Virus record (IMG/VR): IMGVR_UViG_3300017788_000023
Coordinates: 1-62,476 of that record
Direction: 5' to 3' (one strand)
Source of the DNA: a virus
Lineage: Duplodnaviria; Caudoviricetes
DNA: 62,476 nucleotides
Shown: positions 1 through 62,476 of the stretch, one piece after another
How the letters are laid out: each line of letters begins with the position of its first letter
Numbering within the stretch: the first letter of the stretch is position 1
Notes under the pieces: model-generated
Databases searched by the model: none
Seen by the model: only the letters and a program-made list of their open reading frames with translations
What the model was told of the DNA's origin: nothing
Program-made: the position numbers and the translations under genes

Positions 1-318
1 AACGCCAGCGATGTCATAAGCGACAAGGTTAGGCATTGAACGGCGGATTAGGCTGATTAGGATAGGATCGAAACCAGCAAGACCAGCAGTGTTGCTGCTA
101 CTTAGAGCAGAACCAGCAGGTGAAATAGTACCAGCGCCTAGTGAATTGACTGATACTTCATTGAGCATACCGTGCTCTTCACGGATAGCTTTTTCTTGAT
201 TTTCTAGCAGGGCGGCGGTAACTGATCTGCGGTATGGATCTTTGATCTCTGAAAGACCAACGCCATTAGCGTTGAGAACAGGTGCCCACTTTTCCTGCAA
301 AAGTCTTGAATCTGACAT
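1..318 (-). CDS. gp23: Major capsid protein, N-terminal 106 aa (truncated by window edge)
   Basis: Manual translation MSDSRLLQEKWAPVLN...TAALLENQE...AGFDPILISLIRRSMPNLVAYDIAGV matches T4-like gp23 motifs; AAGGAG RBS; follows gp22. Not in the ORF track. Confidence 0.97.
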   Translation of the reverse strand, partial: MSDSRLLQEKWAPVLNANGVGLSEIKDPYRRSVTAALLENQEKAIREEHGMLNEVSVNSLGAGTISPAGSALSSSNTAGLAGFDPILISLIRRSMPNLVAYDIAGV

Positions 319-356
319 TTGCTTTAAACTCCTTTGAGTATTTGTGTGGTTGTAAT

Positions 357-364
357 TATTTATT
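357..364 (-). promoter_or_regulatory. T4-type late promoter (AATAAATA) for gp23
   Basis: NATAAATA about 40 nt upstream of the gp23 ATG. Confidence 0.75.
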
Positions 365-369
365 AATAT

Positions 370-1491
370 TTACTGCCAGCGCGAAAGAGTTTTGAGATAT
401 GCCGCCATTGCTGGTGAAATATCTTCTTGTCCTTCTACTGGTGTTTCATCCGAAACTTGCTCAGTTACTACATGCTTAGGGAAGTAGCTGCTAATGAGAG
501 TTGCGACTTTGTTCTTGAAGTCTTCTTCAGAAACAAACTCTACTCCTTCAGCAAGTGAAGCAAGCTTTTCTCTTTGGGTGTCAACTAAACCTTCGCTCAT
601 TTGATTGAGTACGACGGTTTTGTGGTATCCAGAGAGTTTATTATTAAGTTCAATATTACGCTCAACCTGTTCGGTAAGGCGATTTTCCATTTCACAAAGC
701 TCCTCGGTCATTGTTTCTACAACATTGACTTTCTCTGCAGGGAGATCGAGGTAGTTTTCTTCAAAAACTTTTTTGAGTCCACCCATGAACTCTTCAGCAA
801 TCTCAAGTTTGAGACCACTATCAAGAGCCACTTGGTTTTCTTCTACCCAAGTAGTGATTGCGTAGTTGAGTGTTTCATCAACTTTCTCTGCAAGTGTAGC
901 AATCTCTTCTTGGAGTTTTGCGGAGAACTGCTCTTGAAGTGAAGAAGCGATAGCAGTTACTTGCTCTTCGATTCTTGACTTGACAGCAGCTTCGAAGATT
1001 GTTGATGCTTTTGCTTTAAAATCTTCGGAGAACTCTCCACCTTCGGTAAGGGCAGCAACATCTTCTTCAGCAGAATAGTTGATTGCTTCCATACCAAATA
1101 CTTTTACATTGTTTGAACCACCAGGAATCTGGTATCCAGATGACTTAACAGATGGAGCAGGATCTTGATGCGTACCACGAGTTTGGTCATCCGAAACTTT
1201 TTTATTGTGGTTTGATGATTTAGCACCAGGATTTTTTTCTCCAGCTGGTTTTTCGAAAGTTGATCCACCATCATCTTCTTCTGATTGACCAGGAGCAACT
1301 GAGGTTGGGATTTCAAATCCTGAATCTTTCCCGCCACCACGAGTTTGCCCATCACTAACTTGACCAGTGACTGGTTTCATGTATTGTGTACCTGAAGATT
1401 GACCAGGAACGATTGAAGGAGAGAGCGCACTTGTGCCAACTTCTGACTCAGTTACAAGCTCCTCAAACTTTTCGTTTAAGTTATCTGACAT
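370..1491 (-). CDS. gp22: Prohead core scaffold protein
   Basis: FSEDFKAKASTIFEAAV motif, acidic coiled coil, C-terminal MAAYL; lies between gp21 and gp23. Confidence 0.93.
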   Translation of the reverse strand: MSDNLNEKFEELVTESEVGTSALSPSIVPGQSSGTQYMKPVTGQVSDGQTRGGGKDSGFEIPTSVAPGQSEEDDGGSTFEKPAGEKNPGAKSSNHNKKVSDDQTRGTHQDPAPSVKSSGYQIPGGSNNVKVFGMEAINYSAEEDVAALTEGGEFSEDFKAKASTIFEAAVKSRIEEQVTAIASSLQEQFSAKLQEEIATLAEKVDETLNYAITTWVEENQVALDSGLKLEIAEEFMGGLKKVFEENYLDLPAEKVNVVETMTEELCEMENRLTEQVERNIELNNKLSGYHKTVVLNQMSEGLVDTQREKLASLAEGVEFVSEEDFKNKVATLISSYFPKHVVTEQVSDETPVEGQEDISPAMAAYLKTLSRWQ

Positions 1492-1533
1492 TTGAGATTC
1501 CTCGTAATTCTACTAATATGTTTATTCTATGAT

Positions 1534-1541
1534 TATTTATG
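1534..1541 (-). promoter_or_regulatory. Late promoter (CATAAATA) for gp22
   Basis: NATAAATA in the gp21-gp22 gap. Confidence 0.65.
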
Positions 1542-1544
1542 AAA

Positions 1545-2192
1545 TTATAAACTTTGTAAGAAATCATTAAAGACTTTTAATGACCTCTCCTCAATATTTT
1601 TTCTGGTTGATTCAGAAATATATTTATGGTATTTAGCAACATTAACTTCTTTTATGATGCCATTTTCCCACACCCACTCTTTTCCTTCCATAATTCCGTT
1701 CACAAATGCGTCAGGTGCGGAAGGATCTGCTACAATATCAGCAGCAGTCGCTAGCATAAAATCATCACGAACGTAGTTGGCGCCATTCTTTTCTTCGATA
1801 GAACCCATACCTCTAGACGAGACACCAAGTTTAACTCCGTTCTCTAAAAGATTCTTTGCGATGTCTCCCATAGGAGTGGTGAGAATCTGTGCCTTACCAA
1901 GAAAATTGCTTCCTTCAGCTTTGAGAGAAATAATTTTATGGGAAACCCGATCAAGATTTACAGTAGGTCCATCGGGATGTCCTAGTTCACCAAGGGCACG
2001 TCCAGCACCAATATACTGTTCGTTGTATCTACCAACTTCGCGCTCTAAAACGCCAAATGGATACACACGACCGTTGCGGTTTTTGATATCTGCTTGGAGA
2101 AAAACTCCCTCGATATACAAATGCTTTTTACCATTTCTTTCTTCTTCGAGAACTTGAACATCCTCGAAATTACCCTCGGTGATAAGTTTCAT
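1545..2192 (-). CDS. gp21: Prohead protease
   Basis: MKLITE, KNRNGRVYP, ALGELGHP, GVSSRGMGS, DIVADPSAPDAFV. Confidence 0.97.
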   Translation of the reverse strand: MKLITEGNFEDVQVLEEERNGKKHLYIEGVFLQADIKNRNGRVYPFGVLEREVGRYNEQYIGAGRALGELGHPDGPTVNLDRVSHKIISLKAEGSNFLGKAQILTTPMGDIAKNLLENGVKLGVSSRGMGSIEEKNGANYVRDDFMLATAADIVADPSAPDAFVNGIMEGKEWVWENGIIKEVNVAKYHKYISESTRKNIEERSLKVFNDFLQSL

Positions 2193-2383
2193 TCTTCTGT
2201 TTCCTCTTGTGGTAATTCAAATTCTACGTCTTCTTCTGGAGAATCAAAAAATGAACGGGCGACAACTTGCTTGTACTCTCCCATTGCTTCTGCTGCCTTT
2301 GAATAAAGGATATCAGAAATTTTATCTATTGCTGAAATACGATTACCATCGCGTACAGCATTTACAATTTCAATAGTGTCCAT
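2189..2383 (-). CDS. Small acidic prohead core protein (gp67/gp68 position)
   Basis: 64 aa with acidic tail between portal and protease; overlaps gp21 start. Confidence 0.6.
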   Translation of the reverse strand: MDTIEIVNAVRDGNRISAIDKISDILYSKAAEAMGEYKQVVARSFFDSPEEDVEFELPQEETEE

Positions 2384-2403
2384 TTAATTAACCTATAATA
2401 AAC

Positions 2404-2411
2404 TATTTATT
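2404..2411 (-). promoter_or_regulatory. Late promoter (AATAAATA) overlapping gp20 stop
   Basis: Motif about 20 nt upstream of the 64-aa ORF. Confidence 0.55.
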
Positions 2412-4038
2412 TTTCTGATGTTTTGGGCTTAGATGGTTCCACTGGTGCTGGTGGTGGTGGAGGCATTGCCCCCACTTCCAAACTAGCCGCGTTCATTAGA
2501 TTTGTGTGAATAGGATCAGGGATTTTACCTTCAGCAATTTCCGCATCCATTTGTAATGTAATTTCATTATATTGTTCTTCAGTTTGCATCAGAACATGCT
2601 TCCTTACATATTCAATTGAATAGTATTTACCCAAGAAAGGATCTAAAGCAGTAGCAACTTGTAGACGATTGCCCATAAGTTCTGCTTGCTTTAATTCTTC
2701 AAAGTGATTATCGTATTGATAATCATATTGAATATGCTCCTGCATTTCTTCCCAATCCTCAGGAGCAATAATGCCCTTTAGAATGAGTTGAGTTTTTAGC
2801 ATGTCATGGAACATTGCGCTAAACTTCTTACGAAGTCTGGCAATCCATTTGGAGAATTTTAATTCATCTCTTAAAATTTCAGATGAGCGACCAAGTGAAA
2901 ATCCTTGGTTGGCATCATCCAAACGTGATGGGGGTAGGTTTAAAGAACTGTATAACTTTTTGCGGAAATACTCTACGTCCTTCAACTCACCTAGATTCTG
3001 CCCACCAGGGAGTGTGGTGATTTCTGTGCCTCTACCACCTTCACGACGAGGTAACCAAAAATCTTCAAGCATACTCATATGCTTTTTGTCGTCACGAATT
3101 TCTCCAGTAGCAGCATCATAAACTAATTTGTTTCTGTAACGCGCCATTGTTTCGCGTAGGTATTGCTCCGCTTTTACTTTTGGAAGGTTGCCTACATCAA
3201 TATAAAAAATTCTTCTTTCTGGTGCGCGTGACAAACGATAGATAACTAAAGCATCTTCAATCATTCTAATTTGATTAAGAGCTTTGATTGACTTATGTAA
3301 ATAACTCAAAACCATTTTTTTGTTTAGGTCTTGAATGCCTGATTGAACATAAGTAATTGCGTCGTTCGCTATCTTTACTCCACTGGAAAGATTATTAGAA
3401 TCAAATGTAGAACTTACAAACCCTTTTGGGTTGTACATGAAATACTCTACATAATCACCAAAATCATAAGCAAGCGCACTATTAACACCACCTCTTTGTG
3501 CTGCTATTGCTACAGCTGCTGTTTTTGGATCTTTGTTTTGAACTCTAACTTTTTTTATTTTTAGAGGATCAATGTATCTAAGTTCTGTAATTCCTGCTTT
3601 TGGATTGTTAAGATCAATTACTTTGTGATAAAAGAGTCTTCCGTCAACATACCAAGTTCTAAAAATTTCATGTGCCCTTGTATCAAAATGAAGAAGGCGA
3701 AGAATATATGAAAACTCTTCTCTAATTTTTTTCTTAATAGACTCGCTTACTTCTACATTAGTTAATTCTATAGAAACTGGAGTATCTGGTAGACTAGAAT
3801 TAATTGCTTCATTAACAATTTCGTCAATAGCAGAATCAACTTCTGGATGCATTGACATATCACGATAACGCCTAATGAGATCAAACTCATTACGCGCTAT
3901 ACCGTCCATATCTACATACGAACCAAAGTAACCACCAGATACGGTAGCTACTGCGTCGTCAGCGGAAGGAGGAACTGGGGATTGCCCCTTTAGTTCCTCC
4001 CCCTTACTTTTTATTGAAAACCCAAAAAGTTGACTCAT
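2407..4038 (-). CDS. gp20: Portal vertex protein
   Basis: YRLSRAPERRIFYIDVGNLPKVKAEQYL, MLEDFWLPRREGGRGTEITTLPGGQNLG. Confidence 0.98.
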   Translation of the reverse strand: MSQLFGFSIKSKGEELKGQSPVPPSADDAVATVSGGYFGSYVDMDGIARNEFDLIRRYRDMSMHPEVDSAIDEIVNEAINSSLPDTPVSIELTNVEVSESIKKKIREEFSYILRLLHFDTRAHEIFRTWYVDGRLFYHKVIDLNNPKAGITELRYIDPLKIKKVRVQNKDPKTAAVAIAAQRGGVNSALAYDFGDYVEYFMYNPKGFVSSTFDSNNLSSGVKIANDAITYVQSGIQDLNKKMVLSYLHKSIKALNQIRMIEDALVIYRLSRAPERRIFYIDVGNLPKVKAEQYLRETMARYRNKLVYDAATGEIRDDKKHMSMLEDFWLPRREGGRGTEITTLPGGQNLGELKDVEYFRKKLYSSLNLPPSRLDDANQGFSLGRSSEILRDELKFSKWIARLRKKFSAMFHDMLKTQLILKGIIAPEDWEEMQEHIQYDYQYDNHFEELKQAELMGNRLQVATALDPFLGKYYSIEYVRKHVLMQTEEQYNEITLQMDAEIAEGKIPDPIHTNLMNAASLEVGAMPPPPPAPVEPSKPKTSEK

Positions 4039-4064
4039 GTTTTAAAAGCTTCACTTGTTTAATG

Positions 4065-4072
4065 TATTTATC
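4065..4072 (-). promoter_or_regulatory. Late promoter (GATAAATA) for gp20
   Basis: NATAAATA in the gp19-gp20 gap. Confidence 0.65.
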
Positions 4073-4074
4073 TA

Positions 4075-4692
4075 TTACGCAACAACTCCAGTTTCTGCGC
4101 CAGTTGCTAGACCACCTGTTGTTGGTGCTTCTACTGTCCAGTATTGTAGTTGGAATTCAACCGTAAAATCTTCAATCTGATCATTGCTGTCATAAGCAAG
4201 GTCGATTTGAGAAACGTTGGTTGGGAAACAACCCCAAAGTTTGTAGTTTCTAAGAGTACTTCCACCTGCGGTAGAATCTCTTTCTAACTGTTGGATAGTA
4301 ATATCAGCAGTGTACCCAGCACTTGCGTTTGGAATAATAAGTTCCGCAGTGTTGGCTTCGTGAGCATTGATGGTTCTCATCCAACGCTCCATGGCGTGAC
4401 GGATTTGGAAGTTTCTATCATTGATGAATGTAGCAGTCCAAGTGTCGAAGGTTCTGTCACCAGCGACTTTAACTGTTCTTCCTCTAAAAGGAACTTCAAT
4501 AACACCCAAGTTTGATGCTGGAAGAGCAGCACTCTTACAAAGCATATTAACCAAATCTTTCTCATCCGTGCCAGTTGGTAGATCTACACTACCCGCTGTG
4601 TTTGGAAAGTTAATTGTTGCTAAGAACAGATTGGGGCGTACACCCTGATTAACTTTTCCTAAAAATTGACTTACGCTACTAGTGATTGCCAT
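4075..4692 (-). CDS. gp19: Tail tube protein
   Basis: RPNLF, VPFRGRTVKVAGDRTFDTW, FPTNVSQIDLAYD. Confidence 0.96.
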   Translation of the reverse strand: MAITSSVSQFLGKVNQGVRPNLFLATINFPNTAGSVDLPTGTDEKDLVNMLCKSAALPASNLGVIEVPFRGRTVKVAGDRTFDTWTATFINDRNFQIRHAMERWMRTINAHEANTAELIIPNASAGYTADITIQQLERDSTAGGSTLRNYKLWGCFPTNVSQIDLAYDSNDQIEDFTVEFQLQYWTVEAPTTGGLATGAETGVVA

Positions 4693-4726
4693 TGTTTTTT
4701 ACCTTTGATAATTTTTAAAAAATTAA

Positions 4727-6859
4727 TTAACCACCTGATACTTCAGAGAAACTCACTCCAGATCTTGTAGCAACAAAAGTAATAGTAATGTAGTTAATTG
4801 AACGAGTTGGTTTTACAAAAATTTCAGCAACAAATTCATTTCTATCAATGACATCTGCTGTGTTATTAGTCTCATCACAAACAACTAAGTAATCTGTAAC
4901 TCCTCTTTTCGATTGAATCTCGGAAAGGAATGAATTAGCAGCACTAGCAAATGACGCACGGGTTGAACTATCGTTGAGTTCAAACAAAACAGTTTTAGCA
5001 AGTTGCCCAATTTTTCTTTCCATCGCAAGGAAAAGACGACGAACGTTAATTCTGTCAAAAGCACTTGGAGTTGCGAGAGCAGTTTTATCTCCAAAAAGAA
5101 CAATGCCTTGACCTGGGAAAGAGGTGATTGGATTAATTCTCTTTTGATATAACTTATCTCTATCAGTTTTTGAAGGAACATAAGCAAGTTTAACAGCATT
5201 TTTAATGTTGCCTCTATTCAATCCAGCTGGTGATACCCAATCTTCTGCGGTAGTAGAAACCTGTACACATAAACCAGCAACATCAGCAGAGCATGGAATA
5301 TAACGATAAGTATCATTGTACTTATCGTAGATGTACTTGTAACCGCTATCAAACACAGCGTATGAGCTGCTGCCAATTGAATTGAAAAAGGCGATGATAT
5401 CATCTCTTTGAGCAGTTGACGAAGATAAAGCAACGAACCCTTTATGTGGAGAAACAAAAGCAACACAATCTTTTCTAGATGTAGCAACATCAATTGCTTT
5501 TTGTGCTTTAGTTACTTGATCCGCTTCTGATGCGAGACTTCCTCCAGTAAGAACAAAATCAAGGTCGATTTCTTCTGTATCAGCGAAAAGATCAAATGCT
5601 GTGGCAATTGTAGAAACGTTAGTGGTGTAAGCGTCAACTCCTGCACTTAATGCTAATGAAGAATTACCAGCAGAAGGAGCAACTGTTCCAGCGTAAATAA
5701 ACGCTGATTTAGCAGCAACAACATCAACATAATATTTTGAAGCACCTTGCTCGTCCTTAGCATTTGCTAGGCGAGAAACATATAAGAATGTTTCTAAAAC
5801 ATTATTGTTTGTATCAAGGACAGCAACGTGTAGATCATTTGCTCCACCTGGGTCGCCAGCAACTGTGGTCCACTTGACGGAACCATATAGATTTTCGGTA
5901 TCGTAATCTGCGACACTACCATCGATAGTAACTACCTTAAGACCATTTGCCCAAGTGCCAGCAGTGCGAGCAGCAAACTTCCAAGCAAATGTAGAATAAT
6001 TTGCTTCGTAATTACTAATTGATTTGATAGTTGGAGCAGTAACTCCAGCTACTGTAACAACAGGATATGCTGTTGATAAAGTAGTTGTTGTAGCGGTAGC
6101 AGCAAAGGTCAATAGTGTAGCGGTAACTGTTGCGCCTGGTTGTGCTACAGCAGTGGTGCCAAGTTGTCCTCTAGTTACTACAACTTGATCGCCATCAACC
6201 GCCGTAACTAAAACAACTTCTGTTGCTGAATTACTTCCAGCGCCAGAGTTAGTTAGTTTGAAATACTTACCAACAGTAAAACCAGCAGCACTGGTTAAGT
6301 CGATAATTGTTTCTGTAGCATCAATTGTTTCGTTAACTACCGTAGTAGTTGCTGAGTCAGCATACGACCACTTGGTAACTGTTGCTCCGCTAGCGTGATC
6401 AGCAGCAACTGAACCCAACTGTGCTCTAGTAACTGCTAGAGAGTTTGCACCGCCAAGTGTTACAGTTCCTACTAAGAAATATTCGTTATCAACTTTAACG
6501 AAATCGCCAGATGCGAATCCAGTTGCGTTGGCGACGTTAAGCTTAGTTGAATCGGTTGAAGCAGAACCGACATCAGAAACAGCGTTCTTAAGATCAGCAT
6601 CATCAATTCTGACTATCTGAAGTTGACCGCCATATGAAAGATACGTCGAAGCAGAAAACCAATCTTCGAAGTTATTTGCGTTAGGAGACCCGAATGTTTC
6701 TAAGAGTTCTCTTTCTGTAGCAATATTTGTAATAGTTCCTATTGGTCCCTTTTCAAAACTACCCACTAATGCGGCAATGTTTGTTTGAGCGTTGACAATA
6801 GTTTGACCAGTTAAATCACGTTCTCTTAGAACAATTCCAGGTGATACTTGACCTGCCAT
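4727..6859 (-). CDS. gp18: Tail sheath protein
   Basis: SPGIVLRERD, SPAGLNRG, FDRINVRRLF, KPTRSINYITITFVATRSGVSFSE. Confidence 0.97.
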   Translation of the reverse strand: MAGQVSPGIVLRERDLTGQTIVNAQTNIAALVGSFEKGPIGTITNIATERELLETFGSPNANNFEDWFSASTYLSYGGQLQIVRIDDADLKNAVSDVGSASTDSTKLNVANATGFASGDFVKVDNEYFLVGTVTLGGANSLAVTRAQLGSVAADHASGATVTKWSYADSATTTVVNETIDATETIIDLTSAAGFTVGKYFKLTNSGAGSNSATEVVLVTAVDGDQVVVTRGQLGTTAVAQPGATVTATLLTFAATATTTTLSTAYPVVTVAGVTAPTIKSISNYEANYSTFAWKFAARTAGTWANGLKVVTIDGSVADYDTENLYGSVKWTTVAGDPGGANDLHVAVLDTNNNVLETFLYVSRLANAKDEQGASKYYVDVVAAKSAFIYAGTVAPSAGNSSLALSAGVDAYTTNVSTIATAFDLFADTEEIDLDFVLTGGSLASEADQVTKAQKAIDVATSRKDCVAFVSPHKGFVALSSSTAQRDDIIAFFNSIGSSSYAVFDSGYKYIYDKYNDTYRYIPCSADVAGLCVQVSTTAEDWVSPAGLNRGNIKNAVKLAYVPSKTDRDKLYQKRINPITSFPGQGIVLFGDKTALATPSAFDRINVRRLFLAMERKIGQLAKTVLFELNDSSTRASFASAANSFLSEIQSKRGVTDYLVVCDETNNTADVIDRNEFVAEIFVKPTRSINYITITFVATRSGVSFSEVSGG

Positions 6860-6900
6860 GAGTTTTTCCTCTTGAAATTAGTTCATTTTTAATCTACAAA

Positions 6901-6908
6901 TATTTATG
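6901..6908 (-). promoter_or_regulatory. Late promoter (CATAAATA) for gp18
   Basis: NATAAATA about 40 nt upstream of ATG; AGAGGA RBS. Confidence 0.7.
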
Positions 6909-6934
6909 AAAATGATTATTTCAAATGCTAAAAA

Positions 6935-6955
6935 TGTGCGTGAACTGTGCGTGAA
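6935..6955. repeat. 10-bp direct repeat TGTGCGTGAA x2, 1-nt spacer
   Basis: Copies at 6935-6944 and 6946-6955. Confidence 0.8.
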
Positions 6956-6959
6956 TAAC

Positions 6960-7187
6960 TTACCAGTCAGGATAATGATAATTAACTGGATTGTTTCTAC
7001 TTTTACTTTGAATTATTCTTTTGTTGGTACATTCTTTACATTCATAAGAATATGAAGATGGCAAGTGCCTTTTTGCTTTTTTAGTCAAATAAAAATCTGA
7101 CAACAAATCTTTTATTGCTCCACAAGATCTACATTCTCTTTCTGTAAATAATAAATGTTGTAATGAAAACTGGTCTTCTATATCCAT
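6960..7187 (-). CDS. Small zinc-ribbon protein (CxxC...CxxC)
   Basis: ECRSC...ECKEC; start overlaps gp17 stop. Confidence 0.75.
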   Translation of the reverse strand: MDIEDQFSLQHLLFTERECRSCGAIKDLLSDFYLTKKAKRHLPSSYSYECKECTNKRIIQSKSRNNPVNYHYPDW

Positions 7188-8851
7188 TAGTACCCCAGCA
7201 TGTATTCTACGTCAGCATATGGATTTCCATAACCATCTGTATACCAAATATTTCCATCTTCGTCTACAAATTTTTCTTCAATGTCAGAGATTCCATCTGA
7301 TATAAATCCAAAAGGTGCCATGTCTTGTTCGATTTGATTCTTCTGTTCTTCGTAGATTCTTTTACGAACATCGTTATCAGTCATTTCCTTAAAATAGGGT
7401 TGAACTGCCAACCACGCAAAAAGAACCAGACACATCACGAGGTCATCATTGTATCCGTCATCAGCTTCAAACGATTGATTTTTTTGAATAAACGTTGTCA
7501 ACTCACTAATAATTTCATAATCAGAAATCAAAAGTTTGTCGTCTTCAATTAATGTCTTTAGGTTAGAACAACCAACCTTCTTAGTAACCTTAGACATTTT
7601 TAAACCTAGCTGAGATTTAGTACCAGAAAATCCTTGACCTACGATTTGACCCGCTCTACCTCGCATGGCACACATTAGAATGTTAGGATACTCTAAGTCA
7701 TAGTGTAAAATGTTTGTTACCTGCTCACCAATATCATTGACTTCTGCTAAAATATATGCTCGGTTGTAATTGTTCGCAACTTGTTCTATAATATTTGGAA
7801 ACAAAATAGGTTTGATTTCGTTATTTCTATATTTGGAAACTACTTTCCAGGGAAGGGTTGTGATATCAAATACGACGAAAGCGGAGTAATCGTTGTTGGT
7901 TCCACGGGATACATCAACTGTTACAATATAGTCGTGGTCTTGCTTTACCTCTTCGTATACTTTAAGACCTTTACTGTTATCTTGTATAGGGTCTTCAAAG
8001 ACCATAGACCTTAACTTAGAAGCAGAGATAAGAGTATCAACCGAACCTAAGAACTCACATTCAAACTCTTGCGTAAACTGCCTCTCTGAGGTGTTTCTAA
8101 TAGTCTCTTGCTTCCACTCTTCATCTCTACCAGGAACAGCACTCCAATGAACTTCAAGGGGCACGTAACCGTTTCTACCACGCTCTGCGTCATGCCATAG
8201 CTTGTAGAACATATTCATACCCTGTGGGGTAGAAATGATAATAACTTTCGTTGTCTTACCAGATGAGATAGTAGGATACACAGAGCTGAAAAACTGCTCT
8301 GCCATGTGGTTAGGAACGAACGCAAATTCGTCAAGGAAGATGATGTTAAAAGAGTTTCCTCGGACCGCTGATGATGATGTAGAAGCAGCGATGATCTTAG
8401 AACCGTTATCTAGTTCCAGTGAACCTTTGTTCCACGCTATGATACCTTGCTGCATCCACCTAGGAAGGTTTTCATAAGCAAGCTGTAAACGAGACAGAAG
8501 TTCTCTTGATGTTTCTGCTTTGTTTGCTAGAATAGCAATCTTGGTGTTGTCGTTAAAGACAGCATAATGAAGTAGATAAGAAATAACAGTTGTTGATTTA
8601 CCAGTTTGTCTAGGAAGCTTTGCGATATTAAATCTATTATTATGAAAATTATGGATTAATTTCTCCTGAAAGTCATACATCTCAAAAGGTATGAGACCTT
8701 CATCGAGTGAGATAATTTTCATATATGTTCTAGCAAAATACACTGGATCATCTTTACATTTGATGAACTCTTGTATTTCTTTTTTTGTAAAACTGATTGG
8801 TGTATTTGCTTTTTTTAAATTTGGATTACCAAGATAGACAGCATCAGACAT
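7187..8851 (-). CDS. gp17: Terminase large subunit
   Basis: YLGNPNLKK, Walker A PRQTGKST, Walker B IIFLDEFAF, nuclease VDVSRG and DDLVM. Confidence 0.98.
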   Translation of the reverse strand: MSDAVYLGNPNLKKANTPISFTKKEIQEFIKCKDDPVYFARTYMKIISLDEGLIPFEMYDFQEKLIHNFHNNRFNIAKLPRQTGKSTTVISYLLHYAVFNDNTKIAILANKAETSRELLSRLQLAYENLPRWMQQGIIAWNKGSLELDNGSKIIAASTSSSAVRGNSFNIIFLDEFAFVPNHMAEQFFSSVYPTISSGKTTKVIIISTPQGMNMFYKLWHDAERGRNGYVPLEVHWSAVPGRDEEWKQETIRNTSERQFTQEFECEFLGSVDTLISASKLRSMVFEDPIQDNSKGLKVYEEVKQDHDYIVTVDVSRGTNNDYSAFVVFDITTLPWKVVSKYRNNEIKPILFPNIIEQVANNYNRAYILAEVNDIGEQVTNILHYDLEYPNILMCAMRGRAGQIVGQGFSGTKSQLGLKMSKVTKKVGCSNLKTLIEDDKLLISDYEIISELTTFIQKNQSFEADDGYNDDLVMCLVLFAWLAVQPYFKEMTDNDVRKRIYEEQKNQIEQDMAPFGFISDGISDIEEKFVDEDGNIWYTDGYGNPYADVEYMLGY

Positions 8852-8858
8852 AACAATA

Positions 8859-9077
8859 TTAATTTTTTCTCTCCCAAGTATTTAGATTTTCTAATCTTTT
8901 CTTCCATGTGTCACCTTTTGTTTCGCCCCACATAGGATTGATACATTCATTTTTTTCTATAGTATTACACACTAAACCAGCAAGATCTAATTCGTTGCCT
9001 TTGTTTCCTGTACCAGTCCAGTAATGCTGTCCACCGATCCAACATGCGCCACATTTAGGGCAGGTTTTAGTATCCAT
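8859..9077 (-). CDS. Small Cys-rich hypothetical protein
   Basis: CPKC plus further Cys; tight packing within the operon. Confidence 0.7.
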   Translation of the reverse strand: MDTKTCPKCGACWIGGQHYWTGTGNKGNELDLAGLVCNTIEKNECINPMWGETKGDTWKKRLENLNTWERKN

Positions 9078-9078
9078 T

Positions 9079-9786
9079 TTAAACTTCCTCTCCTAGAACG
9101 TCTACGTGGTGTTTATCGTCTGAAAATATTTTAGACCAAAACATCATACAAAATAAACCAATCAACTCTTTGTCAAGATCAGGTAATTTATCTAAACAAA
9201 AAAGTTTTTTAATCCATTTATAAGATTGGTAATTTGTCAAATCAGTATTACCGCTAGAATTTTTATAGTACATAATTAATTTTTCTAAAGGCCAAAACCA
9301 AAGTAAATCACATTCAATATTATGTTTAATTTTTCTTACACTTTCTAAAATATTTTCATAAGATTCCATTTCATAATGATCTAAAAGCAAAACATCGCAT
9401 TTGGATTTATACTTAGAAGCATCGGTAATAATAATTTCAACTCTAGGATCTTTTAAAAATGGAGATTCTATTATTTTATGATAATTTAAAACACTTTCAT
9501 TTTTTTCTATAATAGTTAATTTAGTAACTTCTGGTTTTGTTAAAATCCAATTCTCTCTAACACCAAATCCCATACCAGTGACAATGACATGTCCTCTAGC
9601 AAAATAATAATGAGAAAATAATTCATAAGCTTCAGCATGAGAGTTCATGTTATAATACATAAACTGTTGCCCATCGATTTTTAAATAGTATTGAATATTA
9701 TCTTCTGTTTCTATTTCTGCATTACCATACTTGCCAGGGACAAGTATTGGACTGGTATAATTAAAATGTTCAAGTAACGATATCAT
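9079..9786 (-). CDS. Class I SAM-dependent methyltransferase / spermidine-synthase-like protein
   Basis: VIVTGMGFG motif I, LTIIEKN motif II, RVEIIITDA, DVLLLD. Confidence 0.7.
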   Translation of the reverse strand: MISLLEHFNYTSPILVPGKYGNAEIETEDNIQYYLKIDGQQFMYYNMNSHAEAYELFSHYYFARGHVIVTGMGFGVRENWILTKPEVTKLTIIEKNESVLNYHKIIESPFLKDPRVEIIITDASKYKSKCDVLLLDHYEMESYENILESVRKIKHNIECDLLWFWPLEKLIMYYKNSSGNTDLTNYQSYKWIKKLFCLDKLPDLDKELIGLFCMMFWSKIFSDDKHHVDVLGEEV

Positions 9787-9797
9787 TTTTAAACAGT

Positions 9798-9825
9798 ATT
9801 ATATAGGAAAAAAAATGTTTGTCGA
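9798..9825 (-). promoter_or_regulatory. Sigma70-like promoter TCGACA-N16-TATAAT
   Basis: -35 at 9820-9825 and -10 at 9798-9803, just upstream of the ATG at 9786. Confidence 0.55.
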
Positions 9826-9847
9826 GTAACAATTAAAACATTTAATG

Positions 9848-10147
9848 TCAGCAATTCCACGCACGAAGCGATTTAGATAGACGGTCTTCCCCAGTATTAT
9901 TGCTATCTTTTTGTCTCTTACGCATTCCTTTCATTCTAGCACAAAAGCTCTTCCTGCGGGGATTTCCAACCTTTTTTGAAGGTGCCTTAAGGTCGCTTCC
10001 AGGATTCTCACGCTCGTAAGATTTTCTTCCCTTTTCATTTAAACCACCTTCGGAATTTTTACCCGATTTTTTAGTCCAAGCAGCCCCCTCTTCTAAAGAA
10101 GTTTCGTATGCTTTTAGCTGCTCTCGTAACTCGGTAAATGTTTTCAC
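9848..10147 (-). CDS. Basic small protein, candidate internal head protein
   Basis: MKTFTEL...LEE N-terminus; AWTKKSGKNSEGGLNEKGRKSY...RRKSFCARM...SLRAWNC domain familiar from cyanomyophages. Confidence 0.7.
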   Translation of the reverse strand: MKTFTELREQLKAYETSLEEGAAWTKKSGKNSEGGLNEKGRKSYERENPGSDLKAPSKKVGNPRRKSFCARMKGMRKRQKDSNNTGEDRLSKSLRAWNC

Positions 10148-10419
10148 GATTGATATGAAACCGCCACTGCTCTTATGTCATTATTTGCAGCATAGATTTT
10201 TTGAGTAGGCAATTTTCTGATAACTAATGATTGACCAGGAGCTACACTAAAACTTGCTACTGTTGTTGGCGATGCTGCCCCGTCGGTAATTGTTACTAGA
10301 TGAGTTGTGTTACTTTGAGCATCGTGAATTAAACGAACTTCAGTAGCATCTCCAATTGTTGAAGCACCGCCAGCAGTTGTTGCTAGGGCACTTTCGGTTC
10401 CTAAAATTTTGAGTCTCAT
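10144..10419 (-). CDS. Hypothetical beta-rich protein
   Basis: Full ORF with AAGG RBS and upstream late promoter. Confidence 0.7.
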   Translation of the reverse strand: MRLKILGTESALATTAGGASTIGDATEVRLIHDAQSNTTHLVTITDGAASPTTVASFSVAPGQSLVIRKLPTQKIYAANNDIRAVAVSYQS

Positions 10420-10440
10420 ACGATGTACCTTTTATTTTTA

Positions 10441-10448
10441 TATTTATT
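10441..10448 (-). promoter_or_regulatory. Late promoter (AATAAATA) overlapping gp16 stop
   Basis: Motif about 20 nt upstream of the 91-aa ORF. Confidence 0.55.
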
Positions 10449-10869
10449 CTTCTACTTTTCCACGCTTCAACATTTTTTGAAGATCTGCTGTAGTACCAAT
10501 AAACATAGTATTGTTAACTGTAGTGGGTCCTGCTTTTTTATCTTCCTTACCTAGACTTTTCATTTTGTGTTGAAGGTCTATAAGCTTATCAGTTATATCA
10601 GAAACTTGTTTGATAGCATTTACCGCAACTTCATATGCCCTGGGATGCCCTGACTCTTGTGCTACTTCAAGCGCCCCCTGGACCGCTTCCTGCCCCTGTG
10701 AGAGGAGACGATATAATTCGCCTCTGGTATACTCGTAGTCTTTTTCGGCGTCTTGTGAGACCTCCTGGGTGCCTTTGGTGATGGGAATCATTTGCGCCAT
10801 TTCTGTACTGTCCTCATCAATGGCAATATCCAAAATTTCTTCCATATTTTTATCGAATGATTTACTCAT
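10444..10869 (-). CDS. gp16: Terminase small subunit
   Basis: DYEYTRGELY, AQESGHPRAYEVA, VNNTMFIGTTADLQKML. Confidence 0.93.
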   Translation of the reverse strand: MSKSFDKNMEEILDIAIDEDSTEMAQMIPITKGTQEVSQDAEKDYEYTRGELYRLLSQGQEAVQGALEVAQESGHPRAYEVAVNAIKQVSDITDKLIDLQHKMKSLGKEDKKAGPTTVNNTMFIGTTADLQKMLKRGKVEE

Positions 10870-11663
10870 AGTAATGTAATACCTTCATTAAATCCAAAAT
10901 CATCATCTGCCAATAACAACGCATTATCAGCAGCGTTAATAACTCCATCATTATTTTGATCTGTTAATGCTTTTGCTTCAACGTCATAACGCAGAGCACG
11001 CTTATGCTGTTGAAAATCTCCAATGCTTTCAAAAACCGTTGCCTTGCGAATAATTTCTGCTTCGGTTACTGGACCATAAACATAACTTTTTACAGTAAAT
11101 TGTAAAGTATATACAATACTTCTACGAGTAAGTAGGTCATCTTCATATTCATCAGAATAAGAAATACCATTTAAAATAACTGGTAAATCTTTTTTCTCTC
11201 CCATTTCTGATATCATATTTACTGTAACCATAAATGCTGGTTGAAAAAATGGAAGAATCTGTTCTAAAATTTGTAGAGCATCATCTTGATTTTTTGAAAG
11301 AATACCTAGCTCAAAACCAATGTTATATGGGACGGGCATATATTGAACTTTAGTGCTCGTGCCATCATCTGCCTTTAAATATTTTTGAATAGGACTTGTT
11401 TTTCTTTGCGAGTCATAATTAATATCAGTAACCTCGAAAGAAATACGTGGCATAGAGATAGCAATTTTTCTATCAACATCTGGATTTTGCTCTAAACGTG
11501 CCAAAAATTTATCTTTAGGACCATATGCTAAAGCAACTTTCTCGCGCTCTAATTCGATACCTGTCTGTGGGTCTTTGCGAATAACTTGAATATTATTAAA
11601 CAGTGTGCCGAAAGCAGTTACCGTTTTTTTAATACAAGAGTGATAGTAGTGTGTGCCTAACAT
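10866..11663 (-). CDS. gp15: Tail sheath stabiliser / tail terminator
   Basis: AFGTLFNNI, PRISFE, MPVPYNI, QILEQILPFFQP. Confidence 0.95.
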   Translation of the reverse strand: MLGTHYYHSCIKKTVTAFGTLFNNIQVIRKDPQTGIELEREKVALAYGPKDKFLARLEQNPDVDRKIAISMPRISFEVTDINYDSQRKTSPIQKYLKADDGTSTKVQYMPVPYNIGFELGILSKNQDDALQILEQILPFFQPAFMVTVNMISEMGEKKDLPVILNGISYSDEYEDDLLTRRSIVYTLQFTVKSYVYGPVTEAEIIRKATVFESIGDFQQHKRALRYDVEAKALTDQNNDGVINAADNALLLADDDFGFNEGITLL

Positions 11664-12562
11664 CAGAAGCTACCTGTAATATTTCCAAATTCGCCAAACG
11701 GATTGCCTTCTTGGAAGTCAATAATATCATTGGCTTTGTCTTCATAATATTTATTCTGTGCATTATTATACTTAGTAATATCAAAGTCAATTGTTGAGAA
11801 ACTATCAACTTGCCAAATCGCTCCGCTATCATCTCCTTCTACTGCGGTATTAATTCTAAACTGACCCTTAACATCAGTGACTCGCAGTTTGCGTAAAGCG
11901 GCATTCCATTCAGCAACTTGAGCAGACACTGTTACTGGTGCCCCATCTACAGTATATGTTTGTTCTATTTTTTCTCCAACTATAAACGTACCTGTTCCAC
12001 CTGTCTTTAGATAAATTGGGAATACATTAGAATCTCTGCCATAGTCATCAAGTAGTGCATCGTTTGTTTCAAACTGAGCGTTACCAGCCTGCCATAGCTC
12101 AGCAGTCATTCGAAAAATATATTGATTACCCAACTGATAGAATGGTTCTTCGCGCTCAACAAATTTAATTTCGTAAAGGTTATTTGTTAATGGATAGTAA
12201 ATTAAATCTCCCTCGTTTGGTCTGGTTTGAACTGTGGTATCAATAAGTGGATCAACATAACTTAACCATCTACGTTTTGATATCGCAAATGTAATTTCAT
12301 CAGTAATTTTTAATCCAAACTTAGATAACATTTCTGATGGAGAACCAAATCCTTCCACATTAATCAAAAACATTTCAACGACAGCAAACTCTTCAAACCT
12401 CGACAGAATCAAGTCACTCATTGTTTTATCAATGATTTTTTTTCTTGGAATATATTTACAATCAGCACCAAACAGAAAAATCTGCTCGTCTACTAAATCT
12501 TGTACTAAATTCTGTTCTGTGTCTCTTCCGCCAAAGTCGGGAAAATAAGTACTAGTTGCCAT
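11663..12562 (-). CDS. gp14: Neck protein
   Basis: EQNLVQDLVDEQI, SKFGL, RPNEGDLIY, EPFYQLG, NPFG. Confidence 0.95.
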   Translation of the reverse strand: MATSTYFPDFGGRDTEQNLVQDLVDEQIFLFGADCKYIPRKKIIDKTMSDLILSRFEEFAVVEMFLINVEGFGSPSEMLSKFGLKITDEITFAISKRRWLSYVDPLIDTTVQTRPNEGDLIYYPLTNNLYEIKFVEREEPFYQLGNQYIFRMTAELWQAGNAQFETNDALLDDYGRDSNVFPIYLKTGGTGTFIVGEKIEQTYTVDGAPVTVSAQVAEWNAALRKLRVTDVKGQFRINTAVEGDDSGAIWQVDSFSTIDFDITKYNNAQNKYYEDKANDIIDFQEGNPFGEFGNITGSF

Positions 12563-13404
12563 TATCCGATTGCATCAAGTGGTGGTAATTCGTAATCAGA
12601 AATCATTTTGCTTTCTAATTCTTCAATTTCTTTTACAGCATCTTCATAAATTTGGCGCCCGTTAAGTGATACGCCACCAGGAAGTTGAACGTTGTTAAAC
12701 TTGATAAGATTCTGCCCCCACTGGCGTTTAATTAAGGCAGTTGTATACTTTTTAAGAAAGCTGTCATTATATACTTCAGTCCAAGTTTGTGGATCCAATG
12801 CTCTGTAGCAATCGATAACAAGATATGAATCTTCGTGTATTCTATTTACATCTATATCAATGTATAATCTATCCTGTCTTTTATTGAATCGATACTCAAC
12901 AAGAGCACCAGTATTAATAACCATATCCAAGGTTTCAAAATACTGCTTAATCATATAGTAATTTGTCATATCAAAATTACCATAGGAAAATGTTCCACCT
13001 GATGAGATGGAAAATAAATCCATTAGGTAATACTGGTTAGATAATCCAAACAAACTGTTTCTCACAAAGTTTGAAGATACTCCAAATACTTTTTGAATTC
13101 CCATTACATGTTCTGGAATTTCAATAAAATTCTTTCTAGTTTCCCATACTGCTTCGTCTGGATTTGTAGTAATACTAGTTTCATCTGTAGATCGAAATCT
13201 AGTTACATCATTGGCAGTTAACTTATGCTTTAAATAAGTTCTTTCCATTCCATCAAAATGACGCTCATTGAAATACTGTAAAGCATCATCAACGCAATCA
13301 TCTAACTGAGATGTTGCTACGTTGATTTGGAGAATTGGTGCTCCTAATTTACGTAAACAAAAATCAATCAACTCTTGTCTAGTAGCTGGTCTTGATGCCG
13401 ACAT
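12562..13404 (-). CDS. gp13: Neck protein
   Basis: CLRKLGAPILQINV, KRQWGQNLIKF, LPGGVSLNG. Confidence 0.95.
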   Translation of the reverse strand: MSASRPATRQELIDFCLRKLGAPILQINVATSQLDDCVDDALQYFNERHFDGMERTYLKHKLTANDVTRFRSTDETSITTNPDEAVWETRKNFIEIPEHVMGIQKVFGVSSNFVRNSLFGLSNQYYLMDLFSISSGGTFSYGNFDMTNYYMIKQYFETLDMVINTGALVEYRFNKRQDRLYIDIDVNRIHEDSYLVIDCYRALDPQTWTEVYNDSFLKKYTTALIKRQWGQNLIKFNNVQLPGGVSLNGRQIYEDAVKEIEELESKMISDYELPPLDAIG

Positions 13405-13415
13405 GTATCACCCGC

Positions 13416-13449
13416 AAAAAATCCCTTCTTAAGTATTTATAAGAAGGGA
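13416..13449 (-). terminator. Intrinsic terminator containing a late promoter
   Basis: Minus strand TCCCTTCTTA-TAAATACT-TAAGAAGGGA-TTTTTT: perfect 10-bp stem, 8-nt loop, U6 tail. Confidence 0.8.
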
Positions 13450-13468
13450 GTATAGGGATATATTTATA
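13434..13468 (-). promoter_or_regulatory. Two consensus late promoters TATAAATA upstream of gp13
   Basis: Exact T4 consensus at 13434-13441 and 13461-13468. Confidence 0.7.
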
Positions 13469-13471
13469 TAC

Positions 13472-13669
13472 TTATTGTACTACTTCAGTTGGAGTAGTTT
13501 CTGCTGGTTCTTCTTCTGGAGGACTCAACAGTGCTATAGTTTCTAATCCACCTTGAAGTTTCAATTTATATTCTTTTGCTTTTGCTAGATTTGCTTCTAG
13601 TTCAGAAATTTGCTTTTCTGCTGCAGCAAGTTGTTCTTCAAAATTCTTTTTGAGTTGTTCAGTATCCAT
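13472..13669 (-). CDS. Small acidic coiled-coil protein
   Basis: Heptad pattern; own TATAAATA at 13700-13707. Confidence 0.75.
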   Translation of the reverse strand: MDTEQLKKNFEEQLAAAEKQISELEANLAKAKEYKLKLQGGLETIALLSPPEEEPAETTPTEVVQ

Positions 13670-13698
13670 GTTTGTTTATGTAAAATGATGTGACTGAT

Positions 13699-14376
13699 TT
13701 ATTTATACACTTCCATAAAGTATACCATAGTATGTCTTATATCGGTTATCCACCTATGACTTATTGCCGAAGCATGATATACAGAACCATCATATAAAAT
13801 TAATCTATTAAATTTTGCTGGTAAAAATCCAATTTTATCATTGTCTTCAGAATTTACCCACCCGCCAAGTGTATAATGTAAACCATGTTTCCTAAAAATG
13901 ACTGTACCATCATAGTCTTCATATTCTTTATTAAGATATGATATAGCAGCTATTACATTATCTCCATCAACATGTGGAGCATAAAATGAATTTTTATGTT
14001 TATTATAATATTCTGGAGTTGTGTTAAATAAATTATTTGCTATATGAAACAATCTTTCTTGTGAGATATCAACTGGATTTAAGTTAAAGCATTTTAAAAC
14101 TATATCTTCTAAAATATTTGTAAAAAATGGTTTTTTGTAAAAAACAAAATGAGATCTACCATCATAGTAATCTATTCCATTGTTAGCGTTATCATACGCT
14201 CCAGGTAATTTTACAGTTGGTGTTTTTAAAGCTAACTCATATATTTTATCAGGATACATCCAAAAATCATCAATAACTAAGTAATCCCCCCACGAATCTC
14301 TATAAACTTCAACGTTAAAATTATTTACAGAAAAAATATCTAGATCTATTATTTCTGGTAGATTTAAATTATTCAT
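13699..14376 (-). CDS. 2OG-Fe(II) oxygenase-like protein (DUF6445-type)
   Basis: LVIDDFW..PD, PHVD, FNRLILYDG..YHA, R; start moved to ATG 14376, which forms an ATGA overlap with the upstream stop. Confidence 0.8.
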   Translation of the reverse strand: MNNLNLPEIIDLDIFSVNNFNVEVYRDSWGDYLVIDDFWMYPDKIYELALKTPTVKLPGAYDNANNGIDYYDGRSHFVFYKKPFFTNILEDIVLKCFNLNPVDISQERLFHIANNLFNTTPEYYNKHKNSFYAPHVDGDNVIAAISYLNKEYEDYDGTVIFRKHGLHYTLGGWVNSEDNDKIGFLPAKFNRLILYDGSVYHASAISHRWITDIRHTMVYFMEVYK

Positions 14377-14963
14377 ACAAATCTTGGTCCGACAACCCAA
14401 CCAACTAAAGATTTTCTAAGACCACTTTTTATTTTTAATACTCTATGTTTTAATGAACTATCAAATACTGTAATAACACCACGTTCTTTTGGAACAGTTA
14501 GTAATTCATTACTTGATGATGTTAATATTTGAACAGTACCACCTTCATATTCATCTGGATCCGACAATTGTAATATAAAAGAAAGCTTTCTTGTCATGCC
14601 ATTTGGATCTGGGCTATCAGTATCGTTATGCCAATTATAAAATTCTCCTTCCGTATATGTTGTATATTGTATAGTATTATCTTGAAATGAAGCGATATTA
14701 TATTGAAAATTATCTTTATTTGCTATATCTACAAAATAGTAACACAGAGCACCTATCCAAGTTGTTGTTGGAATAAATTTAACTTTACTTTTTCTTATAT
14801 TTAAATTTACACGATTACCTACTGTTCCATAATCTAAAGTATCTTCATTTACATCATAAGATCGTGGTAATTCATTTTCTATAATATCTACCATTTCTTT
14901 TGGAAGTCCAGTACTTACCCAATACATGTCAAATTTTTCTGTTACTGAATTAAATCTAAGCAT
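14373..14963 (-). CDS. 2OG-Fe(II) oxygenase (PKHD / prolyl-4-hydroxylase-like)
   Basis: YNWHND, RKLS, YEGG, FDS..KHRV, RKSLVGWVVGP. Confidence 0.9.
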   Translation of the reverse strand: MLRFNSVTEKFDMYWVSTGLPKEMVDIIENELPRSYDVNEDTLDYGTVGNRVNLNIRKSKVKFIPTTTWIGALCYYFVDIANKDNFQYNIASFQDNTIQYTTYTEGEFYNWHNDTDSPDPNGMTRKLSFILQLSDPDEYEGGTVQILTSSSNELLTVPKERGVITVFDSSLKHRVLKIKSGLRKSLVGWVVGPRFV

Positions 14964-15540
14964 CGCTTTTCTCCATGAAAGATTCTAATACATCTTGAAT
15001 ATAAATATCGCCTTCACTACCATCATATTGAAATACCATAGTCAATCTTCCTTGGGATTCAGATAAGCACGTAGAAGGTCTAGATCCGTGATATAAAGAT
15101 GATGGGGCAATAACAACTCTACCTGGCTTGGGCAAAACTGAAATTGTAAAATCTGGGTTCTCTGATTTAGAAAAATATGTATCACCTCCCCAGTGTTGTT
15201 CCCATTTAACATTTAAATATATTATAAAACTAAGCCCATGTGGGGTTTCATAGTTATCTCTGTGGGTGTCACAGAAATCTAATTGTTTAAATAAATTAAT
15301 TAATACTCTAGAAAAATTTGGAATTTTAAAAGGAAAACTTACTTGTAGTTTTTCCAAAACCAAATTTACCACCTCATCATCTTGTTCTGGAAAGGATGTA
15401 AAACTAACAATTCGATGTGTTACATCGCTAGTTAATCTATAATTTTCTAATTTATATGCCCAATTTTCTAAAAATTCAATTTCTTCTGGTAAAAAAATAT
15501 CATCTACAATAATAATATCTTCAATGTAATTAACTCTCAT
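14956..15540 (-). CDS. 2OG-Fe(II) oxygenase (prolyl-hydroxylase-like)
   Basis: HRD, IIYLN..W...WGGDT, PKPGRVV, YHGS, RLT. Confidence 0.88.
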   Translation of the reverse strand: MRVNYIEDIIIVDDIFLPEEIEFLENWAYKLENYRLTSDVTHRIVSFTSFPEQDDEVVNLVLEKLQVSFPFKIPNFSRVLINLFKQLDFCDTHRDNYETPHGLSFIIYLNVKWEQHWGGDTYFSKSENPDFTISVLPKPGRVVIAPSSLYHGSRPSTCLSESQGRLTMVFQYDGSEGDIYIQDVLESFMEKSDA

Positions 15541-15545
15541 AATTT

Positions 15546-16211
15546 TTATTCATTAAAACGACTATAAATGCTCCGAAACCATCCAGTTAAAATATATTTG
15601 TTTTTTGTAAATACTGTATTACCTCTATGTATATGAGTATAAGCAGCGGGCCAAAGAACAATAGTTCCAGCGGTAGGTTTAACTCTTAATTTTTGATGAA
15701 AAAATTCTGTTTCTGCTTCCCCATCAGGCATATCGTTTAGATAAATCATCCAGGTTACATGTCTGCTATTAAACCCTTGAGATGCGCCTATTCTTTCAGA
15801 GTGCCAAATATGATAACCACCACCAGGAGGTGTTCTCTGCATTTTTACTTCTGAAGATATCAAAGTTGTTGAAGTTAAGTCTGGATATTCTTTAGAATAT
15901 TCTTCGAATGCTTTTTGTAAATGTTCATAGCAAACGTCAGCTAATCCTTCATCAAGAATATTTAAATATAATGCAATATCACTTCTTCCAGTTTTACCTG
16001 ATTTAAATTGTTTATCTCCCAAAGATAACTCCACCTTGTCCTCTCCTGCTTCATCTCTTGACTCTTCTGGTAGAAGAGCATAATCCTGAGGAGATAAACC
16101 AAAATTCATTAATTTTTTATTCAATGTGAATTCAAACCATTTAATGTATTCTTCACACATTTCTATGGACATAGCATTTTCAAAAATTCCAATGTGATCA
16201 ATTATTTTCAT
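15546..16211 (-). CDS. 2OG-Fe(II) oxygenase
   Basis: GGYHIWHSE, WMIYLND, ETEF, WPA.YTHIHRGN, KYILTGW. Confidence 0.9.
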   Translation of the reverse strand: MKIIDHIGIFENAMSIEMCEEYIKWFEFTLNKKLMNFGLSPQDYALLPEESRDEAGEDKVELSLGDKQFKSGKTGRSDIALYLNILDEGLADVCYEHLQKAFEEYSKEYPDLTSTTLISSEVKMQRTPPGGGYHIWHSERIGASQGFNSRHVTWMIYLNDMPDGEAETEFFHQKLRVKPTAGTIVLWPAAYTHIHRGNTVFTKNKYILTGWFRSIYSRFNE

Positions 16212-16232
16212 ATTTAATTTGTTAGTTATTAA

Positions 16233-16240
16233 TATTTAGA
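16233..16240 (-). promoter_or_regulatory. Variant late promoter (TCTAAATA) for the oxygenase cluster
   Basis: CTAAATA about 22 nt upstream of the first oxygenase ATG. Confidence 0.5.
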
Positions 16241-16244
16241 TTAG

Positions 16245-17849
16245 TTATAAGGCACCAGAAACTGTTCCTGTGTACGAATATGCATATGCTTGATTAGCTC
16301 TAACTGCTCTTCCAGCAGCGCCAGGGCTGCCACTGCCGCTAACCGCGCCGCCTGCTTGACCCCAATCACCTCCATTTCCACCACTGTTTCCAGGATTACC
16401 TCTATTACCTGCTCCTCCAGTATTTCCCCTTCCTCCTGGATTCCCTGAATTACCTCTGTTCCCAGGGTTTCCAGCATTTCCGCGTGCTCCATTGTTTCCA
16501 GGATTTCCGTTATTTCCTCTATTCCCGTTATTTCCTCTAGTAACAACTGATTCACCACTCGAATTGCAATTTTGCCCGTTGCGCCTTATGAATCGTCTGG
16601 TCCAGGTGTTAGTGGCGGACTGGACGCCGCCACCACCAGGATTACCACCGCCACCACCACCAGCACCACTACCAGGGTTGCCATTGTTGCCACCACTGCC
16701 AGGCCATGAAGTTGGAGAAGGATTGCCAGCATTTCCTGGATTTCCTGGATTCCCAGGATTGCCAGGGTTACCAGCATTTCCGCCACTACCTCCAATTCCT
16801 CCACTTAGATAATTATATCCTCTTCCTCGTCCCCCAGCTCCACCAGATCCACCAGGACCACCAGGACCACCAGATCCTCCACCACCACCATTTCCACCAC
16901 TTCCGCCAGGTCCACCCCTTCCATTGTTTCCAGGGTTTCCAGGATTTCCGCTATTACCTCTATTACCTCCGTTGCCTCGGGCTCCTCCAGGACCAGTAAC
17001 AGTTCTATTTCCAGAGTTTGACGTTGACGTTGTACGACTGCAGTTGGCACCCCCACCTCGGCCAAAAGTTCCAGACCACCTGACGGTCGTTCGATCTGGC
17101 CTCGAAAGTGAATTAGCGTTTCCAGCGTTTCCAGGGTTTCCAGGGTTTCCAAATGCTCCAGCAGTTCCACCATTCGCCCCATTTCCATTACCACCAGTAT
17201 TCCCAGGATTCCCACCAGATCCAGGATTCCCAGCAGATCCAGTATTACCAGGATTCCCAGGATTCCCAGTACCGCCCCCGCCGCCGCCACCTCTAATAGA
17301 TCCACCAGATCCAGATACTCTATATCCAACAACAGAAATTAATATGGCGTCACCACCAGGATTTCCAGCAGCTCCAGGATTACTACCCCCAAAACCTCCA
17401 TCACCATAAATGTTTCCACTATTAATTTGAATATTAACATTACCAGCTACAGTTCCTGTTCCAGATGATAATGCTGTATTTGCAGCTGAGCTAGCGCCAA
17501 TAGTTCCACTAATTATTAGGCGCTTCGGAATTACTTTATCGTAGTTACTATTCCATAGAGTTAACGAGGAAACAGTAACGTTTACGTCAGTGCCAGTTTG
17601 AGTAACTACAGATTCTTTTATTGTGTTTCTAAATTTACTAGCTGAAATATTAGAATTTGTTGTTGGAACAGCAGCATTTTCAGTAGCATCATAAATGAAT
17701 GGTGCCGAAGTATTATTAACAGTTTTTCTTTTTAATTCACTGTACGAAATCGGACCAGATGTTACTTCTTTATATGTATTTCGTAGGGAAGAAAGAGAAA
17801 TTGGACCAGTCCCCCCAAAATTTTGAGTTGTCGCTGAGTTGAATCCCAT
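16245..17849 (-). CDS. Glycine-rich gp38-like tail fibre adhesin with Gly-X-Y (Gly-Asn-Pro) tracts
   Basis: IYGDGGFGG...GGDAI...IRGGGGGGG and [12 protein letters not shown]...GAAGRAV...GTVSG resemble T-even gp38; directly follows an S74-chaperone fibre gene. Confidence 0.7.
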
Positions 17850-17850
17850 A

Positions 17851-20800
17851 TTACTTATTCTTTAAGGTTTCTACTTCTTGCTTCAATTCTTTAATCGCTT
17901 CAATTAACAGAGGAACTAATCTTTCATATTTAATTGCATAATAACCATTATCTCTTTGAGTTACAATTTCTGGTAATACTTCTAGAACATCTTGAGCAAT
18001 TACTCCAGCTTCTCTTAAAGTTTGATCCTTTCCTTCTGCCTTATCATTCCAGTTGTAAGTTACACCAGAAATCTTATCAACTTTATTTAGAGCATTTTCA
18101 ATAGGTTTAACATTTACTTTCAATCTGCTATCAGATGTGGCGAATGCAGTAATATCATCATTACAAGTGAAAGCACCTACATTGCTAATCGTAGCAACAT
18201 CTGTACCACCTCTACGGAATTTAACAACTTCGGCACTACTACTACCAGCATTAATATACCATCTGTTTGAATGATACTCTATCTTTCCTTCATTAGCAGC
18301 AGCATCTCCAGTCCAATTAGCAGTAGTATCTTGACGGAAGGAACTAGTTCCCCCTAGACGTAAAACACTATTTGTACCACTAGTGAATGTGAACTGAGCA
18401 CTGCCAGCAAGACTACCACTATTATTATATTGAACTTGTGTATTGGATCCTCCAATATCAAATAATGCCCACTCAAGACCAGAAGCAGTTGATTTAATAA
18501 ATTTACCAGCACCAGTATTTGCTAAGTAGGTAGTTACTCCACTTCCAGATTGATAAGGAACACTACCAGCAGCACCACCAGCAAGATTAGTGGCAGTTGT
18601 TGCTGTGGTTGCATTTCCTGTTAGAGCAGCAGTAATTGTACCAGCACTAAAGTTACCACTCGCGTCTCTAGCAACGATGTTTGTGTTACCACTTGAAGAA
18701 GCATTAACATTAATAGTTCTTGCTGTTCCTCCATCAAAGGTAGAACCAGAATTGTAACTTAAGAAAGTTCCTAGAGATAGAGCAGCAGCTGTAGAAGCGG
18801 TAATAGTAATATTAGCACTACCATTGAAAGATACTCCATTTATATTTCTGGCAGTTTGTAGCGTCGTGGCAGTAGTAGAATTACCAGTTAAATTAGCGGT
18901 AATAGTGCCAGCAGAGAAATTACCATTGTTATCTCTCTTAACAAGAGTATTATTAACATTTAATGTAGCAACTGGATTATTACCTGTGTGGAGAATAGTA
19001 TACTTAGTTGAAGTACCAACAGACCAACCACCCCAGAATAGATCATTGGTAGCACCATCAAGACCAAAATAACCAGCGTAATCTCCAGTTACATGGAATG
19101 TAAGGAAGGCATCTCGACCAACAGTATCATTTACAATTGTAAGTGTCTTATTACCAGTTCCAACACCTTGATCACCACTTTCAGTATTAATAACTACTTT
19201 GTTGCCAGCGAGAAGATTTAAATCTCCTGACATGGTATCGCCAGTTTTTAATACGTTTAGAGAAGCAGCTCCAGTTAACGTGGCGGTAATAGTACCAGCT
19301 TCAAAATTGCCAAGAGAATCACGCTGAACAGCGGTACTAGCATTGTTTAGTGCTGAGAAAGTAATATTACCTTGGTTCCAAATTATATTACTGTTTATAG
19401 AAACAGAGTTAGCATTTGATGCTAGAATGTTTAAAGAACCAGATCCATTTGTTGAGTTACCGCCAGAAACAGCAAGACGTACATTGTATAAACCAGCAGG
19501 AGAGCTACTAGATCTAAAATCAATTACTGGGACAGAAGCAGTTCCATCAGTTCTTCCAAGTGATAATCTAGCAGTTCCAGAAGACGATTCTAGTTTAGCA
19601 ACGTCAAATGTTCCAGCAAAATCACTGATATTATAATCATTAATAATTTCATTTGTTTGAGTATTACCAATTCTGAAAGCATCAACAATGTTACCAGAAA
19701 GTAATCTACCAGTTAAAATACTATAATCTAAAGTATCATCAATATTATTGAAAGTTGTTACATCAACAAGTTCAAAATCACCAACTTTAATACCAATAGC
19801 ATCAAACAAATCAATTGTTAATCCAGCAACAAATGGTGCTTCTGAAAGAATCTTGCCAGAAATATAGATGCTATAGAATGTTTGAGAAATATAATTTTTT
19901 ATAGTTAAGCTAGTATTGACTCTTGTTGCGTCTAAGAAAGAGGAAAGGTGAGAAGGACCAACAATACCAGAGTTAATATTATAACCATTTTGATAGAATA
20001 CACCTTGTCTGCCATCAAGTACGTCGGCGTCTAGTCCAGTGCCAACACCATCATTGATAGATGTCCAAACCTTTGCCCAAGAACCGAATGTCGAAACACC
20101 AGTTCCAGAACCACGGATCCACAGGTTATTGTTATCAGTGAAAGCAAGTTGCCTTACACCACCACCAGAAGCATCCGTAGAGGTTCCAAATTGTCTGTAT
20201 GTAATAACACCGTGCCTGACTCCACCATCAGAAAGACCGTCAGCAGTATTGTTTCTTGTATCAGCAACAATACCTTCATTAAATGTTGATGGTGAAGGAG
20301 AAGAAGATGGATTATTTACTTGAGTAACTAATCTTAAAGTATTAGCAGAATTCCCAGCAATATCAATACCATACAAACCGCTGCCTAGTTTATCTGGACC
20401 AATCGAAAGATTGATTAGATTTTGACCATCTCGGTAGAAAAGCCCTTGCTGACCATCAAGTAAGTCAGCATCAAGTCCAGAACCTGTTCCTGTCTTAAGT
20501 TCTATTGAACCATCGCCAGATGTTCCAATATTGAATTGTGATTTTTTGAATCTAGCAACACCAGTATTTCCATATTCATTTGCTGCGAGTGTCTTATCAT
20601 CAACACGTTTAATATCAATTCCTACATTAGCAAAATTCTTTACGCTAGTATTGACTTTACAATCTAAAACAGCATTAGCTCCAAAACCAAGAACGACTGG
20701 CATCTGTACGATAGAAAAATCTGCCGAATAACCAGTTCCTCCACTAGTCACTAAAACAGAAGTTATACTTCCTCCAGTAACAGTAATAATTCCTTTTAAC

Positions 20801-23800
20801 CCAGTACCAGTGCCACCAGATAAAGCGACATCAAAATAAACACCATCTGCATAAGAAGATCCCCCAGAAGTTATTATAACTTTATCTACAAAATTACTTA
20901 ATGTAAATGTAGAATCTAATAGAACAGGAGATTCTGGTCTATTAAATTGAATAACAGTATTCTGTGGAATCAGTTGAGTTACGGATGTTGAAAGAGTAAC
21001 AACTGTGAAAGAGACATTATCTACTATAGTCACAAATGTGTTTGCCACAGTTGTTCCTGCTGGTATACCAGGAGCAGTGACCTCATGCCCAATTAAAATA
21101 TTATTATTTAATTTAAATTTCAATACATTTTGACTATTAGATGTTTGATCTGTTGTAAAATCAAAATATCTTCGTTCTGCTGGTTTGATGGATTGTACAG
21201 CAGCAGCAAAAGAAGAATCTCCTCTTAAGAATGTGAAGGAGTTTGCTTCTCCAGCATTACCAGCAAGTCTTGAAGTTGAAATAATTCCTGATGTAATATC
21301 TTGGGCAGCAATTGAAGATGTTGAAAGAGATACCCAGTTACTTGCATTTGATCCAGATGTGTTTACAGTTCTAGTGACAGGAACTGTGACAGGAACTGCG
21401 TTGGTAGATTTAATTGTATCACTGTCAGTAATTTTAATATTATTAGCAATATCAATATAAACACGAGATTCAATTAACGCAACAGCTGTCGCTTGTGTTC
21501 CACCAACTCCAGGAGCAGAGAAAGTAACTGTTGGTGGTGTAGTATAACCAAATCCTCCAATATAATTATTGTTCGATACTATTTTTACTGTAACTACTTT
21601 ACCATTTACAACAGTACACGTAGCAGCAGCAGAAACTCCCCCAGATTGTTCTGGTGCAGTAATACTCACGGAAGGTGGAATTAACTCACTGTACCCAGAA
21701 CCTTGATTAATAATATTGATTTTGAATACAACACCTTGACGATATTCTGTTATTTCTCCTTGACCAGTAGAAACACTACCAGTTAGAAACTCACCTGACG
21801 CAAATTGTAAAGTAGTATTTACAGCAACAGCAACAAACTGGCTTTCTAAATCATTGTTTAAAATAAATGACGTAGTTGATCCAAGTTCGATAGCAATATC
21901 ACCAGCAAGTGGACCTTCTAAAGCAAGTCTTTCCGTTGTATTTTGAATTGTAAATACGTTGAATGGTCTTAGAGCTGGAATTTGATCTAGAGAAATCTTA
22001 CCAGAATCAGTAAGTTCTACAAGGTTTCTTGGAACAGCGTTAGTTGAATATGGTTTGTTAAGGTATTGACCTAAGTTATTTGAAATGTAATCCTTAATAG
22101 CTTTCTGCGTTGAAATTTTTGTGTCAGAAGCAAAGTTTCCTCCTAATGTATTTGAAGCATCAAATCCAGTAACAACAACGTCGCCACCTTTCAACTTAAG
22201 GAATTCAACTTCCGAGATCGAAACTGTACCAGTGAATGTAATATTACCAGTTCTGTTTTCAATCTTAGCAAAGTAACCTACTTTGAAGTCACCAAGTTCA
22301 TCAGTACCAGAAGTATAAACACGTCCATATTCTTGAGATACTTGTTCTAATGCTTCATTTTTAATACCACCATTTTCTGGGAGTGCTCTATAGTCGTTAC
22401 CAGATCCAGCATATTCCCATGTGTGAGAAGACGAGTTGACAATAGAGGGTCTGTGTAGACGAACTTGCTTACCTACAAGCTCAGCATTACCGACAGTGAT
22501 TGGTTGACCATTGCTCTTTCTCTTAAGCAGGATTGCCTCGTTAAGATCAATAGTTGAAGTAAATGGAGGACCAACTGTAGTTTGTCTTACTCCTTCAATA
22601 AAGTATTCAATATTAGAATTTTGGTTTTCGTAATCAGCAAATTTAACAATATAATGCTCAAGTGGTTCTCTACCAAGACCGCCAACTGTAAATACAGTTC
22701 TACCTGTAGCAGTTGTAGTAACATTGGTGATAGTTCCTATATCAAAAGAATATGGCTCTAACCTAAATCCTTTAGCTCTTAGAGCAAACGTACCAAAGTT
22801 TGTAGCAGAGTTTGTAACAGAAGCATAACCACCAGTATCAGCAAAGATACCATCTTGAGCAAATAGAACGAACACAGAAACTAACTGTGTGTAACCATCA
22901 TTTACAATTCTATAACCAGTCCCACCAAATGAAATGATAGTGAACTGGGCAGCAACCATTGACTTACCCTGATTTGGGAAAGTAGCTTTGGGCGCAGCGG
23001 ATCCAATTGCTGGATTTAGACCAGGGCGAGGGCAGTTTGGTTGTCTTACTTTATCACCATCAATCTCACAACCGCCACCACCAAGGAACGAAATTACAGA
23101 AGCGTTTTGAATGTATGGTGATGCTTCAATAAATGGTAGATCTGCCCAGGTGGCATCTATGCTAACTCTCTTATTGTCAGCATCATAAATTGTATTTTCT
23201 GGATATACAACTGTTGGATTATAAAGAGTTCCATAACTCTTAGTAACTACACTACCATTTGCTAAGATATCATCTAAAATAGCAAATGATGTTGTGATTG
23301 CTGTAGCAACATTAGCACATGTTGGAGTATTTGGATCAACAATAGTTGTCGAATCAATAAATTGTGGAGCAGTAGCAAATTCTGGAACAAAAACAGGACC
23401 AGTGCCATTACCTGTCTTCCAATTTCTCATAGCAAGAATAGCTAAATCTCTTACTTTTATAAATGCCTGTCTAGTAGGTAGTATTTGATCTGCTGGGAGT
23501 CCTGTTAGAGCATTTCCAGTGTAATAAGATTCTCCAGCAGTAACTATTCCAGCGTTGCCTCCAAGAATTAAATCTCTTCTAAGTGCTCCAAGAATTTTTC
23601 CGATGTCTCTACGGCATTTTGTTGTTGTGGTAGTTAAGAAAGAACCTTCATTAACAGTAGGAAGTGAATTAAGATTACCCGCAGAAATAGCAGTAGTAGC
23701 AATAGCAATAAGAGTACCAATGCTATTACGTACATCAATACAAGATTCTGAATTATTATTATTGTTTAGTTCTCCTTGAGTACCAAAACCAAAACCTGGA

Positions 23801-26800
23801 TTTGTTGGTAGATATCCTGGGTTTGGATCTCCAGTGATTGTTAGATCTTTTGCGTATAACTGATTGGTTACAGCTAATCTCATCACATCTCTAGCCTTAT
23901 TAAAAGCAGTGATAGATTGAGATTCTTCGTTTACTAATCCGTTTGAAAGTGGAATTGTATTGGTTATAAAATATCTCTTGACAGCTCTAATTATATTCTT
24001 ATTACCACCGTCATAAAGGTCAGAAGCAACAGCATCAACAATGATACCAATGTCTCTACGGCACTTACTTTCGCCAGCAATATAAGTAGTAACAGTTTGA
24101 GCGGGAAGACCAGTTAAATTACCAGCAGTAATTCTGTCAGTAATCAATACAGTTGAGTTGACTATTGCTGATTGTATGTCAGAACAAGCGGTAGAAGATG
24201 TATTAGGTACGACTCCTCCTCCACCACCAAAGTTAGCAGGACCAGGAGTAACAGTGAGATCCTTGTAGAACAAACCGTTAGTAACGGCTTTTTTCATTAC
24301 ATCTCTTGCTTTGTTAAAAGCAACTACAGATTGTGCTTCTTCATCTACTAATCCATTACTAATAGGAGCGTTGTTATTAAAATATTGAAGAACAAATTTT
24401 CTTGAATACTTATTACTTCCAGAGAAAAGATCTAAAGAAACAGCATCAACAAAAATGCCCAAGTCTCTGCGGCACTTAATATTACCACTTGCTTTTCTTA
24501 CAGCAGGAAGACCTGAGGTATTACCAGCTTGAAGTGTGGTTGTAAGAATAGCAATAAGGGTGCTAACAGCACTTCTAACATTAGCACATGAAGATTCGCT
24601 AGTATTTGATAGTGTATTAGGATCTGCTGTGATGGTTGTGTCCTTAACATATAATTGATTTGTTAGGGCTCTGTTCATCCAATCTCTTGCTTTGTTAAAA
24701 GCAACTACTGATTGACTAATTTGACCTGCCAATCCATTTGATAGTAGAGTAGTGGAATTTGTAAAATATCTTAATGTGTGATCAATAATTCTTGAGTTAC
24801 CGCCTGTTTGGAGATCGTAAACAATAGCATCAACAATGAGTCCAATATCTCTGCGGCACTTAGCTTCTCCAGCAGGAGTTACACTTTCGCCAGTAGTAAT
24901 TACTGGAAGAGCATTAGTGCCATTGATATCACCAGCAAGTATTCTTGTCTGAGCAATAAGTGCTAATGTTTCTATTGCTATTTGTACATCAGCACAAGCA
25001 GCAGCATTTCCTGATTGTAAAACAGGAATGTTGGGACCAGGAACTCCATATGTAGCAGTGCTAGAAGTTATGGTAAGATCTTTGATAAGAAGTTGGTTAG
25101 TTATAGCCTTCTTCATCATTTCAGTTGCTTTGGTAAAAGCAGTATCAGATTCGAGTTCTTCCCCAGCTAATCCATTGACAATTTTAATACCAGTTTGTGG
25201 ATTGAAGTATAATTTAGTAAATGCTACAGTAAATTGATTTCCTCCATCATAGATGTCTAGACCAATAGAATCAACAAATAAACCAATATCACGCTTACAT
25301 TTTGCTTCGCCAGGAGTTACAAAAGAATCTCCATTTGTTACGGTTGGTAAAGCATTATCACCATTAATATTACCAGCAGTAATTCTAGTAGTAACCAGAG
25401 TGGTTAATGTTAATAACGCTGCTTGAACATCAGCACAAGCTGTTGGATCAGTATTAGAAACTATCGCCCCTCCTCCACCAAAATTAGCAGGACCAGCAGT
25501 AATACCGAGATCCTTATATGCTAATTGATTGGTTACTGCTAACTCACATTGTTCTCTAGCTTCATTGAAAGCAAATACTGATTGTGCTTCTTCGCCAGAT
25601 AAACCATTAGAAATAGCAATACCACTTCCATCAAAGTACAGTTTAATAAATCCAATTGTATATTGATTTCCTCCAGTTATCATGTCAAGAGAAATAGCGT
25701 CAACGAAGAGACCAATATCTCTCTTACACTTATTGATATCCCCTCCAGGAACAGTGAATCCAGGGAACTGTGCTTGCGTTGAATCAAAAGCAGCATTAAT
25801 AATTTGTGTTCTGTTCTTCTGAATTAAACGATAACCATCTTTAAATCTAGATCTAGCATTAGTTTGAGCATCCCCAGGATAGAAGAAATCGGGGTGATCA
25901 ACAGCAATTTGTGCTGCTCCTGTATCGATAATTTGTTGGCGATTCTGTTGAATTAATCTATAACCATCTTTAAATCTAGATCTAGGTCCAGTTTGTGGAT
26001 CACCAGGATAGAAGAAATCAGGGAACTGAATAGCAATTTCAGCGGCAGCTCGTACCTTGATTTCTTCTTTATTAGCTCTAATTAAATCAACAGAATCAAG
26101 ATATCTGCTTTGATAATCTCTATTAACATTTGGTAGACCAGTTAAGTTACCAGCAGTTAATCTAGCAGTAATAATTGCTGTTAAGTTAGAAATATAAGTT
26201 TGAATATCAGAGCAAGCAGTGGAATCAGTATTTGGTACTGTAGCTACACCAGAAGCATAAACAGCAGACCCAGGAGTGACCGTTAGATCTTTAGCAAACA
26301 ACTGGTTGGCGACTGCTAACCTCATTTGATCTCTTGCTTTATTGAAAGCAGTATTCGACTCAGCAATTTCATTAACCAGACCATTTTGAAGTAGAGTTGT
26401 GGGACTAGTAAAATATTGCTTTAAGAAATTAATAGAATTTGAATTACCACCTAAGAATACGTCAAGAGATATAGCATCAACAAAGATACCAATATCTCTC
26501 TTACACTTAGCTTCTCCAGGAGGAACAGTAGTTGATACTGATTCAGCAGGAAGACCAGTTACGTTACCAGCAGTAATTCTATCAGTAATAATTAGTGTTA
26601 AACTTGTAATAGCAGTTTGAACATCTGAGCAAGCAGTAGAATTAGTATTACTAACATTACCGCCCTCGCCATAATTAGTAGGACCACTAGTGACAGTGAG
26701 ATCTTTGATTGTCAGTTGGTTAGCAACTGCCTTTTTCATTTCATCTCTTGCTTTATTAAAAGCAAGAACTGATTCTGCTTCTTCTCCTACAAGACCATTT

Positions 26801-29800
26801 GTAATAGGAGTGCCATTATTGAAGTATGAAAGAACAAATTGACGACTGTATACATTTCCGCCAGCTTGAGCAATGTCTAGAGATACAGAATCGATGAAGA
26901 TACCAATGTCTCTTTTACACTTAGCTGTATTTGTTGCGTTGATGACAAAAGATGGGAACGCAGGAGCAATTGCGGCAAAAGCAGTATCAATAATTTCCTG
27001 TCTATTTAATTGTATTAATCTATAACCATCCTTAAATCTAGATACAGCAGTTGTCTGAGCATCTCCAGGATAGAAGAAATCTGGATGCTGAACAGCAACT
27101 TGAGCAGCAGCACGATCAATAATTTCTTGTCTATTTTGTTGAATTAAACGATAAGCATCAGCATAACGTGAACGCTCATTAGTTTGTAAATCACCTGGGT
27201 AGAAGAAATCAGGGAACTGAACGGCGACTTCAGCAGCAGCTGTATCAATAATAGTTTCTTTGTTTTTTTGAATTAGACGATAAGCATCGTTGTATCTGCT
27301 TTGAGCATTAGTTTGTGTATCTCCAGGATAGTAAAAATCTGGATGCTCAACTGCTACTTCTGCCAAAGCACGATCAAGAATCTCATCTCTATTATCTCTA
27401 ATCAGATTAGTAGAATCTTTGTATCTAGCAGCAGAAGGAAGTGGACTTAAGAATAATTGAGGAAAAGCATCTTCAATATATCTTGAAGCTTCTTGTTTAA
27501 TAAATTCTTGGTTTCTAGCAATTAAATATCCAGATTCTACAAATCTATCAATTTGATTATTAGAAATAATAGCAAGGAATGTATCTGCTAAGTTATTGAT
27601 AGCAGATGCTACGTTAGCACAATAAGGCCAAACAGGATCAAGTGTTACATCTGGGTCAAAATATCTATCTACATTAGAAAATTGTGGATTATATAAAGCT
27701 CCATATTGATCAAGTCTCCAACCTCTCATTGCTAGGATAGTAAGATTCCTGGCAATATCAAATGCTCTAATTGTTTCTGAAAGTTCTGTAGCAATATAAC
27801 CAACACCAGTTCCTATAACATAATACTTAGCAGCTTCAACGGTGTTATAGTTGCCACCATACTCCATATCACGAACGATAGCATTTACGAAATGACCAAT
27901 ATCTCTAATACACTTTGCTTCATCTGGATTAGTAAATTCTGGAAACTCAGCAATGGTTTGCTTATAAGCTTCGTCCTTGATGAACGCAAGATTATTGGTA
28001 ATTAAATTTCTAGCATCTTGATATCTTCTAGCAATATAAGGAGTTTCTTCAAATTTATTGGGAGAGTTTAATAATGATAAAGTTACATAATATGAAAAAT
28101 GGGATACGGTAGCACCAGATGGAGCAAAATTACTATCCGTAAATCCAGGCATGTTATCTTTAGGAATAACAAATCTTCTGGATCTTGAGTCGTCATCAAT
28201 TAGTACTCCAGTTTTATCTAAATCATAAATTCTTTGAATACCATTTAAGTTTGCTAACGATGCTGGCAAACCAGAAATGAATACTTCCTGCCCTTCATGA
28301 AAATCATGAATATTCTCTACGCCTTGTAAATCGTTTGTGTAGAAAATAATACCACCAACTTGAGCTTGTTGTGAACCATCAATTCTAGAAATAGGTATAG
28401 TCTTTGTAACATTAGTACCAGTATTAACAACTTCACCTTCTGCTCTAATAGAAGATAAACTTACAAGTGTAAACTGAAATTCTCTCGCCCAATTAGTTCC
28501 ATTCCAAGTGTAAGTAATACCATCATTTGGATGAATATATGTATCTCCAATTGCAGGAGTTGATGGCCATCCAGTATAGTCTACAGGAGCTTCGATATAA
28601 TAACGAGCACTTTCTCCCTGAGCAAAAACACCAATTGAAGTTTCGAAATCTACTGATCCTTTTTGATATGCAGTTGGACCTGTAGTAGTATTAAACGTTA
28701 CTGTTTTAATAATTCCAACGGCGCTGGAGTTGACACCATTAATTGTTTCGCCAGCAACTAAAGCATCTAAACCACCGTTAAAATCAAAAGTAGATCGGAA
28801 TAAAGCCTTACCAAAAATTTGGTGCCCAACTGGGAATCTTCTTTTGAAATCACCGCCATAAGTTTGATTGTAATAAATTCTCTGTTTATCATCAAATGAA
28901 CAGGCAAACTTCCACGTAGAAACTGGATTTCCAGAAGTATCTAATTTATCCCTAAATGTTATTCCACTGATATAATTTTTATCAGCAAATTTAAACATGT
29001 CTTTGCCAGGATTATTCGGTCTGACTAATACAATACGCAAAGAGTCACCGACAACTGAACAATCTGGGGGGATAGAAATTGGGTTGTCTTCCAAATAATC
29101 GCCACCAGCAATAACAACAGTTTCTTTTATATTCGTAGATTCTGTTGCTAATTGGCAAGCGCGTTTAATAGTTCTTACTGGAGAAGCAACGGATCTACCG
29201 TCGTTTTGATCATCACCGATTTGCTGTGAAACATAGATTCTACCACCAACGTCGTTGGTAGCAAGGTTTAATACGTATTCGGTGGTAGCAATTTTAGTTG
29301 TATTATCTCCTAGTGGTGGAGTAATACTTCTTGGCCAAGATAGTTGACCGTAATAAGGTTGAGTTGGATCATCAACTCTAAAACCAATATGATCTAATTG
29401 TACTGTACCATTTAAGGCTTGACCAGTCCTGTGAAGTGGAGGAAATGCTCCAGTGATTCCAGTATTAAGTGCTCGATAAACGTTAGATTCAAAATGTCTA
29501 ATTTGATTTTTTGCTAACGAAACATTAGCAACCCAAACTTGCTCAGAATTATTATCAAATACTTTTAAAGAAGGCGCACGTATATTAAGATCTGCTGTTA
29601 CAAAATTTCGTAGGTCAAGATTTAAAATTCTTGCTGTATCAGAAATAATTGAAGACGATGTTCTGATAGCACCATTAACATCAACTTCATATTCAATAAT
29701 ATCTAAAGTACAAGTTGCTGCCGCACCTGCCCCAGTAGTATCTCCAACTGCATTTTGAATTGTAATTGTAGGAGCACTAGTATACCCAGATCCTGGATTT

Positions 29801-30129
29801 GAAACAACAATAGCAATTACTCTTCCATTTGAAAGAATAGCAGTAGCAGTAGCTTGAATAGCACCAAGAACAGCTGGAGGAGGAGCAATTTCTATAATCG
29901 GTGGACTGGTATAACTAGCACCTTGTGACGTAACAGTAATAGTATCTACACGACTTCCAGTTCTATTAATACCAATTCTTGGTAATTTTGTATTGGGATC
30001 AATTGAAGCTCTAAAAATTTCTTTTTCTTCTGATCCTTGCCCAGATCTAATTATAAAATTATCACTCCCGATAATTTTAGGTGTATTAGATTTGATGTAC
30101 TGTTTATCAGAATTAAATTCTAATCCCAT
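17851..30129 (-). CDS. Giant (4092 aa) tail fibre / virion protein: split beta-helix, nine phycobiliprotein-like repeats, C-terminal peptidase S74 chaperone
   Basis: C-terminal SDSRLK...GVIAQDV...PE.V...[15 protein letters not shown]; DADLLDG repeats; [11 protein letters not shown] repeats; KCxRD repeats. Confidence 0.85.
23260..28035 (-). repeat. Protein-level repeat array: nine ~40-aa N-units and nine ~130-aa KCxRD core units
   Basis: KCxRD Cys codons at 27910, 26917, 26503, 25726, 25297, 24856, 24472, 24061, 23614. Confidence 0.9.
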
Positions 30130-30181
30130 GATTGTATCTCTTCCAAGAATTATTATTATTACAAGAATTTATCGTTATTGC

Positions 30182-30189
30182 TATTTATT
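30182..30189 (-). promoter_or_regulatory. Late promoter (AATAAATA) for the giant fibre
   Basis: NATAAATA about 53 nt upstream of ATG. Confidence 0.65.
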
Positions 30190-30703
30190 ACGTTTGCCAA
30201 GCAACTGACACTATTTGAGTGTGGGCGATCCATTTAACCACTCCAGTTGCTCCGTTTGCTTGTACATCAAAACTAAATTCATTAGAATTTCCTTGATCAT
30301 AATTTACGATAGACCATGTTTGATTTAGTGGGACATCATCTCTTACAACAGTTGTCAATGACCCTAATGTAGAAACATCTCCATTAGAAGCACATTTAAC
30401 AGTAGTTTCTAATTTTACCGAATAAACTCCAGTTCCACCTTGACCAACAGCTACTACGTTAGCAGTAATAAAATTTATAGTATTACTTGGCAATATTAAA
30501 TAAGAATTTTCTGTGCTGCTTTTTGATAAAATAGCAGTATTTAATGCTCTTAAAATAAATTCAGATTTTTTAATATCTGTATAATTAACATTTTGTAGTT
30601 CAAATGAATTGACATTCTTAAGTTCATAATTATCAGAAATAATGGTAGTTTGTTTTACTCCAAACCCACCTTCTGAATTGAATGTTTTTGTATTTACTGG
30701 CAT
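30188..30703 (-). CDS. Virion structural protein (beta-rich)
   Basis: FNSEGGFGV start; position in the fibre cluster. Confidence 0.7.
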   Translation of the reverse strand: MPVNTKTFNSEGGFGVKQTTIISDNYELKNVNSFELQNVNYTDIKKSEFILRALNTAILSKSSTENSYLILPSNTINFITANVVAVGQGGTGVYSVKLETTVKCASNGDVSTLGSLTTVVRDDVPLNQTWSIVNYDQGNSNEFSFDVQANGATGVVKWIAHTQIVSVAWQT

Positions 30704-30708
30704 TTTAA

Positions 30709-33700
30709 TTATCTAATGAAGGTTTTTAAAATAGTAAATTCTACACTAGAACCACTAACAACAGAGTTATCTAATGTAACTGTCAATCGAACATCTCCGT
30801 TTGAATCAATATCAAATGCAGCGTCGTATAGGAGATTTCCTGAAAGCAAACTTTCATATTCTATGTTATATATATTTACTCCATTAGCAATAACATTGTA
30901 ATCAACCATGTGTTTATGATTAGTTAACAGATCAACAGCTATAATAGTTACTTTACAACCGACAGCAATCAGAGGATTGTAAAGAACATATGGATTGAAA
31001 TCATTTGTTCCTCTAACTAAAGTAAATTTAGTAGATTCTAATACAGAATTAGCAAGTCCAAAATAAGTTAAACTTCTATCTAAAATTTTCTCTCCCGTAT
31101 AAGAACCTTCCGTAAAGGTTTTATTTACATAGATCTCACCAGTAGCACTTAATCTTAATAAAGCATCATTAGTAAGACCAGATTTTAATCCAATATCTAA
31201 ATTATCTTTACCAGAATAAAGTTTTGTTATTGTGGCACTTTCTGAATTAATAGCAAAAGTATCACTAGAGTATCTGACATCATTGATATTAATATTTAAT
31301 CTGTTATTGTTTGATGTGACAGTATTGACAGTCTGGAATGTTAGTGCTGTTTTTGAGAGACGTAAAGTATTGTCACCATCATTGTAGAAATACAAGATAT
31401 TTTCATTAGCTCCAGCTGAAGTTTCTGGAATAATAAACGTGTTGCCATCAACGTCTCTTACGCCACCTAAACTTGTCCAAGCATTTCCATTGTATCCTTC
31501 ATATTGTGTTGTTGCTGTGTTAAATCTAACAGCACCTGATTCTGCAATTCCTCTATTGGAACTATCACCAACAGGCAGAACAAGTGAGGTTGTAGCATTA
31601 ACCTTTACTAATTTTCCTACAAATGGAGAAATAGTGATGTCTTCGGATAAACTAGAAATATCATTATTAGTAATTTTTAATTGGTTATTTACATTTACTA
31701 CGCTATTAATATTGACGCTAGTAATATTACTAAATGTTAGGTTCCCGTAGATAGTTCTAATAAATTCATAACCATCTGTAGTTCCTGTGGTATGTGTAGG
31801 ACCAACGCCAGCAGAAGTTAGATCAGCAGTTATTCTGTATACATTTATTCCAAAATAAACTAAATCATTTTGGAAAAATAGTGTAGCGGCTGTCCATTGT
31901 AAAACATTGTCTAGATTAATTGATGATATAGTTCTAGCAGATCTAAATTCAAGTTTATTTTGATCTAACTGTAATGAATTAGCATTATTATTATAAAAAT
32001 ATAAAATATTTTCGTTAGATCCCGCTGAAGTTTCTGGAATAATATATGTGTTGCCATCAACGTCTCTTACACCACCCAAACTTGTCCAAGCATTTAAACC
32101 ATATCCTTCAAACTGGTGATTACTAGTATTAAATCTAACAGCTCCAGTTGACGCTGAACCTCTTTCTGCAGTTGTCCCAAAAGGAATAACTAAAGATGTT
32201 TGAGAATCAATAACTACATTAGTACCCCCAAAAGGTTTGATTGTTAAACCAGATAATAGTGTTTCTATTTTATCGGAAGTAAGAGTTACATTATCATTTA
32301 AACGTAAAGAAGTATTAGTTAATTTAAGGACACCATTAGAAGAAACTATGGAATTTATATTTTGAAAAACCAATGCATTTTCTGTGACCCTTAATGTATT
32401 TGTACCATTATTATAGAAATAAAATATATTATCATTTGCTCCTACAGAAGATTCGGCAAGCAAATATGTATTGCCATCGGTATCTCTAACACTTCCTAAA
32501 CTAGACCAAACATTTGTGGATCCATCGTAACCTTCAAATGTTCTGGTATCAGTATTAAATCTAATAGCGCCTGTCTCGGCATCTATTTGAGGTCTTTGTA
32601 CTTGAGTTCCAGATGGAACAATTAATGCTCTATTAGAATCAATTTTTACATTGGTTCCTGCAGATGGTTTTAAAATTAATGGATTAGTTAAAAGTGTCTC
32701 AATTGTATTATTTTTGATAGTTGTAATATCGTTTACATTTAATCCATTAAGACATTTAACTTCACCATTCGTAGATAGATTGCCGTTAGAAGATTCAATT
32801 GATAAGGTTGTGACATTATTATCAATAAGATTAATTCTATCCGAATTGATAATAATGTCATTAGTTACTTCTAAATTAAAATTATATAATGAAATAAGTT
32901 TCGGTGTGGTGACACTTGTTAATGTAGTTATTGTGTTATTTTCTATATAACCTATATAACCATTTGCGGCATTCACGTCATCTCCTGTAAATGATACTGC
33001 CCGTAAATTTCCAGTTAATACGTTTCCTTCTATTGGTGTTGTTACCGATATACCTACAGCATTAAATACAAAACCACTTCCATCACTCGTAGCTGTAACT
33101 ACACATTTTGCTTGGTCGGCAACATTATTAACACCAGATATAGTAATTATATCACCTACATCGTAACCAGTACCAATATTATTTACTACAACACCAGTAA
33201 TAGTGCCGCCAACAATTTGCGTAATTACTATCGTAGCAGCTCCACTACCGATAGTAATTAAATCATTTGATGTATACCCAGATCCAGGAGTGTTAATTAC
33301 AGCTGAAGTTATTTCTCCTCCAGTTACTCCAGTTACAGTAAATTCACCTCCCGTGCCATTTGGAACTGTTAATACGTCACCAATTTGATAATTTTGACCG
33401 CCATTTAAAACATTAACTCCTGTAATAACGCCACCGAAAATTGATGATACTGTTACATTAGCAAGGTTATTGCCTCCATCAATACTTAAAACATCAGATA
33501 CTGTATACCCAGTTCCTCCTTGAACAATAGCAACTGAAGTAACTTCACCGCCAGGATCAACTGTTAATTGTAATCTGGTATCATCTGGATCAGGATCCCC
33601 GTCGCCATCGACCTGCTGAGAACCAGGAATAGTGACTTCTTCCTGATCGGTATAATTAGTACCAGGCGTATTTATAACTATAGATGATGGAACTCCACTG

Positions 33701-34836
33701 GCATCCACAGTAAAATTAACAGTAAGACCAGTACCAGTTGATGAAAGATTTACATTAGATGTAGAAACATCTGAAAATGTTCCTTCATTATAGACAGAAC
33801 CAGCATTTATTATAACAAAAGAAACAACAATGTCTCTTGGTGTTGCTGTAATATTTACTGTAGCTCCATTACCAGATCCGCCGCCTAGAGGTCTTTCTTC
33901 TGCTTCGTATGAATTACCAGTTGCGCCTAGGGTAATTTGATCGATTCCTCCATCATCTACTACAGAAATCTGAACACCAGCACCAGTTCCACTTCCTCCT
34001 GTAGGATTATAAGTTCCACTAAAATAATTAGACCCCGAAATTATATTGCCTACACTTCCAATAATACCACCAGTTGAGGCAACAATATCTAGAGTAAGAC
34101 CAGAACCAGATCCACCAGTCGTAGATACATTTTGTGATGTTGTGTAATATTGTCCACCGTTTAAAAAACCTAAAGTTGTTGGAACACCATTATCTGAAGC
34201 TGTTACATCAACTGTTAACCCAGTTCCACCTCCCCCAGTTGTGGCTATATTTAATCCAGAATTATAAGTTTTTCCACCGTTTGTTAAATTTAACGATATC
34301 ACTGTTCCCGTGGGAGTAGACGAGATTGCTGCGGGAGAAACAGTTAGATTATCTCCAACTACATAACCATAACCACCATTAACAATATTTACCTGATCAA
34401 CAACGCCTGCCAGGCCTACAGTGACGGTAGCTGTTGCCGACGTACCTGTACCACCTATAACATTTATGCCTTGATAAGTTCCTGGAAGATATCCAGATCC
34501 ACCATTAGTAATTTGTACATTTTGTGTTGATAGAGATCTTTTTTCGGCATATAAATTTTGGGCAAAATATGATCCAGTGGGAGATAATGATAAAACAGGT
34601 TTCCCACCACTAGCAAAACCTAAACGTTGAGCGCCATCTTTGTAGATACCTAAGCTAACATCCGATTGAAATGCGACAGATGGAGAAGTTAAAGATCCAT
34701 CGGCATATACTGTTTTAAGAACAGCAACGGTTTGTGCCCCTGAAGTATAATTATATAAATCTTCAGCAATTAAATTTACTATTTTTCTCTGGTTTTCAAG
34801 AGTGTCGGTATTAGCTACATTTCTAAGTATTGGCAT
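30709..34836 (-). CDS. Large fibre / structural protein (1375 aa) with repeats
   Basis: Three GAxRFNT...FEGYxG..WxSLGxVRDxDGNTxxxxExxxGxNxNIxYFYN repeats; GxGY beta repeats. Confidence 0.8.
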   Translation of the reverse strand: MPILRNVANTDTLENQRKIVNLIAEDLYNYTSGAQTVAVLKTVYADGSLTSPSVAFQSDVSLGIYKDGAQRLGFASGGKPVLSLSPTGSYFAQNLYAEKRSLSTQNVQITNGGSGYLPGTYQGINVIGGTGTSATATVTVGLAGVVDQVNIVNGGYGYVVGDNLTVSPAAISSTPTGTVISLNLTNGGKTYNSGLNIATTGGGGTGLTVDVTASDNGVPTTLGFLNGGQYYTTSQNVSTTGGSGSGLTLDIVASTGGIIGSVGNIISGSNYFSGTYNPTGGSGTGAGVQISVVDDGGIDQITLGATGNSYEAEERPLGGGSGNGATVNITATPRDIVVSFVIINAGSVYNEGTFSDVSTSNVNLSSTGTGLTVNFTVDASGVPSSIVINTPGTNYTDQEEVTIPGSQQVDGDGDPDPDDTRLQLTVDPGGEVTSVAIVQGGTGYTVSDVLSIDGGNNLANVTVSSIFGGVITGVNVLNGGQNYQIGDVLTVPNGTGGEFTVTGVTGGEITSAVINTPGSGYTSNDLITIGSGAATIVITQIVGGTITGVVVNNIGTGYDVGDIITISGVNNVADQAKCVVTATSDGSGFVFNAVGISVTTPIEGNVLTGNLRAVSFTGDDVNAANGYIGYIENNTITTLTSVTTPKLISLYNFNLEVTNDIIINSDRINLIDNNVTTLSIESSNGNLSTNGEVKCLNGLNVNDITTIKNNTIETLLTNPLILKPSAGTNVKIDSNRALIVPSGTQVQRPQIDAETGAIRFNTDTRTFEGYDGSTNVWSSLGSVRDTDGNTYLLAESSVGANDNIFYFYNNGTNTLRVTENALVFQNINSIVSSNGVLKLTNTSLRLNDNVTLTSDKIETLLSGLTIKPFGGTNVVIDSQTSLVIPFGTTAERGSASTGAVRFNTSNHQFEGYGLNAWTSLGGVRDVDGNTYIIPETSAGSNENILYFYNNNANSLQLDQNKLEFRSARTISSINLDNVLQWTAATLFFQNDLVYFGINVYRITADLTSAGVGPTHTTGTTDGYEFIRTIYGNLTFSNITSVNINSVVNVNNQLKITNNDISSLSEDITISPFVGKLVKVNATTSLVLPVGDSSNRGIAESGAVRFNTATTQYEGYNGNAWTSLGGVRDVDGNTFIIPETSAGANENILYFYNDGDNTLRLSKTALTFQTVNTVTSNNNRLNININDVRYSSDTFAINSESATITKLYSGKDNLDIGLKSGLTNDALLRLSATGEIYVNKTFTEGSYTGEKILDRSLTYFGLANSVLESTKFTLVRGTNDFNPYVLYNPLIAVGCKVTIIAVDLLTNHKHMVDYNVIANGVNIYNIEYESLLSGNLLYDAAFDIDSNGDVRLTVTLDNSVVSGSSVEFTILKTFIR

Positions 34837-35041
34837 TTCTTACGATTTCTCTTAGAAGATTTTTAATATCTGATAATTCATTTTTTAAACTTTCAACATC
34901 ACGTTGAAGATTTTCGATAGATGCACTGCCGTTACGCAGTTTTTTTACATCTTCAAATATACCTTTGTCAGTATTTATAATGGCACCAGTATCGTTGTCT
35001 CTGACGAGATAATCGTAATCCCTTACCTTAATATAATTCAT
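34823..35041 (-). CDS. Small protein with C-terminal coiled coil
   Basis: LVRDNDTGAIINTD...LKNELSDIKNLL; coupled to neighbours. Confidence 0.75.
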   Translation of the reverse strand: MNYIKVRDYDYLVRDNDTGAIINTDKGIFEDVKKLRNGSASIENLQRDVESLKNELSDIKNLLREIVRNANT

Positions 35042-38000
35042 TAGAATGAAGCAACGATTCTAACGTCTTGAATTTTTGGAACAAATACAGGTTGCGAACT
35101 TCTCAGTACAATTTTAACAGCAAAAGAAGAGAAATCAGAAAGATCACGAACACTAAATTTATATTCTTTATACGAAGATTGATTTTCTAAATATCCAGAA
35201 ACAACGTTATCACTGGACGGAGTAACTATAATATCAGGATTTCCATCTTCGTTGAAATAATTCCAATCTAAATCATCAAAATTATATTGAGAACTTGCTA
35301 GTTTATATTTGTAAAAAACTTTAATATCATCTTGCTCGAAGATATTAGCAGTCAATCTTACATCAATACAAGTAGATGGATTTTCTAATGAAATTTCTTT
35401 TGTAACGTACTTCGCTATAGATGAACTATTTTTAGAAGCAATTTCTGGAACATAAATTGCTCCTGTAGAATAAGTAATAGATTTAATCTCAGCAAACGCT
35501 CTTTCAGACGAAGCTAAATTATCGTAAGATAATAAATCTCCTACTCTGAATACATCTGGTACTTGAGCACTTGTGTTACCTACAAATGCTACTCTAGCAT
35601 ATGGAGATACAGTTGCTAAAGCAGACTCGTTATTATTAATAGGATTCTTGTTATTAGCAATACGCAATTCTTTTTTCCTATCATCCCACAGAACAACTGT
35701 ACCACTAATTACATTAGTATATTTTTTAGTCAAATCACTCTTGTCAAACGCAGTGATAATTGAATTTTTTTCAAAAGTAAATGGAACCTCAGTAACACCA
35801 TTTGGGGTAGAAAAAATATTAGTTGGGAATTGATCTAGACCACTGATATCATCAAAAAGTAAAGTTTCATTTGCTTCAAAAATAGTATCAGTGAGCATTT
35901 TTAGATATAGCGTTGTAGTTGATTTTTCAACTTTTACAACGACTCCTTTTGCTTTTGAACTATATCCAGTTACAGTTTTAACATTTGTTGTACTGCCAAG
36001 GATATTACTTTCTGAAATAGGACCTAGCCCAGTTCCGCTGTATATGACTTTATAAACAGGATACAATTTAATAATTTGATCTTTTCTACCAAAACGAGAT
36101 TCTGTACCATATGATTTCTCTACTTGATTATGAATCAGTTTGATCGAACTAGTTCTTAAATCAACAACAGGGGAAAGATATGATTTATCTGATTTTAGTT
36201 CTAGTTTATACAATAAAGATTCCCCGATAACGGTAGAATTTTTTAATTCATTAATTCTAGAAGCGAGAACTTTTTGATTGTTAAAAATGTGCTCTTGGTT
36301 TAAAAATGTTTTTTCAAATGGTGATTGAGAATATGATGAATATACTGTAGAAGTACTATCGACTGGAACGATATTTGTTGTTTTAACAAATGCTTCAACT
36401 TTAGTAGATGGTAATGATAGAATACCAACTTGCGCGTATAACTTTTCAAATTTTCTATTGTATGATGCTAATACAGTAGTACCTCCACCAAGTTCATTTG
36501 ATGTTGCTCTGATATTAGTATTAATATTATAAAACTCTAATCCAGAATTAATTACAGTAAATAATTTATCTACTACTAATTCCGCCGATATTCCTCCAAA
36601 ATTATTAATAGATTTAAATGCCACGTAAGACTTACCACTGTCTTCAAATCCATTATTGAGATGATTTACTTTTACAATTTTATTATTATTTCTGAATAAG
36701 TTTGAAGTTGCTGTTCCATCAGATGATGAATCTGCTTGGAATGGATTTGCGTCTAAGACTTCATATCCAAGTGCTTCATTTTTTAGATTCAATACTCCTG
36801 CTCTTGAAGTATCAAATTCAGCTCTAAACAAGGTAAATTTAATATCTTCAAATAAATCTTCAGTCCAAGTATCTACGTTTTGTGATTTGAATACCGAACC
36901 AATCAAGGGTTGAGTAGTTACTGCTGCGTTGGTTACTTTTTCATTCTCACCTAATTTAGAAGACCAGATTTCGTAATCAGTTGAATCTGATTCGACCGCA
37001 AACGCATATTCGGAATCATTTTGAAGATAAATGGGATGATCAAATTTAAAAAATGTTGGAATTGTTGATTGTTCTGTTTCTGTATCTACTGCGACGCCCA
37101 TTCTAACTGCTGGCGTATCAATTGTTATAAACGATTTGATAGCCGCTCCTGCAGGAGCACTTCCCGTACCATTAATAATTATTGATGGTGCGCTTGTATA
37201 TTCTGAACCAGATATAGTTACCTCAGCATCATATACATTACCATTAGATACATAAACTCCAGCAGCAGCAGTAATACCACCAACTAATTGAGGACTTTCT
37301 ACCGTTAGAGTAGCAGTTTCATATCCAGAACCAACGTTTAAAACTTCTAATCCTGATAGCCTGCCAGAATCTTTAGCAATGGTTACTTTTAAAGCTGTAG
37401 AAATTGTGGTGCTTTTAGCATTAAACAAACTTAAACTATCAAAAAGCAAATCTTCCTCTACAAATACTTTACCATTATTGTTAGAAAGTACAATTGTGTA
37501 GATTTGATCGTTTGATAAAGTAAATTCTCCAGTAATAGATGGAATTAATTCAATTTTATTTTTATCAAGAACAGTTTTAACTGGACCAGATGCTTTCGAA
37601 TTTGCCCCCGTAGCTAACTCTCCTTTATTAATTTTCAAACTACCATTTGTAAATACTCTTAAATATGTGTCTGGGAGTAATGATTTTTCTGTTCCAGGAA
37701 CAATATATTTTCCTGGTTTGCTGCTTTCAGTATTTGTAAGGTATACTCTTACAGGAATAGTAGAACTTTTTTTAGCAAAATACAAATTAATTCCAGTTAA
37801 GAAAATTCCACCAGGACTATTTTCAATTTTGAATGTTTGTGATAATGGGTTTGGTTTAATTTTTGCTCCATCAATTAATTGGATTCCTTCATCTGATTTT
37901 TGAAGGGCAGGAATTGTAGAAGTAATTGAAGATGGATTTGCTGGCAATGAACCAGCAACGTGATAAACAATACTAGCAAATGTATCTACATCTGCGTCAG

Positions 38001-41000
38001 TACTTCCCTCTGAATCGGAAGTAAATTTAATTGTTTTAGATCCAGTAATAAAATACAACTCATCTCCTTCAGAATCATACGCAATATTTTTAATATCTGA
38101 AGGAACAGAAGAACCTGATACGGGTGGAAGACCAGCAGGTATTAAAATTATGCCACTCGCATTTCCATTTTCGTCGGTAGTGATACCACTTTCGAATGTA
38201 CTAATAGAATTACCAGCAACTCCAGTAAATCTAAAATCTTGAGCTATCCACCTGTTAATGAATTTACCATCGATAAAACCAAATAACTTAGTTTTTGGTT
38301 TCATTCCAGTTAGAACAAATTTGACTAATTGGGTTTCACAGAAAAATTTGATATTTGAAATAATATTATTTCCACCAACATTAGTTGTAGAAACTCCCTG
38401 AGCTAATTCATTATTTTGTGGACTGACATTAGATGAACTTGCCACACTGGCACTTACTATTGAAGAAGACGAAGAAAAATTAATATCATTTAATGGAGAT
38501 GTATTGAAGAAAGTTCTGTTAGTGCCAACCCAGTTAATAGAATAGTTATTGTAAATACTTGCCAATCCTTCACGAGTACTATCCTTAGCATAGAACACTG
38601 AAAATACTTTGCTATCATTATTTAAAATGGCTGGAAATTGTTCTTGATTGTACCACTGGTCTACAGGTGGATCTAATTTTACACCACCGACATATTGAAC
38701 AACAACAAATGGATTGATATTAATTGTTTTGGTGGCGAATGAACTACCAATATATGGAATACTGTTGTATTGTAAAGTTACGACGCCATTAGATATAGTG
38801 TATCCATCTAATTCTCTTTCTTCTTTTCTGGTATTAATTTCTTTTAGTTTGAACGAAGACTCAAAAGACCTTGGACGTAGAACTGATTGCTGAGTATCAA
38901 TAGCACATTTGTAATCTGGCGAAATTAAATTTCCAATATTGTGAGATTCAAAATTATCTACAATAAATCCATTCTTAAATCTATCAAGACCTATCTCATT
39001 TTTAACTTGCATGTTGAGTGCTTGCTGTTCCAACATACTAAGTAAAGTGTATTTTTCAAGTCTTTCAACTCTTTTTTCTAATTTTCCGATATCACGCATA
39101 GTGTATCGTTTATTATCTACTGGAATAATATTTACATCATTAGCAGACGCAGTAAATGCTGGTAAGTAATAATAATAAAGTGGAATGGCGTTATCTAAAT
39201 CTGTTGGTTTTGTTGGATTTAATGATGGATTTCCTTTCTTGATTACGAAGTCACCATTTTTATTTAAGAATAGACCATCAATTCTATCTAGATATTGTAC
39301 CAAATCAAATGATAGACTGAATTCAATATTATTATCTGACGCAATAGTTCCTGCGGTAATACCCCCTGCTCTAGTAAAACTAGGAGGAGAAGATAAAATT
39401 GAAGTGTCTTGGTATCCACCAATAGTACAAGTAGAATCTACTTTTGCTCTAAAATCAATAACATCCTTTAGAGATACTTTACCATAGACAGTGGAATTGA
39501 AATTTGGTACTTCGTCTTCCGAGATTCCAGCTTCGTGTAAATAAGAATCAATAGTACAAAAGTCTCCTTGAGAGTGTTCAAAATAATCAAAACCAATTAA
39601 CAATTGTCCAGTAGGCGCATCATATCCTGGTTTTAAGACCAGACGAGCAACATCATAAAATGTATCTCTTTGTCCATCATCAAAAGTAAATCTGTCGGTA
39701 ATATCAGTTCCTGCTAACAGATTTCCTTTTGAGTCAGCTACTGGAGCAACAGAAACTGTTCCCTCGTAAACGTATTTAAATTTATAGACATCAGAATAAG
39801 ATATTGTTTCTGATGCGTTGGTGTCATAATCTACTCCACGGAAAGGAATTACTCTATCTCCTGGAGAAAAAACTACAATTCTTTTGTTTTCATATGAAGT
39901 TTTTAATCTAGGTTTTGCTTTGTTAACTTCTATGGTGGCAGTTAATTTAATTTTAAAGTTGTCAAAATTATTAATTGTTCCAAAAAAATTAGTCGGTAGA
40001 TTAACAGTTACACTTCCAGCTGTCAATCCAGTTGCGCTATCGGAAGAATTTGTAATAATTACTTGATTTTGTGTTAGATATAAAATGTCTCCTTTACTAA
40101 CTGTAGTATTTGGATTACTTTGATTATCTGGATCTAGTATTGTAATCAAGAAATTATTTTCACTGAAAGCTACAAATCTTTGTGTCCCGTATGGAAGTTG
40201 AGCGGCAAAAGTGATATTACCACCACTACTTGTAATTTTTGTAATAAAATCTCTTCTTAAATAATAACTAATTTTTGAATTTTCTGGAGTAGAAGAAACT
40301 GAAGTTACATACTTTGCTCCAGTTGGAATTATTAATGAAGAAGAGGTGGAATTTTCAACTTTTGCTCTTAATCTAATAATATTGGAGTTAACTACATTTT
40401 TTTGTAAAGCACTATCGAGATAAATTCTTGATTTCAATAGCCCTTCAGGTTTAGTTACATATTGTACAGTGGATCTTACCACTGTGTTATCATTATAAAC
40501 AAATTGTACAATATCACCTTGTACTAAATCTGGTGATGGATCCCCAGAGAATCCATTACATTCAATAAATTTATATCCTTTAGTTCCAGAAAAAGTAAAA
40601 TCAGTTAACGTTTTATTACTTAAATAAGAAGTATTGAAAGATTCTACGTCTGCTGTAAAAATGTATTTGTCGTTTGCTCCAAATTGAGAGAACATTGACT
40701 TAACATTTGTTGGACCGTATGTTACTACAGTATTCTTGTATAACACAGGGAAAATAGATGCTCCAGATCCTACTGTAGCAGTAACAGAAGGTGTTGAATT
40801 ATAAGTTGATGAAACTAAATCTCTATCGGCAACCTCTACTTTGTAAATTGTACCGCCGAATAAATTAAGTTTAATTGCTGCGCTTTCATAACCAACACCA
40901 TTTATTAAAACTTTACTAATAACCGAACTTCCAGATGAAGTGGTGGTAGTATATCCCGTTCCCCTATTATATACTACAAAATGAGAAATTGTATTTTCTC

Positions 41001-43410
41001 TAGCAATTCTTCTAGAATTGCCTTCTTCATCTAAGATGGTTTCTCCCGATTTAAATTCTCCTGATAATGTACGTAAAAATAAAGTATTTCCAGTTGAATA
41101 AAATCCACCAGCTATTCCTTCAACTACACCGTATGCGCCACTAGACAATCCAACAATATATTTTCCAAGTAAAAACGAAGTAGTATCTAAATCTTTATCA
41201 ACAATAATTTTTGTAAAGAAAATTGGATTAAAATACGAAAGATTAAAAATAGCATTATATGGTCCTGGATCCAAAACTGATGTTAGAATTGCTCCCGTAC
41301 CACCTCCACCAGAAACACTAACAACAGGAGCAGTAGTATATCCAGATCCAGAGTTTGTGACTTTAACAGATATAATTTTTCCACCACTGATTATAGCTGT
41401 AGCAGTAGCTGTAGTGCCACTAGAAGGCGCTGAGATGGTCACTGTTGGCACCGAGGTATACCCAGTACCCCCAGAATTAATAATGACTCTCTGTAACGAA
41501 GCAGGACCAGATCCTCTACCTTTTGATAAAACAATATCTGTATCGGGATTAAATCCAGAACCCTTTTCAACGAGCGTGAAATTTTTTGGTTTCGAAATAC
41601 CTATGATGGGAGTAATAGTTTCATTGTAATCAACTATCTGTCCATATGGCGCAGGTTGACTACTAGCATAATAAAAATCAGTCGCTAATGTTTTCGTGGA
41701 AAAAACAAATCGTATCTTTGAACCATTATCTTCATCGTAATCGGTTAAAAGATTTATATAAGATTTATTACCAATTACTGTATATTCAACATAATTTAAA
41801 TTTAAATCTGAACCAATTTCTGGTCTAGTTACAATGTTATAACCAAGGATATCTACAGATTCTACTGCTACTGTTGCAGCAGAATTTCCTTTCTGTACAA
41901 CAAAGAACAATTTGGTTCCTAAAATAGAATCGTTTGGAAACGTAGGATTATCGCCGCCCAATTTTAAATAAATTGTACGAATACCTTGGTCGGTAGTAAA
42001 TTTTAATCCTCTGCGATTAAATTTAGTAGCAATGTTATTGAATCCAATTTTTCCATCATTAAATACTGAATTGAAATAGATATCTGGATATCCATTCAAA
42101 TCTTCTCCTTCGGCATTTAATGGAATACTGTTATAGGTATTTGAAATATTAAATCCTGATAATCCAGATACTTTAATTTTATTATCTTCTTTCTTAAAAG
42201 TATCTCTAGCTTTGTCTACTACTTTATAAGTGATATCTTTTTTTAAGATTTCATATCCTTTTACATATGCTTTTCCTGGTCCAATACCAGCGACCATCAA
42301 ACCCTTAGCAGTCTCTTCTTCTACGCCCTGTACTAGATTTGTTTTTGGATCTAAAGCATATGATCCTCTATTATTATCTCTTAAATAATATTCTCTCAAA
42401 TCCATTGAGAAATCATCAACTACATAGTCTCCAGATTCATCGTATGTTCTTCGTGCTAACGTTTCTTCAATTAAATTATATGATTCTGCTTTAACTAGCT
42501 TTTGAACGCCGCCATTTTTAATTGTTACTAATTGTATGAACTCAGAAGATGTAGTTGCGTCATACTCATAAACATTCAATTTTAAATCTATCTTTAAACG
42601 ATGAGCACCTGGAGCGGAAAAATTTGAAAATCCTCTAGCATTATCATATAATGTTTTATCTTCTTCAGGTGTGATAATTTGTTCCTTTACTTCAAATCCA
42701 ACTTTTACTGATGGATTACTATAGTACTTATCAACAACAATAAGTTGTTTGGTATTATTTACAAAATAACCATTAATATAATAAACTCCTTCTTCTACTT
42801 GTACAGCAGAAGCATATCCCATCGCGGGACTATCTATAGTGGTAACCGTTTTTGTATCATAATCAATTACATCAATAGTTGCTGGAAGAATGCTACCATC
42901 CGTTCCAACAACTAATAATGGGCTATCAGCAATATCTAATACTTCTAACGTTTCGCCCTGCCTAAAGTTAACTTCTTCATTTGAATTACCGCTATTTGTA
43001 TACTTTACAAATAGTAAATCAGATTCTATTTCACTGCCATATGCATATGATACTACCGTAGCGGTTATTCCTGAAGAAAGTCCCGATAAAATAGTTCCTA
43101 CTAAATTTGATATATCGTATTTTTGAAATACAATATTGCCATTAACGTTTACTGCTACTTCAGATACCGAAGACAATTTTACATAATTTAATTTATTATT
43201 AAAAGAAACTTCACCAGGGACAACTTGTTGCCCCTGTTTATATTGACTTTTTCCAAAATTTTCAAGTTGATTTTGTAATACTGACTGAAGAGTAGTTAAC
43301 TCTCTACTTTGAATAGAATATCCAGGTCTGAAAAGAACTTTGTAATATCCCTTTGAAGCATTAAAGTCGTCATTATATGGCGTGGAATTAAGATTAATCT
43401 TCTGGGGCAT
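35041..43410 (-). CDS. VrlC-like (DUF4815-type) large structural protein
   Basis: PYNDDF...YKVLFRPGYSIQSRELTTLQS, APGAHRLKI, LARRTYDESGDY, RYTMRDIGKLEKR, RFKNGFIVDNF. Confidence 0.88.
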   Translation of the reverse strand: MPQKINLNSTPYNDDFNASKGYYKVLFRPGYSIQSRELTTLQSVLQNQLENFGKSQYKQGQQVVPGEVSFNNKLNYVKLSSVSEVAVNVNGNIVFQKYDISNLVGTILSGLSSGITATVVSYAYGSEIESDLLFVKYTNSGNSNEEVNFRQGETLEVLDIADSPLLVVGTDGSILPATIDVIDYDTKTVTTIDSPAMGYASAVQVEEGVYYINGYFVNNTKQLIVVDKYYSNPSVKVGFEVKEQIITPEEDKTLYDNARGFSNFSAPGAHRLKIDLKLNVYEYDATTSSEFIQLVTIKNGGVQKLVKAESYNLIEETLARRTYDESGDYVVDDFSMDLREYYLRDNNRGSYALDPKTNLVQGVEEETAKGLMVAGIGPGKAYVKGYEILKKDITYKVVDKARDTFKKEDNKIKVSGLSGFNISNTYNSIPLNAEGEDLNGYPDIYFNSVFNDGKIGFNNIATKFNRRGLKFTTDQGIRTIYLKLGGDNPTFPNDSILGTKLFFVVQKGNSAATVAVESVDILGYNIVTRPEIGSDLNLNYVEYTVIGNKSYINLLTDYDEDNGSKIRFVFSTKTLATDFYYASSQPAPYGQIVDYNETITPIIGISKPKNFTLVEKGSGFNPDTDIVLSKGRGSGPASLQRVIINSGGTGYTSVPTVTISAPSSGTTATATAIISGGKIISVKVTNSGSGYTTAPVVSVSGGGGTGAILTSVLDPGPYNAIFNLSYFNPIFFTKIIVDKDLDTTSFLLGKYIVGLSSGAYGVVEGIAGGFYSTGNTLFLRTLSGEFKSGETILDEEGNSRRIARENTISHFVVYNRGTGYTTTTSSGSSVISKVLINGVGYESAAIKLNLFGGTIYKVEVADRDLVSSTYNSTPSVTATVGSGASIFPVLYKNTVVTYGPTNVKSMFSQFGANDKYIFTADVESFNTSYLSNKTLTDFTFSGTKGYKFIECNGFSGDPSPDLVQGDIVQFVYNDNTVVRSTVQYVTKPEGLLKSRIYLDSALQKNVVNSNIIRLRAKVENSTSSSLIIPTGAKYVTSVSSTPENSKISYYLRRDFITKITSSGGNITFAAQLPYGTQRFVAFSENNFLITILDPDNQSNPNTTVSKGDILYLTQNQVIITNSSDSATGLTAGSVTVNLPTNFFGTINNFDNFKIKLTATIEVNKAKPRLKTSYENKRIVVFSPGDRVIPFRGVDYDTNASETISYSDVYKFKYVYEGTVSVAPVADSKGNLLAGTDITDRFTFDDGQRDTFYDVARLVLKPGYDAPTGQLLIGFDYFEHSQGDFCTIDSYLHEAGISEDEVPNFNSTVYGKVSLKDVIDFRAKVDSTCTIGGYQDTSILSSPPSFTRAGGITAGTIASDNNIEFSLSFDLVQYLDRIDGLFLNKNGDFVIKKGNPSLNPTKPTDLDNAIPLYYYYLPAFTASANDVNIIPVDNKRYTMRDIGKLEKRVERLEKYTLLSMLEQQALNMQVKNEIGLDRFKNGFIVDNFESHNIGNLISPDYKCAIDTQQSVLRPRSFESSFKLKEINTRKEERELDGYTISNGVVTLQYNSIPYIGSSFATKTININPFVVVQYVGGVKLDPPVDQWYNQEQFPAILNNDSKVFSVFYAKDSTREGLASIYNNYSINWVGTNRTFFNTSPLNDINFSSSSSIVSASVASSSNVSPQNNELAQGVSTTNVGGNNIISNIKFFCETQLVKFVLTGMKPKTKLFGFIDGKFINRWIAQDFRFTGVAGNSISTFESGITTDENGNASGIILIPAGLPPVSGSSVPSDIKNIAYDSEGDELYFITGSKTIKFTSDSEGSTDADVDTFASIVYHVAGSLPANPSSITSTIPALQKSDEGIQLIDGAKIKPNPLSQTFKIENSPGGIFLTGINLYFAKKSSTIPVRVYLTNTESSKPGKYIVPGTEKSLLPDTYLRVFTNGSLKINKGELATGANSKASGPVKTVLDKNKIELIPSITGEFTLSNDQIYTIVLSNNNGKVFVEEDLLFDSLSLFNAKSTTISTALKVTIAKDSGRLSGLEVLNVGSGYETATLTVESPQLVGGITAAAGVYVSNGNVYDAEVTISGSEYTSAPSIIINGTGSAPAGAAIKSFITIDTPAVRMGVAVDTETEQSTIPTFFKFDHPIYLQNDSEYAFAVESDSTDYEIWSSKLGENEKVTNAAVTTQPLIGSVFKSQNVDTWTEDLFEDIKFTLFRAEFDTSRAGVLNLKNEALGYEVLDANPFQADSSSDGTATSNLFRNNNKIVKVNHLNNGFEDSGKSYVAFKSINNFGGISAELVVDKLFTVINSGLEFYNINTNIRATSNELGGGTTVLASYNRKFEKLYAQVGILSLPSTKVEAFVKTTNIVPVDSTSTVYSSYSQSPFEKTFLNQEHIFNNQKVLASRINELKNSTVIGESLLYKLELKSDKSYLSPVVDLRTSSIKLIHNQVEKSYGTESRFGRKDQIIKLYPVYKVIYSGTGLGPISESNILGSTTNVKTVTGYSSKAKGVVVKVEKSTTTLYLKMLTDTIFEANETLLFDDISGLDQFPTNIFSTPNGVTEVPFTFEKNSIITAFDKSDLTKKYTNVISGTVVLWDDRKKELRIANNKNPINNNESALATVSPYARVAFVGNTSAQVPDVFRVGDLLSYDNLASSERAFAEIKSITYSTGAIYVPEIASKNSSSIAKYVTKEISLENPSTCIDVRLTANIFEQDDIKVFYKYKLASSQYNFDDLDWNYFNEDGNPDIIVTPSSDNVVSGYLENQSSYKEYKFSVRDLSDFSSFAVKIVLRSSQPVFVPKIQDVRIVASF

Positions 43411-43462
43411 TGTAACACATTCTGATAGTATTTTTTGTCTTAAAAAACGTATCTAATTCTAA

Positions 43463-45235
43463 TCAGAATTCGATAACTAGTTTGATATCTTCAATTTGAT
43501 CAGGAGCTCTTGTGATGAGTCTTCTGTTTTCAATATAAATCAACTGTCCAGAATTAAAACTAACTTCTGGATTTGCTAGTCCACCGTTTGCTGGGTTCGT
43601 TGGATCTACACCTACAGAAAAAGTAGAACCTAATAGTGCTCCAGAGAAGGCAATTTGAACCGTTCCTGAAATTCCTGAACTAGATCCAACAATTGGGTTT
43701 GATGCTGTTGCCTTAAATGGAACTACTACACCATTGTGTGTATGTAATTCTGGAACTTGAATGTACTTTAGAGTACCAGCAGTTGTGCTGCCAGTATCTA
43801 ATGTCCATGAAACAACTTTTCCTTTGGAAACTACACCGCTAATTGTTTGAGTAATTTCTTCGTCAGCAATATAATTGCCAGTGGTAGAAGTAAGTTTTAC
43901 GGCATAAAGAGCGGTTCCAGTATCACTTGAGAAAAAGCTTGAAGAACCAAATACAAGAGGATCTTGAAGAATACCAATTCTTCTGAAATCATTATCTACT
44001 GGGAAATCTCCAGAACCTTCAGCATATGTTAGACGAATATTCGTCATAATACGCTTAGAGTTAAGTTCTACAACTGGATCTGCTCCATATCCACCCTGTG
44101 GAGGAATTACAACTTCAATAGCTCCCTTCGCAGTTGCTCCTACTGTTGCTGCAGTAGTTAAAGCTGCTGATGTATATAAGAAACCATCTGCTAGAATGAC
44201 ATTAGCATAAGTGTATCCAGTACCAGAAGCATTTACTGATACTGCAGTGATAGCACCGCTAGCATTTGTGGTAATTTCTACTTTACCGCCAGTACCATCT
44301 CCAAGAATTGCTGCGTATAAAGTAGCACTAGTTGGAAGGTTTGCCCCAGGGTCTCTAAGAATTACTGCCTTGATTGCTCCATCTACAGCTCCAGATTGAA
44401 CGCCAGAATCTAGCACAACTGGCATGAAATCTGAAGATAAGAATTTAATTACATCATCTGTTGGGATGGTGTACATATATTTCCAAACATAATCTCCAGA
44501 TGGTTCTGTGTAATAACCGTTCGCATATGTTCCCTCCCCAGAAACAGGGTTTGTTGAAGGAACATAAGTGGAATTAACACCTGATAAATTTGTAGAACTT
44601 GTACCATTAAAGATACAAGTAAAAACTTCATATGAAGTGGTGTTTAAAACGGCATACTTAGCATCTGTTGATGATAGTGAAGATTGTGCAGTAGCAGTTT
44701 GATTTTGTGAATTATAATCTGGTCTCCACATATCATACTTAATACCAGTTACCCAATTTACACGACGAATAACGTGTCTTGCGTTTGCTGCGTTAATTCT
44801 CTTATATGCGATCATTTCGTCATATAAGTCAAACTTTTCTTGTTGATTATCAAAATCTGCTAGTGCAGCAGGAATTTCTTCCGTAGCGAAACGATAAGTA
44901 CCAGCCTTAGCGGTAGCAGTTGACGTTCCACCAGTTACTGTGGCACCTGCTGCGATTGTAGCAGTTGGGGCAACTCCAGTCAATAGTAGAGCAGTGGGGG
45001 TTACTTCAGATACTGTGCCAGTAAAACCACCAGCAGCTGTAACAGTTTCGCCAACTGTAAAATTAGTTGAACTTACACCATAAATTTCTAGATATGTTTT
45101 CCATGGATTGGGTCTTCCAACAAAGAAGTACATTCTTGAACGATTTGCGTCAGAATCGCCCGTACCTTCTGAAAGAGACTCCAGAAATTGTTTTGCATTG
45201 AAAATTCTGAACTTTTCAGAAATGATAGCGGCCAT
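43463..45235 (-). CDS. gp8: Baseplate wedge subunit
   Basis: MAAIISEKFRIFNAKQF, YVWKYMYTI, NDFRRIGI, IENRRLITRAPDQIEDIKLVIEF. Confidence 0.92.
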   Translation of the reverse strand: MAAIISEKFRIFNAKQFLESLSEGTGDSDANRSRMYFFVGRPNPWKTYLEIYGVSSTNFTVGETVTAAGGFTGTVSEVTPTALLLTGVAPTATIAAGATVTGGTSTATAKAGTYRFATEEIPAALADFDNQQEKFDLYDEMIAYKRINAANARHVIRRVNWVTGIKYDMWRPDYNSQNQTATAQSSLSSTDAKYAVLNTTSYEVFTCIFNGTSSTNLSGVNSTYVPSTNPVSGEGTYANGYYTEPSGDYVWKYMYTIPTDDVIKFLSSDFMPVVLDSGVQSGAVDGAIKAVILRDPGANLPTSATLYAAILGDGTGGKVEITTNASGAITAVSVNASGTGYTYANVILADGFLYTSAALTTAATVGATAKGAIEVVIPPQGGYGADPVVELNSKRIMTNIRLTYAEGSGDFPVDNDFRRIGILQDPLVFGSSSFFSSDTGTALYAVKLTSTTGNYIADEEITQTISGVVSKGKVVSWTLDTGSTTAGTLKYIQVPELHTHNGVVVPFKATASNPIVGSSSGISGTVQIAFSGALLGSTFSVGVDPTNPANGGLANPEVSFNSGQLIYIENRRLITRAPDQIEDIKLVIEF

Positions 45236-45266
45236 TTACTAAACTCCGTTGTTAACTTAGATAATT

Positions 45267-45280
45267 TATTTATATTTATA
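45267..45280 (-). promoter_or_regulatory. Two overlapping late promoters TATAAATA for gp8
   Basis: Consensus at 45267-45274 and 45273-45280; GGAG RBS. Confidence 0.75.
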
Positions 45281-45290
45281 CGACTAGTTA

Positions 45291-48200
45291 CTAGTTCGTA
45301 GTTCTTAGGTAATCTCCAATAGAATGAGTCTCTACGACACCATTTACTGACCTAATTACACCCATTAATGTTAATCCAGTTTTACCTGTATATGATATAA
45401 CTTCTTTTCCTATTCTAATGTAACCACTAGATGGGAATTTAGATAATGCTGTCAATAAACCGTCTACAGTTTGTACAGTAAGCGTTGTACTTGTAGTGGT
45501 CATATCTGTATTTAATATAGCTCCAGATTCAGATATTGATGGATATCCAGCATTATAATAAACTCCAGTTGAAAGATATGAAGTAAAATTACTTAAACTA
45601 TTTTGTTCAAAATTAGATAAAATTAGCGGACCATACTCAAGTTCGAGTTGTTGTATTGTTACTCCTCCATAAGGAACAGTACCAGTATCCATAAATTTCC
45701 ATGACTCAATAGTAGATTTCCTATTTCCAGCATTTCCGATAGTGTAGCTATCATAGTCAGTGTTGTACCCAATAGATGAATTTGTTACAAGGATAGTAGT
45801 ACCTCCATTTAAAGTAATAGTGTTTATTGGGGGATCTAACACTACAAAAGTTCCTGCTCTAGTAAGAACAAGACCATCCAACACTACATTTTCAATATAG
45901 AAATCTATTATTCCTGTCTTATAGAATTTTTCTACAGCAACTATTGTCTTAGCAACTGTTGATTCGATTATGTTTGTATGTGTTACAGTAGAAATAATCT
46001 CATTTGTAATCCCAGTAATTGTACCTAAATCAACTATTTTTTGTATATAAGATTCAACTACGCGAATATTTAAAACATTAATTACCGAATTACTATTAAT
46101 ACTGGTGTTAGTAGTAAGAGTAATTTCATCACCAATCGAAACAATATTTGGATTAGTTATTTGTTGAGTAACCGAAATAATATCAGCAACAGATCCTGAT
46201 TGTAGTGAAACTGTACTAAAACTAACTTGATCTCTAGTAATAGCAAGTTCTGTAGAAACATTAATTACTGAATTAGTGAAGATCTTATCTTGAATTACTA
46301 AAGTAATTTGATCACCAACCAAAACAATATTTGGATTAATTATTTTTTGAGTAACTGAAATAATATCAGCAACAGATCCTGATTGTAGTGAAACTGTACC
46401 AAGACTAAATTGAGAACTAGAAACAACAATTGCTGTAGAAACATTAATTACTGAATTAGTAGAGATCTTATCTTGAGTTATTAAAGTAATTTCATCACCA
46501 ATCGAGACAACATTTGGATTAGTTGTTTTCTGTACCGTAGTAATAATGTTAGCAACTGATGCAGAACCAGTTTGTATAGATCCTACAGAAATTATCTCAG
46601 ATGTTGCTCCTGCTCCAGCAAGACCAGCAGAAACAATAGTAACGTTTTCTCTGTATTGCCTTACGAAAGATCCTGCATCGTGAGTGCTAGGACTGGTTCC
46701 GTCAACACCTCTAAGCGCACCAATAAAACGATCAGATAGTTTACTATTATATCTGATAATTTCGCCACCAATCATTAATCTACCAGAAACAGTAAATTTA
46801 CTAGTATCTGCTATGTAAATAATCGAGTCAGTTTTTGACAATGGTGATTGTAAATAAGCACCAGTATCATATAAAGCAGGATAGACTGGACTTTGAATTA
46901 GTTTTAAGAAACTTCTTGCGCTAATCAGAATCTCTCTTAAAGAATCTAGTATGGTTACTGTAGATTCTTGTTCAACTTTCTCTATTCCTGATTCGATAGA
47001 TCCAGAAATAAAAGACAATCCAGATAGAGAAGTAATTTTAACTGGTCCAAGTTCTAGATAAATCTGGATATCTGCTTTTGGTTGTTTAGCAGGTATTGTT
47101 ACTTTATCTGATAATAGTATAGTGGCAGTAATGAAAATATCACGTTTGGCAATAGTAACTGGAGCAAATCTTTCGATATAAACAATAGGTGGTTCTGCGT
47201 CTGTACTAAACGAAGCTCCTGATGTAATAACTAATCGATTTGATAAAACTAATGGAGTAAAGAAATTAGTAATAATTCTGTGATGGGAATTTTTCTTTGA
47301 TTTCTTAACATAGTATCCTCTAGTGATATACACTTTAGGAGGAGTTTCATATCCACTACCACCATCAGTCAGTACAACATCAATTGGTTCTCCGTTGTGA
47401 ACCACAACATAACCACTAGCACCACCGCCAGCCGCTGGAGATATAATACTACCACCCTCATCTTTTAATGCTTGTGGAACAAAATTTAATCTAGGAGCAT
47501 CTTCGTAACTATATCCAGCTGGTCTTGGTAAAATTCCTTTAGATTCGTATTTGCCATAATCTTTTTGATTCCATATCAGCGAAATAACTTGTCCGTATGT
47601 TGGAGAAGTGATGTTAGTATCAATATTACAAACGATATCTAATCCTTCTCCTAACTGAATGCCATTATAATTTGTGGTTGATATTTTACCAAGATATCCT
47701 GTAGTTACATCTGCTGTTTCTCTATACTCTGTTTTAATTACTTCAGAAGGTATAGATAAAATAGTTCTATATTCATCTTCGCCATCAACTTTAATTTGAT
47801 CATCTGGAGAAAGAGCATTCCAATAATTTGGTTCTCTAGACGAACCAATTAACCACCCAGTAGTAGTTTTTCTTAGAATATCTAAAGTTTCCTCAGTTTC
47901 TTCAAAATATGCAGTTCCGCCAGTAACTGATAGTGCTTGACCTATTGCGTTAATAGATGCCAATGGAATAATTACATCTCCACTTCCATCTACTTTACCG
48001 TCAATACAAGTAATGTTTTTTGTTTTAACAAATTTTTTGTTCTGTGTTTCTAACGTAAGTGTTGTAGTAATATAAACAATGGTAGCTGTTGTAGAAACAG
48101 TAGTAGATGTAGAGGAAGTAGGTTGAGGAGCAAAAGGAACTTGATATTTAAAAGAATCTAGTGTCAAATCAAATGGCAGTATAAAACCAACAGACGTATT

Positions 48201-51200
48201 AAATTCATCAATAGGAGAACCAAATACTCTAATTTCTTGCCCAGCACGTAATCCATGTGGAGAAGATGTAGTTACTGTAACAGTTGTACCACTTGAAGTA
48301 ATTGAGGAAACATTTAATGGAGTTTCTTTTTTGTCATATTTTTTAATTGTCCCATCAGCAGTATTTGTTTCATAATTATTTCCTTGAAAACAGAGGATAT
48401 TTGTAAATTGTACTAATTCGGGATTATAATTTACTTCAATTTCAATTCTATTCAAATAATCATTATGATCAAAATCAAACATTGTTATAAATTTAACACT
48501 ATCTCTACCATATAGGTACACAATATTAATTTTTTGACCAACTCTAAGTGGTTCTATAAAGGAAATATTAGATCCTCTAATAGTATATGATTTTAATCTT
48601 TTTTGTAATACTTCTTCAACAAATACTAATACATTTCTATCGTCGTCTACGGAAACAGTCTTCCCTGTTGTTGCTGATCTTAGCGTAAATGGACCCGTAA
48701 ATTCGTTATCTACATATTGCTCGTCAATTTTTAGTCTTTCATACGCACCAACATTGTGAGCAAAGAATGATTGGTCGGATTTATTGAATATTTGATTTGC
48801 TGAAGTTTGTTCAAATTTTCTAGGAGCTTCTAGGAATACAATTTCATTAGGTGTGGTTGTTCTTTTAATATAATATGCTCTATCCTTTGGTAATAATGGA
48901 GTTGTTCCAGATCTTTGAATAACGCCATCTATAGATACAATTAAATTGTCGCTACTTGGTAACGACTGTACTGGGGTGTTATCTTCATAATACAATTGGA
49001 ATGAGGTTTTTACGTTGTCAAATTGTGATGATATATCTTTAATCTTTTTAAAGTTTTGAGTATTTAAAAGAGAATCTTTGAATTGAATTGATCTGCCAAT
49101 AAAATCTTGAGCTGGTGTGTCTACTCCCGTAACATATGATCTGAAATTATAGTCAACAAAATATGAATTTGTATTAACACTATATCCATCAACAAGAATA
49201 CTAGAATTAAATGGAGATATTCCATTTAAAATATTACCATTGTAAACAGACGAAAGAACTGGTAATAATTTTCCTACTGGTTCAGCAGTTACATATCTAT
49301 TACCAATAATTACCGTTCCAACAACAGCGGAAGAAATAGTGCCAGAAATTGTGATAGTATTATTTGAAAGGTTTATTCCTTGAAGACCAGACCCGTCTGG
49401 AATTCCATTACCACTAATAGCTAAACCAGCACTGTTATTATTCAATCCAGTGGTATTTGATAATACAACTGTAGCTGTATTGTTACCAATATTATTGACA
49501 AAAGAAACTACATTGTAAAATCCTCCCTGAACTCCTTTATCAACTATTTTATATTTTCCAGATAATTCAGTGGCAATAACACCTGGAGTTTTAAATAATG
49601 AAAATTGTCTAGTTGAAGTGGTTGTGGTAAATTCTTGCCCCACAACAAAATATGACAAGTCTAATTGACCTATTACAGCATTAAATCTTATTTTGTAGAA
49701 AGAAACAGGATTTATTGCGGTTAATGAATCATTTCCATAAGAACCAGTAGAAAATCTTTTACCTAGTGGTGCCTCACTAAATGTAATAGTTGAACCAGAT
49801 ACCGTATATGTTGTTTGGGGTTCTTGAATAATACCGTCTAAAGAAATAAACAGATTATTTACATTAGAAACATTTAATAGTGAATTAGACCCTTTTATTT
49901 TCATATTGAATGATTTTGTTCCTGCTCTATTTCCACTCTCATCAATATATCCATTAAATACTGGATCTAAGTAAAATTCATATGAAATAGTTTCAGAAGT
50001 ATCAAATGGAGCAATATAAGCAGAACCTTTACCGCGAACTTCGTTAACATCTTTTACTTTAACGGTAGTAGTTGTAATTAATCTTCGTGTACTTTCTACA
50101 GTAACTCTATTTTTTTGAGGATCCCACAGTTGTACAAAACTTACTTTTTCTTGAGTTACTGGGTCTGGTTTAAATTCAGCTGATGCTTTAGTGTTTATTT
50201 CTACTTCACCAAATACTTTAAATCCAGCTGGGTGTGTAGTTTTAACAATTAAATTACGCCAAACATCAATTGGTGTTTTTGATTTAATAGCGTAAGAATA
50301 ATCCTGATAGAAATACGAGTCAGCAATTTTTTGAGATTCTGATCCAATATTTGACCTATCTGAAGCATACTTTCCTAAATTGTCATAATATGATTTAATT
50401 TTAGGTGAAAAAATAGTAGCAAATATTTTTATAATAGTTGCTGTTTTATTTTGTGATTTTCCTATAATTGGCAAATCTAATCTAAAAATTCCTTCAATGG
50501 ATTGTAAACGTAAAATATTACTACCAATTTTCCATCCCTCTTTGGCAACTTTTCCTTTTGCGATTAAAATATTGCCATCATATTGAACTATTTCTTCGTC
50601 ATCAAGAAATGCGTTAGGTACAAAATTTTTAAGTGTTAAAATTTGTACAGAAGAATATTTTTTTGAAATTGATTGGTCTCTATTAAAATTATAACCATTA
50701 CTTATAATTTTAACACTTTTTGGTGCCCCTATAGTTTTGCTTGAAAAATATGCAGTCAAATCAGTTTCTACAATTTTAATTTCTGGTTGGTATGAATAAT
50801 TTTTACCTTTATTTGTTACTAAAATTGCCGTTATTTCCCCAAGGGAATTTTTAATTACTGAAAATTCAGCTAAAGAACCATCACCACTAATTAAAACTGC
50901 TTTTGGTTTAGAATAATTTCTTCCAGGAAAAATAACTGATACAGAATCAATAGTTTTTGTTGTAGAGTTCCATATAGGTTTACAAATAGATTCTAAAGAC
51001 ACTGAAGGACGAACACCAGTTACAACTGGGATTTTTTTAAATTCTTTACCTGGATTTGATATTGAAAATGAATTAATATTACCAATAGCTGAAGAAGATG
51101 TAGTAGTATACGAAATAGTTCCCGAACCATCATATAACGAAATATCTTGTAATTCGTAAACAAATTTTGTTGGGGTAACGTAAGTAATTGTTTTTGTTCC

Positions 51201-54200
51201 CTGTAGAGGATCATCAATAGTTCTTAGATATGATTTATCACTATTAATAATATTATTTTTATCGAAGTAAAAATAATTTGTATATTTAATTTCTTCTTTT
51301 GTAGAAGAGGTTTCATAAAATGAACCAAATCCAAATTTAACTTCAATACAAGATCCAACAGATCCAGGTTTTTGAATACTTTGATAAGTTTCTAATGTTA
51401 AAATATTGTAATTTCCGCTAGGAGAAAATTCTAGAAAACTACCAACTAGTGTAACATTACTCGTATCAAACTTATATTTGTAATAACGTTGAATATCAAT
51501 GATTGGGTTTCTGACCCAATTTCCAGAAACAATATTCTGTTTAGAAAATTCAAACTGATATTGCGCGTCCTCTATAATTTTGTTAATGGTTACTAATTTT
51601 TTAGGAGATGATTGATCAAAAAAAGTATAATTTAAATTAACTCGTTGAATAGTTTCTAGAGAAGCAGTTAGATCATAAACAACCGTCAATATTTGATTAA
51701 CTGCATCATAATTTTGTACTATTCCCGAACCTAAAACAGTTCCAATTTCATATTGATTTGCTAGATTATATTTTGATTTGTATAACAAAACTGGTTGGGT
51801 GTTATAATGATCTATTGCTGTAGTAGATTCTTGTGCTCTTACTACTGTTATAGAATTATTATTAGAATTAATCCCAGTAACTTTTAAAATTTCTTTTCCA
51901 ATTTTTATTAAATCATTTTGAGATAATCCTTCAACTTTATTTACTTTTAGAGTTGTTTCTGAAAAAGAAAACCCAACGTGGTCTACGTCAGCAACAAAAA
52001 ATCTAGTGCTGGTCGAATTTGTAATACGCTGTAAAGAGGAATTAGAAAAAGTTACCGAATCTCCTTTTTTGTATCCTACTCCTTTTGAAGTAATAACAAC
52101 ATTAGATACTAATCCAGAAGTAACAGTAACTGTAGCTTTAGCATTACTAGAACCACCAATATTTCCCAATCTTGCTGCAGGATTTGAAGAGCCTACTATT
52201 CTACCTTCAATATCTCTACATTTAGTCTGGTCAGAAAAAATAATTTCTACGTTAGTATATGTCTGACTTGCTCCATTAGCATAATCAGCACCGCTATTTA
52301 AAACATTTAATCTTCCGATACCAGTATCAAAAATAGTAGTATCAAAAGAAGGAGGATTTAATTTTACTTTTTGATAAATTCTTTTTCTTACATAATATGT
52401 TGTTGTAGTAATAGCATCATTTGGAAAAATATTAACATTTACTAAATCACCTTGCGCTAAATTATGGGGAGTGGTAGTAGACGCAATAGCTATATTATCA
52501 TTCAATTTAAAAATTTTAATATTTTTGCTTAATTCATTTATTTTAGAAATTCTTACGCCAATTGTGTCAGTTCTAGTCGAACTAATGAGGAAGTAGTCAC
52601 CATCTACTACAAATTCTCCTTGAGTTACTTTACATTTAATATTATTTTTATCTTCAGTAGTTTCTAAAATAAGACCTCGAGCTTTTTCACTAACCGCAAT
52701 AGAACTTGGGTTATTTGTATCTGTTAATGATATCAAAGAACCAGTCGGAGTAGCAGAAATTTGGAATGAATTGATAGTTCTGTTTCTGACATAATAAATG
52801 ACATCAGCAGTAATTCCAGAAAATGTGTTTGAAAAGACAATAGGTTCTTGGTTTACAAATGGATTTGAAGAAACATTCAATACATTATTTGCAACATTAC
52901 TAATAATAGTTTGTTTTCCGTTAGTTAACTTTAAAATAGAATTAGATGTAAAATTAGATGATTTATTAACGATTAAATTAATAACTTGAATTGATGAATA
53001 TAATTTATCAACTAAATTAAAAGTACCGCTGATGTTTCTCAGTACAATATTACTGCCATCAAAAACATCACCAATAATTTGCCCACTTGCGTTAGTATTT
53101 TCTTGATATAAAATATCATCCTTAAACAAATACGCAGTATTTTCAATTTGTAATTGAATTGCTTTAATTTGTCTATTTTCTATAGATGTAACTGATTTTC
53201 CTTTTACAGAAGATACTTTTGCTACAATACCACTGCCCGAAGTTCCCGAATTATCTACTTCTACTAAATTGCCAACAGAAAAATTATCGTGACTGCTGAA
53301 AACATCTAAAGAAGACACTGAACCCGAATTAATTTCATCAATAAAAAATAATTCTTCTTTTCCGTTGTCAGGAATATTATCCGTTCTTAATCTACTTACT
53401 ATTCTTGGTAAATCATCTTGTGAAATCTTTTTACTGTAATTAGAATCAGTTGGAACCGAATAAAAATTTTCTCCCAAAACATAAGGAAATACTGGGATAT
53501 CATTAGAATTGACTGTTAAGAAATACGCATATACTCCATCTGGATATTCTGGTGTTACACAAAATCTTCCGTTATTTTCGTCTAGAGTTCCTAAACGATG
53601 ATTATAACGATAATCTTGGATAAAATATCCCAAAGGATATGTTGAAACAGGCGGTCCGTCAATTCGGTTATTCTTTAATTCATAACTACTAATCATCCGT
53701 ACAATCTGAGTTGTATTATCTTTAGGATCAGTAAAACCATATGGACCATAAATTGGATTGCCATCATAAGCATATCCTAGAATTTTTGAATGCTTTAATA
53801 CAGGTGAAGTAGAGCCATTTGGTTCTAAATTATCACCCAAAGAAATTCTAAGTGCTTTTGGATTCCCCAAGTATGCGTATCCATATCCAAGAGCAGGATT
53901 GATATTTTCAAAGAAATATCCATTATTAGAATCTAATTGATTGTAGATATTTACATATCTATTCTTTTTCCATCTCTTAACAGATGCTACAGCAGTTGCT
54001 CCACTTCCTACTGAAACAATTTTAACTTCTATATTTTCTTGAGTGTAAAACTTACCCTCATCTTCTTTAATGAATCCAGTAATTTTTCCATCATTTGAAA
54101 TTGTGCTTTTAAACCTAGCAAATCTACCTTTCCCAAGTTTATCAACAATTACAACTTCTGGAGCTGTTGAATAATATTCTCCAGGATTAGTTAATTTTAG

Positions 54201-56186
54201 ACTTGTAATTTTCCCTAAAGTTACAACTGCCGTAGCTGCTCCTTTACGTCCAGAAGTGATGGTAACCGTTGGTTCTGGGGGAAAATAACCAAGTCCTCCA
54301 GATTCAACAATTATACGGTCAACAACTTCTCCTGATAATACTGCTCTCGCTTTTGCTGCTTCAACTCCTATTTTTTCCTCAATAAGAATATATGGAGCAT
54401 CTAAATATCCCTTTCCTTTTCCTGTTAAAGTAATTTCAGTTACTCCACCAAAAATTACATCATTATCTACCTCACCAACTTTAGTATAATCTTTATAACT
54501 GTAAAAAGGAACTCCATTTACAGCAATACCAACATCACGAGTTGATGTTGAGACAATTTCTGTGCTAACAGATGAAGTTTTTTTAATAATTTTTAAAAAC
54601 TTTTGATCTTCTAATAATTTGTTCCAAGAACTTTTACCAAAATCATGAGATGGGAATCCAGATGAAGCAATATAATAATACTGGTCGTCTTCATAAAGAG
54701 CAGCCACATCAGAATTTAATTTGTTTATTTTACTTAAATATGTTGGTGGAACTAGTGAAGATGATGGGTTGGATAGAGATTGATTAATTTTCCATCTAAC
54801 ATTGCCTGTGAATTTATCATATACTATGGTATCTCTGGTTTCAAATCCTGTTTGTGATACTTGGACTGAATCTCCAATTATAGAATATGGAGATAAATTT
54901 GTTATATCTAAATTATAAACAACTCCTAAAACAATTAACTTAACTGATTGTAAAAATCCATTAGAATCTGGATATTTTGCTTCAACGGCAGTGTAATTAT
55001 ATACTTTAGTATCTATTGGATATGCTGCTGGGACAGATCCTCTATTTTCAATAACAAATTGATTTACATTTTTTGATTTGTATGTAATCTCTTCATTATT
55101 AATTAAGATTTTACCAGATGAAGAATCCCACCCAGCAGTAGAAAATACATTAATGATACTATTAGTACTATCTAATAAAGTAACTGGTTTTGTTAATTTT
55201 GTTTCCGCCGCTACCTTAAATTCGCCAACTAAAGTTTCTTGGGCTAATATAACTTCATAGAATTGATTTCCTAAATCAATTATGTTATCTACAACAGCAA
55301 ATGACTTGATTGCGTAAGGATCTAAATCATCTGGAGACTGAATAATCTTTTGACCTACAATATTAGAGATATTGCCAGAAATAACTTTAACTTTTAAAGC
55401 GTATTTGTTTATCCATTCACCATTAGATGATTTAAAAGTATAATCCTTAGGATAGTATACTGTAGGAATATCATCTATTTCTCTTGCTATAATAGAATTA
55501 AAAATAAATTTAATTGATTGATCAGTTCCTTTAGATTGATAAAACTGTTTAATATTTTTGATAAGAGTTTTCTTATCAACTGTTGGTTTTAAATTTTCTT
55601 CTGGAAAAGAAGCAAGATATTGTGTTTCAAAATTTCTAACAAACGCATACAAGAACAAATTACTAATATTTGATACTATCGTACCAGCAAGGTAAATTGG
55701 ACCAGATACAGTCTGTCCAGAAGACCCTCTACCAACTTCAGAATACGGTACTGCCTTATATTCTAATTCGTTGTATAAATCACCTAACTTTGTAGTAGCA
55801 CTTACATTTCGGTAGCAATTTCTAAGAGCATTTCCTTCTCTTGTCTGGTAGAATATTACTTCTTCCCCAATCATCAAGTAACCATTCTTTTTGGGGAAAG
55901 AGGACCCATCAAGTAAATTGATAATAATTTCAGTAATTATATTATTACTATTTCTTGTCTCGACCAAAGAGACTAATGTAGTATTTTCTTTCAGTATATT
56001 TTTTTCATAAGTATCAATATCTTGATACTTTGTAATATGATTAATAAGATCTAATGGCTGCCCAGACGTTTCCTGCTGTTCGTAATATTTCTGTACGAAC
56101 TTAACAAAATTTGGATACTCTGAAGAGATGAATTCTGGAAGTTGATTCTCAACTAAAGTAGAGAAACTTCTTGCTTTTCCTGCCAT
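45291..56186 (-). CDS. gp7: Baseplate wedge initiator, expanded (3631 aa)
   Basis: QLPEFI..EYP.FV.F...YYE, IKQFYQSKGT, DSYFYQDYSY.IKS...W......HPAGFKVFGE; between gp6 and gp8. Confidence 0.88.
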   Translation of the reverse strand: MAGKARSFSTLVENQLPEFISSEYPNFVKFVQKYYEQQETSGQPLDLINHITKYQDIDTYEKNILKENTTLVSLVETRNSNNIITEIIINLLDGSSFPKKNGYLMIGEEVIFYQTREGNALRNCYRNVSATTKLGDLYNELEYKAVPYSEVGRGSSGQTVSGPIYLAGTIVSNISNLFLYAFVRNFETQYLASFPEENLKPTVDKKTLIKNIKQFYQSKGTDQSIKFIFNSIIAREIDDIPTVYYPKDYTFKSSNGEWINKYALKVKVISGNISNIVGQKIIQSPDDLDPYAIKSFAVVDNIIDLGNQFYEVILAQETLVGEFKVAAETKLTKPVTLLDSTNSIINVFSTAGWDSSSGKILINNEEITYKSKNVNQFVIENRGSVPAAYPIDTKVYNYTAVEAKYPDSNGFLQSVKLIVLGVVYNLDITNLSPYSIIGDSVQVSQTGFETRDTIVYDKFTGNVRWKINQSLSNPSSSLVPPTYLSKINKLNSDVAALYEDDQYYYIASSGFPSHDFGKSSWNKLLEDQKFLKIIKKTSSVSTEIVSTSTRDVGIAVNGVPFYSYKDYTKVGEVDNDVIFGGVTEITLTGKGKGYLDAPYILIEEKIGVEAAKARAVLSGEVVDRIIVESGGLGYFPPEPTVTITSGRKGAATAVVTLGKITSLKLTNPGEYYSTAPEVVIVDKLGKGRFARFKSTISNDGKITGFIKEDEGKFYTQENIEVKIVSVGSGATAVASVKRWKKNRYVNIYNQLDSNNGYFFENINPALGYGYAYLGNPKALRISLGDNLEPNGSTSPVLKHSKILGYAYDGNPIYGPYGFTDPKDNTTQIVRMISSYELKNNRIDGPPVSTYPLGYFIQDYRYNHRLGTLDENNGRFCVTPEYPDGVYAYFLTVNSNDIPVFPYVLGENFYSVPTDSNYSKKISQDDLPRIVSRLRTDNIPDNGKEELFFIDEINSGSVSSLDVFSSHDNFSVGNLVEVDNSGTSGSGIVAKVSSVKGKSVTSIENRQIKAIQLQIENTAYLFKDDILYQENTNASGQIIGDVFDGSNIVLRNISGTFNLVDKLYSSIQVINLIVNKSSNFTSNSILKLTNGKQTIISNVANNVLNVSSNPFVNQEPIVFSNTFSGITADVIYYVRNRTINSFQISATPTGSLISLTDTNNPSSIAVSEKARGLILETTEDKNNIKCKVTQGEFVVDGDYFLISSTRTDTIGVRISKINELSKNIKIFKLNDNIAIASTTTPHNLAQGDLVNVNIFPNDAITTTTYYVRKRIYQKVKLNPPSFDTTIFDTGIGRLNVLNSGADYANGASQTYTNVEIIFSDQTKCRDIEGRIVGSSNPAARLGNIGGSSNAKATVTVTSGLVSNVVITSKGVGYKKGDSVTFSNSSLQRITNSTSTRFFVADVDHVGFSFSETTLKVNKVEGLSQNDLIKIGKEILKVTGINSNNNSITVVRAQESTTAIDHYNTQPVLLYKSKYNLANQYEIGTVLGSGIVQNYDAVNQILTVVYDLTASLETIQRVNLNYTFFDQSSPKKLVTINKIIEDAQYQFEFSKQNIVSGNWVRNPIIDIQRYYKYKFDTSNVTLVGSFLEFSPSGNYNILTLETYQSIQKPGSVGSCIEVKFGFGSFYETSSTKEEIKYTNYFYFDKNNIINSDKSYLRTIDDPLQGTKTITYVTPTKFVYELQDISLYDGSGTISYTTTSSSAIGNINSFSISNPGKEFKKIPVVTGVRPSVSLESICKPIWNSTTKTIDSVSVIFPGRNYSKPKAVLISGDGSLAEFSVIKNSLGEITAILVTNKGKNYSYQPEIKIVETDLTAYFSSKTIGAPKSVKIISNGYNFNRDQSISKKYSSVQILTLKNFVPNAFLDDEEIVQYDGNILIAKGKVAKEGWKIGSNILRLQSIEGIFRLDLPIIGKSQNKTATIIKIFATIFSPKIKSYYDNLGKYASDRSNIGSESQKIADSYFYQDYSYAIKSKTPIDVWRNLIVKTTHPAGFKVFGEVEINTKASAEFKPDPVTQEKVSFVQLWDPQKNRVTVESTRRLITTTTVKVKDVNEVRGKGSAYIAPFDTSETISYEFYLDPVFNGYIDESGNRAGTKSFNMKIKGSNSLLNVSNVNNLFISLDGIIQEPQTTYTVSGSTITFSEAPLGKRFSTGSYGNDSLTAINPVSFYKIRFNAVIGQLDLSYFVVGQEFTTTTSTRQFSLFKTPGVIATELSGKYKIVDKGVQGGFYNVVSFVNNIGNNTATVVLSNTTGLNNNSAGLAISGNGIPDGSGLQGINLSNNTITISGTISSAVVGTVIIGNRYVTAEPVGKLLPVLSSVYNGNILNGISPFNSSILVDGYSVNTNSYFVDYNFRSYVTGVDTPAQDFIGRSIQFKDSLLNTQNFKKIKDISSQFDNVKTSFQLYYEDNTPVQSLPSSDNLIVSIDGVIQRSGTTPLLPKDRAYYIKRTTTPNEIVFLEAPRKFEQTSANQIFNKSDQSFFAHNVGAYERLKIDEQYVDNEFTGPFTLRSATTGKTVSVDDDRNVLVFVEEVLQKRLKSYTIRGSNISFIEPLRVGQKINIVYLYGRDSVKFITMFDFDHNDYLNRIEIEVNYNPELVQFTNILCFQGNNYETNTADGTIKKYDKKETPLNVSSITSSGTTVTVTTSSPHGLRAGQEIRVFGSPIDEFNTSVGFILPFDLTLDSFKYQVPFAPQPTSSTSTTVSTTATIVYITTTLTLETQNKKFVKTKNITCIDGKVDGSGDVIIPLASINAIGQALSVTGGTAYFEETEETLDILRKTTTGWLIGSSREPNYWNALSPDDQIKVDGEDEYRTILSIPSEVIKTEYRETADVTTGYLGKISTTNYNGIQLGEGLDIVCNIDTNITSPTYGQVISLIWNQKDYGKYESKGILPRPAGYSYEDAPRLNFVPQALKDEGGSIISPAAGGGASGYVVVHNGEPIDVVLTDGGSGYETPPKVYITRGYYVKKSKKNSHHRIITNFFTPLVLSNRLVITSGASFSTDAEPPIVYIERFAPVTIAKRDIFITATILLSDKVTIPAKQPKADIQIYLELGPVKITSLSGLSFISGSIESGIEKVEQESTVTILDSLREILISARSFLKLIQSPVYPALYDTGAYLQSPLSKTDSIIYIADTSKFTVSGRLMIGGEIIRYNSKLSDRFIGALRGVDGTSPSTHDAGSFVRQYRENVTIVSAGLAGAGATSEIISVGSIQTGSASVANIITTVQKTTNPNVVSIGDEITLITQDKISTNSVINVSTAIVVSSSQFSLGTVSLQSGSVADIISVTQKIINPNIVLVGDQITLVIQDKIFTNSVINVSTELAITRDQVSFSTVSLQSGSVADIISVTQQITNPNIVSIGDEITLTTNTSINSNSVINVLNIRVVESYIQKIVDLGTITGITNEIISTVTHTNIIESTVAKTIVAVEKFYKTGIIDFYIENVVLDGLVLTRAGTFVVLDPPINTITLNGGTTILVTNSSIGYNTDYDSYTIGNAGNRKSTIESWKFMDTGTVPYGGVTIQQLELEYGPLILSNFEQNSLSNFTSYLSTGVYYNAGYPSISESGAILNTDMTTTSTTLTVQTVDGLLTALSKFPSSGYIRIGKEVISYTGKTGLTLMGVIRSVNGVVETHSIGDYLRTTN
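46076..46580 (-). repeat. 183-bp (61-aa) tandem repeat, about 2.7 copies, in gp7 C-terminus
   Basis: GAAATAATATCAGCAACAGATCCTGATTGTAGTGAAACTGTAC identical at 46174 and 46357. Confidence 0.9.
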
Positions 56187-56193
56187 TTACTTC

Positions 56194-57987
56194 TTACTCT
56201 TGAATGATTGTGAATGTGCTCTTGGCAATATCAACATCTAGAAACATTTCACGTACTGCTACAATATCATTAAATTGTGGTCTTAATCTTACCTCAATTC
56301 TGTTATCATCAAATGATCCTTTGATAATAGTTACATCAAACATTTGGATTTCTCCAGTAACATAATTAATATTACCTATATTAGGATTTAAAATTATTTT
56401 AGTTCCAGTTTGAGAATCTAATCTATACAGAATTATTTTACCATCACGATCTTCAATATAACTAGTAAAATTTGGATATTCTTGAACTACAAATCCAGTA
56501 CTCGTTAAGGCTAGTTCATCATTATCATAATCAAAAGGATTATTAAAACAAAGTTCATAATATGCTTTGTTATTCAGCGAAGGATAAAAATCTTTTCGCA
56601 TAATAACTTCAGTCAAGTTAGAACGAACAGATTTATCAGTACTATCTATAGCACTTACTAATCTGCTATACCTAAATTTACCTCCAAACTTTTCTGTATC
56701 TGAATTTTTAAGATAACTCTCTACGTTTTTGATAATCTTTGAACGAATGGCGTCGGGTTTTTTATTGGTAAGTGAAGATTGAAAATATATCTTACTTTTC
56801 AATTCAATATATAAAATCGAAGAGTCTATAATTTCTGGAGTCACTGATCCAACCGAAAATTTCTTAATTTCGTTTTGAATTTGTCTTTTTGTAAAACTTG
56901 TCAAAAATGCGGCATTTGATGGTTTAATAACTATTTTTACTTTGCCATATTCTGGTGGATTTGATTCTTCACCCCCAAATGAGTATACATCTGCTATAGA
57001 AGGATAAATTCTTCTACAAATTGCTTCATAATCAGCTGAAGTAACTGCTCTATTTTGCGTTCCAAATAAAGATGGCGCATTTCTCTTTATAGAATCAATT
57101 GTTTCAATAGATGCTCCTCCATAAGAAGCAGAATTAACAGTTACCGATACATCATTGATGCCAAAAGTAACACCGTTTTCATCTTCTACAATACCATTGA
57201 ATGTAAATACCTTTGCTGAATTTGTTACTTCTCCAGCAGTTACCATATAGATAACTTCTACATATTGTCCTGGCGTTAACTTTTTACCTAGGGTGCCATC
57301 TCCAAAAGTAACTTTATAATTTTCGTCTTCTACCTCGGTAACAAAAAATACCTGAGATTTTGGATTCAGTGTCAGAATATTTTCTGATAATTTATAAATG
57401 TTGAATGTTGTAGAAGTCGGACTGTCATATACATTTACTCTGATGGTAGAAACATCGATTCCTACATTGTCTAAAATAACCTCAGGAGCACTATTACCTA
57501 CAGTTAGGTATTTTTTAATTAATGTACCTTCGTAAATTTTTAAATTTTCAAATATTGCTTGATTACTATTGACTGCTGCTTTAGCATCATCTTGTAAAAT
57601 ATACTGGTATAATGCATTATCAATTGTCGTGATAAATCCGCTTCCTCTTTTGAAAACCAGAGAATTTATCGTACCCGTTAGAGAAATAGTAATAGTACAA
57701 TTAACATCAGCTTCTGGAGCAGTCGCTGACCTAGGAGTATAACCAAGTTGCTTCGCAATAGAAATTACATTATCTCTTAATGTTGCTGAATCGAGAAACA
57801 TCTCATTCGCAACCATATTGGTATTAAATGCCGTATAATACGTGTTGTATGCTAGTAAATCTAAAAGATTACTGAATACCGAACCTTCAAAGTCATAATC
57901 TGTAAAATCCGAATTCGCACGCAAGTAATCACGCAGAGAATTTCGTATTTCAAAGTAATCTAGATTAGTAAGTTGATTATAAGGCAT
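56194..57987 (-). CDS. gp6: Baseplate wedge subunit
   Basis: FTDYDFEGS, LAYNTYY, FLDSATLRDNV, QNRAVTSADY. Confidence 0.96.
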   Translation of the reverse strand: MPYNQLTNLDYFEIRNSLRDYLRANSDFTDYDFEGSVFSNLLDLLAYNTYYTAFNTNMVANEMFLDSATLRDNVISIAKQLGYTPRSATAPEADVNCTITISLTGTINSLVFKRGSGFITTIDNALYQYILQDDAKAAVNSNQAIFENLKIYEGTLIKKYLTVGNSAPEVILDNVGIDVSTIRVNVYDSPTSTTFNIYKLSENILTLNPKSQVFFVTEVEDENYKVTFGDGTLGKKLTPGQYVEVIYMVTAGEVTNSAKVFTFNGIVEDENGVTFGINDVSVTVNSASYGGASIETIDSIKRNAPSLFGTQNRAVTSADYEAICRRIYPSIADVYSFGGEESNPPEYGKVKIVIKPSNAAFLTSFTKRQIQNEIKKFSVGSVTPEIIDSSILYIELKSKIYFQSSLTNKKPDAIRSKIIKNVESYLKNSDTEKFGGKFRYSRLVSAIDSTDKSVRSNLTEVIMRKDFYPSLNNKAYYELCFNNPFDYDNDELALTSTGFVVQEYPNFTSYIEDRDGKIILYRLDSQTGTKIILNPNIGNINYVTGEIQMFDVTIIKGSFDDNRIEVRLRPQFNDIVAVREMFLDVDIAKSTFTIIQE

Positions 57988-57988
57988 T

Positions 57989-58384
57989 TTACGATCCCGC
58001 CCTGTCTAAGAAAAATTCTAAATTCTGTATACTTTCTGGTTGTCCAATAATAGTATATTCAATAAAGACTTCAAAACCATTATTGTCGAATTCAACCTCA
58101 ACATTAACATTTTTTAAAATTACTCTTGGTTCGAAGGCGCCAATCGTATATCTAATTTCATCTTGAATAAGTCCAGCTGTAATAAAATCTAGTGGTTCAA
58201 AAAGAAGATTACTGACGTTACAACCGATATTTGGGTTGAATAGGCGTTCACCACGCTTCGTTAGAATCAAATTTGTTACCGACCTTTTGATCGCAGCATC
58301 ATTTTTAGTTACCAGTAAATCACTAGTAACTGGATTTTTATCAAAAGTTATGCTGAGATCCTTAAAGGACTTGCTGGAGGGCAT
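57989..58384 (-). CDS. gp25: Baseplate wedge subunit
   Basis: AIKRSVTNLILT..GERLFNP.IG, FEPRV. Confidence 0.95.
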   Translation of the reverse strand: MPSSKSFKDLSITFDKNPVTSDLLVTKNDAAIKRSVTNLILTKRGERLFNPNIGCNVSNLLFEPLDFITAGLIQDEIRYTIGAFEPRVILKNVNVEVEFDNNGFEVFIEYTIIGQPESIQNLEFFLDRAGS

Positions 58385-58394
58385 AAATTTAGTC

Positions 58395-58414
58395 TATTTA
58401 TAAACTTATTTATG
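58395..58414 (-). promoter_or_regulatory. Late promoters (TATAAATA and CATAAATA) for gp25
   Basis: Motifs at 58395-58402 and 58407-58414. Confidence 0.7.
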
Positions 58415-58431
58415 CTTTATCTGTCGGAGAT

Positions 58432-58632
58432 TTACACTAACCATTCGACATAATCATCAAAACCATCCTTACCACCACAGAATTTTTCTAATCTATTTTC
58501 GGGCGGGTCATTTCTTTTCTTTATTGTCGGAGTCACTGCTTTTTCTGCTACATAATCGGTAATTAACCGAGTTGTACCCCAATTTTCTTTCATATATTCG
58601 ACATTTCTGTCTGGATTTTGATTTTTTGCCAT
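58432..58632 (-). CDS. Hypothetical protein
   Basis: Non-overlapping ORF, GGA 8 nt before ATG. Confidence 0.7.
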   Translation of the reverse strand: MAKNQNPDRNVEYMKENWGTTRLITDYVAEKAVTPTIKKRNDPPENRLEKFCGGKDGFDDYVEWLV

Positions 58633-58676
58633 CTGTTTTGTCCAAAAGGGTTAAAACAGAACTTTTTACGGGGTTG

Positions 58677-59132
58677 CTATCCCGAGTTTTTGACAATTTC
58701 ATAATCATCACCTAGAATTTCACGCATATAGTCATCATTCCAGTAGTCATAATACTTGGTATTACCCAAAGCTTTTCGAAATTCTCTCAATTTTTCCGTA
58801 GGTTGTGCTAAAATAAGGTTAAAAAGTCCATTGTTACTCTGAATTTTTCCAACGAAATCAGCTTTTTCCGCACAATCGGCATAAAAGTCCCATCCTTCCC
58901 ATATTTTGTTGTAAGACTCGACCCATTCTAGCACATCTTCGACAGCAAGGTAGTCTTCGACAATAAAAATGACGACATCGTAACCGTCAATAGGCTCGAT
59001 ATCGTCAACGGGACACTCTACTATCTTGTAATTTGCTTTCGAGGCATAGGGGCAGATCGCAAAACCACCCAATTCTGGGCGTAGTATCGATACTTTGCGA
59101 ATCCATTCCCTAATATGTGCCTCTTTGTCCAT
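58677..59132 (-). CDS. Hypothetical protein (ICPYA motif, weakly DUF1415-like)
   Basis: GGAG RBS; TAATG coupling to upstream ORF. Confidence 0.7.
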   Translation of the reverse strand: MDKEAHIREWIRKVSILRPELGGFAICPYASKANYKIVECPVDDIEPIDGYDVVIFIVEDYLAVEDVLEWVESYNKIWEGWDFYADCAEKADFVGKIQSNNGLFNLILAQPTEKLREFRKALGNTKYYDYWNDDYMREILGDDYEIVKNSG

Positions 59133-59278
59133 TAACTCCCCTGACCGCGATAGCGTTTTTTCTGTCCATTTCGACTAGTAGCAGAAAGATTTGTATTTTT
59201 GCTTCTTCCTTGACTAGTCATTTTAGGTTTACCAGGAACATAATTAGTTTTTGTGTAGGAACCTTTGAGTTTTGCCAT
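59132..59278 (-). CDS. 48-aa basic protein missing from the ORF track
   Basis: MAKLKGSYTKTNYVPGKPKMTSQGRSKNTNLSATSRNGQKKRYRGQGS; fills the gap; TAATG overlap with the next gene. Confidence 0.75.
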   Translation of the reverse strand: MAKLKGSYTKTNYVPGKPKMTSQGRSKNTNLSATSRNGQKKRYRGQGS

Positions 59279-59287
59279 AATTTTCTC

Positions 59288-59860
59288 TTACAATAATCCT
59301 TTATTAGGTATATAGACATTATAACATGATTTTGATAATCTGCCAAATACTGCTCCTCTTCCTTTCATTTTATCGCCAGGTCGTGCCATTGCCCCACCGT
59401 TACAAAAAACATTCGAACATCCAGTAGCAATTTCATCGGCGTGGGGTGGATCTTTTGGATTTGGTGGAATATCATGTAGTTCAAACTTATTACCAACTCG
59501 TAATGCTGCCGCACCATTACAAAATACATCTTTTGAAAATCCCACACCCGCAGTTTTATTTAATCCAACGGGCTGATACCCAGGATGCCCAGAAAGTAAC
59601 GCAGCATCAAATATAGCAGGGTTGGTGTAGTTACCATCTGAGCGATTTCCCTGTGCCGCTGTATTGCCTTGCTCTTTTGTTGCGCCTTGCTCTGCGTCTT
59701 GAACTGAACTACCATCTGATGGAACTTGTTTACCTGCGTCATCACCATAACTTCCAGGTAATGCGCCAGTTTCACCAATACTCTTTTCATCAGCAATAAA
59801 CTGGTTTACTTCTGCTGCTGAAGCAATTTCTACATTATTTTTGTTAAATACAGCGGCCAT
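59288..59860 (-). CDS. PAAR-type spike tip protein (gp5.4-like) with N-terminal extension
   Basis: GH...VFCNGAAALRVGN...H...H.....GCSNVFCNGGAMARPGD...NVY. Confidence 0.8.
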   Translation of the reverse strand: MAAVFNKNNVEIASAAEVNQFIADEKSIGETGALPGSYGDDAGKQVPSDGSSVQDAEQGATKEQGNTAAQGNRSDGNYTNPAIFDAALLSGHPGYQPVGLNKTAGVGFSKDVFCNGAAALRVGNKFELHDIPPNPKDPPHADEIATGCSNVFCNGGAMARPGDKMKGRGAVFGRLSKSCYNVYIPNKGLL

Positions 59861-59861
59861 A

Positions 59862-60998
59862 TTAGTACAGAGTTAAACTTTTTTTAATTTCTTCTCTTTC
59901 AGCAGGAGTAAGTTCTTTTGGTCCAAAGAAATCATCGTCTCCCTTTTGTGCTGATGCTGTCTGTTGTGCTTGTTCTGGAGTCTCGGCACCTTTTTCTCCT
60001 TCTCCACCCGCTCCTTCTTTTGCGGCATCACTTTGTTTCTTTTGAGCTCTTTTTAATCGTTCAGCACCAAACTCTGTATTGTATTTAACGGACATCGTTG
60101 CCGTAAATATTTCTTTAGGAATTCCAGGAAAATCTGTAAATACTTCAAAAGTAAAATAAAATCTTAATGAACCAATTTCAGAAGGTTTATACTGAATAAT
60201 CTTTGTCGCTCCTTGTACATATTTTGTAACTCCTGAACTATCATATTTTTTTGCTAATTCTTTCGTTGGTTGAAAAAATTGATCTGGAGTCCATGCTTGT
60301 GAATAAAACCATTTTGCTTTGTTAATACCAATCATCGAACCAATGAGTTGATCTATTAATGGGCAGTTCCAATAAACACCATTACTGTTAATTTTATATA
60401 ATAAAAATCCTCGTTGAACTATCCATTCACGGTCATAAAAATTTCTTTCGGTAAAATATCCCTTTATTGTAAAATTCTGAACTTCTCCTGGTAATGGCTT
60501 CTTGAATGTTGTTATTGCTTCTACTTCTGATATTGATACAAATCCCGCAGTTGTTTGTCCTAAAACTTTTGGTTCAAAAAATAATTTACCTTTGTAATAT
60601 AAAAGTCTATCAGGTTGAAATTTTGGTAATTTTAAAATTGCTTTTATTGGATTAACTGAATCTGGTTGGGTAATCGATGGATTGTCAAAAGGTTGAGGAG
60701 ATTCTACTTTACACTCCGTCATCTTACACGTAATACTTGAAATCGTTTCTAATCGTGGTGGACTAGACCCAGGTATAATCCTTGTCGGTTGAAAAGATAT
60801 TGGTAAATTAAAATCTTCATATATGCTAATGTATGGCACATTATTATCGGCATATTTTCTTGATTTAAATAAATCAGCTGGATTTGTTTGTGTTGGTCGC
60901 AATTGATACGTATTAATGGTAGGAGGAACTCTGCCAGCTAAACTAGGGTCAGCTCCTCCTGCCATTACAGTCGTACCGTTGATTACTATTTGACTCAC
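59862..60998 (-). CDS. Hypothetical protein (378 aa), possibly baseplate-associated
   Basis: Long ORF coupled to the PAAR gene; no recognised motif. Confidence 0.7.
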   Translation of the reverse strand: MSQIVINGTTVMAGGADPSLAGRVPPTINTYQLRPTQTNPADLFKSRKYADNNVPYISIYEDFNLPISFQPTRIIPGSSPPRLETISSITCKMTECKVESPQPFDNPSITQPDSVNPIKAILKLPKFQPDRLLYYKGKLFFEPKVLGQTTAGFVSISEVEAITTFKKPLPGEVQNFTIKGYFTERNFYDREWIVQRGFLLYKINSNGVYWNCPLIDQLIGSMIGINKAKWFYSQAWTPDQFFQPTKELAKKYDSSGVTKYVQGATKIIQYKPSEIGSLRFYFTFEVFTDFPGIPKEIFTATMSVKYNTEFGAERLKRAQKKQSDAAKEGAGGEGEKGAETPEQAQQTASAQKGDDDFFGPKELTPAEREEIKKSLTLY

Positions 60999-61258
60999 AT
61001 ATCTGCTAGTAGTTCTAACATATTTATTCTGTTATGTACATCATCTAATATTTCATTAATTTTTTTATAGTCTCCACTCGGAGGTCTATAATATAATACA
61101 AACGGGTCAGGAATCTTTCCGACTCGTGCTTCTAAATTTTGTAATCTTCTATCGATATCACTGATCACCTGGATTAAGCGATTCTCCAAATCCTCTTGCT
61201 TTTGTGATTTCTGTATCAACAAGGCTAAAGGACTCTGGTATTTGTTTTGCTGATTCAC
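60995..61258 (-). CDS. Hypothetical coiled-coil protein
   Basis: GTG at 61258 preceded by GGAG at 6 nt; ATGA overlap with the next gene; start uncertain. Confidence 0.55.
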   Translation of the reverse strand: MNQQNKYQSPLALLIQKSQKQEDLENRLIQVISDIDRRLQNLEARVGKIPDPFVLYYRPPSGDYKKINEILDDVHNRINMLELLADM

Positions 61259-61478
61259 GAGTTTCTCCAAATGTAGCAGTATCACGGTAAATTAAATTTC
61301 CAATCTCATCAAATGATGAAATCTGTAGTTGGTCACCTTCATCATATTCCCCAGCATACCATCTGTCGGCTATCTCTAGCATATGGTCTGCTAACTTATC
61401 ATAATCTTCAAAACTTTCATTCTGTATTACATTACCATTTTTGTCAATAATGGTGTAATTCGTATTAGTCTTCGTCAT
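61158..61478 (-). CDS. Hypothetical acidic protein
   Basis: GGAGG RBS; overlaps the AbrB-like gene end. Confidence 0.7.
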   Translation of the reverse strand: MTKTNTNYTIIDKNGNVIQNESFEDYDKLADHMLEIADRWYAGEYDEGDQLQISSFDEIGNLIYRDTATFGETRESAKQIPESFSLVDTEITKARGFGESLNPGDQ

Positions 61479-61671
61479 TCTCAGTTCCTCCGTAATATTC
61501 TTTGTCTATGCGTTCTAATACTACTGTACCGTCTTTATTTACACACCACTCTAATACATCACCTTCTTCCCAACCAACTGATTCAATTAGTTCGTCTGGT
61601 AATGTTACAAAGTATTCGTCGAAGTCTTGATTATACTCAACAGTTGATTCGTATATTTTGCCCATTGTCAT
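61465..61671 (-). CDS. AbrB/MazE/SpoVT-like small protein
   Basis: FVTLPDELIESVGWEEGDVLEW...DGTVVLER. Confidence 0.7.
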   Translation of the reverse strand: MTMGKIYESTVEYNQDFDEYFVTLPDELIESVGWEEGDVLEWCVNKDGTVVLERIDKEYYGGTENDED

Positions 61672-61691
61672 TTAATCATCTCACTTATATA

Positions 61692-61874
61692 TTACGTTTT
61701 TGAAAAAATTCTTTCGGTTGGTAACCATACTGTGCATTTTCTGATTCCTATTAAAAATTCTACTTGTGTAGTATATGATATATTTACCTGTCTACCTAAT
61801 GTGCTGAAAGCAGAAATCTTCATGGAGCTTTGGTCTATTATCACGTAACTTATTTGTTCCACATCATACGCCAA
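61692..61874 (-). CDS. Hypothetical protein
   Basis: 60-aa ORF in the operon orientation; alternative start codon. Confidence 0.5.
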   Translation of the reverse strand: MAYDVEQISYVIIDQSSMKISAFSTLGRQVNISYTTQVEFLIGIRKCTVWLPTERIFSKT

Positions 61875-62125
61875 ATCTCTCGTAATACTATGTAGATATA
61901 CTCAAACTCTTCTCTTATGGTGGTTCGAGTTGGTAAAGGTTTTTGAGTCATTTTTATTGGGGAAAAATTTTTTTTATAAACGTGTAAATGATCGAGTGTT
62001 TTCAAAGTTTTGTAGGTTAATAGTATCTATCAATTTTCGTTTCGCTCGGCTCCGCCCGTCGCACGGCGGGCGCATCGTTGGACTGTCCCCCGAGGGCTAC
62101 TGCCCCCGAGGGTGTGCTAGGATGG

Positions 62126-62314
62126 TCAGTCCTCCCACTGAGGCAGGCGAGCGATTGCTTCATCATGCCAACGTGATGCATGGGCACCTGCTAGCCACGA
62201 TGCCTCCACAGTGATGGGCACCTGCAGTCCCATGGTCTGCTGTGCGCTCTCAGTGGGGCGACCTGCCCACACGATCTGACGAGTGGTGAGGTCTGATGCC
62301 ATGGACATGATCAT
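62126..62314 (-). CDS. GC-rich small hypothetical protein (possible early gene)
   Basis: M(IMSM)ASDLTTRQIVWAGRPTE...AIARLPQWED; C-rich leader without SD; start among 62302/62308/62314. Confidence 0.5.
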   Translation of the reverse strand: MIMSMASDLTTRQIVWAGRPTESAQQTMGLQVPITVEASWLAGAHASRWHDEAIARLPQWED

Positions 62315-62476
62315 GGGAGGGGATGCGATGGGATGGGGTGAGATGGAGAGGGGGGGTGCCCCCCAGGGGGGGGGGGGGGGGCACAAACGCTGGGGGGCGT
62401 AGGGGGCGGTGGCCCAACCGTCACCCCCCCAGCGGCGGGCGGGGAAGTCCCCGGGGTCCCTCAGGGCGTGGGGCCC

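What the first reader, a model, noticed from the sequence alone, without database searches (positions are those of the whole stretch)
23260..27550. Perfectly balanced nested (matryoshka), branched arrangement of the repeats
Seen order of N-units (a-i) and cores (C1-C9): a C1 b c d e f C2 C3 g h i C4 C5 C6 C7 C8 C9. Read as brackets it balances exactly: f-C2, e-C3, i-C4, h-C5, g-C6, d-C7, c-C8, b-C9. Similarity supports the pairing. a and b are alike ([18 protein letters not shown]), as are C1 and C9 ([30 protein letters not shown]). c and g are alike ([24 protein letters not shown]), as are C8 and C6 ([34 protein letters not shown]). Inference: domains were recursively inserted into the loop preceding the CxRD helix, making a Y-shaped out-and-back arm. 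Splitting would also hide the homology from linear HMM searches.
Basis: partly seen in the sequence, partly recalled or inferred. Interest (0 to 1): 0.8.

Follow-up and report, generated by a model that had tools for sequence, protein, structure and literature searches.

The report
Nested phycobiliprotein-like domains in cyanophage fibre
A giant cyanophage tail-fibre protein is built from nine light-harvesting-protein-like domains, eight of them probably tucked one inside another like Russian dolls, which could help explain why such phages carry pigment genes.

Summary
One 4092-aa ORF (window 17851-30129, minus strand) holds 9 short N-units and 9 cores in the order a C1 b c d e f C2 C3 g h i C4 C5 C6 C7 C8 C9. 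The units are pieces of a phycobiliprotein-like globin fold (Pfam PF00502, 93 bits). The N-unit matches helices A-B. The core matches helices E-H and keeps the Cys84-type KCxRD motif.

Four results support the nested, split-domain reading:
- The B-E loop is the split point in a known single fold.
- Among 151 homologues, N and E counts are equal in 129, and 92 parse exactly under the grammar N..E..H.
- Relatives about 80% identical lack exactly one N-unit and one core.
- The g-C6 block folds with pLDDT 86 and pTM 0.88. Given as separate chains, g-h docks on C5-C6 (ipSAE 0.82, controls 0.00) with h on C5 and g on C6, the bracket pairing.

The Y-shaped arm is only inferred, because the 1071-aa fold failed. 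Homology is not hidden from HMMs. Nesting reaches 6 levels here and 10 in relatives.

In passing: CpeT bilin-lyase genes co-occur with these fibres and in some lineages adjoin them, so pigmented, light-sensitive fibres are possible.

The parts
17851..30129 (-). Giant tail-fibre ORF, 4092 aa (P0001); counterpart of S-PM2 p091 'tail fiber protein'
27922..28029 (-). N-unit a (aa 701-736), helices A-B of the contiguous domain a-C1
27547..27921 (-). Core C1 (aa 737-861), helices E-H, partner of a
27451..27549 (-). N-unit b (aa 861-893), weak (21.6 bits); outermost opening half, bracket partner C9
   Evidence: partner from the parse
27319..27426 (-). N-unit c (aa 902-937), bracket partner C8
27190..27300 (-). 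N-unit d (aa 944-980), bracket partner C7; its B-E loop holds both sub-arms
27061..27171 (-). N-unit e (aa 987-1023), bracket partner C3
26941..27042 (-). N-unit f (aa 1030-1063), directly joined to C2 (innermost domain of arm 1)
26548..26925 (-). Core C2 (aa 1069-1194); absent, together with one N-unit, from relatives L001-L005
26131..26514 (-). Core C3 (aa 1206-1333), bracket partner e
25999..26109 (-). N-unit g (aa 1341-1377), predicted to pack on C6
25870..25980 (-). N-unit h (aa 1384-1420), predicted to pack on C5
25744..25851 (-). N-unit i (aa 1427-1462), directly joined to C4; best Pfam PF00502 stretch is aa 1433-1490
25363..25734 (-). Core C4 (aa 1466-1589); with i it forms a phycobiliprotein-like fold in the model (Z 15.8 to phycoerythrin 5aqd_M)
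24919..25308 (-). Core C5 (aa 1608-1737); its E and G helices contact h in the predicted complex
24505..24867 (-). Core C6 (aa 1755-1875); its E and G helices contact g in the predicted complex
24103..24477 (-). Core C7 (aa 1885-2009), bracket partner d (inferred)
23659..24072 (-). Core C8 (aa 2020-2157), bracket partner c (inferred)
23248..23622 (-). Core C9 (aa 2170-2294), bracket partner b (inferred); closes the whole nest
17962..18135 (-). C-terminal Peptidase_S74 intramolecular chaperone domain (aa 3999-4056)

Best explanation
Residues about 700-2294 of this cyanomyovirus fibre protein hold nine phycobiliprotein-like (globin-fold) domains. One (a-C1) is contiguous. The other eight form a single nest. 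Each domain's first two helices (the N-unit, helices A-B) are separated from its last four (the core, helices E-H) by whole copies of the same domain inserted into the B-E loop: b( c( d( e( f-C2 )C3 g( h( i-C4 )C5 )C6 )C7 )C8 )C9.

The chain runs outward through the N-units and returns through the cores. Each level is a clasp made from one outbound piece and one return piece. The 1435-aa nest therefore starts and ends at the same point of the fibre. By inference it is a stiff arm that branches at level d. Its length changes in steps of one N-unit plus one core.

Shown here: the units and their order; homology of the N-unit plus helix E to phycobiliproteins; the count and order rule in homologues. 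Predicted by models: the fold, and the pairings i-C4, h-C5 and g-C6. Inferred: the pairings e-C3, d-C7, c-C8 and b-C9, the branched shape, and a structural or adsorption role.
For: (1) Fold identity.
- Pfam PF00502 scores E 2.2e-26 and 93.1 bits against a cut-off of 22.2.
- A profile of 48 contiguous N+core domains hits 58 PDB sequences at E <= 0.01. All are phycobiliproteins; the best is CpcA at 1.1e-5. Profile positions 3-63 align to phycobiliprotein residues 35-103.
- hhalign against 14 CpcB plus 6 CpcA gives probability 96% and E 4e-9 over 60 columns, with the KCxRD Cys on Cys82/84.

(2) Grammar in homologues.
- Of 151 homologous proteins (120, 31 complete ORFs), N count equals E count in 129. 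The correlation over 50 distinct strings is r = 0.987, with N ranging 0-15.
- 92 proteins (21 of 50 strings) parse exactly under D -> N S E S H.
- 17 further strings (40 proteins) parse after one token edit, mostly a missing terminal H.
- 12 strings (19 proteins) do not parse even then.
- Token shuffles parse in 0 to 151 of 20000.

(3) Relatives L001-L005, 78-81% identical over d..C7, lack exactly one 43-aa N-unit and one core.

(4) AlphaFold2 of g h i C4 C5 C6 (540 aa, 24-row alignment) gives pLDDT 86.3 and pTM 0.88. N-units score as high as cores.
- VIA-align: best hit is phycoerythrin 5aqd_M, Z 15.8, rmsd 4.1, 151 aligned, on model 61..246.
- Two globin rows span model 1..528 and 1..530 (Z 6.1), the span of g plus C6.
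- Foldseek: the rows shown are almost all phycobiliproteins, TM 0.6-0.77 normalised by target, E about 1e-2.

(5) Fragment test. Partner g-h against C5-C6 gives ipSAE 0.82, with the best of 3 controls at 0.00. In the calibration that mark was reached by 58 of 80 solved complexes and 2 of 110 mismatched pairs.
- The runs agree in at least 90% of contacts, and partner pLDDT is 81-82.
- The least-error contacts join the C5 E and G helices (274-289, 326-337) to h (52-67), and the C6 E and G helices (424-428, 483) to g (15-24). This is the antiparallel, bracket pairing.

(6) Mantel tests in 12 proteins give bracket r of 0.48-0.82, higher than sequential pairing in 10 of 12.
Against: - No coordinates or contact map of the cis model could be read. 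Cis pairing rests on pTM and two weak alignment ranges.
- The complex test used my own alignment, so its calibration counts hold only roughly. Leaving out i-C4 left few alternative partners.
- The 1071-aa fold of d..C7, which would have tested a long-range closure and the branch, failed with pLDDT 31.1 and pTM 0.20.
- 59 of 151 homologues do not parse as tokenised, and 19 of these not even after one edit.
- In P0029 and P0105, sequential pairing correlates better than bracket pairing.
- N-unit b is weak (21.6 bits).
- Whether pairing is within one chain or between chains of a trimer cannot be told.
Confidence: 0.82

Rival explanations
1. N-units and cores do complete each other, but between chains. 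In a trimeric fibre, an N-unit of one chain packs on a core of a neighbouring chain (a 3D domain swap), so the nest is an intermolecular zipper rather than an intrachain hairpin.
For: Equal counts and the docking of g-h on C5-C6 as separate chains fit this as well as the cis model. A C-terminal S74 chaperone domain is typical of trimeric fibres (established knowledge).
Against: Innermost pairs are joined by a short phycobiliprotein-like B-E loop, which fixes cis pairing there. The monomer model is confident as one body (pTM 0.88). The bracket order, and not just equal counts, is what homologues keep.
Confidence: 0.08
2. N-units form an independent tandem helical-hairpin solenoid and cores fold alone as four-helix units. 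The balance would then be a coincidence of repeat expansion.
For: N-units c-f and g-i are tandem 43-aa repeats, each with two helices. One protein alone is balanced by chance in 1 of 10 orderings.
Against: N count equals E count in 129 of 151 homologues over a range of 0-15. Close relatives lose an N-unit and a core together. The N-unit is homologous to helices A-B of the same fold as the core. Predicted contacts put each N-unit on the E and G helices of a specific core.
Confidence: 0.04
3. The bracket order is only a fossil of successive insertions. Outer domains no longer fold as units, and the outer N-units and cores have taken other roles.
For: Outer units (b, C9, C1) are the most diverged. 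Deeper closures (d-C7, c-C8, b-C9) were not shown by any model.
Against: Counts stay matched in families that have since changed copy number. That needs continuing selection on pairs. The orphan units h, g, C5 and C6 are predicted to pair.
Confidence: 0.04

Closest known systems
Phycobiliproteins (CpcA/CpcB, CpeB, ApcE bilin-binding domain; Pfam PF00502)
   Same: Same globin-like fold for i-C4 in the model (Z 12.3-15.8 to phycoerythrin, allophycocyanin and ApcE). Sequence homology covers helices A-B, the B-E loop and helix E, with the motif K-C-x-R-D-I-G on the Cys82/84 bilin site. There is a second invariant Cys at the N-cap of the last helix, where CpcB has Cys153 (the equivalence is by topology only). 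From recall, not tested here: ApcE carries a loop insertion between helices B and E, the same site used here.
   Different: These domains sit in a virion fibre, not an antenna. They lack room for the N-terminal X-Y helices, since matches begin at phycobiliprotein residue about 35. Helices F-H show no detectable sequence similarity. Up to 15 copies lie in one chain, and the domains are split and nested. Bilin binding is unknown.
Si3 insertion of cyanobacterial RNA polymerase beta' (nested sandwich-barrel hybrid motifs)
   Same: Copies of one domain type are recursively inserted into each other, giving discontinuous domains and an elongated module whose ends meet. A survey of 2.7 million domains presents its 6-level nesting of eight domains as its example of complex nested insertion (PMC13114784, passages read). 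SBHM-2 to -5 contain elements from distant parts of the chain (PMC10895346, passages read).
   Different: The fold differs (all-alpha globin-like against beta sandwich-barrel), and so does the setting (phage fibre against polymerase trigger loop). There are two insertion sites (B-E and G-H loops). Depth is 6 in this protein and 10 in 15 of the 151 homologues examined. Copy number varies widely between relatives.
S-PM2 p091 'tail fiber protein', S-RSM4 SRSM4_214 'short tail fiber protein' and other Kyanoviridae giant structural proteins
   Same: These are homologues with the same units: 316 phage records with 781 matching places. S-PM2 p091 lies in the same gene neighbourhood as the window's ORF. 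The S-PM2 homologue P0061 (the 3340-aa frame that holds p091) parses as NEH NNNN EHEHEHEH.
   Different: The public records name them only as fibre, structural or hypothetical proteins. The seven literature searches listed under Tried and rejected found no paper describing the phycobiliprotein-like or nested build.

Membership tests
Phycobiliprotein family (Pfam PF00502) | Score above Pfam's gathering cut-off | tested here: met
   93.1 bits against a cut-off of 22.2, E 2.2e-26, best stretch aa 1433-1490 on profile 35-98. In the six-frame search of the record, 3 of 4 places pass the cut-off, two of them only together with neighbours in the frame.
Phycobiliprotein family (Pfam PF00502) | Globin-like phycobiliprotein fold (helices A, B, E, F, G, H) | tested here: met
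   In the AF2 model (pLDDT 86.3), VIA-align gives Z 15.8 (rmsd 4.1, 151 aligned) to 5aqd_M. Ranks 2-8 are phycobiliproteins, ApcE and phycobilisome entries at Z 12.3-14.0. Unrelated globins score 6-10. Almost all Foldseek rows shown are phycobiliproteins. This is a predicted structure only.
Phycobiliprotein family (Pfam PF00502) | Conserved Cys84-Arg86-Asp87 chromophore-site motif on helix E | tested here: met
   KC[KR]RD[IL]G occurs in all 9 cores. C.RD occurs in 1036 of 1123 E units of homologues. It aligns to KCARDIGYY of CpcA and to Cys82 of CpcB.
Phycobiliprotein family (Pfam PF00502) | N-terminal X-Y helix hairpin used for alpha-beta pairing | tested here: inconclusive
   Sequence matches start at phycobiliprotein residue 33-40, and N-units are only 37-43 aa, so no X-Y segment is evident. 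The top structural row, however, covers chain residues 1..184 using the preceding N-unit.
Phycobiliprotein family (Pfam PF00502) | Covalently bound bilin; assembly into (alpha-beta)3 discs of a phycobilisome | not testable with these tools
   Needs spectroscopy or mass spectrometry of virions or of recombinant protein.
Recursive (nested) domain-insertion architecture, as in RNA polymerase Si3 | A domain built from sequence segments far apart, with a complete domain lying between them | tested here: met
   This is by prediction. h (aa 1384-1420) contacts C5 (aa 1608-1737) and g contacts C6, with i-C4 in between. ipSAE is 0.82 against 0.00 for controls. The monomer pTM is 0.88.
Recursive (nested) domain-insertion architecture, as in RNA polymerase Si3 | Several nested levels, inner domains acting as hosts in turn | tested here: inconclusive
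   Three levels (g, h, i) are supported by models. Levels b, c, d and e rest on the bracket grammar in homologues. The direct fold of d..C7 failed.
Phage tail fibre with C-terminal S74 intramolecular chaperone | Peptidase_S74 domain at the C-terminus | tested here: met
   PF13884, E 4e-17, aa 3999-4056 of 4092.
Phage tail fibre with C-terminal S74 intramolecular chaperone | Gene sits in the baseplate/tail module of a T4-like phage | tested here: met
   Neighbours hit baseplate wedge phrog_219 and phrog_438 and virion structural PHROGs. The S-PM2 counterpart is annotated as tail fiber among virion structural genes.
Phage tail fibre with C-terminal S74 intramolecular chaperone | Trimeric fibre present in the virion | not testable with these tools
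   Needs virion proteomics or a structure.

The most novel reading that the evidence does not exclude
The phycobiliprotein-like fibre domains are real bilin-binding sites. On this reading the phage's own CpeT-type lyase, and where present its ho1, pebS or pcyA genes, load a bilin onto the fibre. The candidate sites are the KCxRD cysteine and the invariant cysteine at the N-cap of helix H, which sits like beta-Cys153, the site T-type lyases serve. The virion would then carry its own photoreceptor. That would explain light-dependent adsorption of cyanomyoviruses and the unresolved role of phage cpeT and bilin genes.

Support:
- C.RD is kept in 1036 of 1123 E units, and the helix-H Cys in 1026 of 1026 H units.
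- A CpeT-family ORF lies within 2.6 kb upstream, on the same strand, of 22 of 43 testable fibre genes. That is 22 of 23 for one fibre lineage and 0 of 20 for the others, including the window's type.
- In 16 complete genomes: fibre domain and CpeT both present in 12, fibre only in 1 (P-SSM7), neither in 3 (P-SSM2, S-SM2, S-SSM7), CpeT only in 0.
- P-HM1, P-HM2 and S-PM2 adsorb only in light, independently of photosynthesis. P-SSM2 adsorbs in the dark (PMC6628666, passages read).

Against:
- The genomes are related, so the counts are not independent.
- The adjacency is one conserved locus.
- No CpeT match was found in the window's own record, which is 32% complete.
- The two cysteines may simply form a disulfide.
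- I know of no report of coloured virions (recall only; not searched).
Probability: 0.15. Interest if true: 0.95.

Novelty: new variant of a known kind. Interest (0 to 1): 0.8.

Why it matters
1. It is a very deep case of one domain recursively inserted into itself. Nesting is 6 levels here and 10 in relatives. The 6-level RNA polymerase Si3 is the example a recent survey of domain insertion presents for complex nesting (PMC13114784). The copy number evolves freely here, which makes it a natural system for studying how split domains fold from the inside out and how rod length is tuned in whole-domain steps.

2. It shows that a host light-harvesting fold has been taken over as a building block of cyanophage fibres. 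The units occur in 316 phage records.

3. It gives a concrete, testable candidate for two open questions named in the literature. One is what phage cpeT and bilin genes are for (PMC3037559). The other is what makes adsorption light-dependent (PMC6628666).

4. Annotation pipelines that expect contiguous domains will mis-segment such proteins.

Tried and rejected
- The AlphaFold2 fold of d..C7 (1071 aa, 6-row alignment) gave pLDDT 31.1 and pTM 0.20. It says nothing either way about d-C7 or the branch.
- phmmer of one domain (i-C4) against the PDB gave only weak hits (best E 0.062), 13 of 14 of them phycobiliproteins. The profile search was needed.
- hhalign did not extend beyond helix E. Equivalence of the second Cys with beta-Cys153 is therefore by topology only.
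- A crude regex typing of N-units and cores gave type-2 N-units paired with type-2 cores in 21 of 22 cases under bracket pairing. Sequential pairing gave 17 of 22, and 11.7 were expected at random. The core typing is unreliable, so I give this little weight.
- Literature searches for a prior description found nothing relevant. One search found cpeT papers but none linking it to fibres. Subscription journals and supplements were not searchable.
- Gasper et al. 2017 on the phage CpeT is not held. I saw only its reference entry and make no claim about its content.
- The other ORFs of the window carry none of these units.

Full report
WHAT IS THERE. The finding lies inside one open reading frame, window 17851..30129 on the minus strand, 4092 aa. 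The window is a whole IMG/VR virus record of 62,476 bases, estimated 32% complete. Its neighbours hit baseplate-wedge and virion-structural PHROGs. The protein itself hits tail-fibre PHROGs and ends in a Peptidase_S74 chaperone domain. tblastn finds relatives in 316 phage records, almost all Synechococcus or Prochlorococcus myoviruses and all below 60% identity. The S-PM2 counterpart is p091, 'tail fiber protein', in the same gene neighbourhood.

THE OBSERVATION. A regex finds nine C.RD.G cores and eight N-units. An HMM finds the ninth, weaker N-unit b at 21.6 bits. The order is a C1 b c d e f C2 C3 g h i C4 C5 C6 C7 C8 C9, as reported. Alignments show that the units are true repeats. For one protein, a balanced order of 9+9 symbols has a chance of 1 in 10 (Catalan number over binomial), so it is not significant alone. 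C1/C9 and C6/C8 are mutual best matches, but a-b and c-g are not. The Mantel correlation under bracket pairing is 0.77 (77 of 20000 permutations reach it), against 0.23 for sequential pairing.

WHAT THE UNITS ARE. Pfam PF00502 (phycobilisome protein) scores 93 bits, with its best stretch across the junction of N-unit i and core C4.
- A profile of 48 contiguous N+core domains from the window and from IMG/VR loci hits 58 PDB sequences, all phycobiliproteins. It aligns the N-unit to residues about 35-65 and the KCxRD helix to the Cys84 helix.
- hhalign against CpcB and CpcA taken from cyanobacterial contigs gives 96% probability and E 4e-9.
- By my recollection of phycobiliprotein helix names, the N-unit is therefore helices A-B and the core is helices E-H.
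- The AF2 model shows two helices per N-unit and four main helices per core.
This already answers the question for the three contiguous pairs (a-C1, f-C2, i-C4).

HOMOLOGUES OBEY A BRACKET GRAMMAR. I built HMMs for the N-unit, for the E part (helices E-G) and for the H part (helix H). The core was split because many homologues have a second split in the G-H loop.
- I tokenised 120 giant homologues and 31 complete ORFs from 78 IMG/VR loci.
- N count equals E count in 129 of 151 proteins. The correlation over 50 distinct strings is r = 0.987, with 0 to 15 units.
- Under the grammar D -> N S E S H, 92 proteins (21 strings) parse exactly. A further 40 proteins (17 strings) parse after one edit, usually a missing last H or a doubled E. 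The remaining 19 proteins (12 strings) do not.
- Shuffled strings parse in 0 to 151 of 20000 trials.
- Examples that parse are N10(EH)7 NN(EH)5, NNNN(EH)4 N6(EH)6 and NNE NNNN EHEHEH E NEH HH EH.
- Nesting depth among parsed proteins is 2 to 10, with 15 proteins at depth 10. This protein has depth 6.
- Within families, N and E counts change in step.
- The closest relatives (78-81% identical over d..C7) lack exactly one 43-aa N-unit and one core.
- Mantel tests in 12 proteins favour bracket over sequential pairing in 10. The exceptions are P0029 and P0105.

STRUCTURE PREDICTIONS. AF2 on g h i C4 C5 C6, with 24 homologous blocks, gave pLDDT 86.3 and pTM 0.88.
- VIA-align puts phycoerythrin, allophycocyanin and ApcE on top (Z 12.3-15.8) for i-C4.
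- Two globin rows span model residues 1..528 and 1..530 (Z 6.1), as expected if g and C6 form one globin-like unit.
- Almost all Foldseek rows shown are phycobiliproteins.
- As separate chains, g-h against C5-C6 scored ipSAE 0.82, with the best of three controls at 0.00. In the calibration the mark was reached by 58 of 80 solved complexes and 2 of 110 mismatched pairs. Those counts hold only roughly, because my own alignment was used.
- The runs agree in at least 90% of contacts, and partner pLDDT is 81-82.
- The lowest-error contacts join h to the E and G helices of C5 and g to those of C6. This is the nested, antiparallel pairing.
- The model supports this pairing but does not show it.
- The larger fold (d..C7, 1071 aa, six near-identical rows) failed with pLDDT 31. 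The long-range closures and the Y-branch therefore remain inferences from the grammar.

MECHANISM. The most likely picture is a single-chain hairpin rod. Outbound A-B helix pairs and returning E-H bundles clasp level by level, so the 1435-aa nest begins and ends at one point of the fibre. Domain d hosts two arms in its B-E loop: e,f with C2,C3, and g,h,i with C4,C5,C6. Folding from the inside out and length change by whole N+core pairs follow by inference. The role, whether a spacer or a host-contact arm of a baseplate-associated fibre, is inferred from context only.

COMPARISON AND NOVELTY. The closest known architecture is the Si3 insertion of cyanobacterial RNA polymerase. Its 6-level nest of eight hybrid-motif domains is the example a recent survey presents for complex nested insertion (PMC13114784, PMC10895346; passages read). 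The closest known fold is the phycobiliprotein. Public databases already carry the PF00502 hit. My literature searches found no description of phycobiliprotein-like or nested fibres. Subscription journals and supplements could not be searched. I rate it a new variant of known kinds.

SEEN IN PASSING, AND THE BOLD READING. Every core keeps two cysteines. One is in KCxRD (1036 of 1123 E units). The other is at the N-cap of helix H (1026 of 1026 H units), placed like Cys153 of CpcB, which is the site served by T-type lyases (PMC10452541, passage read).
- A CpeT-family ORF lies just upstream of the fibre gene in 22 of 43 testable loci. That is 22 of 23 for the 'NNE' fibre lineage and 0 of 20 for the other architectures, including the window's type.
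- The same adjacency holds in S-RSM4, S-PM2 and Syn1.
- Among 16 complete cyanomyovirus genomes, both features are present in 12, the fibre domain alone in 1, neither in 3, and CpeT alone in 0. This is not corrected for relatedness.
- The literature calls the role of phage cpeT 'unresolved' and that of pcyA and pebS 'a mystery' (PMC3037559). [quoted passage not shown]
- Bilin-loaded, light-responsive fibres are therefore a testable idea. I give it about 15%. A structural disulfide and plain gene-order conservation are the sober alternatives.

Noticed in passing
L031:5217-5717 (+) next to the fibre ORF from 5732; also L041, L076, L029, L044 and others; S-RSM4 locus L204:5399-5923; no match in the window's own record: A CpeT-family (PF06206) bilin-lyase ORF lies on the same strand within 2.6 kb upstream of the phycobiliprotein-like fibre gene in 22 of 43 testable loci. 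That is 22 of 23 for fibres starting 'NNE...' and 0 of 20 for the other architectures. In 16 complete cyanomyovirus genomes the fibre domain and CpeT occur together in 12, fibre only in 1, neither in 3 and CpeT only in 0.
   Followed up: partly
P0116; L016, L017, L018 (ORF of 3034 aa): The token string H NNN EH EH E starts with a lone helix-H unit and ends with an E part that lacks its H. This could be a circular permutation in which the two ends of the array complete one domain.
   Followed up: no
Homologues such as P0041-P0099, L006, L011, L020, L026 (not this window): A second insertion site, the G-H loop, hosts further copies of the domain. Some NNNEHEHEH blocks are 750-1380 aa long instead of about 530, so unrelated sequence is also inserted inside cores.
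   Followed up: partly
L031: ORFs at 5732-10729 and 10659-17834, compared with the single ORF in L032 (5732-11734): In L031 the nest is split over two overlapping frames (NNENNNEHEHE, then HHEH), whereas the near-identical L032 reads through. This may be a frameshift, a sequencing error or a broken gene.
   Followed up: no
window 16245-17849 (-): A 534-aa ORF directly downstream of the fibre gene is a Gly/Asn/Pro-rich low-complexity protein with GNPGNPGN runs. Its DNA stands out, with GC 0.44 and GC skew -0.26.
   Followed up: no
window 35041-43410 (-), 45291-56186 (-), 30709-34836 (-): Three more giant structural ORFs (2789, 3631 and 1375 aa) flank the fibre gene. None carries the phycobiliprotein-like units. 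All three, like P0001, share a short region that hits phrog_460.
   Followed up: partly
P0001 aa 740/837, 1071/1167, 1209/1306, and so on: Each of the nine domains has exactly two conserved cysteines, one on helix E and one at the N-cap of helix H. These account for 18 of the protein's 28 cysteines. Whether they form a disulfide or are ligand sites could not be decided without coordinates.
   Followed up: partly

Follow-up and report, generated by a model that had tools for sequence, protein, structure and literature searches.

Phycobiliprotein-type proteins and their counterpart in a phage fibre

The beta subunits of phycobiliproteins (PBPs)—CpcB, CpeB and the cryptophyte beta chain, represented by Pfam family PF00502—are antenna subunits of 160-185 aa. 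The phage units described here are tandem pieces within a 4092-aa virion protein, the middle third of which is made of two PBP-derived piece types: the N-unit, a hairpin of helices A and B (43 aa), and the core, which spans E-F'-G-H in ~135 aa. Units and beta subunits share a globin-like set of helices (A, B, E, F', G and H) in which Cys-x-Arg-Asp opens helix E and P-G-G stands ahead of the B-E loop; in both, the G-H loop holds a second Cys, placed 19 residues ahead of where helix H ends. Unlike the beta subunits, the phage unit as modelled singly shows no internal X-Y arm, its B-E loop is 6 residues shorter, its identity to PBPs is 12-19%, and six of its nine copies lack helices A and B.

Fusion of a PBP-type domain into a protein of at least 850 aa is known from the core-membrane linker ApcE, which attaches its bilin without a lyase. 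In three cyanobacterial genomes, we observed partial PF00502 matches in open frames of 862-1153 aa, which we take to be ApcE. In ApcE, a component of the phycobilisome core, linker repeats come after a single PBP domain; the phage protein, by contrast, has nine cores along with N-unit arrays of their own and fibre domains. The bilin biosynthesis-associated globins of Rockwell et al. 2023 (PMC10151467) are described as distant globins of PBP type that do not belong to phycobilisomes; in the available portion of that paper, phages are mentioned for PcyA/PcyX reductases and not for globins.

N-unit/core arrays like ours occur in S-PM2 p091 (GC 830) and in the GC 734 'short tail fiber' giants (S-PM2, Syn1 and S-RSM4, with 5, 5 and ~9 cores), at 44-50% identity over aa 1341-1745. 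S-PM2 p091 also has its baseplate context in common with our fibre gene, whereas the GC 734 paralogue adjoins cpeT and gp12; the number and order of units differ as well. Existing annotations call these giants nothing more specific than tail fibre, short tail fibre or structural protein, and no description of PBP-like modules in phage fibres was found in the literature searched.

A giant fibre gene with nine cores and separate N-unit arrays

The window—the whole stretch of 62,476 nucleotides that was analysed—is a fragment, ~32% complete, of a marine cyanobacterial phage. The ORF list and translation place an ORF of 4092 aa on its minus strand (17851..30129), and the stretch 23260-28035, singled out in an earlier sequence-only reading, corresponds to aa 699-2290. 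The product of this ORF is a giant protein of a T4-like cyanomyovirus, either a fibre or attached to the baseplate, and is the orthologue of S-PM2 p091 (T4-like GC 830). In keeping with a tail fibre or spike, it has a C-terminal PF13884 domain, matches to the PHROG tail-fibre families phrog_5342 and phrog_4527, and adjoining baseplate genes (gp6-like and gp8-like); the surrounding gene order matches S-PM2 p087-p094. From the annotation of its homologues, the protein is probably located in the virion. Its features are as follows.

17851..30129, minus strand: whole giant fibre ORF, 4092 aa (ORF list, PHROGs, gene context)
17962..18135, minus strand: C-terminal Peptidase_S74 intramolecular chaperone domain, aa 3999-4056 (PF13884, E 4e-17)
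27919..28026, minus strand: N-unit 1, aa 702-737, equivalent to helices A and B, directly before core 1 (N-unit HMM)
27529..27936, minus strand: core 1, aa 732-867, Cys 740 and 837 (motif regex, N-unit/core mapping)
26920..27429, minus strand: array of four N-units, aa 901-1070, the last fused to core 2 (N-unit HMM; PF00502 46 bits)
26533..26940, minus strand: core 2, aa 1064-1199, Cys 1071 and 1167
26113..26526, minus strand: core 3, aa 1202-1339, core-only, Cys 1209 and 1306 (no PF00502 match when alone)
25723..26109, minus strand: array of three N-units, aa 1341-1469, the last fused to core 4 (N-unit HMM, AF2 hairpins)
25327..25743, minus strand: core 4, aa 1463-1601, Cys 1468 and 1565 (AF2, Foldseek, VIA, PF00502 23.8 bits)
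24886..25323, minus strand: core 5, aa 1603-1748, core-only, Cys 1611 and 1712 (AF2 four-helix pattern like core 4)
24490..24879, minus strand: core 6, aa 1751-1880, core-only, Cys 1758 and 1848
24088..24492, minus strand: core 7, aa 1880-2014, core-only, Cys 1886 and 1982
23644..24084, minus strand: core 8, aa 2016-2162, core-only, Cys 2023 and 2130
23248..23637, minus strand: core 9, aa 2165-2294, core-only, most divergent, Cys 2172 and 2271

Peptidase_S74 chaperone domains are typical of both tail fibres and spikes.

The sequence-only reading had described nine cores, each with a second Cys near its end, and both observations were reproduced: the pattern K-C-x-R-D-[IL]-G occurs nine times in the ORF, at exactly the Cys positions it gave (740, 1071, 1209, 1468, 1611, 1758, 1886, 2023 and 2172), and a second Cys follows 91-108 residues downstream in 9/9 cores (837, 1167, 1306, 1565, 1712, 1848, 1982, 2130 and 2271). 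The looser pattern C-x-[RK]-D-[ILVM]-G gives nine occurrences in a six-frame translation of the whole 62-kb window, and the core motif is therefore not a chance one, as all nine lie inside this single ORF. The nine N-units it listed were about right in number; an HMM built from six of them recovers eight at E<0.01, and the ninth, a more divergent unit near aa 875 directly upstream of the four-unit array, is recognised by eye only. Its picture of nine domains, each N-unit joining a core, stands only in part. The pieces run in the order N C (N)NNNN C C NNN C C C C C C, with an N-unit directly ahead of cores 1, 2 and 4 only, and these three pairs are predicted to form whole globin domains. The other six cores are E-to-H half-domains without helices A and B, and the remaining N-units form separate arrays and cannot each be joined to a core.

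Homology to phycobiliproteins and predicted fold

Judged from sequence profiles and predicted structures, the fibre units are phycobiliprotein homologues, which bears out the globin-fold relationship proposed from the sequence alone. Against the whole protein, PF00502 (phycobilisome protein family) scores 93.1 bits, the gathering cut-off being 22.2 bits. When scanned alone, unit 4 gave 23.8 bits, unit 1 (N1 plus core 1) 21.6 on profile positions 33-87, unit 2 15.4, and the four-N-unit array 46, in 3 stretches over profile positions 28-69; the six core-only units scanned in the same way gave no PF00502 match at E<=10. An N+core profile run against the PDB matched CpcA residues 39-103 (E 0.001), with 51 of the 53 matches being of PBP type, and cores alone reached only E 0.016-2.3 over 24-27 residues against PDB sequences. 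The hhalign comparison with 15 real PBPs placed unit residues 6-113 on CpcB 38-144 with 94% probability (E 1.4e-7), covering 97 columns from helices A to G. Some unit pairs share only 21-23% identity with one another.

For the fold comparison to PBPs, an N-unit plus core served as the query, namely N-unit 9 with core 4 (aa 1425-1602), for which AF2 returned a model with pLDDT 90.2 and pTM 0.88. All Foldseek matches listed were PBP beta chains (TM 0.61-0.65, probability 1.0), and VIA superposed model residues 1-160 on phycoerythrin/phycocyanin beta chain residues 33-172/177 with Z 17.4-15.8 and an rmsd of 2.0-2.2 Å over 136-139 residues. Where an N-unit stands directly before a core (3/9 cores), the two are predicted to form a complete A-H beta-type PBP globin domain without the X-Y arm; the single-unit model aligns to PBP chains only from chain residue 31-34. 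A larger model spanning aa 1341-1748 (408 aa) is compact (pTM 0.85), with helix hairpins at model residues 2-28, 42-71 and 87-114, and some of its alignments reach chain residue 3, the preceding N-unit lying in the place of the X-Y arm (157 aligned, rmsd 3.4).

Bilin-site residues and their conservation

The first and second Cys of the units are, by alignment and modelled geometry, the equivalents of the beta-82/84 and beta-153/155 bilin sites—consistent with the pair of sites named in the sequence-only reading. For the first, HMM and hhalign comparisons align unit Cys44, Arg46 and Asp47 with PBP Cys82/84, Arg84/86 and Asp85/87. The second (model Cys141) is placed by helix-H spacing: it lies 19 residues before residue 160, which aligns with the last residue of phycocyanin beta (172) or phycoerythrin beta (177), and in phycoerythrin beta and CpcB (CpcB sequences taken from genomes) the beta-153 Cys also precedes the helix H end by 19 residues, a placement that assumes an ungapped helix H.

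Across 86 units from 14 sources, the best-kept positions include Cys1 (79/79), the site Asp (81/81) and Arg (72/80) and Cys2 (66/67), together with positions outside the sites, e.g., an Asn (81/82) and a Tyr (79/82). The 6-residue shortening of the B-E loop, seen by hhalign relative to CpcB, is accompanied by the loss of PBP-invariant residues: CpcB Arg91, Tyr95 and Asn72 align with Asp, Leu and Asp in the unit. The Asp at the beta-39-equivalent position is kept even in N-units with no adjoining core, and its role may therefore be structural.

Distribution in cyanophages, cpeT and light-dependent adsorption

We detected the module in 220 phage records, all of them cyanophages (220/220). Among 17 complete cyanomyovirus genomes, units and cpeT occur together in 12 and are both missing from 3; another 2 carry units alone, and none carries cpeT alone (Fisher p 0.015 with relatedness ignored; the three genomes without both may be one clade). 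In S-ShM2 and P-SSM7, units are present and no cpeT was found above threshold; a tblastn search with S-PM2 CpeT retrieved 113 phage records, versus 220 for the unit. The cpeT gene lies just upstream of the module-bearing fibre gene in at least 11 phages. In S-PM2, Syn1 and S-RSM4, it is 0.7-4.5 kb upstream of the unit-bearing giant fibre gene on the same strand; in G004, a 98%-complete close relative of the window in which cpeT is present twice, the arrangement is the same; and, by coordinates, it is the same in S-RIM44, S-CAM3, S-RIM32, S-H9-2, S-WAM2, S-CAM1, Sf-FP1 and Sf-FR1. No cpeT was found in the window itself, with its ~32% completeness. Gene order is strongly conserved among these phages, and the cpeT neighbourhood may be inherited rather than selected. 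Of the enzyme link suggested earlier, the part concerning CpeT-like lyases is supported by co-occurrence and neighbourhood, while bilin reductase and haem oxygenase genes did not track the module across the phage genomes examined.

Most cyanomyoviruses carry cpeT; they have kept no other lyase gene from the cpeESTR operon of the host. T-type lyases act on the Cys-153 position, according to a review, and the role of phage cpeT was called unresolved by Sullivan et al. 2010. As for adsorption, S-PM2, P-HM1 and P-HM2 adsorb only in the light and P-SSM2 adsorbs in the dark; the light requirement of S-PM2 is independent of host photosynthesis, and light-sensitive receptors and/or tail fibres have been proposed (Liu et al. 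2019). We found units in P-HM1, P-HM2 and S-PM2 and none in P-SSM2.

A putative bilin on the fibre and the alternatives

The explanation we tentatively favour, at not quite an even chance, is that at least some unit Cys receive a thioether-linked bilin, yielding a putative pigmented virion. Attachment would take place during fibre synthesis in the infected cyanobacterium, the second Cys being served by the phage's own T-type lyase CpeT and the first by a host S-type lyase or autocatalysis, and the resulting particle would carry covalently bound bilins. This reading is favoured because the units match PBPs in profile and predicted fold, because bilin-site residues are among the best-kept positions in 86 divergent units, because the module is confined to cyanophages and co-occurs with, and neighbours, cpeT, and because the light-requiring S-PM2, P-HM1 and P-HM2 carry units and the dark-adsorbing P-SSM2 has none. 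It is weakened because helices A and B, which contribute to both bilin pockets in PBPs, are missing from six cores, because the B-E loop is shortened and several PBP-invariant residues are lost, because two conserved Cys per extracellular module are the usual signature of a disulfide, and because units outnumber detectable CpeT, with S-ShM2 and P-SSM7 lacking cpeT. Cyanophage particles that are pigmented or fluorescent have not, to our knowledge, been reported.

That a bilin would also render the conformation of the fibre, and hence adsorption, light-dependent strikes us as unlikely, if worth stating. The same doubt applies to the putative picture of a bilin-studded fibre acting as a photoreceptor that gates adsorption, with CpeT at the beta-155-type Cys and host lyases at the beta-84-type Cys; if true, it would account for the role of phage cpeT and for the photosynthesis-independent light need of S-PM2, P-HM1 and P-HM2. 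More modest uses of a bilin would be stabilisation of the fold or quenching of photo-oxidative damage.

The most serious alternative, a real possibility that we nonetheless rate as less than probable, is a PBP globin domain captured long ago that now serves, without bilin, as a compact helical building block of the fibre, its conserved Cys, Arg and Asp contributing to folding, to post-lysis inter-unit or inter-chain disulfides or to salt bridges. Six half-domains among nine cores, the separate duplication of N-units and cores, and a 408-aa model as compact as a structural stack would all suit such a block, as would the low identity to PBPs, the B-E loop deletion with its missing invariant residues, and the roughly twofold excess of phage records with units over those with detectable CpeT. 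However, conservation in the 86 units reaches beyond core hydrophobics to the bilin-site residues, and the co-occurrence and neighbourhood of cpeT, as well as the restriction to cyanophages, would be left unexplained. An intradomain disulfide fits poorly with a model lying at 2.0 Å on PBP beta chains because the two Cys carry separate bilins in that fold, and also because three units in relatives, which lack the second Cys and helix H, keep the first Cys; a unit-to-unit disulfide cannot account for both Cys of unit 1, which is isolated.

Far less probable is an intracellular decoy or docking role, in which the units would bind host lyases, linkers, NblA-type factors or free bilins before or during assembly, making the assembly of fibres depend on the condition of the host antenna. 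The retention of lyase-recognised sites, a phage cpeT with no known target and the adjacency of the fibre gene to cpeT in many phages speak for this idea; against it, the protein looks in every respect like a virion fibre (S74 chaperone domain, tail-fibre PHROGs, baseplate gene context), and nine to twelve copies per genome inside structural giants would be an odd design for a regulator. Least probable of all is a convergent or spurious likeness, i.e., a chance helix-E motif in a helical repeat with AlphaFold recalling the PBP fold, for although cores alone match PDB sequences weakly and single units lie near the Pfam cut-off (15.4-23.8 versus 22.2 bits), the profile-profile alignment of 97 columns (94%), the structural match over 136-139 residues at 2.0 Å, the predominance of PBP-type entries (51/53) among PDB profile matches and a second Cys that falls on the beta-153 position independently of sequence alignment all argue against it.

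Implications for cyanophage biology

The retention of both pigment-attachment Cys suggests, without proving, a light-absorbing pigment on the virus particle. A phage protein with a beta-155-type site, often encoded beside cpeT, is an obvious candidate substrate for CpeT, and two old cyanophage puzzles—why most cyanomyoviruses carry cpeT and why some cyanophages adsorb only in the light—become directly testable. If no bilin is bound, the fibre is still a clear capture of a host light-harvesting fold, split into two repeat types for a virion fibre, and PF00502 matches on such giant proteins in databases need a careful label. If the fibre does bind bilin, it would be the first pigmented, and possibly photoreceptive, phage virion, and an antenna protein fold would have been re-used outside photosynthesis.

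Genomic context and repeat architecture of the giant fibre gene

The repeats at 23260-28035 occupy aa 699-2290 of a single giant open reading frame (ORF), which falls in PHROG tail-fibre families, carries a Peptidase_S74 chaperone domain at its C-terminus (Pfam) and has as neighbours gp6-like and gp8-like baseplate genes, plus two further giants:

17851..30129, minus strand: giant fibre ORF, 4092 aa (ORF list and translation)
35041-43410, minus strand: giant ORF with DUF4815, 2789 aa, without the Cys-x-Arg-Asp motif
45291-56186, minus strand: giant ORF with a YHYH domain and a baseplate-wedge match, 3631 aa, without the Cys-x-Arg-Asp motif

Gene order around the fibre matches p087-p094 of cyanophage S-PM2, with p091 (T4-like GC 830) as the orthologue. 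Given this context and the annotation of homologues, the giant protein is probably part of the virion. The record itself is estimated to be 32% complete. A composition outlier lies at 16001-18000 (GC 0.438 and GC skew -0.256, versus about 0.30-0.38 around it), within which a 534-aa ORF (16245..17849, minus strand) has no Pfam match.

The motif K-C-x-R-D-[IL]-G was found nine times in the fibre, with the cysteines exactly where the sequence-only reading had placed them (740, 1071, 1209, 1468, 1611, 1758, 1886, 2023 and 2172); a looser form also gave nine occurrences when the whole window was translated in six frames, and all of them lie in this ORF. The second cysteine claimed for each core was likewise recovered in 9/9, 91-108 residues beyond the first. 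Over ~139 aligned columns, the cores share 23-55% identity with core 4, and the 13 invariant columns include the motif Lys, Cys, Arg and Asp together with the second Cys. Helix G of core 4 holds an additional Cys (aa 1528, about nt 25546-25548), and a Cys occupies the same column in the orthologous units of three relatives (L001, L003 and L005).

Eight copies of the 43-aa N-unit were detected by HMM, and a divergent ninth, near aa 875, by eye only. The pieces follow the order N C (N)NNNN C C NNN C C C C C C, so that an N-unit directly precedes only cores 1, 2 and 4, and the proposed joining of each N-unit to its own core fails. The claim of nine phycobiliprotein-like domains therefore survives in part: there are nine cores homologous to phycobiliproteins, but six of them lack an adjacent N-unit and are half-domains. 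Pairing of one N-unit per core in trans was considered and rejected on the N:core counts (8-9:9 in the window, 5:5 in S-PM2 p091, 6:9 as raw hits in S-RSM4 and 3:5 in Syn1).

Sequence homology to phycobiliproteins

The profile checks proposed earlier bore out the homology. The Phycobilisome family PF00502 matched the whole fibre at 93.1 bits (cut-off 22.2). Piece by piece, this signal comes from the N-units and extends through helix E where an N-unit is fused to a core: unit 4 (aa 1425-1602) scored 23.8 bits over profile positions 36-98 and the N-array 46 bits over positions 28-69, and units 1 and 2 reached 21.6 and 15.4 bits, respectively, while the six core-only units, scanned singly, gave no PF00502 match at E<=10. 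A cores-only profile, searched against PDB sequences, found CpcA residues 77-104 first, weakly (E 0.016), with 32/37 matches of phycobiliprotein type and the other five being P14, an LRR protein, two TIMs and an aldehyde dehydrogenase. A profile of 16 N-unit-plus-core units from the window and IMG/VR relatives reached CpcA residues 39-103 at E 0.001, with 51/53 matches of phycobiliprotein type and two triosephosphate isomerases; a 35-row profile with the N-unit columns dropped reached only E 0.22.

In hhalign comparisons with 15 real phycobiliproteins from three cyanobacterial genomes, the unit profile aligned at 94% probability (E 1.4e-7, 97 columns), pairing unit residues 6-113 with CpcB 38-144. 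Unit Cys44, Arg46 and Asp47 fall on CpcB Cys82, Arg84 and Asp85—in agreement with the proposal that the first cysteine is the 84-equivalent—and Asp7, Ile19 and the P-G-G match CpcB Asp39, the invariant Ile51 and P69-G70-G71, respectively. The phage unit is, however, six residues short in the B-E loop, and the invariant CpcB residues Arg91, Tyr95 and Asn72 are replaced by Asp, Leu and Asp. In a search of 5.8 billion sequences with a length limit of 95-312 aa, the N-unit-plus-core profile retrieved no cellular phycobiliprotein at E 0.01; its three matches were all apparent fibre fragments. For core-only unit 5, the best ESM Atlas score was 0.87, to viral hypothetical proteins, and no phycobiliprotein cluster was returned.

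Predicted structure of the units

Unit 4 was modeled with AlphaFold2 from 35 phage-only rows and no templates, yielding six helices with a pLDDT of 90.2 and a pTM of 0.88. Among the matches listed by Foldseek against the PDB, all were phycobiliprotein beta chains (TM 0.61-0.65, probability 1.0, E from 4e-4). VIA-align, in which helical models can score up to Z 14 without kinship, gave Z 17.4-15.8 and an rmsd of 2.0-2.2 Å over 132-139 residues, placing model residues 1-160 on chain residues 31-34 to 172-184; among the 50 matches listed, 50/50 were of phycobiliprotein beta type. The predicted structural match thus spans the whole domain, in agreement with the sequence evidence, and the globin-type fold anticipated for a joined N-unit and core is borne out in the model. 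By this superposition the N-unit matches helices A and B and the core matches helices E, F', G and H; the modeled unit has no X-Y arm.

Model residue 160 falls on the final residue of phycocyanin beta (172) and phycoerythrin beta (177), and the second Cys (model 141) lies 19 residues ahead of it—the distance that, in genome-derived CpcB sequences, also separates the G-H-loop Cys from the C-terminus. If helix H is ungapped, this puts the second Cys at the predicted beta-153/155 position, as the sequence-only reading had proposed.

A second AlphaFold2 model, built from 11 rows, covers aa 1341-1748 with three N-units and two cores and reached a pLDDT of 82.2 and a pTM of 0.85. Core-only unit 5 repeated the four-helix pattern seen in the unit-4 core, and in some VIA-align rows the preceding N-unit stood where the X-Y arm would be (157 residues aligned at rmsd 3.4, model 53-244 on chain 3-177). 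A complex prediction for the unit-4 orthologue and the CpeT of G004, a close relative of the window's phage, with alignments as input, returned 'no answer' (score 0.00) and speaks neither for nor against binding.

Distribution and conservation of the module

A tblastn search with aa 1341-1745 matched 220 of 50,697 phage records, whose organism names begin with Synechococcus in 154 cases, Cyanophage in 55, Prochlorococcus in 10 and Marine in 1. BFVD matches comprised tail or structural proteins of cyanophages, proteins of uncultured Caudovirales and several nameless entries; none that bears a name is termed phycobiliprotein. With megablast, the unit region matched only S-PM2 (73% over 7% of the query).

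In a set of 86 units drawn from 14 sources, Cys1 was kept in 79/79, the Asp in 81/81 and the Arg in 72/80 (otherwise seven Asp and one Glu), and Cys2 in 66 of 67 aligned units, with 19 gapped. Three units in relatives retain the first Cys and lack helix H and the second, each being the last core of its array:

L004, 3520-3948: truncated last core
L005, 3919-4347: truncated last core
L007, 1875-2303: truncated last core

In L004 and L005 an N-like unit follows, then a variant start D-C-L-D-D; in L007 the N-like unit is present and that start is absent in the stretch read.

Association with cpeT and bilin synthesis genes

Co-occurrence with cpeT, the gene of a T-type bilin lyase, was scored in 17 complete cyanomyovirus genomes picked beforehand (S-RSM4 and the 16 genomes that Sullivan et al. 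2010 studied), using the core profile and Pfam PF06206, with Syn1 and S-RSM4 scored from annotation and tblastn instead.

Units and cpeT in 17 cyanomyovirus genomes
Units present, cpeT present: 12/17
Units absent, cpeT absent: 3/17 (P-SSM2, S-SM2, S-SSM7)
Units present, cpeT absent: 2/17 (S-ShM2, P-SSM7; sub-threshold candidates in both)
Units absent, cpeT present: 0/17

The one-sided Fisher p is 91/6188 = 0.015, a value that ignores relatedness, and the three genomes lacking both may be one clade. Sullivan et al. give a CpeT-like gene in 12/16 genomes (PMC3037559), against 11 here, so one of S-ShM2 and P-SSM7 probably carries a divergent copy. In P-SSM4 (NC_006884.2), 16642-17064 encodes a 148-aa CpeT-family ORF (PF06206, 37.4 + 22.9 bits); a 2010 review states that this phage has no cpeT (PMC2984593).

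The two are also neighbours. S-PM2, Syn1 and S-RSM4 have a second unit-bearing giant (GC 734) ahead of gp12, and cpeT is encoded on the strand of this giant, 0.7-4.5 kb upstream of it; the same arrangement occurs in G004, which is 98% complete and has 12 core units in two giants, its units being 80% identical to those of the window. By coordinates, cpeT is upstream of a unit-bearing giant in eight further phages, and one IMG/VR contig holds fibre locus and cpeT together.

G004, C1:14624-15124 and 53278-53697: CpeT-family ORFs, one canonical (133 bits) and one divergent (28 + 23 bits); 182-aa open frame

Between cpeT and the giant fibre gene, S-PM2 (L174 5308-5889) and Syn1 (L169 11111-11683) carry a 2OG-Fe(II) oxygenase gene (T4-like GC 104), whose product might modify the fibre. 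In the S-PM2 RefSeq record (NC_006820.1), the 11.3-kb giant CDS 165928-177267 encloses 16 tRNA features and is itself tagged in tRNA style (S-PM2t009), which looks like a coordinate or annotation error.

The earlier suggestion that the module could be a substrate for phage bilin enzymes gains support from co-occurrence and proximity for the CpeT-like lyases, and none for the bilin reductases. PF05996 and PF01126 (bilin reductase and haem oxygenase) both occur in P-SSM2, which has no units, and in P-HM2, which has them; they are absent from unit-bearing S-PM2 and G004, and also from the window, as had been stated. Bilin synthesis genes were accordingly rejected as partners of the module. That P-HM2, a phage of bilin-poor MED4, brings ho1, a reductase and cpeT, whereas phages of bilin-rich Synechococcus bring only cpeT, fits the bilin idea, for few genomes.

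Does the fibre bind bilin?

Profile alignments and models together show a fibre built of phycobiliprotein-derived pieces that retain both attachment cysteines and the Arg-Asp pair. Bilin may be covalently attached to the units, a reading we hold tentatively, at a little under an even chance. It is favoured by the bilin-site residues being among the best-kept positions of very divergent units, by the restriction of the module to cyanophages and by its tracking with cpeT. An intradomain disulfide would be at odds with the phycobiliprotein fold, in which the cysteines carry separate bilins—those of the two cysteines in beta chains lie ~34 Å apart, centre to centre. Against attachment stand the six half-domain cores, the shortened B-E loop with the loss of several invariant residues, and a co-occurrence that takes no account of phylogeny; moreover, we know of no reports of pigmented virions. 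A purely structural apo module that binds no bilin is accordingly a serious contender, itself somewhat short of even. An intracellular docking role of the units appears improbable, and a spurious resemblance to phycobiliproteins is hardly credible.

If bilin is attached, the fibre might also gate adsorption by light, which we consider rather unlikely. P-HM1, P-HM2 and S-PM2 need light for adsorption (PMC6628666) and P-SSM2 adsorbs in the dark; by the core profile, units occur in the first three and not in P-SSM2, a match that is anecdotal in four phages.

In full-text searches of the main text of freely accessible articles, we found no description of phycobiliprotein-like domains in phage structural proteins. 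A PF00502 match is precomputed for at least one fragment in a protein collection, so databases already flag the likeness silently. What is new here is the setting of a phycobiliprotein-type globin, the virion fibre, and the way its repeats are arranged; bound bilin would make this a new kind of virion.
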